NCBI GenBank assembly: GCA_964016885.1
Contig: OZ024760.1
Span: forward strand, 5,952,001-6,016,000
DNA length: 64,000 nucleotides
Source of the DNA: Eledone cirrhosa
Taxonomy: Eukaryota
Direction of reading: 5' to 3'
Positions 1 through 64,000 of this stretch are shown one piece after another. Made by a program: the position numbers and the translations under genes. Numbering within the stretch: position 1 is the stretch's first letter; every line of letters starts with the position of its first letter. The notes beneath the pieces were generated by a model. The model saw only the letters and a program-made list of their open reading frames with translations, was not told the DNA's origin and did no database searches.

Positions 1-540
1 CCACTTTACAGTGTGGGCAGGGTGCTTTTTGTTGTGACACCTGCATGACCACTTTACAGTGTGGGCAGGGTGCTTTTTGTTGTGACACCTGCATGACCAC
101 TTTACAGTGTGGGCAGGGTGCTTTTTGTCATGCTACCTACACGACCACTTTACAGTGTGGGCAGGGTGCTTTTTGTCATGCCACCTACACAACCACTTTA
201 CAGTGTGGACTGGGTGCTTTTTGTTGTGACACCTACACGACCACTTTACAGTGTGGACTGGGTGCTTTTTGTCATGCCACCTACACGACCACTTTACAGT
301 GTGGGCAGGGTGCTTTTTGTCAAACCACCTACACGACCACTTTACAGTGTGGACTGGGTGCTTTTTGTCATGCCACCTACACGACCACTTTACAGTGTGG
401 GCAGGGTGCTTTTTGTTGTGACACCTACACGACCACTTTACAGTGTGGGCAGGGTGCTTTTTGTTGTGACACCTACACGACCACTTTACTGTGGGCAGGG
501 TGCTTTTTGTTGTGACACCTACACGACCACAATACAGTGA
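1..540. repeat. 48-bp minisatellite (~11 copies, runs off window start), related to the internal segment of a local SINE family
   Basis: Unit CCACTTTACAGTGTGGGCAGGGTGCTTTTTGTTGTGACACCTACACGA repeats directly. Related sequence occurs in SINE bodies (about 37010-37110) and inverted at about 11350-11640. Confidence 0.9.
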
Positions 541-559
541 GGGTTGGGTGTTGTTTAAC

Positions 560-841
560 CAGAGGCGTAACTAGGGTATGGCAAGTATGGCACATGCCAT
601 GGACGCCACTTGGACTAGGAGCACGTTCTATTAAAGTCAAGTAAGCCTCGTCGGAGAGTGAAAAAAGAAACTCCTTCAGATGTATGACCTGTCTTTGATT
701 GCCATGGGTGAGAACACTATGGTGGCTGGATCATTAAACCATTTATATAAATTATTAGGTCCATAGGTAAAAATAGAGTGCTGGGCAGGTGCACAATTTC
801 ACTACTTGTCATAGGGGCTATTTTCCCTAGTTATGCCTCTG
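560..841. mobile_element. hAT-type MITE (~280 bp)
   Basis: Terminal inverted repeats CAGAGGCGTAACTAGGG...CCCTAGTTATGCCTCTG, with GTTTAACC on both sides overlapping the terminal bases. A second copy at 18129-18413 has a clean 8-bp TSD CTTTCAGG. A truncated copy lies at about 31015-31240. Confidence 0.8.
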
Positions 842-974
842 TTTAACCCAAGGTCAATCATGGGTGATCAGATCTCTAATCCGAGGTTTTCCATCCTTTA
901 CCTTCCTCTTCTTTTTCTCTTTTTTGTCTTGACCATGTTATCCAACATGTCATTCCATTATATATATTTTTATA

Positions 975-1360
975 GAAAGCAACATATGGGATTCCTCCGA
1001 GGGGTTTTTGGAGTAACGTTACTCGATAAAGTGCGTAGCTCGGAGATCATTGAGTCACTCCAGGTAGAGCCCCCACTACTCAGAATTGAGAGATCACAGC
1101 TCCGATACTATGGGCCTGTGGTTAGAATGTCTCAGGAAAGAATCGCTGCATAGATTTTACAGGCAAAACCAACAGGTAGGAGACCCAAGAGTAAACCCCG
1201 AACAAGATGATTACATAACAACTATGAGCTTGGCTGGTCACGCCTGAGGATCGATCTGGATTTATTGGAGACCGTTGCTTCTGACAGGACCCGCTGGAGG
1301 GAATGTTTGAGGACTCTGCCCCCATGACCCTCTCAGTAATAAGTGGGCAAAGAAGAGAAC
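975..1360 (+). mobile_element. RTE-clade LINE 3' fragment
   Basis: Translation GFLRGVFGVTLLDKVRSSEIIESLQVEPPLLRIERSQLRYYGPVVRM resembles the RTE ORF C-terminus. Related fragments at about 8555-8650 (-), 24930-25010, 51240-51360 and 51850-52250. Confidence 0.7.
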
Positions 1361-1575
1361 ATACGATTTAGGGGCGATTTTTAACTGTAAGTTCAATCGT
1401 GTCAAAGCTCCCCGTGTAAAGACAATACATCTCTCTATATATACATAATGAATTAAAAGACAATATATATATATATACACACACATACAATGAATGAAAC
1501 GACATGTGGTGTAACTAGGGAGAAAAAGAAACGTGGAATTACGTCTGCTCAGATAAAATAAAAATATATATTTAC

Positions 1576-1672
1576 CAGGATGCCATTTCAGAGCTAACTT
1601 TCTGTAAGATTTCTTTAATTCTTCGTCTCCGACATCGAAAGGAACTCCAAGTACTTCGTAATGACATTTCAT
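1576..1672 (-). CDS. DNAJC21: DnaJ homolog subfamily C member 21, coding exon 1 (rest of gene lies left of the window)
   Basis: [33 protein letters not shown]|gtaaat. This is a J-domain N-terminus closely matching DNAJC21 ([17 protein letters not shown]), with a phase-1 donor splitting the HPD Asp codon; 97 bp. Confidence 0.88.
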
Positions 1673-2289
1673 GGTAAAATAGTTAAGAAGTTACCAAAAA
1701 ATAATGTTCCGTCTTCTAACATACAAATAAATATTGCAACACAATTTCATAAGATTGACAGGAAGTTCCTTTTTTAAACTTCCGGTGGAAATGTTGATGG
1801 ACAAAGCCGACGGAACGAAATATTTGTTATCGTATTATTTCTGTATAATTTAATAACTCAACCAATGTTTGTTAGTTTATTGCGATAAATTGTTTGTTGT
1901 TTTTTTTTATTATTTAATTAAATAATAAAATCCCCTTTATGTATGTATTATTATTATATGTTATATGCTATATGTCGTTATTGTTATTGTTTTAACTAAT
2001 CCAGGTCAACCCCGATCGATCTAGCTTACCATCAAAAACATTCCAGCATTTTTTTAAGAGTAACCAAGACTACATTATTTAATGTATCCTTCTCATTTTT
2101 AAGATGATCGGGTGTGAGTTAGAGGACATTTGAATGCATTTTTTTCATCAAATGGAGCCAACACTTAGAGAGAGGCTGTTTTCGTTACTGCCTCTCTATT
2201 TCTCACTTTCCTGCTTTGAAAAAACAACAACAACAAAACCAAGGCGAATCTAATAACCCAATCCGCATTTTGTATTAACCAAAAGAAAG
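1673..2289. promoter_or_regulatory. Putative bidirectional promoter between DNAJC21 and MED17
   Basis: Divergent start codons are 617 bp apart. ETS/GABP-type motifs ACAGGAAGT (1758-1766) and ACTTCCGGT (1778-1786) are in opposite orientation. A YY1-like AAGATGGCG overlaps the MED17 ATG. Confidence 0.6.
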
Positions 2290-4155
2290 ATGGCGACCGG
2301 CGAGGTTTCAGTAAGTGTCGAGTCAGTTATCGAACAACAAATCCAAGAAGTTTCCTTTGATGGCCAGGAATTATGTTTACCGCCGCTTTCTATGTCAGAA
2401 AATCTTACCAAGCTCGCACACAAGATCGATTTCTACCGCGATGAAAGTGAAGAAAAGGGTAAACCAACATCGGAAGGGGCGAAGGAAACAGACGAGAAAG
2501 TATTAGCGCCATTCCAACCATCTCTGTGGCCATGGGATTCCGTCAGAAACAAACTGAAGATCGCATTAACCGAGATAAGTGTTCTTAATGATGTTGTTAA
2601 TATTGCAAAAGAAAGACGTTATATGATTCTCGATCACGTAGTTGGTGAATCAAACGAGTCCCGTGTTGCTGTACAGCTTTTAGCTAAAAAACGAAGTTTG
2701 GTATCGGCCGCAGCTGTTTTGGCCGAGGGAACGGAACGTTTGAAGAAATCTCAACAAGAGACTAGTGCAAGGACTCAATCCGACTTCCACATAGAACTCT
2801 TAAAACTGCGACATAATTGGCGACTAAAAAAAGTTGGAAATACGATCCTCGGAGATTTCAGTTATAAATCTGTTGGTTCCAGATATTGGCAGAGTGGAAC
2901 TTTCGAGGTTGTTAAAAGCACGAAAGAGATGGACAGCATGGATTCTATATCTGGTACACCGAAAAGCTGTCTAGAAGTGATCATTCCTAGTGAGTTAGAA
3001 GGTGTAGCTTACGTTAAAATTGAAGTGAAAACTTTCCCGGAATTATCAGACCTGACAAGCGTAGCTCTGAAAATGCCAAGTGGATTATGTCCCGTTCCTT
3101 CAGATACGTATTGGCACCAGAAATTGGAAGTTGCTCAGAATGTTTTGTTTTGTAAAGAATTGTTTTCGCAGTTGGCCCGAGAAGCTGTCCAGTTGAAATC
3201 GCAGGTACCACACATGGTTGTCGGTAATCAAATCATTACAAATATTTTCCCTGGTGTCCAGCTGTCCATTGTACTGTGTCATTATAACGATAAGGACAAG
3301 CGGGTCACGTCTTTGAAAGTTGACCACAACCACGTTCTTGAACACTCTCTCCACCAGCTTCTTCGAGAAGCCCACTACAAAACAATCAACCACCCACCTC
3401 CGCACCCGGTCACCGTCACGCTGGGTCTGAGCAAGAGGCGGCGGCTGGCCGGTCCCCACGGTTACAGCCGGCAGGACCTGACGGAAATGACGGAGAACGA
3501 AACCCTGTTGGAACAGATCATACAGCAGACGAAACACGCCGTGCTTCGCAAGCGTGTGATGGAAACGGTGGACAGGATGGCCATCCACGTACCCGACCCA
3601 CAGATCTCTACCCACTGGAGCTGCCTAAATAGCAGTCTGGAATCTAGTGTGAAGATAAACATCACCTCTCTTGGATATGAGATAAACAGGACTTCACTGG
3701 TGCTAGAAATTGGCACGGACACTATCAAAGCTATCAGTAGGGATGGCAGAGTTAGTATATTGTCGTTCGAACCTAAAGAACTTGAAGATCTGCTCATGTG
3801 GCAGATCGCTTTCCATCATTTAGCCATAATTGTGTTCCTGAGTAAGTTAATGGGGTGGCAGATTCTGTCGAGTAGTAACTGTGTTGGAGTTGGGCAGATG
3901 GAGCCTCTGGGCACGGCCTCTTCTATTACGTTGGGGTCACCGAAAGGAGACAAACTGGTTTGTATTCGGAGTGGAGCAGCTACTGGTCAGCATGTGTACA
4001 TTCAATCATTACCACACTCTTATGACAGTTCTGTCGTGACCGACCCAAAATGGAAAAACCTTGAGGGTTCCTTCCAGGAGGTTAACCTCGATAAATTAGT
4101 CGGTCGAAGTTTTATTATCAAAATTGAATTCTTAATGGCTACACTGATGTCATAA
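2290..4155 (+). CDS. MED17: Mediator of RNA polymerase II transcription subunit 17 (single coding exon, 621 aa)
   Basis: Uninterrupted ORF with Med17 motifs: VSVES..EQQIQEVSFDGQE, PLSMSENLTKLAHKIDF, WPWDSVRNKLK.ALTE, LRHNWRLKKVG..ILGD.SY.S.GS, LE.AQNVLFCKELF.QLAREA, HVLEHSLHQLLRE. Confidence 0.95.
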   Translation: MATGEVSVSVESVIEQQIQEVSFDGQELCLPPLSMSENLTKLAHKIDFYRDESEEKGKPTSEGAKETDEKVLAPFQPSLWPWDSVRNKLKIALTEISVLNDVVNIAKERRYMILDHVVGESNESRVAVQLLAKKRSLVSAAAVLAEGTERLKKSQQETSARTQSDFHIELLKLRHNWRLKKVGNTILGDFSYKSVGSRYWQSGTFEVVKSTKEMDSMDSISGTPKSCLEVIIPSELEGVAYVKIEVKTFPELSDLTSVALKMPSGLCPVPSDTYWHQKLEVAQNVLFCKELFSQLAREAVQLKSQVPHMVVGNQIITNIFPGVQLSIVLCHYNDKDKRVTSLKVDHNHVLEHSLHQLLREAHYKTINHPPPHPVTVTLGLSKRRRLAGPHGYSRQDLTEMTENETLLEQIIQQTKHAVLRKRVMETVDRMAIHVPDPQISTHWSCLNSSLESSVKINITSLGYEINRTSLVLEIGTDTIKAISRDGRVSILSFEPKELEDLLMWQIAFHHLAIIVFLSKLMGWQILSSSNCVGVGQMEPLGTASSITLGSPKGDKLVCIRSGAATGQHVYIQSLPHSYDSSVVTDPKWKNLEGSFQEVNLDKLVGRSFIIKIEFLMATLMS

Positions 4156-4752
4156 ATTTAACCCCCATCCCCACCCCTCACCCCCCAAAAAAGAATGAAA
4201 AGAAAAAAAAAAACATATCAACCCAAAGAGCTACAGATATCTTTTTTTTCCAATCAAACTGAGCTGTGTGTGGAACCATGTTAAAAAAAATATTTGAGGT
4301 ATAACACAGAATATTATAAGTACCAGTGTACTGCTGGGGTCGGTTCTTCCTCTATATCTCTTTCTCACTTCCTCTCTCTCTCTCATCTGGAAGAAACCAG
4401 CTGTGTTCAGACCTGGATAAGAGATGGGCTCCAGCAGGTTTTTTTTAAATGCCCAAGACTCGCTCTGTGTAACTATGGTGCCCCTACAACTCCATCAGGA
4501 GTTATGGGCCCATGTATACCAGATTATACCAGATCAAATATTGTTAATATTGTATATATATATCAATGCATTCATCAGTATTGATTATTTGTCACAAATG
4601 CCACTCAATCAGTGCCAATCAGTTCCATAAATCACCAATCACTACATTATATATTGATTTCGGGTTTATTGGTTGGTGTGAAATCAGCAGTATTGTAAAT
4701 ATAATATAGACTTCTGAAATCTACTGATAAAGGACAAATGTGTGTGAGTGTG

Positions 4753-4801
<49 letters not shown>

Positions 4802-5589
4802 GTGTGTATTTATATATAAAACGTCTGGGACTCGTACATTTTCTATAGACTTCATAACTACCCAGCACATAGTTCGATACTTTGCATATATATATATACA
4901 CACACACATGTGTGTGTTTGTGTTTATGTATGTATATATGTATGTGTCTGTATATATATATATGTGTGTTTGTATGTGTCTCTCTCTGTATATATATATT
5001 TACATACATATATATGTAGATGTATATATATATATGCCTGTGTATGTATGTATATATATATGTGTGTGTGTGTTTGTGTTTATGTATGTATATATATATG
5101 TGTATGTGTCTGTATATATATATGTGTGTGTTTGTGTGAGTCTCTCTCTCTGTATATATATATATATATTTACATATATATATATGTGTGCCTGTGTATG
5201 TATATATATATATATATGTGTGTGTGTACATTTATATATGTCTCTGTTTATATATGTGTGTGTCTATATGTGTATATATAGTTTATTAAGGTTGATCCAA
5301 TGACCTGTCATTCTGGAGCATCCTCTGTGTGTCATCAGGCTACTAGTTCAAACTTAAAGTATTATTCGCTATGCAGTTGAGTTCTCATTCTCATATTCAT
5401 CAGTACTAAATATATATAAATGAAAAGTAGGGGTCAGCATCAAGAAGGGCATCCAGCTATAGAAATTTGCTGTGAATAAAGCAGGGCTTTAATACATAGA
5501 TACACACATACATACATTTGCTGTCCAGCCCATGCAAGCATGTAAAAACAGACATAAAACATTGATGATAATGATGATGATAATATATA

Positions 5590-5892
5590 TTATCATTTTA
5601 CATCCGCTTTTCCCTGCTTGCATGGGTGGGACGGGAACTGATTCTGGCTTGATTTCTACAGCTGGATGCCCTTCCTAACACCAACCTCATTTACAGTGAG
5701 TGCTGGGTGCTTTTTTGCAGTGGAATGGTAGGGATCCCAGTCCTATCATCTCATTTCTACAGCTGAGTAAACTGGAGCAATGTGAAATAAAGTGTCTTGC
5801 TCAAGGAAACAACACATCACCCGGTCTGAGAATTGAACTCACAACCTTTTGGTTGCAAGGCCAATGCTCTAACCACTAAGCCATGTGCCTCC
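5590..5892 (-). mobile_element. tRNA-derived SINE, family B (~300-340 bp, (ATG)n tail)
   Basis: Minus-strand head GGAGGCACATGGCTTAGTGGTTAGAGC (A box)...GAGTTCAATTCTC (B box), then CCTTGAGCAAGACACTT. Near-identical copies at 16626-16960, 31271-31611 and 46243-46520; partial copies at about 36840-37110 and 63140-63490. Confidence 0.85.
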
Positions 5893-6227
5893 ATATATAG
5901 ATGTATATAGAGATGAGTGGCAAAGTGGACGTTGTTTTCTCTCTCTGCATTCTCTGAGTTCAAATCCCGCCGGGGTCAACTTTACCTTTCATTCTTTTGA
6001 GATGGATAAAAAAAGTACCAGTCGAATACTGGAGTCAATTCTTCCTCTATATCTCTCTCGTTTCCTCTCTATCACTCTTTTTCTCTTCTTGGGAAGAAAA
6101 ATCTGCTGCTTTCAGACGTGGAGAAGGGATGGGCTCCATCAGGTTTAAAATGCCTAAGATTTACTGTATGTCAGGGTGGCAGCCCTATGACTCCATAAAG
6201 AGTTACAGGTCCATACATATATATATT

Positions 6228-6370
6228 AGAGTGGGCTGAAAAGTTCATAAGCTGACTATGAATGAATGAAACTAATGCTGCGAAATCTTGCATGCATTAA
6301 TTTCAACTCTTCTTATTAATAACTCTCATTCTATGAGAGTATCTTGGTCAGCGTAAGAACTTTTCAGCGT
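6228..6370. mobile_element. Tc1/mariner-like MITE remnant
   Basis: Inverted ends GGGCTGAAAAGTTCATAAGCTGAC / GTCAGCGTAAGAACTTTTCAGC. Related copies at about 53897-54020 and 62795-62975. Confidence 0.55.
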
Positions 6371-6589
6371 ATGAACTTTTACATGGCTGAGTGGTTAGAG
6401 AATTGGATTCGCAATCGTGAGTTCGATTCCCAGAGCAGGTGATGCATTATGTCCTTGAGCAAGACACTTTATTTCACGTTGCTCCTTCTACCTGGAGTTG
6501 CGACCGACAGATAGTATTAGCAATTGGAAAGACCAATGGAAACATTGTTTCCTCGGTCGAATTTGGTCAAAGTTGATCGACTGTCGATA

Positions 6590-6644
<55 letters not shown>

Positions 6645-8196
6645 ACACGTGCACACATAAGTGTTAAACATTATATTCCATACGGGGTCGATAAAATAAA
6701 GTACCAGTAATGTACTGGATAATTGCTGGCCTTGTGTCAAATGTAAAAACAATTATATATATTTAAAGATACCAATACAGTACCACTGAATTGGTGTTAC
6801 CTGGCAGAACAGAGAATGAGACAGGTGTATGGGTTGTATGTTTTTGTTGTTTCTTTTGATTTTTTTTTTTATTCACCCTAAAGAAATTTTTTTGATTTCT
6901 GTAACTTTAAAATTACCAATTCCTTTTGGAAGCATCATATACTGGTAGATTGATAAATGCTGCAAAAATGATAAATCTTGAAGAATGGCTGAATGTGTTA
7001 ATGGAAGCAATAAACCAGTACATTATGGTGTTATGTTTTGTCTTTCCATTTATTTTTACTCAACTCTTTTTTTTCTAACCCTTTTATTTATCATATTTCT
7101 AATGAGTGACAAAGGTTTGGAAGGACCTTTTAGCTGTGTCAAAGACATGACAGCCTCCCTAATGCTGGTGGTCTACACAATAAAAGCACCCGGTACACGC
7201 TGTAAAGTGGTTTGGTGTTAGGAAGAGCATTCAGTCATAGCAAGCTTGTTAACCCTTTAGCATTTACATTACTCTATATATACTATTGAATTTTAACGGT
7301 AAAGGCATTACCTCACAAAATATCGAAGATTTTGATATTATTTATTTTGAGAACAATACCTTGACATCAGTATGAGTGGCTGATTTGAACAGAAAGAGAA
7401 TTCTGGCCGGTTTAAATGCTAAAGGGTAAAACAAAGTGTTGAGAGAACCTTTTAGTTGTGTCAAGGACATGATTACCTCCCTAGTGCTGGTGATCTTCAT
7501 GATAAAAGCACCAAGTACATGCTGGAAAGTGGTTGGTGTTATGAAGGGCATCCAGCCATAGAGAGCTTGATAGACAAGGGGTTGGGAGGACATGACAACC
7601 TCCTTAGTGCTGGTGATCTACACAGTAAATATACCCAGCACATACTGTAAAGTGGTTGGTGTTAGAAAGGGCATCCAGCCAGAAAGTTTGTTAAACAAGG
7701 GGTTAGGAGGACCCTTTAGTTGTGTGAAGGACATGACAGCCTCTCTACTGCTGGTGACCTTCATGATAAAAGCACCCGGTACATGCTGTAATGTGTAATC
7801 CAGCCATAGAAAGCTTGTTAAACAAAGGCTTGGGAGGACCCTTTAGTTTTGTGAAGGACGTGACAACTTCTGTGCACTCAATAGAACATATGACCATATG
7901 TAAGAGAAATGCAAACCCCTCGGTCTGACAGGGAGATCAGTAGCCACTATTTCAGTACTGACTTGGTCTTTGTAGACCCATCCAAACCTTGCTGGCAGAC
8001 AAAGTGGACATTAAATGATGGTGGTGATAACACTGCCTATGATTTTCAAATAATTTTGAAAAGAAAATAATCAAGAATTTGGAGAGATTTAATAATATAA
8101 CTTTCTCATTAATCAACTGGTTTATGAAATATAACTTAAATGTTCTTCCATAAAATTATGAAGTAGTTTTTAGATCATAATTTTATGGAAGAACAT

Positions 8197-8395
8197 TTAA
8201 CCCTTTAGCATTTACATTACTCTATATATACCATTGTATTTTCATGGTAAGCTCACATAATATCGAATCTATGAGATTTTGTTAGTTTTTTTTATTTAGA
8301 ACAATACTTTATCATCAGTATGACTGGTCGGTTTGAATAGAAAGAGGTGAGAGAATTCTGGCTGGATATGGCTAGTTTAAATGCTAAAGGGTTAA
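8197..8395. mobile_element. TTAA-flanked (piggyBac-type) MITE, ~200 bp, high copy
   Basis: TTAA|CCCTTTAGCATTTA...TAAATGCTAAAGGG|TTAA. Further copies in both orientations at about 7248-7430, 10479-10691, 29273-29493, 29519-29680, 29942-30136, 32206-32421, 33845-34045, 36350-36567, 44936-45164, 57631-57844 and 63887-64000. Confidence 0.85.
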
Positions 8396-8839
8396 GTTAC
8401 ATATATATATATATGTATGTAAAAGGTAAACAGGAATAACAACACAATCGGTACAGTATAGGGAAGGGATATGGTATATAAAAAGAATCACCCAATTTCA
8501 AATGGTTTGGTATTAAAAATGTTAAAATGTCTCAGTGAAGAATTTTTTCTTGTTCCCACATTTATTCCTGAAAGTATCATGTGGATAGAGTTCTCAGAGG
8601 GTCCTGTCAGAAGCAACCAAATTCTTCAGACCTGTGGAGTACAGGATTATCTCTCTAGTGAATGATTAAGAAATTTGACACAAGTTTGGTAAGTTCATTT
8701 TAGTGTTAGAATCTGAAGATACCTGGATAAACATTAACACAACACACTGAGAGAAATGGTACAAACAGGATGCAGGGGAAGTAATTTGGTTTTGTTTAGG
8801 TGTCTTCTTACAAACAGAAGGGGGAATAATAAGTGGTTT

Positions 8840-9625
8840 GTTGTGGAAACTTCCGACATGTTTGGTCTCCGAACCACCTCCCTACTCATTGGTGTTAGGG
8901 CTGAGTGAGCCCCATTAAGTTAACTGTTGGTTTCTTTTGTCAAACCCAAGAGCAGTGGAGGCGTCTGGCGTTCTCGGTCCCTGAACCACTGCCCTACTTG
9001 GTGTTATCAGGGCCGTGTGGCCACCTACAGAAGAGCTCCATTAAGTGAATTTGTGATTTCTTTTGTCAACCCTAGAGAAGTGAAAACTTGATGTTCTTGG
9101 TCCCTGAACCACTTCCTTATTTGCTGTTATCAGGGCTGAGTTGACCACATACAGGAGTGGGCTGGCCTCTTATCAAATGTAGAGTGGTGGAAACCTCTAA
9201 CATTCTCAGTCCCCAGATCAACTCTCTACAAGCTGTTGTCGGGGCCGTGTTGGCTACGAGCAGGAGTGAGCCGCATTAAGTGTGAAATGTTGATTTCTTT
9301 TGTCAAACCTAAAGCAGTGGAGACCTCTGGCCTTCTCAGTCCCCATGTCACCTCCCTACAGGCTATTAAAGGGGCCGTGCTGACGTCTTGTCAAATGTAG
9401 AGTGGTGGAAACCTCTAACATTCTCAATTCCCAAACCACTTCTCTGCTTGCTGTTATCAGGGCCAAGTTAAACACCAGCAGGAGTGGGCCCCATTAAGTG
9501 AAATGTTGGTTTCTTTTGTCAAACCTAGAGAAATGGAGACCTCTCGTTCTCGGTCCACAAACCGCTTCCCTAGTTGCTGTTATCAGGGCCGTATTGGCTA
9601 CCAGCAGGAGAGCCCCACAAGTTGG
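8840..9625. repeat. Degenerate ~100-110-bp tandem repeat
   Basis: Recurring TTCTCGGTCCC...GCTGTTATCAGGGCCG...CATTAAGTG...TTTCTTTTGTCAAACC blocks. Confidence 0.65.
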
Positions 9626-10137
9626 AATAGCTATTTCAATGTGTCTCCCTCACTATCGTCAGAAGTAACACTTTTTCCATTCTCCACTGGAACCACAATC
9701 AAACTCACCTCACGATTGCGAATTTAATTCTCTAACTACTCAGCCATACACATATATCTATAAATAAGCATATTTATATACATCATATTAGTTTAACAAT
9801 CATATACACATGCATATATATATATATATAAAATATACAATATATTTTCCCCCTATTTTATTACATTCTTATAACATTAGTATTAGTTAAATAACTTTTA
9901 TTGAAACATTTGTAACATTATTGAATGATTTAAGAAATCTAGTCTCTCACCTTAATTTATTATATATATATATATACGTGTGTGTATGAGTATATATATG
10001 CAAATGTGAGGAATCAAAACATATCAAATATGTTTGATGTTTTGTTCTCAATAAAAAAAAAGCTCCATATATATCTTAATTTTTATATATATAGTCCCAC
10101 GATTGTTTGCTTTTTTATTTCTGTTTACTTTTTGCAG

Positions 10138-10182
<45 letters not shown>

Positions 10183-11085
10183 ATTTACTAATGTTAATGA
10201 AAGGTAAATGTTGATTTTTGCTGCATGAAATAGTACCATATAGGCCTTGTAAAAACTTAGTGGGTATGTAAGTGCAATACTTAATCTGTTTCAGTTTTTA
10301 GCCTGATTATATTGTTCTCTCCAATACATTAGATATGTGGTTTCCTATGATATTGGCAGTGTACAAGCTCTCTGAGGTCCTTAATTTTTAGCTGCAATTC
10401 TCTCATTGAGCAATCATAGAACCACATATTCGTTATATATCCATCTCTATTGATTTGACATATATAAATATATCAAGTTTAACCCATTAGCATTTAAACT
10501 GGCTGTATCCGGCCAGAATTCTATAACCTTTCTGTTCAAGCTGCTCATACTGATGTTAACGTATTGTTCTCAAAATAAATAATACCCAAATCTCATAGAT
10601 TCGATATCGTGTAAGATACTTATGTGAAATAAAGGGTTTACCGTGAAAATATAATAGTATATATACAGTAATGTAAATGCTAACGGGTTAATATAGAAAT
10701 GGCTTCTACAGGACTAGAACTGTTTTATTCAAAAGAAATCATCAAGAAAGCCCTGATGATTTCTTTTGAACAAAGCAGTTCTAGTCCTGTAGAATCTATT
10801 CCTATATTAACCTTGATTTTTACACACTACTAATGTATTGAGTACCTTACTGTCTACTTGAGATGGTCCAGGTTAGTGTTCGACCTTGTATATATCGATG
10901 TTGTATTATTGTAGTCACATGCTTTTGGTCACCTTATTCTTGGTGTCATATTTCATTAACTTTTTGTGTTCACTCTGGGTAAAAATGTATCAATTTTTCA
11001 CAGCACAGTGCTTTCATTATTGTCTCTCATAATTCGATGACCATCTTCTATAGAGCAGCTGCAACTTCAGTTATACTAATTATTA

Positions 11086-11116
<31 letters not shown>

Positions 11117-12756
11117 TATATATATATGAACTGATAAGTTTACAAAAAAAAAAAAAGAAAAGAAATTCGGGCAAGTCAGAAATTTATTTGTTTTTATTAG
11201 TAAAATCTGCCAGAATTCTTATATAAACTATAAAATAGTGGACTAAGTCAGGTAAATATCTGTTTGAAAATGGACAGAGACACCACTAACAGTTATCGCA
11301 GCCGTCTGCCATACAGCAGATTTATGGTTAATAACTACAAGCTTTTCTCATTTTGGCGCCGCAACAAAAAGCGCCCAGTCCACAATGTAAAGTGGTCATT
11401 TGGGAGACATGACTAAAAGCACCCAGTCCACACTGTAAAGTCGTCATGGAGATACCACAACAAAAAGCACCCAACCCCCACTGGAAATGTGGTCATGTAG
11501 GTCTCATGACAAAAAGCACCCAGTACACATTGTAAATGTGGTCATGTAGGGGTCTCATGACAAAAAGCACCCAGTACACACTGTAAATGTGGTCATGTAA
11601 GTTTCATTACAAAAAGCACCCAGTACACAGTGTAAATGTGGTTGGCATTAGGAAGGTCATCCTGCTGTAGAAACCAAGCCAAAATCAGTTTTGTATGAAC
11701 AAGACATGGTCATCTGACCTAGCTTGTCTCACAATGAGACGTCAAGCCCATGCTAGTGTGGAAAAATGGACATTAAATGATGATGATGATGATTCAACAT
11801 GACAACTGTGTGTGACAAAGCTGACCCTTTGAATTACAGGTACAACTAAGGAAAAAATTATTTCATTTTTATTAATTTAAAGTCTGTCCCATGGCTCATC
11901 AAGCTAGTTGTTATCTAGGTTTCTTTGGTGTGAAGCAACTGAGTGTACAAGACTTCCGCCAGGACATGACGCCAGTCCATGGCAGGGTTAGATCCCAGTT
12001 AATGCTTATACACATTTTCAGCTGAGTGTACTAGAGCAACGTGAAATGAATTACTTTGCAACAGAAACCTGTATCAAATGTTGCTTAACTTATGTATTAA
12101 ACAGAATAAAGTAAATTGAGCTAGTGTTGAACATCCTGAACCACTAAAAATCTGTATCAAATATAGTTTAACTCATATTAAACTGAGTGAAGAAAATTGG
12201 GCCATTGTGTCAAATACAGTTTAACTCATGTATTAAATTGAGTTAGTGTTGAACATACTGAGCCATTAAAGACCTGTATCAAACACAGTTTAACTCATAT
12301 TTTAAACTGGGACATTGTGTAATGTCTTGAGCTATCAAAGACCGGTATCAAATGGAAATGAGGGCCAACGTCATGAATTCAGATAACCCAGGTAGGTGGT
12401 GATGTATCTGTAATTGAATGTTTTGATCAAGAAGACACAATGTGCCATCCAGTCTGAGGATTGGACCCACTACCTCATGATCATGAGACCAACACCCTAA
12501 CCACGATGCCATGTGCCTTGACTAGACATAGAAGAGAAAATAATGATAATGGTTTCTAATTTAGGCACAAGGATAGCAATTTATGGAAAGGGAAAGTCAA
12601 TTATATTGAACCCAAAACTCTTCACTGGTACTTTATGGAAGGGACATAGGCAGAGTTGGCTTTGGCAGGATTTGAACTAAGGACACAAAAAGTAATAACT
12701 CGATGCCGCAAGATATTTTGTCCAACACCCTGCCAATACTGCCAATACTGCCCTAG

Positions 12757-13148
12757 AGATGATTATGGGTTCTGATTTAGACACAAGGCCAGCAATTACC
12801 CAGTGCATTATAATAATGGGTTCTGATTTAGACACAAGGCCAGCAATTACCCAGTGCATTATAATAATGGGTTCTGATTTAGACACAAGGCCAGCAATTA
12901 CCCAGTGCATTATAATAATGGGTTCTGATTTAGACACAAGGCCAGCAATTACCCAGTGCATTATAATAATGGGTTCTGATTTAGACACAAGGCCAGCAAT
13001 TACCCAGTGCATTATAATAATGGGTTCTGATTTAGACACAAGGCCAGCAATTACCCAGTGCATTATAATAATGGGTTCTGATTTAGACACAAGGCCAGCA
13101 ATTACCCAGTGCATTATAATAATGGGTTCTGATTTAGACACAAGGCCA
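12757..13148. repeat. Perfect 51-bp minisatellite (~7.5 copies) amplified from a SINE family A tail
   Basis: Unit ATTATAATAATGGGTTCTGATTTAGACACAAGGCCAGCAATTACCCAGTGC, embedded in a head-to-tail SINE cluster (about 12550-13960). Confidence 0.9.
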
Positions 13149-14174
13149 TTAATTTGAAGGGCAGGGGAAAGTCGATTAAATCGACCCCAGTGTGTTACTG
13201 CTACTGTATATTATTGACCCCATAAGGATGAAAGGAAAAGCTAAACTCAGCAGGATTTGAACTCAGAACGTAAAGGGCTGTAACTCTATGCTATGAAGCA
13301 GGGCGTCCAACGCTCTACCGATTACAGCCAATCCACCGCCTAGAGAAAATAATAATAATAATAATTGTTTCTACATTTGGCACAAGACCAGAAATTTGAT
13401 GGGGAGGAATTCGATTAAATCAACCCCAGAGTATTACTGGTACTTTATTTTATCGATTCCCACTCAGAAGGATGAAAGGTAAAGTTAACTTTGGCAGGAT
13501 TTGAACTCAGAACATAAAGGGATGTAACTATATGCTGCAAAGCATGTTGTCCGACGCTCTACCTATTACTGCTAATCTACCACCCTTATAATAATAATAA
13601 TTGTTCCTACTATAGGCACAAGGCCAGTAATTTTGGGGAGAGGGGAAAGTCAATTAAATCGACCCCAGTGCATTACTGGTACTTTATTTTATCGACCCCG
13701 TAAGGATGAAAGGCAAAGTTAACCTTGGCGGGATTTGAACCCAGAATGTAAAGGGATGTAACTATATGCTGCAAAGCATGTTGTCCGATGCTCTACCGAT
13801 TACTGCCAATCCACCATTCTAATAATAATGATAATAATAATAATAATTGTTTCTACTTTTGGCACAAGGCCAGCAATTACCCCAGTGTATTACTGGTACT
13901 TTATTTTATCGACCCCGTAAGGATGAAAGGCAAAGTTGACCTCGGCGGGATTTGAACTCAAAATGGAAAGGACCGTATAATAATAATTAAGACAAGAAAC
14001 AGAAGAGCAAAAGAAAAAAATAATCATATCCAGAGTAAAACCCCTTCCCAAGTTTTTCTTCCCCCTTCTCACCCTGCCCCTTCATTAAAAAAAGAGATAG
14101 TTCCTTTATGTCTTTGGAATATTTAGTTATTTCGTTCTTTTCATTTTTTTTAATGTGTGTGTGTTCTTTTTTTT

Positions 14175-17145
14175 TCAAACAAACCTCCTCTTACGTTTAT
14201 TGGGAGCTCCCTCCGATCCAGGAGTTTGTCCCTGTCGAGTACGTTTCCGTTTGTTACTTTCAGTAGTGGTAGTTGATGAAGAGAGGCTGGAGGCCAGTGA
14301 AGTTGAAGAGGAAGAGGAGGAGGAGTAACAAGTGCTACCAGAGTTGCTTGTATTCGATAAAGAACTGGAAATGTCTTTAAGCTGAATTTTCTGCAAACCT
14401 GTTCGGAAGAGAGAGAGAGAAAATAAAAGATAAGAAAACTGAAGAATATAAGTCTTAACAACCACAGTAGTCTCCAACCTTTTTTATAGCATGGACCGGC
14501 TTCATGCCGGACAATCTTTGTGCGGACTGATAGTTGCACATGTGTGTTATTTAAGTGCATTTCGATAAAGAGAGCAATTATTAAAGGGAAGAAAAAGTGT
14601 ATTGGGTATAATGAATATTGAATATTTAAACAAATCATTTAAATTAAAGTCCAATATTCAATTTATCTATTATATAATTTTAAACAAGTTAATTATTTCT
14701 TTGCAGCCCAGTAGCAAATGATGGTTGGGGACCTCTGCTGTACCACATGAAACCACATTAACAAGACTTTCTTGAAAAATACAAAACAACACTTTGCATC
14801 ACATGAAAAGTTAAAGTTTTTGCCTTAGTTTACTGCAGATTTTCACAACAATCTGTCCAACAGTAAAGGTTACTATAAACATTTATAATAACAAACCACA
14901 TGAAACCATATTAGCAATACATTCTTGTAAAATACTAAACAGAATTATGACTGAAAAATTAAAGTCTTTATTTTAATGCTGCAAATTTTAACAATCATCT
15001 GTCTACTGGTTAAAACTCTATAAACATTTGAATTAACACATGTTTTTTTATATCTTCTGCAGAATCTTTACAGAGTAAGAGTTAAAGGCTATACTTTAGT
15101 TTACTGCAAAATCCACTAGTAAAGATCCTCTAAACATTTGAATTAACACATGTTTTTTTATATCTTCTGCAGAATCTTTACAGAGTAAGAGTTAAAGGCT
15201 ATACTTTAGCAAAATGACACAATCTATCCACTAGTAAAGATACTCTAAACATTTGAATTAACAAACCCATTTTTAGATATTTTCAGTTTAATCGTAAAAG
15301 GATGAGATAATATTGCAAATTTTCACAACAAACTGTTCACTAATAAAGAGATTGTATGTATGTACAGTCCTGTATCAGGGGGCTGTAGATACACCATATT
15401 AACATAGTGTTTCTAGGGTATTTTTAAAACCTGGTGGAGCCCATCTCTTCTCCTGGTCAGAATACAGCAGATTTCTTCCAAAGAAGGACAGCGAGTGAGA
15501 ATGGAAATGAGAAAGGTATATAGAGGAAGAATCGACCCCAGTACTAGACTGGTACTTTTTTTATCAACCATGAAAGGATGAAATGCAAATTTGACTTCAG
15601 CGGAATTTAAACTTAGAGAGCAGGAATGAATACTGCAAAGCATTCTATGTGACGTTCTAACGACTGAATTCGCCACTTTAGACCGATGGGTGAAGAAATG
15701 CCAGTGGAAAGCTGCAATAGAGGATGACCAAGACCTGGGCAGAGGTTGTGAGAGTGGACCTCAAATCGCTAAGACTAACAGAGAAGATGAGGAAGGAACA
15801 CGACGAGTGGAGAGAAACTGTGCTGAGAAGGACCCGTCCAACCCATGCAAACATGGAAAAGCAGACATAAAAAAACGATAATGATGATGAAATCAGTTTT
15901 TAGATATTTCCTGCTAAATTATAAGTGTATGTTAAATGTCATACCTTTATCTTCGGTCTTTATGTCAGCTGAGCTTAATAATTTACTCGTTTCATTTGCG
16001 CTACTCTCATCCAGAGAGTTAAAAGCATCGGGTTTGTAACGAGGAAATTCTCCAGACAGAAGGCTGCCGTATTCACTGCCGTTCAATTCAAAATCACAGA
16101 TACGATTAGGGAAAGGAAATATTTCGGACTCGTTCTGAAAAAAAAAAATGAAAATATGGTTTTTGAGTATACAAGCAACATGTAATCACCTAACTGATCA
16201 ATCTAACCTCAGAAGGTGACAGCCCAGCTATTTTCTATGATTGCATGGAAAATAGATGTTAAACAGTGATGATGAGATGGAGCATATATATATATATAAT
16301 ATAAGATCAAAAGATGGTTAAAAGAGTTCCAAGTATTTTATTATGCGCATTTCAAAAACAAATATCATCATGAGATGATATCTGCGTTTTCATCAGATAA
16401 AATAGGGATACATGATATGAAGGTTAAAAAACACTTGTGAATAGTGAAGTTTTAAATCAACATTTGTTTTGAAATGCGCATAATAAAATACTTGGGACTC
16501 TTTTAACCATCTTTTGATCTTATATTATTTATACTCCAGTCCTACAAACTGTAGAGTGCTACTTATCCGATATCTGCATTGCTTTATTGTACTACAATAA
16601 AACTCACCTCCTACATATATATATATCATCATCATCATTTTACGTCCGCTTTTCCCTGCTTGCAAGGGTGGGACGGGAACAGACTCTGGCTTGATTTTTA
16701 CAGTTGGATGCCCTTCCTAACACCAACCTCATTTACAGTGAGTGCTGGGTGCTTTTTTGCCATGGCACCTCCACGACCACTTTGCAGTGGAATGATAGGG
16801 ACCTCAGTCCCTATCATCTCATTTCTACAGCTGAGTAAACTGGAGCAATGTGAAATAAAGTGTCTTGCTCAAGGAAACAACACATCACCCAGTCTGAGAA
16901 TTGAGCTCACAACCTTTCGATTGCAAGGCCAATGCTCTAACCACTAAGCCATGTGCCTCCATTATATAATATAATAAAGTCTTACCAAAGCCATGAGATC
17001 ATACATTTCTCCCAAATGTTTCCAAACATCACTAATAGGAATCTTCTTGCTTGAAGCATTGTTCAATTTTTCATGAATACAAATCATCTGGAAGAACCGA
17101 TTTACTCCTGAAATATCAAACATATATATTATTAGGAGTATATAT

Positions 17146-17178
<33 letters not shown>

Positions 17179-20100
17179 GTTTCTTTATTAGCCACAGGGG
17201 CACAAAAGAAGGAGACAAATACAAAGGGGGAAGTTTACATACAATAAAAACGTGTAAAATATTATCACAAATGCAATTTAAAAATTAGTCGATTTTCCCC
17301 AATAGGGGGAGACAGTACATATGGGTAACACATACCCCCGAAAAAATGTGCAACCCTCATCTCCAGGAGTACGAAGAGTTTGTACTCCTTTCCTCTCTTC
17401 CTCCTTTTCCTCAACCTACAGGCTGATATAGAGAGAAGGCCCATTCACTCAGGCCATTCTCGCCACTTTCACCCACCTTTCATAAAACTTGCTGGGGTAC
17501 AGCACCTCTCTCTCCATCCTGATTCTTCTTCCAAAGTGGTATTTGAAAAAAAGAATCAGTTGTTGGCCGGAGAGAAAGGTGTCTGACCTCAGCCCTTTTA
17601 ACCTTGTCCACCATACAACCTCTTTCGCCATAGCTATCACACAAAGGAAAACCGCCTCTCCTTCGTTTTTGAAGGAGGGTGGCAGTTTGATCATGACAAT
17701 GGACTCGGTGGTCAACTGGATTGATAGATAGATAGATAGATAGATAGATGAAGGATACAACAAACAGGGGTGCAAAAAGTCTTATTAGTTTTATGCTTTA
17801 TATTGGAAAGAGGAAAGAAAGTTCAATATATCGGGCTTAAGCCCTTCTTCGGGTGTACAAAATAGAGACAGGATCACAAAGGAGAAACAGAAAAAAAATC
17901 CTAGTCAGATGGCGGAACCCGAGTTGTGTCGGGAGGTAACCACAGTTAAACAAGGTACTCAATACATTAAGAGTATAGGCATCTTAATTATATATAAAAA
18001 GTTTTAAAAGGTACTCAATATGTGTGTGTGTGTAGTGTCAAGAGTTTCCGTAGACAAGATAAAAGAAAAAGACACCTCTATATTAAGTACACAGCTAAAG
18101 TAGATTATTATAAATAAATTCTTTCAGGCAGAAGCTTAACTAGGGTATGGCAAGCATGGCACATGTCATGGGTGCCACTACTTGGACTAGGAGCACTTTC
18201 AATTAAAGTCAAATAAGCCTCGTTGGAGAGTGAAAAAAGAAACTCCTTCAGATGAATGATCTGTTTCTCATTACCATGGGTGAGAACTCTATGGTGGCTG
18301 GATCATTAAACCATTTATATAAAATATTAGGCCTATAGGTAAAATTACAGTACTGGGCAGGGGTGCAATTCCACTGCTTGCCATAGGCACTATTTTCCTT
18401 AGTTGTGCCTCTGCTTTCAGGCAATATCATATGTAAACAATCTATTCTTAGAACCATTGAGTGATAGGATGTTTTGAATTTTAAAGTTAGTAGCTCCAGC
18501 AAGGGAGGTGACTATGAAAAACAGTGTAATAAGTTGAACATATAGGACAGTGGAGATGGAAAAAAAATGTATAGAACTAGGATGTGACAGTTAGAAGTAA
18601 AAGGGGCTGAATCAGCTCTAGTCTGGTACTTTCTTTATCGACCCCAAAAGGCAAAGCGGATCACGGCGGGATTTGAACTCAGAACAAAGAGACCTGGAAT
18701 AAATATCCAACCCTATAAGGACTCAGCCAAACTGACTGCCTAGTATCTTGTGTAAAAGAGGAAAGACCCCCTTCGGTCATGAATGATCAAGGGATTTGCA
18801 CATAGAAAGTTTCCCTCCGAGGCACAAGTCTGGGCAAGGTTGTTTTGTGGAAGACCAGCTGTCGCCCATGCATGCCAGTTTCCTCTCTATACGCAACTGA
18901 GGTAGTCCAAGGGAAAGGCAATGACCAATACAGCTTGGTACCAGTGGCGTCGCAACTCATTTCTACAGCTGAATGAACTGGAACATAATATAAAGTGCCT
19001 TGCTTAAGAACACAACACACAGCCCGGTCTGGGGGCCGAACCCACAACGTAACGATTGCAAGCACAACGCTCTAACCACTAAGCTCTGCGCCTTCACAAG
19101 CAACTGGTATACACCGGTGTAAATAAGGGGAATCGAGTTATGTCCCTTCCCAAATCAATTTTCTTTATATCGGTTTCCGATATATTTCACCATAATCGGA
19201 AATCTATATTATTTATATATTATATTTCATATTTCCCATAAATTGTTTCGTTAAATAAATATATTTTAAAACCCGTTCTTTTTTTTTAATATATAAAACT
19301 AGACTGGAATAGAAAACAACATTTTTGTTAAAGACGAAAGAATATAGAGAGCTATTAAGATGTTTTATTTAAAGGTAATTTGGAAAATATATGTATAAAT
19401 ACAAATACCAAAATTAGAATACCTCTTACAGAATGAAAATATAAATACAATTAATTATTGCTAGGAACTTTATAAATATGATGCACAAAAATATATGATA
19501 AAAGCGAGAGATAAAGTGCGATATTATCTTTTGCACTGGAAGCAGTTCGTTTGTCCACCTCTTTCGCCTTTTAATGTGGAATATTTATGTAATCAAATAT
19601 TGTATATATTGTTTGTGTGTATATTTTCATTCTGCAAGAGTTATAAACAATTTGTAACAGTATTTATACAATGTAAATAAAATTATATATGTAGTTCCTG
19701 AATATAATCCAGACTGAAAAAAAGAAAAAAAATTAAATACTTAACAAAAACTATCGGTGTTTGGTGATAGATCTGCTTCTAAACAAACAGATCGATGATC
19801 AAAGACGTTCCAATTGTGAACACACCATTTATTTGTATATTTGTATGTATACTTAGTAAAGGGTATGTTTTGTGGGAGAAGTGGCTGCTATTTTTAGCAT
19901 ATCCAAAGATTGCATCCATAACCCCTTTTGGTTTATTTTTTAAGACAGTAAAGGGTATGTTCTGAGGGAGAAGTGGCTGCTATTTTTAGTATGTCAAACG
20001 ATTGCATCCATAACCCCTCTTGGTTTATTTTTTAAGACAGTAAAGGGTATGTTCTGAGGGAGAAGTGGCTGCTATTTTTAGTATGTCAAACGATTGCATC

Positions 20101-20381
20101 CATAACCCCTCTTGGTTTATTTTTTAAGACAGTAAAGGGTATGTTCTGAGGGAGAAGTGGCTGCTATTTTTAGTATGTCAAACGATTGCAATAAATAATG
20201 TTGGAAGAAACATACATATATATATATATATACGATGCGTGTGTGTGTGTGTGTGTTTGTATATATATGATGTAAATTTGGCAAAACGTTTGTTTATATA
20301 AACTAGAAGAAAACGTACTCAATACTTTATATGTATTTAAACCTGTAAGAACAATAATTAATAACTATTAATTCCACATTT

Positions 20382-20433
<52 letters not shown>

Positions 20434-20884
20434 TAAGAACAGATTAAAGTTTAAGCAAAGAATCGCTGCTTTCACCCTTAACGGGATCTTCTGAAATTTA
20501 TATATATAGAATATATATAGAATACTGATAGCTTCTCGCTAAAACAATTTCTATACCTTTCATTTATATTATATATATATATATATATATATAATCCTTA
20601 TCGAGCCCTCTTCGGATTTTAGTCTTTACATTTATTATTACTATATATATTTATACTGTAGTAAAAGTTTGGTAGAAATATCCAAGGGTAAGAGCACTAT
20701 GTTCATAGGACGAGTTTAGTATAAATAATTTATGTTTCTTATGACAGGCTGAATGGGTTGGGGTCCAGAAACCAACGACATTGAAGTACCTGTTTATGTC
20801 ACTGTTGTAATTATATAATATATATATATATTCCTTCCATATACTGCACCGTTTGTTTTGTTATTTCTGTTTACCTTTTACATG

Positions 20885-20941
<57 letters not shown>

Positions 20942-21228
20942 ATGTAAAAGGTAAACAGAAATAACAAAACAAACGGTAGAGTATATGGAAGGAATATAAA
21001 CGGAGTCTAAAAAATATATGATGATTATGTTGGTGAGGGTCCAACACACGAAAGAAAAATTGCAGAAAACTCAATAACAATGGAGATTAAAATGTTGCCC
21101 AGTTTTAATGAGCGGACATTAAAGATTGACAAGACTGTCTTACCGACTGGTTTGTGTCCACGCATAGCATGGAATAAACTAACTTCCATGTCGACACTCC
21201 AGTTGAGCGGATCCACGTTCTCCGCCAT
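14175..21228 (-). CDS. MRGBP: MRG/MORF4L-binding protein (Eaf7 family, NuA4/TIP60 subunit), 4 exons, 206 aa
   Basis: Exons 21144-21228, 16986-17107, 15945-16134 and 14175-14398; all junctions GT-AG, phases 1/0/1, total 621 bp including stop. Protein ..[79 protein letters not shown]. Confidence 0.93.
16334..16404 (-). ncRNA. Type I hammerhead ribozyme motif (Penelope-like, palindromic stem III) in MRGBP intron 2
   Basis: Minus strand reads UAUUUUAU-CUGAUGA-[16-bp stem II with one mismatch, UCAU loop]-GAAA-UGCGC-AUA^AUAAAAUA. Core is complete, stem I is a perfect 8 bp, and the NUH triplet is AUA (predicted cut between 16342 and 16341). Confidence 0.8.
17180..17720 (-). mobile_element. L1/Tx1-like LINE 3' fragment
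   Basis: Translation ..IAMAKEVVWWTRLK..FFKYHFGRRIRMERE..FYERW resembles the Tx1 ORF2 C-terminus. It ends in AATAAAGAAAC followed by (AT)n and is bounded by (GATA)n. Confidence 0.55.
18760..19097 (-). mobile_element. tRNA-derived SINE, family C
   Basis: Head GTGAAGGCGCAGAGCTTAGTGGTTAGAGCG...GGGTTCGGCCCC. A second copy at about 49375-50495 is split by the Helitron. Confidence 0.7.
19855..20190. repeat. 92-bp tandem repeat (~3.5 copies)
   Basis: TAAGACAGTAAAGGGTATG recurs at 19941, 20033 and 20125. Confidence 0.85.
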
Positions 21229-21949
21229 GTTGTCTTGTGTTGTTGATTAGAATAATGAGAGAAGGAGGAGGAGAGATATAAAAAGAGAAAGGGGGGGACG
21301 GAGAAAAGGAGAAAGAAAGAGTCAGAAATATATATAGAGGAGAAGAGAAAGAGAAGGGGAAAGAGATAAATAGAGAGGAGAGAGAAAGAGAAAGGGAGAG
21401 AGACGGAGCGAGAGAAGGAGAAAGAAAACGGGAGATATATACAGAGATACCTACAGAGGGGGAAACGAAAGAGAGAGCAGAGATTTACAGAGAGGGAAAG
21501 GAGGTGAAGTGATAAAGAGAGAGTCAAAGACACACAGAGAATGAAAGAAGGGAAACAAGCTTAAGAGCGGGGTGGGGGGAGAAAGTGAGATATATAGAAA
21601 GACAGAAAGAAAGGAGGGGGTAACGAGAGAGAGGGGATACGAAAGACAGAGAGAGAGAGGATGCGAAAGACAGAGAGAGAGAAGGAAAGGAAGGGAAGTG
21701 AAAGAGAGAGAGGGGGTGGCACAGACACACAAGGAGGAAAGAAGGAGAAAAAAAAAAGAGGAGAGAGTCAAAGACACACAGACAAGAAAAGAAGAGAGAA
21801 AAGCGAGAGATCCGTAGTGGGAGAAAGTGAGAGAACAAGAGAGGAAGGTGAAGGGGAAATCGGCCAGCAACACACGTTGCATCAGCCACTTACACATCAG
21901 TGGAGCCCAATCCTTAAGCGGAATGCACTCCTCCCGATTTTTGCGGTTT

Positions 21950-22355
21950 CAAAACGTGGACGCTGACCAAGAGACTCACTCAGATGGTGGATGGGTGCTA
22001 CACGAGAATGCTGAGGATGACTCTGAACATTAATCAGTATGCACTGAGGATGAAGAACTCAAAGCTGTTACGGGAGCCTCCCCAAAGTCAGTTCGAAAGT
22101 CACACAGAGGAGACTGAGGTTAGCTGAACATGCTCACCGACATCCAGAGTTGACACTGCTCTTAGTGGTCCTGTGGAAACTCATACACAGATACACTGGT
22201 AGAGGGAGACCGAGGACAACATATGTTGATGTCCTAAAGACAGACACTGGTCTCTGGGAGACGTGGGACATAGCGGCAATGATGCAGGACAGAGGCCGCT
22301 GGAGAGAACTCGTCCATGGATCTTGGGAATTTTACCCGCCCTACATACATACATG
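21950..22355 (+). mobile_element. LINE reverse-transcriptase C-terminal fragment with (ACAT)n tail
   Basis: Frameshifted DGCYTRMLRM..LYGSLPKVS..RRLRLAEH..RHPE..GRGRPRTTYVDVL..DRGRWRELV. Confidence 0.75.
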
Positions 22356-22359
22356 CCAC

Positions 22360-23647
22360 CTGATCAGGATTTCCTTAGGATTTTTGAGCAATTCCTTGCT
22401 GTTTTGGGAGTGAAGTGGTGACATTTGTGGACTGGTTGGACCATACACCTCCCTGAGCAGATCATATAAGAGCTTTGTATCATGTCTATCTGAGGCATTC
22501 TGGATTTCATCAGCCTTCTTTCTCCACTATGTATCTTGCATGGCTCCCAAGTGATGTTGCACACGTGCCTTGAGTTGCTTGAATGTCTCGTCACTCTTGT
22601 CAGAACATGTCTCACACAACAATGATGACCGCACTTTTTGTTACTCTTCAAGCAAGGTCTGGATCTCTGTATCATTTTCACCGAACCAGTCCTTATTTTT
22701 TCTAATGGTATGACCTAAAACTCCAGCGCTGACATCATAGACGGTTTTGTTCAATGATTCCCATGTGTTTTCACATTCCATGGACTCAAGAGACTTCGAC
22801 AGCTCAGCTCTGACTTCTTCTGTCTTCAGACGAACCACATTTAGTTGTTTTAGAAATGCAACCTTCTTCCCCCTAACTTTGGGCTTCACAACAAATTGAA
22901 ACTTGGCGTGCACCAGATGATGGTCAGTCCAACATTCCACAATACACGAACCAATGTGATATCCCAGACATCACGTTTTCTCGCTAAAACAATGTTCGTA
23001 AGGTGCCACTTCTTGGAAGTTGTCTTATATTTGTCTTTCTGCTGAAAGAGTGTGTTCCCAACAAGATCCATTTCAGCACACATCTGCAACAGAAGTAGGC
23101 CATTGTTATTGCACTTTCCCATTCCATGTTTGCCCATCACACTCCAAGCTTCCCAGTCATTACCAGCACGTGTATTAAAATCTCTAAGGATGACAATCTT
23201 GTCTGCATAAGGTATAATATGAAAGACCTCTTTCAAAGGCACGTAGAAAGCTAGTTTTTCATCATCACTAGCGCACATGGTAGGAGCGTACACACTGACC
23301 AGAGCCACACAGCGGTTTTGAATCAGGGGGATTCTCATGGACATTATCCAATCATTGAATCCATAGGGAAGATTTTCCAGCTTTCAGACGATTCCATTCC
23401 TGACAGCAAATGCGACCCCTGCCTCTCTCTTACAACCCTCTGCTCTACCACTCTAATAGAAGGTATATCCTCCCTCCATGAATTGACCCTCACCTATTAA
23501 TCTTGTTTCTGAAAGTGCAACGATATCCATGTTATAGCGATTGAGTTCCCTCAACACCAAAGCAGATCTTCTTTCAGGGCGAGTTTCACTGTATTGGGAA
23601 TCAAGTAAAGTTCTTACATTCCAGCACTCAATATCAAAATTTGACAA
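22360..23647 (-). mobile_element. Decayed RTE-clade LINE 5' portion (APE endonuclease)
   Basis: Broken ORFs WNVRTLLD..RPERRSALVLRELNRYNMDIVALSETRL, SVYAPT, DFNTRAG, NGLLLLQMC, CWTDHHLV, KDWFGEND, with several frameshifts. Confidence 0.85.
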
Positions 23648-23999
23648 TTATGTATATTGGTTCCCTTTGAAGTAGAATTTATAAAAGTTACACAACTTGG
23701 CTGTGTATTTTAAGAATGTATGATTATGATTTCTTGAATGTGGCCTTATTATATTACAAGTAACTTAATGTGACCTTTCAGCTTGAAAAGTTTCCCCACC
23801 TCTGGTTTAGCAGAACAGGTCAGATCTAGAGGACTAAGCCTCGATAAAAATCCTGCTTGTTTCATAGCAAACATTAGTTCATGTGGCGACCATCACTTTA
23901 TGATCTCCAGTTAGTAGAGAAATCTATGAATATGCAATGTGGCAAGCCACGTATTCTAGCCATTAAAAAAGGCAATACCTTCGATGATGATCATCATCA

Positions 24000-24572
24000 T
24001 AGCAGTGTCATCCAGTACTTGGCCCAAAACTATGGCTACACTGTGAGATGGGTTAGGCTCCTCATATAGGTGCCATCCAGTACTGGGCTCCAACTGGTCC
24101 TTTGACATAGTGGTGTCATCCAGTACTTGGCTGGCCCCAAAACTATGGCTACACTGTGAGATGGGTTAGGCTCCTCATATAGGTGCCATCCAGTACTGGG
24201 CTGCAACTGTTCCTTTGACATAGCGGTGTCATCCAGTACTTGGCTGGCCCCAAAACTATGGCTACACTGTGAGATGGGTTAGGCTCCTCATATAGGTGCC
24301 ATCCAGTACTGGGCTCCAACTGGTCCTTTGATATAGTGGTGTGATCCAACGCCAGGCTCCCAAACTGAAGTTCCACACCTGTCCCTCCTCATAGTGGTGT
24401 CATCCAGTACCGGGCTCCAAAACTGTGAGATGTGTTTGGTGCAGCTGACTGTCCTGCCCCTTGTCGTATCGGTGCCATCCAGTACCGGGCTCCTAAACTA
24501 TGGTTCTGTTGTGAGACGGGTTCAGCACTGCGAACTGGCCTGTCCCTATCCATAACGGAATCATCCAGTATC
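24000..24572. repeat. 113-bp tandem repeat (3 near-perfect plus degenerate copies)
   Basis: GTGTCATCCAGTACTTGG...CTATGGCTACACTGTGAGATGGG repeats at 113-bp spacing. Confidence 0.8.
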
Positions 24573-25036
24573 ACACTGTAAATGTGGTTGGTATTAGGAA
24601 GGGCATCCAGCTGTAAAATACCCGACCAAATTTACAGTCCTTGCTGGAGCAAGGTGCGAAATGGACAACTCTGGCCAGACTTCCCTCCCGCCTTGGATGA
24701 CTCATCTAACTCATGCAAGCATGAAAGACTGAACACTAAACAGTGATGATGATGATATATATATATATATATCACTGTAAATGTGTTGGTGTTAGGAAGG
24801 GCATCCAGCTGTAAAATACCTGGCTAACTCTGGCCAGACTTGCCTCCCGCCATGGACTACCCATCATGGTAAAATGGATGCGAGACGCTGATGATGATAC
24901 TCAATTGAAATTAATTAAAATAACAGGAATTCTGACAGGACCCATTGGAGGGAGTGTTTGAGGACTGTGCCCCACAACTCTCTCAGGAATAAGTGGGTAA
25001 AGAAAAGAACAAAAAAAAAAAAGGAATTAAAAATTA

Positions 25037-25200
25037 TACAGGTAAAATTCCGTTATAACGAATTTTTCAGTATAACGAAATTTTTTTCAATCCCTGCCGA
25101 CATGCTCGATGTGTTAGGTTGATTTCATTATGAAGAATTTTTTGTTACAACAATTTTTTTTTTATACACTGAATTTCGTTATAACAGAATTTCACAATAC
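25037..25200. mobile_element. Tc1/pogo-like MITE
   Basis: Imperfect TIRs TACAGGTAAAATTCCGTTATAACGAATT / AATTTCGTTATAACAGAATTTCAC, with internal TATAACGAA repeats. Confidence 0.55.
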
Positions 25201-25534
25201 AAGAATTGAACAAATCAATACCAATTAATAACGAAGACAATTTTAAAATCCAAAAAATATCTTTGTTTATTTTCTTGATGTGTTTGTGAATTTATTTATT
25301 TACAAAGTGTAGCCTCTGTAGTGAGGCCATTTCAACAACAAATTACATTGTCTCTTCTTCCAACAGAAGAACTATTAAATTTCCTTCCAACCTAACAAAA
25401 TACCAAATTGGAAGTAGATTAGGTGGGTGAATATATATATATACATACATACATATACATACATACACATATATATATATACACATACACACCCATATAT
25501 ATGTATATATACACACACACACGTATATATATAC

Positions 25535-25573
<39 letters not shown>

Positions 25574-26639
25574 CACACCAACTCTTTGGTATAGCTTCAT
25601 AGCTGATATATACATACATACACATATATATATACACACATATATACATACACATACATATATAAATATATATGTATGTATATATACAGATAAACACACA
25701 CACACATATATGTATATCATAATTATTCACAGTAAGTTGTAAAGAGGACAATATGGTGCCATGTTACTCATGGCAACATATTTTAATATTTTAGACATTT
25801 TACTTTTCTTTTCTTTCTTTTATTATTATTATTAATCATTTTATTTTTTTTACCAAATTCCATTTTTCCTAACTTATTCCACACAGCACACACAAATCTG
25901 AATCTGATGGTTGGTAGGGTTATCAATTCTTTCTTCAGGTGTAACAAAAATCTTTAGGTGAGAATGAAGACTGGAGTTTTAATGATGGAAGTATGGAAAT
26001 AAATGATTTATGGCCAGGTGTAACGAGTGAAAAAAAAAAACAAAAAAATAATAACAATAAGCCATAAACTTATGAAATATTTACAGCAGGACTTAAAAAA
26101 AGATAAGGGAAAAAAAAAAAAAAAAAAGCATGAGTTAGAATATAGATTTTGGTTTACTGATGAAACGAAAGGGAATTGAAGGCGCCATCTATGCCTTTTT
26201 TTTTTTTTTACAAGGAACTGAACTATTATTAAAGCTATTCTTTTGCGTTATAAAACAACTGTGGTTTCTAGCCTGGTGGTCTGTAAAGGTGGTGCTTAGA
26301 GTTTGTGAACTAAGTTTAAATACACACTCCATAGGGTATCTGTTCTTCTCTGTCTGAGGAGGGAGCCCTATGAGGTTGGGTGGCTGGCCATCGTCCGGGA
26401 GAATGCTTTAGCCATCTTGTCCGCAAGGCCCAAAGTCGAATCATCCCCACCCCCTCTCTTCCACGACACCAGACCTCTTGCCATCCCCTCCCTTTCGCAT
26501 TCTTTTTCTTCTTTCTTTCTCTATATTTCCCTATTCTTTCTTTCCCTTTGTCCCCCCCCCCCCACCTTTTTAAAAAAATTTATTCTTACTAAATAAGGTT
26601 TGTTTTTTAGGCTTTTGAAAAAATAAAAATAAAAACATA

Positions 26640-27335
26640 TAGTTTGTGTATATATAATGGTTATAGTTAGAGAAGAATATATACCCAATAATGTGTATAT
26701 ATAATGGTTATAGTTAGAGAAGAATATATACCCAATAATGTGTATATATAATGGTTATAGTTAGAGAAGAACAGATACCCAATAGGGTGTATATATTATG
26801 TTTATATTTAGAGAAGAACAGATACCCAATAGGGTGTATATATTATGTTTATATTTAAAGAACAGATACCCAATAGGGTGTATATATTATGTTTATATTT
26901 AGAGAAGAACAGATACCCAATAGGGTGTATATATTATGTTTATATTTAGAGAAGAACAGATACCCAATAGGGTGTATATATTATGTTTATATTTAGAGAA
27001 GAACAGATACCCAATAGGGTGTATATATTATGTTTATATTTAGAGAAGAACAGATACCCAATAGGGTGTATATATTATGTTTATATTTAGAGAAGAACAG
27101 ATACCCAATAGGGTGTATATATTATGTTTATATTTAGAGAAGAATATATACCCAATAGGGTGTATATATTATGTTTATATTTAGAGAAGAATATATACCC
27201 AATAGGGTGTATATATTATGTTTATATTTAGAGAAGAATATATACCCAATAGGGTGTATATATTATGTTTATATTTAGAGAAGAATATATACCCAATAGG
27301 GTGTATATATTGTTTATATTTAGAGAAGAAACGAT
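26640..27335. repeat. 47-bp minisatellite (~14 copies)
   Basis: Unit AGAGAAGAACAGATACCCAATAGGGTGTATATATTATGTTTATATTT (for example 26901 and 26948). Confidence 0.9.
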
Positions 27336-27594
27336 ACTCAATAATGTATCTGTTCTTCTCTAAATATAAACATTTCTCTCTTACAATAGATATTCTAACT
27401 GTATAACAATTTTAAGTACTGTTCTAAACTTAATATACATACACTATTGGGTGTATATTCTTCTCTAACTATAAACATAATATACACACTATTGGGTATA
27501 TATTCTTCTCTAACTATAAAGATAGTTATTCTCACTGTATAACAATGAATCCAGGTGGGGAATAATTTAGCTGGGGGTACACAGTGAAATTAAT

Positions 27595-28612
27595 ATTTAT
27601 GTGTTACACAGGCCACATTATATATATTTATGTGTTACACAGATCATCTTACATATATTTGTGTTACACAGGCCACCTTATATATATATTTATGTGTTAC
27701 ACAGATCATCTTACATATATTTGTGTTACACAGATCACCTTACATATATATATGTGTTACACAGATCACCTTACATATATATATGTGTTACACAGGCCAC
27801 CTTACATATATTTATGTGTTACACAGATCACCTTACATATATATATGTGTTACACAGGCCACCTTATATATATTTATGTGTTACACAGGTCACCTTACAC
27901 ATTATATATATTTATGTGTGTGTTACACAGGTCATCTTACATATATTTATATGTTACACAGATCATCTTACATATATTTGTGTGTTACACAGGCCACCTT
28001 ATATATATTTGTGTGTTACACAGGCCACCTTATATATATATTTGTGTTACACAGGCCACCTTATATATATTTGTGTGTTACACAGGTCACCTTATATATA
28101 TGTGTTACACAGATCACCTTACATATATTTGTGTTACACAGGCCACCTTATATATATTTATATGTGTTACACAGATCATCTTACATATATTTGTGTGTTA
28201 CACAGGCCACCTTATATATATTTATATGTGTTACACAGGCCACCTTACATATATTTGTGTGTTACACAGATCATCTTACATATATTTGTGTGTGTTACAC
28301 AGGCCACCTTACATATATTTATATGTGTTACACAGGCCTCCATCATCGTTTAATGTCCATCTTCCATGCTAGCTGTGTTACACAGGTCACCTTACATATA
28401 TTTGTGTGTGTTACACAGGCCTCCATCATCGTTTAATGTCCATCTTCCATGCTAGCTGTGTTACACAGGTCACCTTACATATATTTGTGTGTGTTACACA
28501 GGCCTCCATCATCGTTTAATATCCATCTTCCATGCTAGCTGTGTTACACAGGTCACCTTACATATATTTGTGTGTGTTACACAGGTCACCATACACGTGT
28601 GTTACACAGGCT
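27595..28612. repeat. ~30-34-bp variable minisatellite immediately downstream of the LEO1 stop
   Basis: Core GTGTTACACAG(G/A)(C/T)CA(C/T)CTTA(C/T)ATATAT, roughly 30 copies. Confidence 0.9.
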
Positions 28613-28640
28613 ACAAAGCTCACACCCTGTACCCTCACCC

Positions 28641-50922
<22,282 letters not shown>

Positions 50923-50979
50923 CTGTAGTTGGAAAAAAAAGAATATATTAAATACTGGTTAATTGTTAACATCTTTTAA

Positions 50980-51166
50980 TAATTGTTTCTACTTTTTGGC
51001 ACAAGGCCAGCAATTACCCAGTACATTACTGGTACTTTATTTTATCGACCCCGCAAGGATGAAAGGCAAAGTCAACCTCGGCGGGAATTGAACTCAGATC
51101 GTAAAGGGACGTAACTATGCTGGAAAGCATAATCCAACCCTCTACCGATACTGCCAATTCACCGCC
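50980..51166 (-). mobile_element. tRNA-derived SINE, family A (~190 bp, (ATT)n tail), very abundant
   Basis: Head GGCGGTGAATTGGCAGTATCGGTAGAG, B box GAGTTCAATTCC, body GCCTTTCATCCTT.CGGGGTCGATAAAATAAAGTACCAG. Copies at about 13130-13960 (tandem), 28955-29142, 34100-34280, 37255-37665, 43950-44420, 45190-45380, 51587-51685 and 61470-62070. Confidence 0.85.
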
Positions 51167-52556
51167 CTTAACATCTTTTAATAGTTTAACAGAAAATATC
51201 TCAAAACTTGATAAAGCACATAGACTGGATATCAACGGGTCACTCGAGGTAGAACTGCTACTTCTCTGCATTGAGAGCTCTGGCGAGATTGTCTACGGAA
51301 AGAATCGCTGGACAGATTTCACAGGTAAAACCAACAGGCAGGAAACTCAAAGGTTGACCTTAAGTATGTAGAAGATCACGCCATCTAGCGTCGACTTTGG
51401 AGGCAGTCAATTAACTGCCCTTAGTTCTGACATCAGGAGATGAAACAATAGCTCTTGAACGGTGACACCTCGCAGTGACCTCAACAGCGATATCACACCA
51501 TGCGGTTGCGGCATAATACAATTATTGACAATTACCCAACCTAGGAGCACTTATTTAATTGCTCTAATTAAAATGTTCACATAACATAATTGTTTCTACT
51601 TTAGGCACAAGGCCAGCAATTACCCAGTGCATTACTGGTACTTTATTTTATCGACCCCGTAAGGATGAAAGGCAAAGTCAACATTGAGGTATGTTCCTTC
51701 TTCCTTGTTTGACCATGTGCCAGTATATTATATCCAATTAGGTGGGATGTCTGACCACCCCGCCTAAAAGTACATTGGTTGGATAACACCCATGAGCTTT
51801 CACATTTCCCAGTCATGAATCTGGATTAATGAGCGAAAGAATACAATCATGAACACAAGCAGCTGAAATGGGGTTCCTCCAAAGGGTCTTTGGAGTAACA
51901 TTACTTGATAGGGTGCATAGTTCGTATAGCAGAGAGTCGTTCCAGGTACAGCTGTTATTTGTTTGAATTGAGAGATCATAGCTCTGATATTATGGACATG
52001 TGGCTAAAATCTCTCAGGAGAGAATCACCGGACAGATTTTATGGGCAAAAACCAACCGGCAGAAGACCTAGGGACACGCTCCAAGCAAGAATGTTGAACA
52101 AGCAAGAATGTTGAATAACATCTTTGAGCTCAGCTGGTCTCACTTGGGAATCCAGCTGGATCAAGTGGAGATGGTTGCTTCTGACAGGACCAGCTGGAAG
52201 GAGTGTTTGAGGACTCTACCCCCACATTCTCAGGAATAAATGGGCAAAGAAAGGGGTGGGAGAAGATTATGAACCCCCAGAGTGTCAGGCAGTGGAACTG
52301 AAACTGAAACGACTTGTTACAGAGCAAACCTCTCAACTCATTAACATTACCTGTAAAACTGTGTAGCACCCAAATAAATTGTTGCCATGGTTGCTTTAAT
52401 TAAGGAAGTCGTTTAAATAATAAACACTACCTTAAATTATTAATTTTACTATCTTTCCTTTTTATCATTGAAAAACAAAACTCTTCTTCAGTTTTTAAAA
52501 TATTTTTTTCTTTCTTCAAATAATTTTGACATTTTATTTTTTACTGTTTTTTTTAA

Positions 52557-52588
<32 letters not shown>

Positions 52589-53402
52589 CATCAAAAAAAT
52601 ACTTTTATCAATAGTTTTCTTTCTGCCATCAATAAACCCTAAGGCCATAATATTAGAACTATATTACATTTGTTATGTTGTGGAAGGTGGGCTTGGAGTG
52701 AGGTGTGGCCGTTTGCTTTAACTAATAAAGCAGTGTTGACTCGTGGTAGTAAAAGACGACGACAGAGAATAAGTAGGAGGAGAAGTGACTGAGTACAATG
52801 AGGGTTAAGTTAGTTCCATGTAATCAATAAATTTTTATTATTATTACCCACCGCCACTCCCCTCACCCCGCCCATCTTTTTTTTTTTTGGGGTTGTTATT
52901 TTCTATCTAGCACTTGTAGTGTTTGAACCAGGTTCCTAAATGGAGTTATGATGGATATATGATGGCTGGTAAATTATGATTGATTGTTACAAAGGGAAAT
53001 ATGTCAGTTGGTGAGTGAAGCAACCATTCACCATTATCCACGGGCGTAATTGTAAAAATTTACCGATCCACACCTCAAACTAGGATGGCCTATATTACAC
53101 ACACACGTGTGTGTGTGTGTGTATCTATCTATACACACACATATATATATATATATGTATGCTAGCATGGAAGATGGACTTTAAACAATGATGATGTGTG
53201 TATACATATATATATATATATACATACATATTTTTAAATACATATATACACACACACATATATATATATACATACACACACATATATATATATACATGTA
53301 TATATATATATATATGTATGCTAGCATGGAAGATGGACTTTAAACAATGATGATGTGTGTATATATATATATATACACATATTTTTATATACATATATAT
53401 AT

Positions 53403-53437
<35 letters not shown>

Positions 53438-54099
53438 CATACACAAACATATATATACATGTATATATATATATATGTATGCTAGTGTGGAAGATGAATG
53501 ATGATATATATATGTATGTATAGGATGATCTCTCTTCCTATCTAATTATCTCCATATCATATCTATTTGAATTTAAACACAGGAAGCTATCATATATTTG
53601 AAAGCTAAGGCGACACCAACTGTGGTAAAAACGAAAACAAGAGAACTAGAGTAGTGACAAAGGAAGTTCTCAGCTTTGAATTAACTTATGAATATATAAC
53701 TACATTTATCTAAAAAAAACCTTCCACCATAATTTTATGTAACACTCTTTGCTATATTTGAAACACTAACTTTAAAATGTGAAATATTAGTTATATTACT
53801 AAGTCCAGCCAAATATTGGATTATTTTCAAAATTAATTGAAAACCATAGGCTGTGTCAAGGGTTAAAACCCTTGAGAGACCTCCATTATAGAATAAGGCT
53901 GGGCTGAAGAGTTCATAGGCTGACTACGAAAGACTGATGCTAGAGCTGTGAAATAAACCTCATTTAGTCATTCCATGAGAGTGTCTTGGTCAACTTATGA
54001 ATGTTTCAGCTCACTCTCATATACATATGTGTGTGTCTGTCTGTATGTATGTATGTACTCTTATTAATCACTGCATTGCTTTTTTTCCACAGACTGTTG

Positions 54100-55100
54100 A
54101 AAAATAAACCTCATTTGATCATTTCATGAGAGAATCTTGGTCATAGGCTGACTATGAAGGAGTGATGCTAGAGCATACATAATTTCAACTCTTCTTCAAT
54201 AACTACATTGTTTCTTTCCAGGGACTATGTTGAAAAAATAAGCCTCATTTGATCATTTCATGAGAGAATCTTGGTCATAGGCTGACTATGAAGGAGTGAT
54301 GCTAGAGCATACATAATTTCAACTCTTCTTCAATAACTACATTGTTTCTTTCCAGGGACTATGTTGAAAAAATAAGCCTCATTTGATCATTTCATGAGAG
54401 AATCTTGGTCATAGGCTGACTATGAAGGAGTGATGCTAGAGCATACATAATTTCAACTCTTCTTCAATAACTACATTGTTTCTTTCCAGGGACTATGTTG
54501 AAAAAATAAGCCTCATTTGGTCATTTCATGAGAGAATCTTGGTCATAGGCTGACTATGAAGGAGTGATGCTAGAGCATACATAATTTCAACTCTTCTTCA
54601 ATAACTACATTGTTTCTTTCCAGGGACTATGTTGAAAAAATAAGCCTCATTTGATCATTTCATGAGAGAATCTTGGTCATAGGCTGACTATGAAGGAGTG
54701 ATGCTAGAGCATACATAATTTCAACTCTTCTTCAATAACTACATTGTTTCTTTCCAGGGACTATGTTGAAAAAATAAGCCTCATTTGATCATTTCATGAG
54801 AGAATCTTGGTCATAGGCTGACTATGAAGGAGTGATGCTAGAGCATACATAATTTCAACTCTTCTTCAATAACTACATTGTTTCTTTCCAGGGACTATGT
54901 TGAAAAAATAAGCCTCATTTGATCATTTCATGAGAGAATCTTGGTCATAGGCTGACTATGAAGGAGTGATGCTAGAGCATACATAATTTCAACTCTTCTT
55001 CAATAACTACATTGTTTCTTTCCAGGGACTATGTTGAAAAAATAAGCCTCATTTGGTCATTTCACGAGAGAATCTCAGTCAGCCTATGGTCTTTTCAGCT
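54100..55100. repeat. 134-bp satellite (~7 near-identical copies) amplified from a mariner-like MITE interior
   Basis: GGTCATAGGCTGACT recurs at 54139, 54273, 54407 and onward. The sequence matches the interior of the element at 6228-6370. Confidence 0.88.
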
Positions 55101-55269
55101 GACCCTTGTAGGCCACCTCAACATACAAAGGTGTGAGCTGTAACAACTACAACACATGAGCTATGGTCAAAGCTATGAAGATACTTGGCCTAGTGGGAAG
55201 AATGTCAGATTCATAACCATAAGATTGTGAGTTTGAGCAAGGCACTTCATTTCACGTTGCTCTTCATCA

Positions 55270-56950
55270 TAGGACTAGGCCCACTATTATTAAAACACAT
55301 GGGAAACATCTTATGAGATACAACCTTGCTGGAGGCCAATTAAACCTGCAGATAGGTATGAACTATGACAACAAAATACACATGTCTGTGTATCATTAAA
55401 ACACCTGAGAAACCACCTATGAGCTACAACTTTGTTAGAGGCCAGTTAAACCAGCATATAAGTGTGAGCTGTGACAACATTTATATGTATGTCTGTGTTG
55501 ATGGGACTGTGGCTCCTATCATTAAAACACATGAGAGAGAGCTCCTATGAAATACAATTTCATAGGAAGCCAGCTAAATCTGCATATAGGTGTGAGCTGT
55601 GACAACAACATACATCTGTATATATATAGGTTTGGGGCCTCTGCCATTAAAACATCTGAGAAACCTCTTATGAGATACAACCCTATAGGAGGCCAGCTAA
55701 ACCTGCACATAAGTGTGAGTTGTGACAAATACATCTGTATATGTATGATAGGTTTGGGGCCCCTACCATTAAAACATCTGAGAAACCTCTTATGAGATTA
55801 CAACCCTATAGGAGGCCAGCTAAACCTGCATATAAGTGTGAGTTGTGACAAATACATCTGTATATGTATGATAGGTTTGGGGGCCCTACCATTAAAACAT
55901 CTGAGAAACCTCTTATGAGATACAACCCTATAGGAGGCCAGCTAAACCTGCATATAAGTGTGAGTTGTGACAAATACATCTGTATATGTATGATAGGTTT
56001 GGGGGCCCTACCATTAAAACATCTGAGAAACCTCTTATGAGATACAACCCTATAGGAGGCCAGCTAAACCTGCATATAGGTGTGAGTTGTGACAAATACA
56101 TCTGTATATGTATGATAGGTTTGGGGCCCCCTACCATTAAAACATCTGAGAAACCTCTTATGAGATTACAACCCTATAGGAGGCCAGCTAAACCTGCATA
56201 TAGGTGTGAGTTGTGACAACAACATACATCTGTATATATATAGGTTTGGGGCCTCTGCCATTAAAACATCTGAGAAACCTCTTATGAGATACAACCCTAT
56301 AGGAGGCCAGCTAAACCTGCATATAAGTGTGAGTTGTGACAAATACATCTGTATATGTATGATAGGTTTGGGGCCCCTACCATTAAAACATCTGAGAAAC
56401 CTCTTATGAGATTACAACCCTATAGGAGGCTAGCTAAATCTACATATAGGTGTGAGTTGTGACAAATACATCTGTATATGTATGATAGATTTGGGGCCCC
56501 TACCATTAAAACATCTGAGAAACCTCTTATGAGATACAACCCTATAGGAGGCCAGCTAAACCTGCATATAAGTTTGAGTTGTGACAAATACATCTGTATA
56601 TGTATGATAGGTTTGGGGGCCTCTACCATTAAAACATGAGAAACATCTTATGAGATTACAACCCTATAGGAGGCCAGCTAAACCTGCATATAAGTGTGAG
56701 TTGTGACAAATACATCTGTATATGTATGATAGGTTTGGGGGCCCTACCATTAAAACATCTGAGAAACCTCTTATGAGATACAACCCTATAGGAGGCCAGC
56801 TAAACCTGCATATAAGTGTGAGTTGTGACAAATACATCTGTATATGTATGATAGGTTTGGGGGCCCTACCATTAAAACATCTGAGAAATCTCTTATGAGA
56901 TTACAACCCTATAGGAGGCTAGCTAAATCTACATATAGGTGTGAGTTATA
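55270..56950. repeat. ~122-bp satellite (~13 copies)
   Basis: Unit ATTAAAACATCTGAGAAACCTCTTATGAGATACAACCCTATAGGAGGCCAGCTAAACCTGC...GGTTTGGGGCCCCTACC, more diverged at the left edge. Confidence 0.9.
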
Positions 56951-57849
56951 AATTTCATTTTTTTTTTTTCATTTCACGAGCAAAAAAAAAAAAAAATATA
57001 TAAAAAAACTGGGTCTATTACATGGAAAAATTGCCGATTGCTGATCTAGTTTTACATTATCTTAGTAACATACGCCTCTTTCTCCCCTTATTTCAGTCCA
57101 TTAAGGTGTGAATCAAGGGAGATTTTTGGCAGGTATTTCTAGCAGCTTGTTGCCAAAGCAATTTAAATAGATTGCTGGTAAACGAGAATGAGATGGGGTA
57201 GGGCTGGATTAAAAATAGTGCTGCAGTTACTTGGAGATGAAATTCAAGTTGGTTGCCAAGAATTTTTTCCTTTTATTTATTTATTTATTATTTTATTTTT
57301 TGATGTTAAAATGATTAACAACAAAATATTATTTATAAACTCTATCTTTAGTCGGCTTTCATTAACAGCAAAGATGAGATCAGTCGAAGTAAATGGATAT
57401 TTTATGGCACTGAATAAATTATAAAGAAAAAGAAAAGAAAAATAATTTAACTCTTTCGTTAATATATTTCTAATGAAAGACGCTGCCCATGGTTTTATAA
57501 TAATTTTGAATATAATAAAGAATTTAGTGGGATTTAGTAATATAACAAATTTTTTCATTATTAAGCTGGTGTTTGGAACATAATTTAACAAAGGTTCTTA
57601 CATAAAATTTAGTAGATAAATATAAACACTTTAACCCTTTAGCATTTAAACCAGCCATATCCGGCCAGAAATCTCTCACCTCTTTGTGTTCAAACTGGCT
57701 GTAACCAATTGCTCATACTTATGTTAAGGTATTGTTCTCAAAATAAAATCAAAATCCCATAGATTTGATATTAGGTGAGGTAAAGTGTTTATCATGAAAA
57801 TACATTAGTATATATATAGAGTAACGTAACTGCTAAAGGGTTAACCCTT

Positions 57850-58870
57850 TTAGTCCTCCTACCATCTCCTTACTCACTACCACCAGGACAGAGCTGACCA
57901 CCTGGTGCTTGTTCTTGGTCCTCCTACCATCTCCATATTCACTACCACCAGGACAGAGCTGACCACTGGGGTTCTTAGTCCTCCTACCATCTCCATATTC
58001 ACTACTACAAGGAGAGAGCTGACCACCAGGTGGTCTTAGTCTTCCTACCACCTCCTTACTCACTACCACCAGGACAGAGCTGACCACCAGGTTGTCTTAG
58101 TCCTCCTACCACCTCCTTACTCACTAACCACCAGGACAGAGCTGACCACCTGGTGGTCTCAATCTGCCTACCACCTCCTTACTCACTACCACCAGGACAG
58201 AGCTGACCACCTGGTGGTCTCAATCTGCCTACCACCTCCTTACTCACTAACCACCAGGACAGAGCTGACCACCTGGTGGTCTTAGTCTTCCTACCACCTC
58301 CTTACTCACTACCACCAGGACAGAGCTGACCACCAGGTGGTCTTAGTCTTCCTACCACCTCCTTACTCACTACCACCAGGACAGAGCTGACCACCTGGTG
58401 GTCTTAGTCTTCCTACCACCTCCTTACTCACTAACCACCAGGACAGAGCTGACCACCAGGTTGTCTTAGTCTTCCTACCACCTCCTTACTCACTACCACC
58501 AGGACAGAGCTGACCACCTGGTGGTCTTAGTCTTCCTACCACCTCCTTACTCACTAACCACCAGGACAGAGCTGACCACCTGGTGGTCTTAGTCTTCCTA
58601 CCACCTCCTTACTCACTACCACCAGGACAGAGCTGACCACCTGGTGGTCTTAGTCTTCCTACCACCTCCTTACTCACTACCATCAGGACAGAGCTGACCA
58701 CCAGGTTGTCTTAGTCCTCCTACCACCTCCTCACTCACTACCACCAGGACAGAGCTGACCACCAGGTGGTCTTAGTCCTCCTACCACCAGGACAGAGCTG
58801 ACCACCTGGTGGTCTTAGTCCTTGTACTACCATCTCCATATTCACTGTTATCAGGACAGAGCTGACCACC
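57850..58870. repeat. 61-bp minisatellite (~16 copies)
   Basis: Unit CTTAGTCTTCCTACCACCTCCTTACTCACTACCACCAGGACAGAGCTGACCACC(A/T)GGTGGT (58281, 58342). Confidence 0.9.
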
Positions 58871-59779
58871 CAGCATAAATGAGCCCTGATAGTTGGAACA
58901 CCTATTTTTTTTCTTCTCAATGCGCCTCTCTTTTATTCTCCAGGGTACCGCCTTCTCCATCCTGTCTACTGGGACCAGGATGCAGCACTTGCCTGGGGTT
59001 CTACACACCAGACAGCATGCTCCCACACTACCCAGGCTTCTTCTACCAACTGGAGGGTAGCGATGATTGCGTATTCTTTTTCAATTTCCAGACAAAGAGA
59101 CCAAATATTTTACAACCTCTTAGAATCTGTAACTTCAATGTTGTTGTTGTTGTTGCTGCTGTTGCTGTAGTTGTTGTTACAGTTCACACCTGAGTAGGTT
59201 TAGTTGGCTTCCTATGGGATTACATGTTTTAATGATGTAAGTACCCATCCTCCCCTACCCCACAGTCCTATCATGCTACTACTTAGCCCCATCCCACCCC
59301 GGTCAAACATCAGCAGCCGGATACAGAATCAGAAAACGCAAGAGGTTGAAAATAATAAACACAGCAAGGCATTTTGTCTCTGACACTCTACCGATTCTGC
59401 CAATCTAGATTGGAATGATTCTACATAATCAGTTTTTTGGCAGTTTTTTTTTAGTGCTATTCTAGGCAGGTGGCCCACTAGCAAATGATAACCGCGCAGA
59501 AGAAGGCTTAAAGTTTTGGGACAAATCTGAAGAGAAATATTTCGGTGTCACAGATCAAGGGAAGAAGATAAAGAGAAAGATAAGGTTGTTCTACAAACTC
59601 ATACAGATCATGTCAGCACCAACCACACACACAAGTGTTTTAAGGGCAACCCACCACCACCAACACCACTAAAGCAAGGGTCAGCATTGCAAGCTCCATG
59701 ATGTAAAGGCAATGCTATACAGCAGCAAAAGTAATGCTATACAGACAGATGCACTTCCTGGCGCCAAGTCACCTCTTGA

Positions 59780-61445
59780 AATACACAGGGATACAGTTTA
59801 GTTTTTCTAAATCAGATACACACAGGAATATAGTGTACCTATTTTAAACCAGATGCATGCAGGGATACAGGGTACCTATTGTAAACTAGATACACAGGGA
59901 TACAGTGTACCTATTGTAAATCAGATACCCACAGGTATACAGAGTACCTGTTGTAAACTAGATACACAGGGATACAGTGTACCTATTGTAAACCAGATAT
60001 ACAGGGATACAGTGTACCTATTGTAAACCAGATATACAGGGATACAGGGTACCTATTGTAAACCAGATATACAGGGATACAGGGTACCTATTGTAAACCA
60101 GATATACAGGGATACAGTGTACCTATTGTAAACCAGATATACACAGGGATACAGTGTACCTATTGTAAACCAGATACACACAGGGATACAGTGTACCTAT
60201 TGTAAACCAGATACACACAGGGATACAGTGTACCTATTGTAAATCAGATACACACAGGGATACAGTGTACCTATTGTAAACCAGATATACACAGGGATAC
60301 AGTGTACCTATTGTAAACAAGATACACAGGGATACAGTGTACCTATTGTAAACCAGATATACAGGGATACAGTGTACCTATTGTAAACTAGATACACAGG
60401 GATACAGTGTACCTACTTTAAACTAGATACACAGGGATACAGTGTACCTATTGTAAATCAGATACACACAGGGATACAGAGTACCTATTGTAAACTAGAT
60501 ACACAGGGATACAGTGTACCTATTGTAAACCAGATATACAGGGATACAGTGTACCTATTGTAAACTAGATACACAGGGATACAGTGTACCTACTTTAAAC
60601 TAGATACACAGGGATACAGTGTACCTATTGTAAACCAGATATACACAGGGATACAGTGTACCTACTTTAAACTAGATACACAGGGATACAGTGTACCTAT
60701 TGTAAACCAGATACACACAGGGATACAGTGTACCTATTGTAAACCAGATATACACAGGGATACAGGGTACCTATTGTAAACCAGATATACACAGGGATAC
60801 AGTGTACCTATTGTAAATCAGATACACACAGGGATACAGTGTACCTATTGTAAACAAGATACACAGGGATACAGTGTACCTATTGTAAACCAGATACACA
60901 GGGATACAGTGTACCTATTGTAAACAAGATATACACAGGGATACAGTGTACCTATTGTAAACCAGATACACACAGGGATACAGTGTACCTATTGTAAACA
61001 AGATACACAGGGATACAGTGTACCTATTGTAAACCAGATATACACAGGGATACAGTGTACCTATTGTAAACCAGATATACACAGGGATACAGTGTACCTA
61101 TTGTAAACCAGATACACACAGGGATACAGTGTACCTATTGTAAACCAGATACACACAGGGATACAGTGTACCTATTGTAAACAAGATACACAGGGATACA
61201 GTGTACCTATTGTAAACAAGATACACAGGGATACAGTGTACCTATTGTAAACCAGATACACAGGGATACAGTGTACCTGTTGTAAACAAGATACACACAG
61301 GGATACAGTGTACCTATTGTAAACCAGATACACACAGGGATACAGTGTACCTATTGTAATCAAGATACACACAGGGATACAGTGTACCTATTGTAATCAA
61401 GATACACACAGGGATACAGGGTACCTGTTGTATACCAGCTACACA
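59780..61445. repeat. 35-37-bp minisatellite (~45 copies)
   Basis: Unit GATA(CA)nGGGATACAGTGTACCTATTGTAAACCA. Confidence 0.92.
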
Positions 61446-64000
61446 CAAACCAGGCAAAGATAATGATAATAATTGTTTCTACTTTAGGCACAAGGCCAGC
61501 AATTACCCAGTACATTACTGGTACTTTATTTTATCGACCCCGTAAGGATGAAAGGCAAAGTCAACCTCGGCGTGATTTGAACTCAGATCGTAAAGGGACG
61601 TAACTCTTTGCGTCAAAGTATGGCGTCCGACCCTCTACCGATACTGCCAATGATAATAATGGTTTCTGATACAAGCACAAGTGCAACAATCTTAGGGAAG
61701 GGGAAAGTCGACCCCAGTGTGTTACTGGTACTTTATTTTATCAAACCCCATAAGGTTGAAAGGCAAAGTTAACCGCAGCAGAATTTGAACTTAGAAGGAA
61801 ATGCACTGGGGTCAATTTAATCGACTTCCCCCTTCCCTAAAATCGTTGGTCTTGGCCCTAAATCAGAAACAATTAGGTGGATTGGCAGTATTGGTAGAGA
61901 GTCGGACACCATGCTTTGACGCATAGAGTTACGGCCCTTGCTATTCTGAGTTCAAATCCCGCCGGGGTTAACTTTGCCTTTCATCCTTACGGGGTCGATA
62001 AAATAAAGTACCAGTAATACACTGGGTAATTTGCTGGCCTTATGCCTAACGTAGAAACCATTATTATCATTTCAAACATTCTGGGCCAGAAATTGAACTC
62101 ACAATAAAATATTTGTGGATTCAACACCCTAACCACTGGGCTACAGTCTTTACAATTAATATAAATATACTCTGCCCTAGAGTAAAATGTGAAAGATTTA
62201 ATGTTGTGACCTTGTGAGGCCATTAGTCCAGTGACTTATTAAGACAAAAGACATAAATATTTCCAGCACCAGGCGGTATTCTATGCCATAAAGTTCTCAC
62301 ATTTACATTGTTTAATGACTAGAGTCATGTAAGCAGAACGTTGAATCATAAATAACATCGATGTCAAGAATGGCTAACTGGGATGTGTGTGTGTGTGTGT
62401 GTGTGTGAGTATGAGAAAAAGAGAGTGTGTGTATGTGAGACGGAGTGTGCGTGAGTATGAGAAAGAGAGAGTCTGTGTTTATGAGACAGTGTGTGAGAAA
62501 GAAAGAAAGAGGAGAGAGAGAGTGTGTGTGTATGTGAGAGAAGTGTAGAGAGAATAATCTGGGAGCAAACAGTACCTTCCAAGCCATAAATCACACAACA
62601 GTGGGATCATAATACAAGTATAGATAATTAAAATAATGGTAATTAACAACAACAAACATGGTGCTGCCTTGTAATTAAAATAAATTACAGTGAAAACTTG
62701 GACCAAATTATTAAAAAAAAAAAAAAAAAAAAATATTAATAATTGTTTCTACATTTGGCACAAGGCCAGCAATATGAAAGGTAAGTCGATTAAAAAATAA
62801 ATCTCATTTGGTCATTCCATGATTATGAAGGAGTGATGCCAGTGCTTGTAAAATCTTGCATGCATTAATTTCATTTCTTCTTATTAATAACTGCAATGTT
62901 TCCTTCCAGGGGCTATGTTGAAAAATAAACCTCCTTTGGTCATTCCATGAGAGTATCTTGATCAGCTGACCCTTATATGAGTCTCATTTGATCAAATTCT
63001 TTAAAGTTCAATACAATTTTCACTGGACTTTGATGTGAAAACTACACACATAACCACCACTGTCTTATAACAGTAGGGAATATATTTCATTACATATGTT
63101 TCACCAGAAGGCAGGCTCAAAACAATTCTCAATTATCTTATCATCATCATCACCATTTAACGTCCGTTCTTCCACGCTAGCATGGGTTAGACGGGTTGTC
63201 CTGTTGTGGGCAGTATCTGGTCGGCTGACCTTGTCTTGCTCATACGGGAACTGATTCTGGCCTGATTTCTACAGCTGGATACCCTTCCTAACACAAACCT
63301 CATTTACAGTGAGTGCTGGGTGCTTTTTTCCGTGGTGCCTAGCCTACATGTCAACTTTATAGTGTGGGCTGGCTGCTTTTTTGCTGTGGCACATCCACAA
63401 CCACTTTGCAGTGGAATGATAGGGACTCCAGTCCTATCATCTCATTTCTATAGCTGAGTAAACTGGAGCAACGTGAAATAAAGTATACTTGAATATTAGC
63501 AGTGGAATGTGTGTCCAAAAAATCGATGGTAGGGAGGTGGGGGTTGGCTTATGTTTTGGGTCAATATTTTGACGATAGAATACAATGTTTTTTTATATAA
63601 GGTAAAGACAATTTTTTAATGTCATTTACCATCATCGCCATCATCTTTTTTATGTCCACTTGTCCATGCTAGGATGGGTTCAGATGAGATGGTTTGTGAC
63701 AATGTTTTATAGCCAGATGCCCTTCGTGATGCCAACCTCTTAGGAAACACAGAGATATGGTGTGCCTATTCTAAAACCCAGGATATGACACGAGCCTCTG
63801 TGACCAAGTACATAGGGTGTTGGACTCACAATCATAAAGTTACAGTCAGGGCTGCTTTTCAGGACATGTCTGGGGGCCCCATACTATTAACCCTTTAGCA
63901 TTACTCTATATTTATTATCGTATTTTCATGGTAAACAGTTTATCTCACATGATATTGAATCTATGAGATTTTGATATTATTTATTTTGAGAACAATAATT

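Follow-up and report, generated by a model that had tools for sequence, protein, structure and literature searches.

A hammerhead ribozyme motif with an antisense arm in an MRGBP intron of Eledone cirrhosa is most likely a Penelope-type stump insertion

The second intron of an MRGBP/Eaf7-family gene of Eledone cirrhosa contains a hammerhead motif next to a stretch that is antisense to part of it. The locus raises the question of whether the host carries a self-cleaving ribozyme with its own off-switch, or whether motif and antisense stretch were both left there by the ordinary insertion of a mobile element. The original prediction, made from the sequence alone, proposed a (TA)n-targeting ribozyme element that moves as a unit and whose arm silences cleavage in the host pre-mRNA until A-to-I editing or a helicase opens the duplex. 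We followed it up in the window, i.e. the whole stretch of 64,000 nucleotides analysed here (contig OZ024760.1, positions 5,952,001 to 6,016,000 of the forward strand), to which all coordinates refer (Table 1). We find that the motif and its computed masking are real and that the origin is most likely ordinary, a Penelope-type stump, while a host switch is unlikely.

Table 1. Positions of the cassette (copy 1), its parts, its host intron and its relatives in the window
Feature	Positions	Strand	Remarks
Direct piece, pLTR-like, 167 nt	16297..16463	-	5' end at 16459-16463 common to the family
Long arm	16462..16527	+	ribozyme-side part of the inverted, 5'-truncated second copy; antisense in the pre-mRNA
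One-sided tail, ~88 nt	16528..16615	+	continues the element 3' end; inverted copy only
Left boundary, (TA)n-rich	16285..16303	.	no distinguishable target duplication
Right boundary, (TA)n + (CAT)n	16616..16640	.	simple-repeat tail of the neighbouring SINE-like repeat
Type I hammerhead motif	16334..16404	-	core CUGAUGA 16396-16390 and GAAA 16353-16350; predicted cut 16342/16341
MRGBP/Eaf7-family intron 2, 851 nt	16135..16985	-	GT..AG ends; exon 3 starts at 16134
SINE-like interspersed repeat	16630..16953	-	separate from the element; copies 31278-31604 and 46243-46521 at 95-96% identity
Second family copy (copy 2)	30367..30638	-	same direct start and tail; arm ~18-20 nt; C3 30466, H17 30412

The host intron was correctly placed by the original prediction. 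Exon 2 (17106-16986) matches the Pfam family Eaf7 (E 3e-9; the PDB support is weak, E 0.12), the intron has canonical ends, and the ribozyme lies in sense, about 160 nt from the acceptor. The cassette sits within the simple repeat that forms the tail of an unrelated SINE-like element. This SINE-like element presumably has a tRNA-like head, and ARAGORN identified no tRNA in it. It belongs to a young family, including 5589-5885, whose copies are 88-96% identical, and each of the two host introns, that of MRGBP and that of LEO1 described below, has one such copy upstream of its hammerhead element. In organism B, the contig match is limited to 16082-16146 and is followed by unlike sequence, and no piece spans the MRGBP locus. 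Elsewhere in the window, a single frame of 632 codons (2257-4152, plus strand) matches Med17 (E 4e-5) and a frame at 1265-1690 (minus strand) has a DnaJ domain (E 2e-9). The broken frames at about 21900-23650 (minus strand), which have no Pfam match at E 0.001, are what we take to be a LINE endonuclease region. Minisatellite arrays occupy 53966-61520, 26579-28345 and 12708-13205, with units of 31-134 nt, none of which matches the hammerhead descriptor.

The cassette consists of a direct piece and of an inverted copy that is truncated at its 5' end, faces the direct piece head to head and has a tail on one side only. Its arm is almost perfectly complementary to 16297-16363, as predicted, apart from a single internal mismatch and an indel of 1 nt, and the hairpin formed by the arm and its target folds far better than expected (z = -14.5). 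Arm and direct piece meet at a joint with about 2 nt of common sequence. On the plus strand, the 3' half of the element appears in sense at 16462-16615; 66 nt of it recur in the direct piece, and about 88 nt occur nowhere else in the cassette. The 3' end of the direct piece runs into (TA)n without any tail, whereas the tail of the inverted copy ends at (TA)n with an AC-rich stretch and folds no better than shuffled sequences (z -1.1 and -1.7). The (TA)n on both sides of the cassette confirms its location in such a tract, and loose (TA)n ends are found at 16284 and 16616 in public sequencing runs. Both window copies have a (TA)n target (2/2), in line with the predicted targeting. A private change at 16496 could stem from an edited template or from a simple transition. 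The cassette copy shows no coding capacity, also as predicted.

The hammerhead has an 8-bp stem I (16404-16397/16341-16334), a stem II of 16 positions with one C-U mismatch (16389-16374/16369-16354) and the stem III palindrome AUGCGCAU (16350-16343). Cleavage is predicted after A16342, in an AUA triplet; the CUGANGA, GAAA and UH core is present and the motif ends in stem I. Hence, core, stems I and II, palindrome and cut triplet stand as originally described. The claim that the hammerhead is complete does not: the pair of stem II that closes on the core (10.1-11.1) is A-U in both window copies instead of the usual G-C, or G-U with an A>G variant at 16389 seen in public runs, and stem III has only 2-3 bp in a monomer. 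A strict descriptor matched twice in the window (16404-16334 and 30466-30412), against a mean of 0.01 matches in 100 dinucleotide shuffles, none of which had two. A loose descriptor gave four matches, and the 8-bp stem I is present in the same two only; those at 8713 and 28878, with a 4-bp stem I and 1-2 bp in stem II, were rejected as chance. Rfam had no match at gathering score in the whole window, and no hammerhead among the six matches at E up to 10 in 16200-16700, which are hairpin and snoRNA noise. The long stem II may explain why Rfam misses the motif. A search of metagenome contigs with the core pattern returned no match.

The variation of the family is weakly in favour of a conserved ribozyme. 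Among the 40 variants listed of a total of 154, ten fall within the motif: seven in stems, two in loop II and one at N7. The seven listed stem variants all keep a standard pair, and the sole core change affects the free N7 position. Between the two window copies, six of six stem changes keep the pairing and none is in the core. All of these stem changes are one-sided transitions, so the support that they lend to conserved pairing is weak. The short palindromic stem III implies that cleavage likely requires a dimer. Since stem III would need a second ribozyme, the hammerhead of copy 1 is predicted to be nearly inactive even without its arm. Some monomers of retrozymes do cleave well (PMC7229834), and activity of the predicted motif is therefore possible.

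The host of copy 2 is LEO1: an intron of this gene (about 31975-30293) has the copy in sense orientation, 75 nt from its acceptor. The gene was identified by a match at E 9e-17 and by the Pfam family Leo1, and the splice ends were read from the sequence. The two copies were thought to share their ends and their inversion junction. They do agree at the outer ends and where the direct part begins, but not at the junction: 47 nt of the arm are absent from copy 2, whose joint is near 16510 in copy 1 coordinates. Aligned with each other, copies 1 and 2 show 15 differences in the 167 columns of the direct part and 2 in the 104 columns of the tail and short arm, which suggests, in this one alignment, a stronger constraint on the tail than on the part bearing the hammerhead. 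In the interval 30290-31000, several tandem repeats containing the LEO1 acceptor and the initial bases of the exon precede the true acceptor. Each of these repeats has a (TA)n tract, copy 2 lies within one of them, and they are possible decoy splice sites.

Public sequencing data extend this comparison to the family. Of the 21 listed runs, none of which is an RNA run, four were aligned to 16080-16680 at 84% likeness, leaving aside the small-share runs X6-X18. In run X1, the summed depth, which is not a copy number, is 0.4-2.2 million in the direct piece and about 1 million in the tail, compared with 7-21 in the unique flank. The element appears to be a high-copy repeat whose direct piece and tail are about equally common. 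Organism B also has the element (run X5). The alignments revealed 107 joints, of which 15 are listed; each side is 21-41 letters long, and copies identical to copy 1 yield no joint. In nine of these 15, the break on the direct side falls at 16459-16463, and the sequence resumes on the inverted side at 16517, 16521, 16561, 16577 (twice), 16578, 16583, 16584 and 16585. At most 11 nt of arm are kept in these nine, and none reaches the ribozyme. Some joints have depths of up to 203, against 7-21 in the unique flank, and thus some junction forms recur. The joints 16271>16621 and 16275>16625 were considered as empty sites and not counted, since both flanks are repeats (depth rises from 16227). Two others, 16303>16612 and 16304>16613, connect the outer ends with almost nothing between them; they are uncertain because their sides are short, and they are possibly extremely truncated insertions.

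Run X19 consists of reduced-representation data and its depths are rough: for plus mates, 538 at 16447, 6 at 16476, 32 at 16492 and 136 at 16529. Among minus mates, 1272 reads cover 16476, of which 1178 share one variant, and 16473 is the end point of 1140 molecules. The stack looks like an apparent restriction site at one other locus where the 3' half of the ribozyme runs into the tail, and such long continuity is therefore not unique to copy 1. The letter of the arm at 16492 is the rarer one in the family and is the same as that of its direct partner at 16332. The alternative is commoner elsewhere, with 81% of the summed depth in X1 and 632/867 and 562/575 of the reads in X19. At the three sites where the direct parts of the window copies differ, the arm always agrees with copy 1. 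These letters fit two halves made from one template.

Together, these data speak against the idea that the composite moves as a unit, since arm length differs between the window copies and eight different points are used on the inverted side in the public runs. One may still suppose that the long-arm composite formed once and was copied as such, with copy 2 and the public joints resulting from later deletions in the hairpin. Long hairpins are prone to deletion, the outer ends are common to both window copies, the edges of the gap in copy 2 share 3 bases, and 16577-16585 accounts for six of the nine joints (among the 15 listed of 107), some at depths well above single copy. However, deletions should erode both sides, whereas in these nine joints the direct side is fixed within 5 nt and the inverted side spans 68 nt. 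In addition, the rarer letter of the arm matches its own partner and not the family majority, and a tail that is present only in antisense implies that a sense template would not be remade in one piece. We regard this scenario as unlikely.

We put at roughly 80% the probability that the cassette is a stump insertion of the hammerhead-bearing pLTR of a Penelope-like element (PLE) and that the arm is a by-product of this insertion. An inverted truncated copy, a one-sided tail and a bias towards microsatellites have all been described in these elements (PMC8557442, PMC3846280, PMC8969392, PMC2377424). The link to PLEs made in the original prediction gains from the inverted truncated copy, from the palindromic stem III of the hammerhead and from the one-sided extension, although the latter, at about 88 nt, is longer than the reported 30-40 nt. 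On these likenesses, membership of the PLEs is probable, and the hammerhead together with the microsatellite bias suggests that the source is probably of the Neptune type. The expected linkage to a PLE protein was not found: none of the 86 frames searched in the window matches a reverse transcriptase or GIY-YIG family, and a motif scan was also negative. The tail has been reported to extend the first codons of the PLE frame (PMC3846280). Here, the family majority letters in the public runs form an ATG at 16527-16529, lost in copy 1, that opens a frame of 30 codons. This fits the report, yet a frame that long occurs in 23% of shuffles and no relative was found. The only match of the tail peptide (E 3e-4), to a repetitive protein without sign of relation, was rejected.

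The layout, the variable arm length, the fixed start, the (TA)n ends and the presence of the cut site in both halves are observed; from them we infer a PLE protein acting in trans, two internally primed cDNAs and their joining by short homology. Since both halves cross the cut site, the template was uncut. It would be an element RNA of about 255 nt, with its 5' end near 16463, followed by the hammerhead and then the 88-nt tail, to which a PLE reverse transcriptase/GIY-YIG protein encoded elsewhere would bind. This protein would cut the (TA)n tract, and both DNA ends would prime cDNA synthesis within the RNA. The first cDNA would start at the inner site (16297) and reach the 5' end of the RNA, giving a direct piece without tail. 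The second would start at the outer site (16615), copy the tail and stop after a variable distance, and the two would then be joined head to head through 0-4 common bases. In copy 1, the second cDNA would measure about 154 nt and stop inside stem II, covering the 3' half of the ribozyme. Most likely, the arm is the product of a second cDNA synthesis that extended further than usual. Self-priming on an antisense template has been proposed for head-to-head repeats (PMC3846280), a route that would likewise make the arm a by-product.

What does such an arm do to the ribozyme? In the MRGBP pre-mRNA the arm would be transcribed first, and the resulting duplex of about 66 bp would keep the ribozyme permanently off. 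The predicted masking is borne out by computation: the arm costs the ribozyme fold 35.0 kcal/mol, both in copy 1 and in the whole intron. In these computations, arms that reach 16482 or further block the fold by at least 19 kcal/mol, and shorter ones by 4-6.5 kcal/mol. Without its arm, copy 1 still has a computed fold cost of 5.2 kcal/mol and a stem I pair probability of 0.02, because a rival pairing forms. This pairing involves 16428-16437 and 16331-16340, is allowed by the rarer letter at 16332 and outcompetes stem I. The short arm of copy 2 has no computed effect on the fold (3.1 kcal/mol with and without it), so that one of the two sense intronic copies of the window is unmasked. Hence, the idea that the host needs the arm for protection does not agree with the unmasked sense copy in the LEO1 intron. 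We consider copy 1 most likely inert, and at most a double-stranded editing substrate in the intron; A-to-I editing of the duplex itself is plausible.

The masking could nevertheless matter if sense-intron ribozymes were harmful, e.g. by pairing in trans with other copies, and if the self-masked copies were those that are kept. The long arm seems rare in the family and yet is found at this locus in sense within an intron of a conserved gene, and retrozyme-like sequences are depleted from Xenopus introns (10.64898/2026.07.22.740005). Against this filtering, half of the sense intronic copies of the window (1/2) are unmasked, and two copies give no statistics; lone PLE hammerheads are barely active or inactive (PMC4209133), and for the anole element RNA ends at the cut site were not detected (PMC11167929). 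We find the filtering quite improbable. If long arms turned out to be enriched in sense introns, this would mean that the ribozymes cut host transcripts and that hosts select the self-masked copies.

In the switch originally proposed, the arm would prevent ribozyme activity as long as the duplex is not opened by A-to-I editing or a helicase, and cleavage of intron 2 would regulate MRGBP. The geometry permits masking, as the arm is transcribed first and costs the fold 35 kcal/mol, and the core is intact, the change at N7 being the only one in the core among the 40 listed of 154 variants. Opening by editing did not hold up in our model, although only arm adenosines were edited, a choice that favours the switch. 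When every one of the 29 arm adenosines is edited, the modelled block remains at 29.9 kcal/mol if they are treated as G and at 14.7 kcal/mol if treated as unpairable. Changing seven of them leaves more than 26 kcal/mol in every trial, and the modelled probability of stem I is 0.000 throughout. Moreover, 11 adenosines of the ribozyme core and stems (16334-16353) lie inside the same duplex, and editing of core adenosines should disable a hammerhead. Even without the arm, stem I of copy 1 is outcompeted and stem III is a palindrome too weak for a monomer. LEO1 tolerates an unmasked sense copy, and conservation of the core is explained by selection on the element rather than on the host. We give the switch very little credence. 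A still broader view is that the random length of the inverted half decides on self-silencing and that hosts keep or use long-arm copies in sense introns, up to the extreme of helicase-gated cleavage of MRGBP. We hold this, too, to be quite improbable; if true, it would make insertion geometry a source of ribozyme off-switches in genes.

Finally, a monomer of a non-LTR retrozyme (a circular-RNA element) would share the size (near 250-320 nt), the low G+C, the type I hammerhead and the lack of a coding frame (PMC7229834), and a foldback DNA transposon would share the long inverted repeat, but we see next to no chance for either, as the window has two dispersed single copies and no tandem units, neither end coincides with the cut site (about 120 nt downstream of the start of the direct piece), and the repeat is of variable length and not terminal, with 88 nt of tail outside, which does not suit a foldback or miniature inverted-repeat element.

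A stump insertion thus remains our preferred reading, and it adds a hammerhead variant missed by Rfam. In the open-licence literature (titles and abstract starts), neither this element family nor an arm-gated PLE hammerhead in a host intron was found. Several known systems can be compared with it. The CPEB3 ribozyme and the amniote hammerheads, which hosts have kept in introns, are conserved, low-copy loci, unlike the present cassette, which belongs to a high-copy repeat family and has a ribozyme that is probably dimer-dependent. They resemble it in being in sense, intronic and near a splice site (PMC6765202). Non-LTR retrozymes (PMC7229834; 10.64898/2026.07.22.740005) are also small, non-coding, related to PLEs and equipped with a type I hammerhead. 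They differ in forming tandem arrays that are processed from cut site to cut site, whereas we find a dispersed stump, made of a direct and an inverted part, across the cut site.

The hammerheads in the pLTRs of metazoan PLEs (PMC4209133; PMC6765202) are, like ours, of type I, with an intact core, a short palindromic stem III and an enlarged stem II, and they too occur as many dispersed single copies with variable stems. Their stem II has 6-8 bp, versus 16 positions here, stem I has 4-5 bp in the minimal forms, versus 8 bp here, and the pair 10.1-11.1 is a conserved G-C, versus A-U or G-U in this family, which has no Rfam match. A single minimal PLE hammerhead showed no detectable cleavage and dimers had low activity (PMC4209133); cleavage by dimers is reviewed in PMC6765202. 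Dual hammerheads on opposite strands, 100-700 bp apart, have already been noted (PMC4209133), and Naiads are described as lacking canonical hammerheads (PMC8557442).

The Poseidon element PAc of the anole offers a parallel for the insertion itself (PMC11167929). An AT-rich target is cut and extended on both strands with an uncut RNA as template, two internal start sites define the tail, the start region is AC-rich, and no RNA ends at the hammerhead cut site were reported. PAc differs in being autonomous and in having its frame start in stem II, while the candidate start codon here falls where the tail begins. The joining of two cDNAs, which we infer, is not shown in PMC11167929.

Insertions of EN+ PLEs (PMC3846280; PMC8557442, Fig. 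2; PMC2377424, Fig. 1C) likewise have a direct piece and a shorter, head-to-head inverted copy of variable size, an extension at one end, a hammerhead in the repeat and a microsatellite target that hides any duplication. In contrast to them, the cassette has no coding body between its repeats and its parent element was not found, and their tails measure 30-40 nt against about 88 nt here. The cited papers call the step at which the inverted repeat of PLEs originates undefined. With its fixed start, two fixed priming ends and variable inversion point, the present family is suited to testing whether this repeat originates from a second cDNA.
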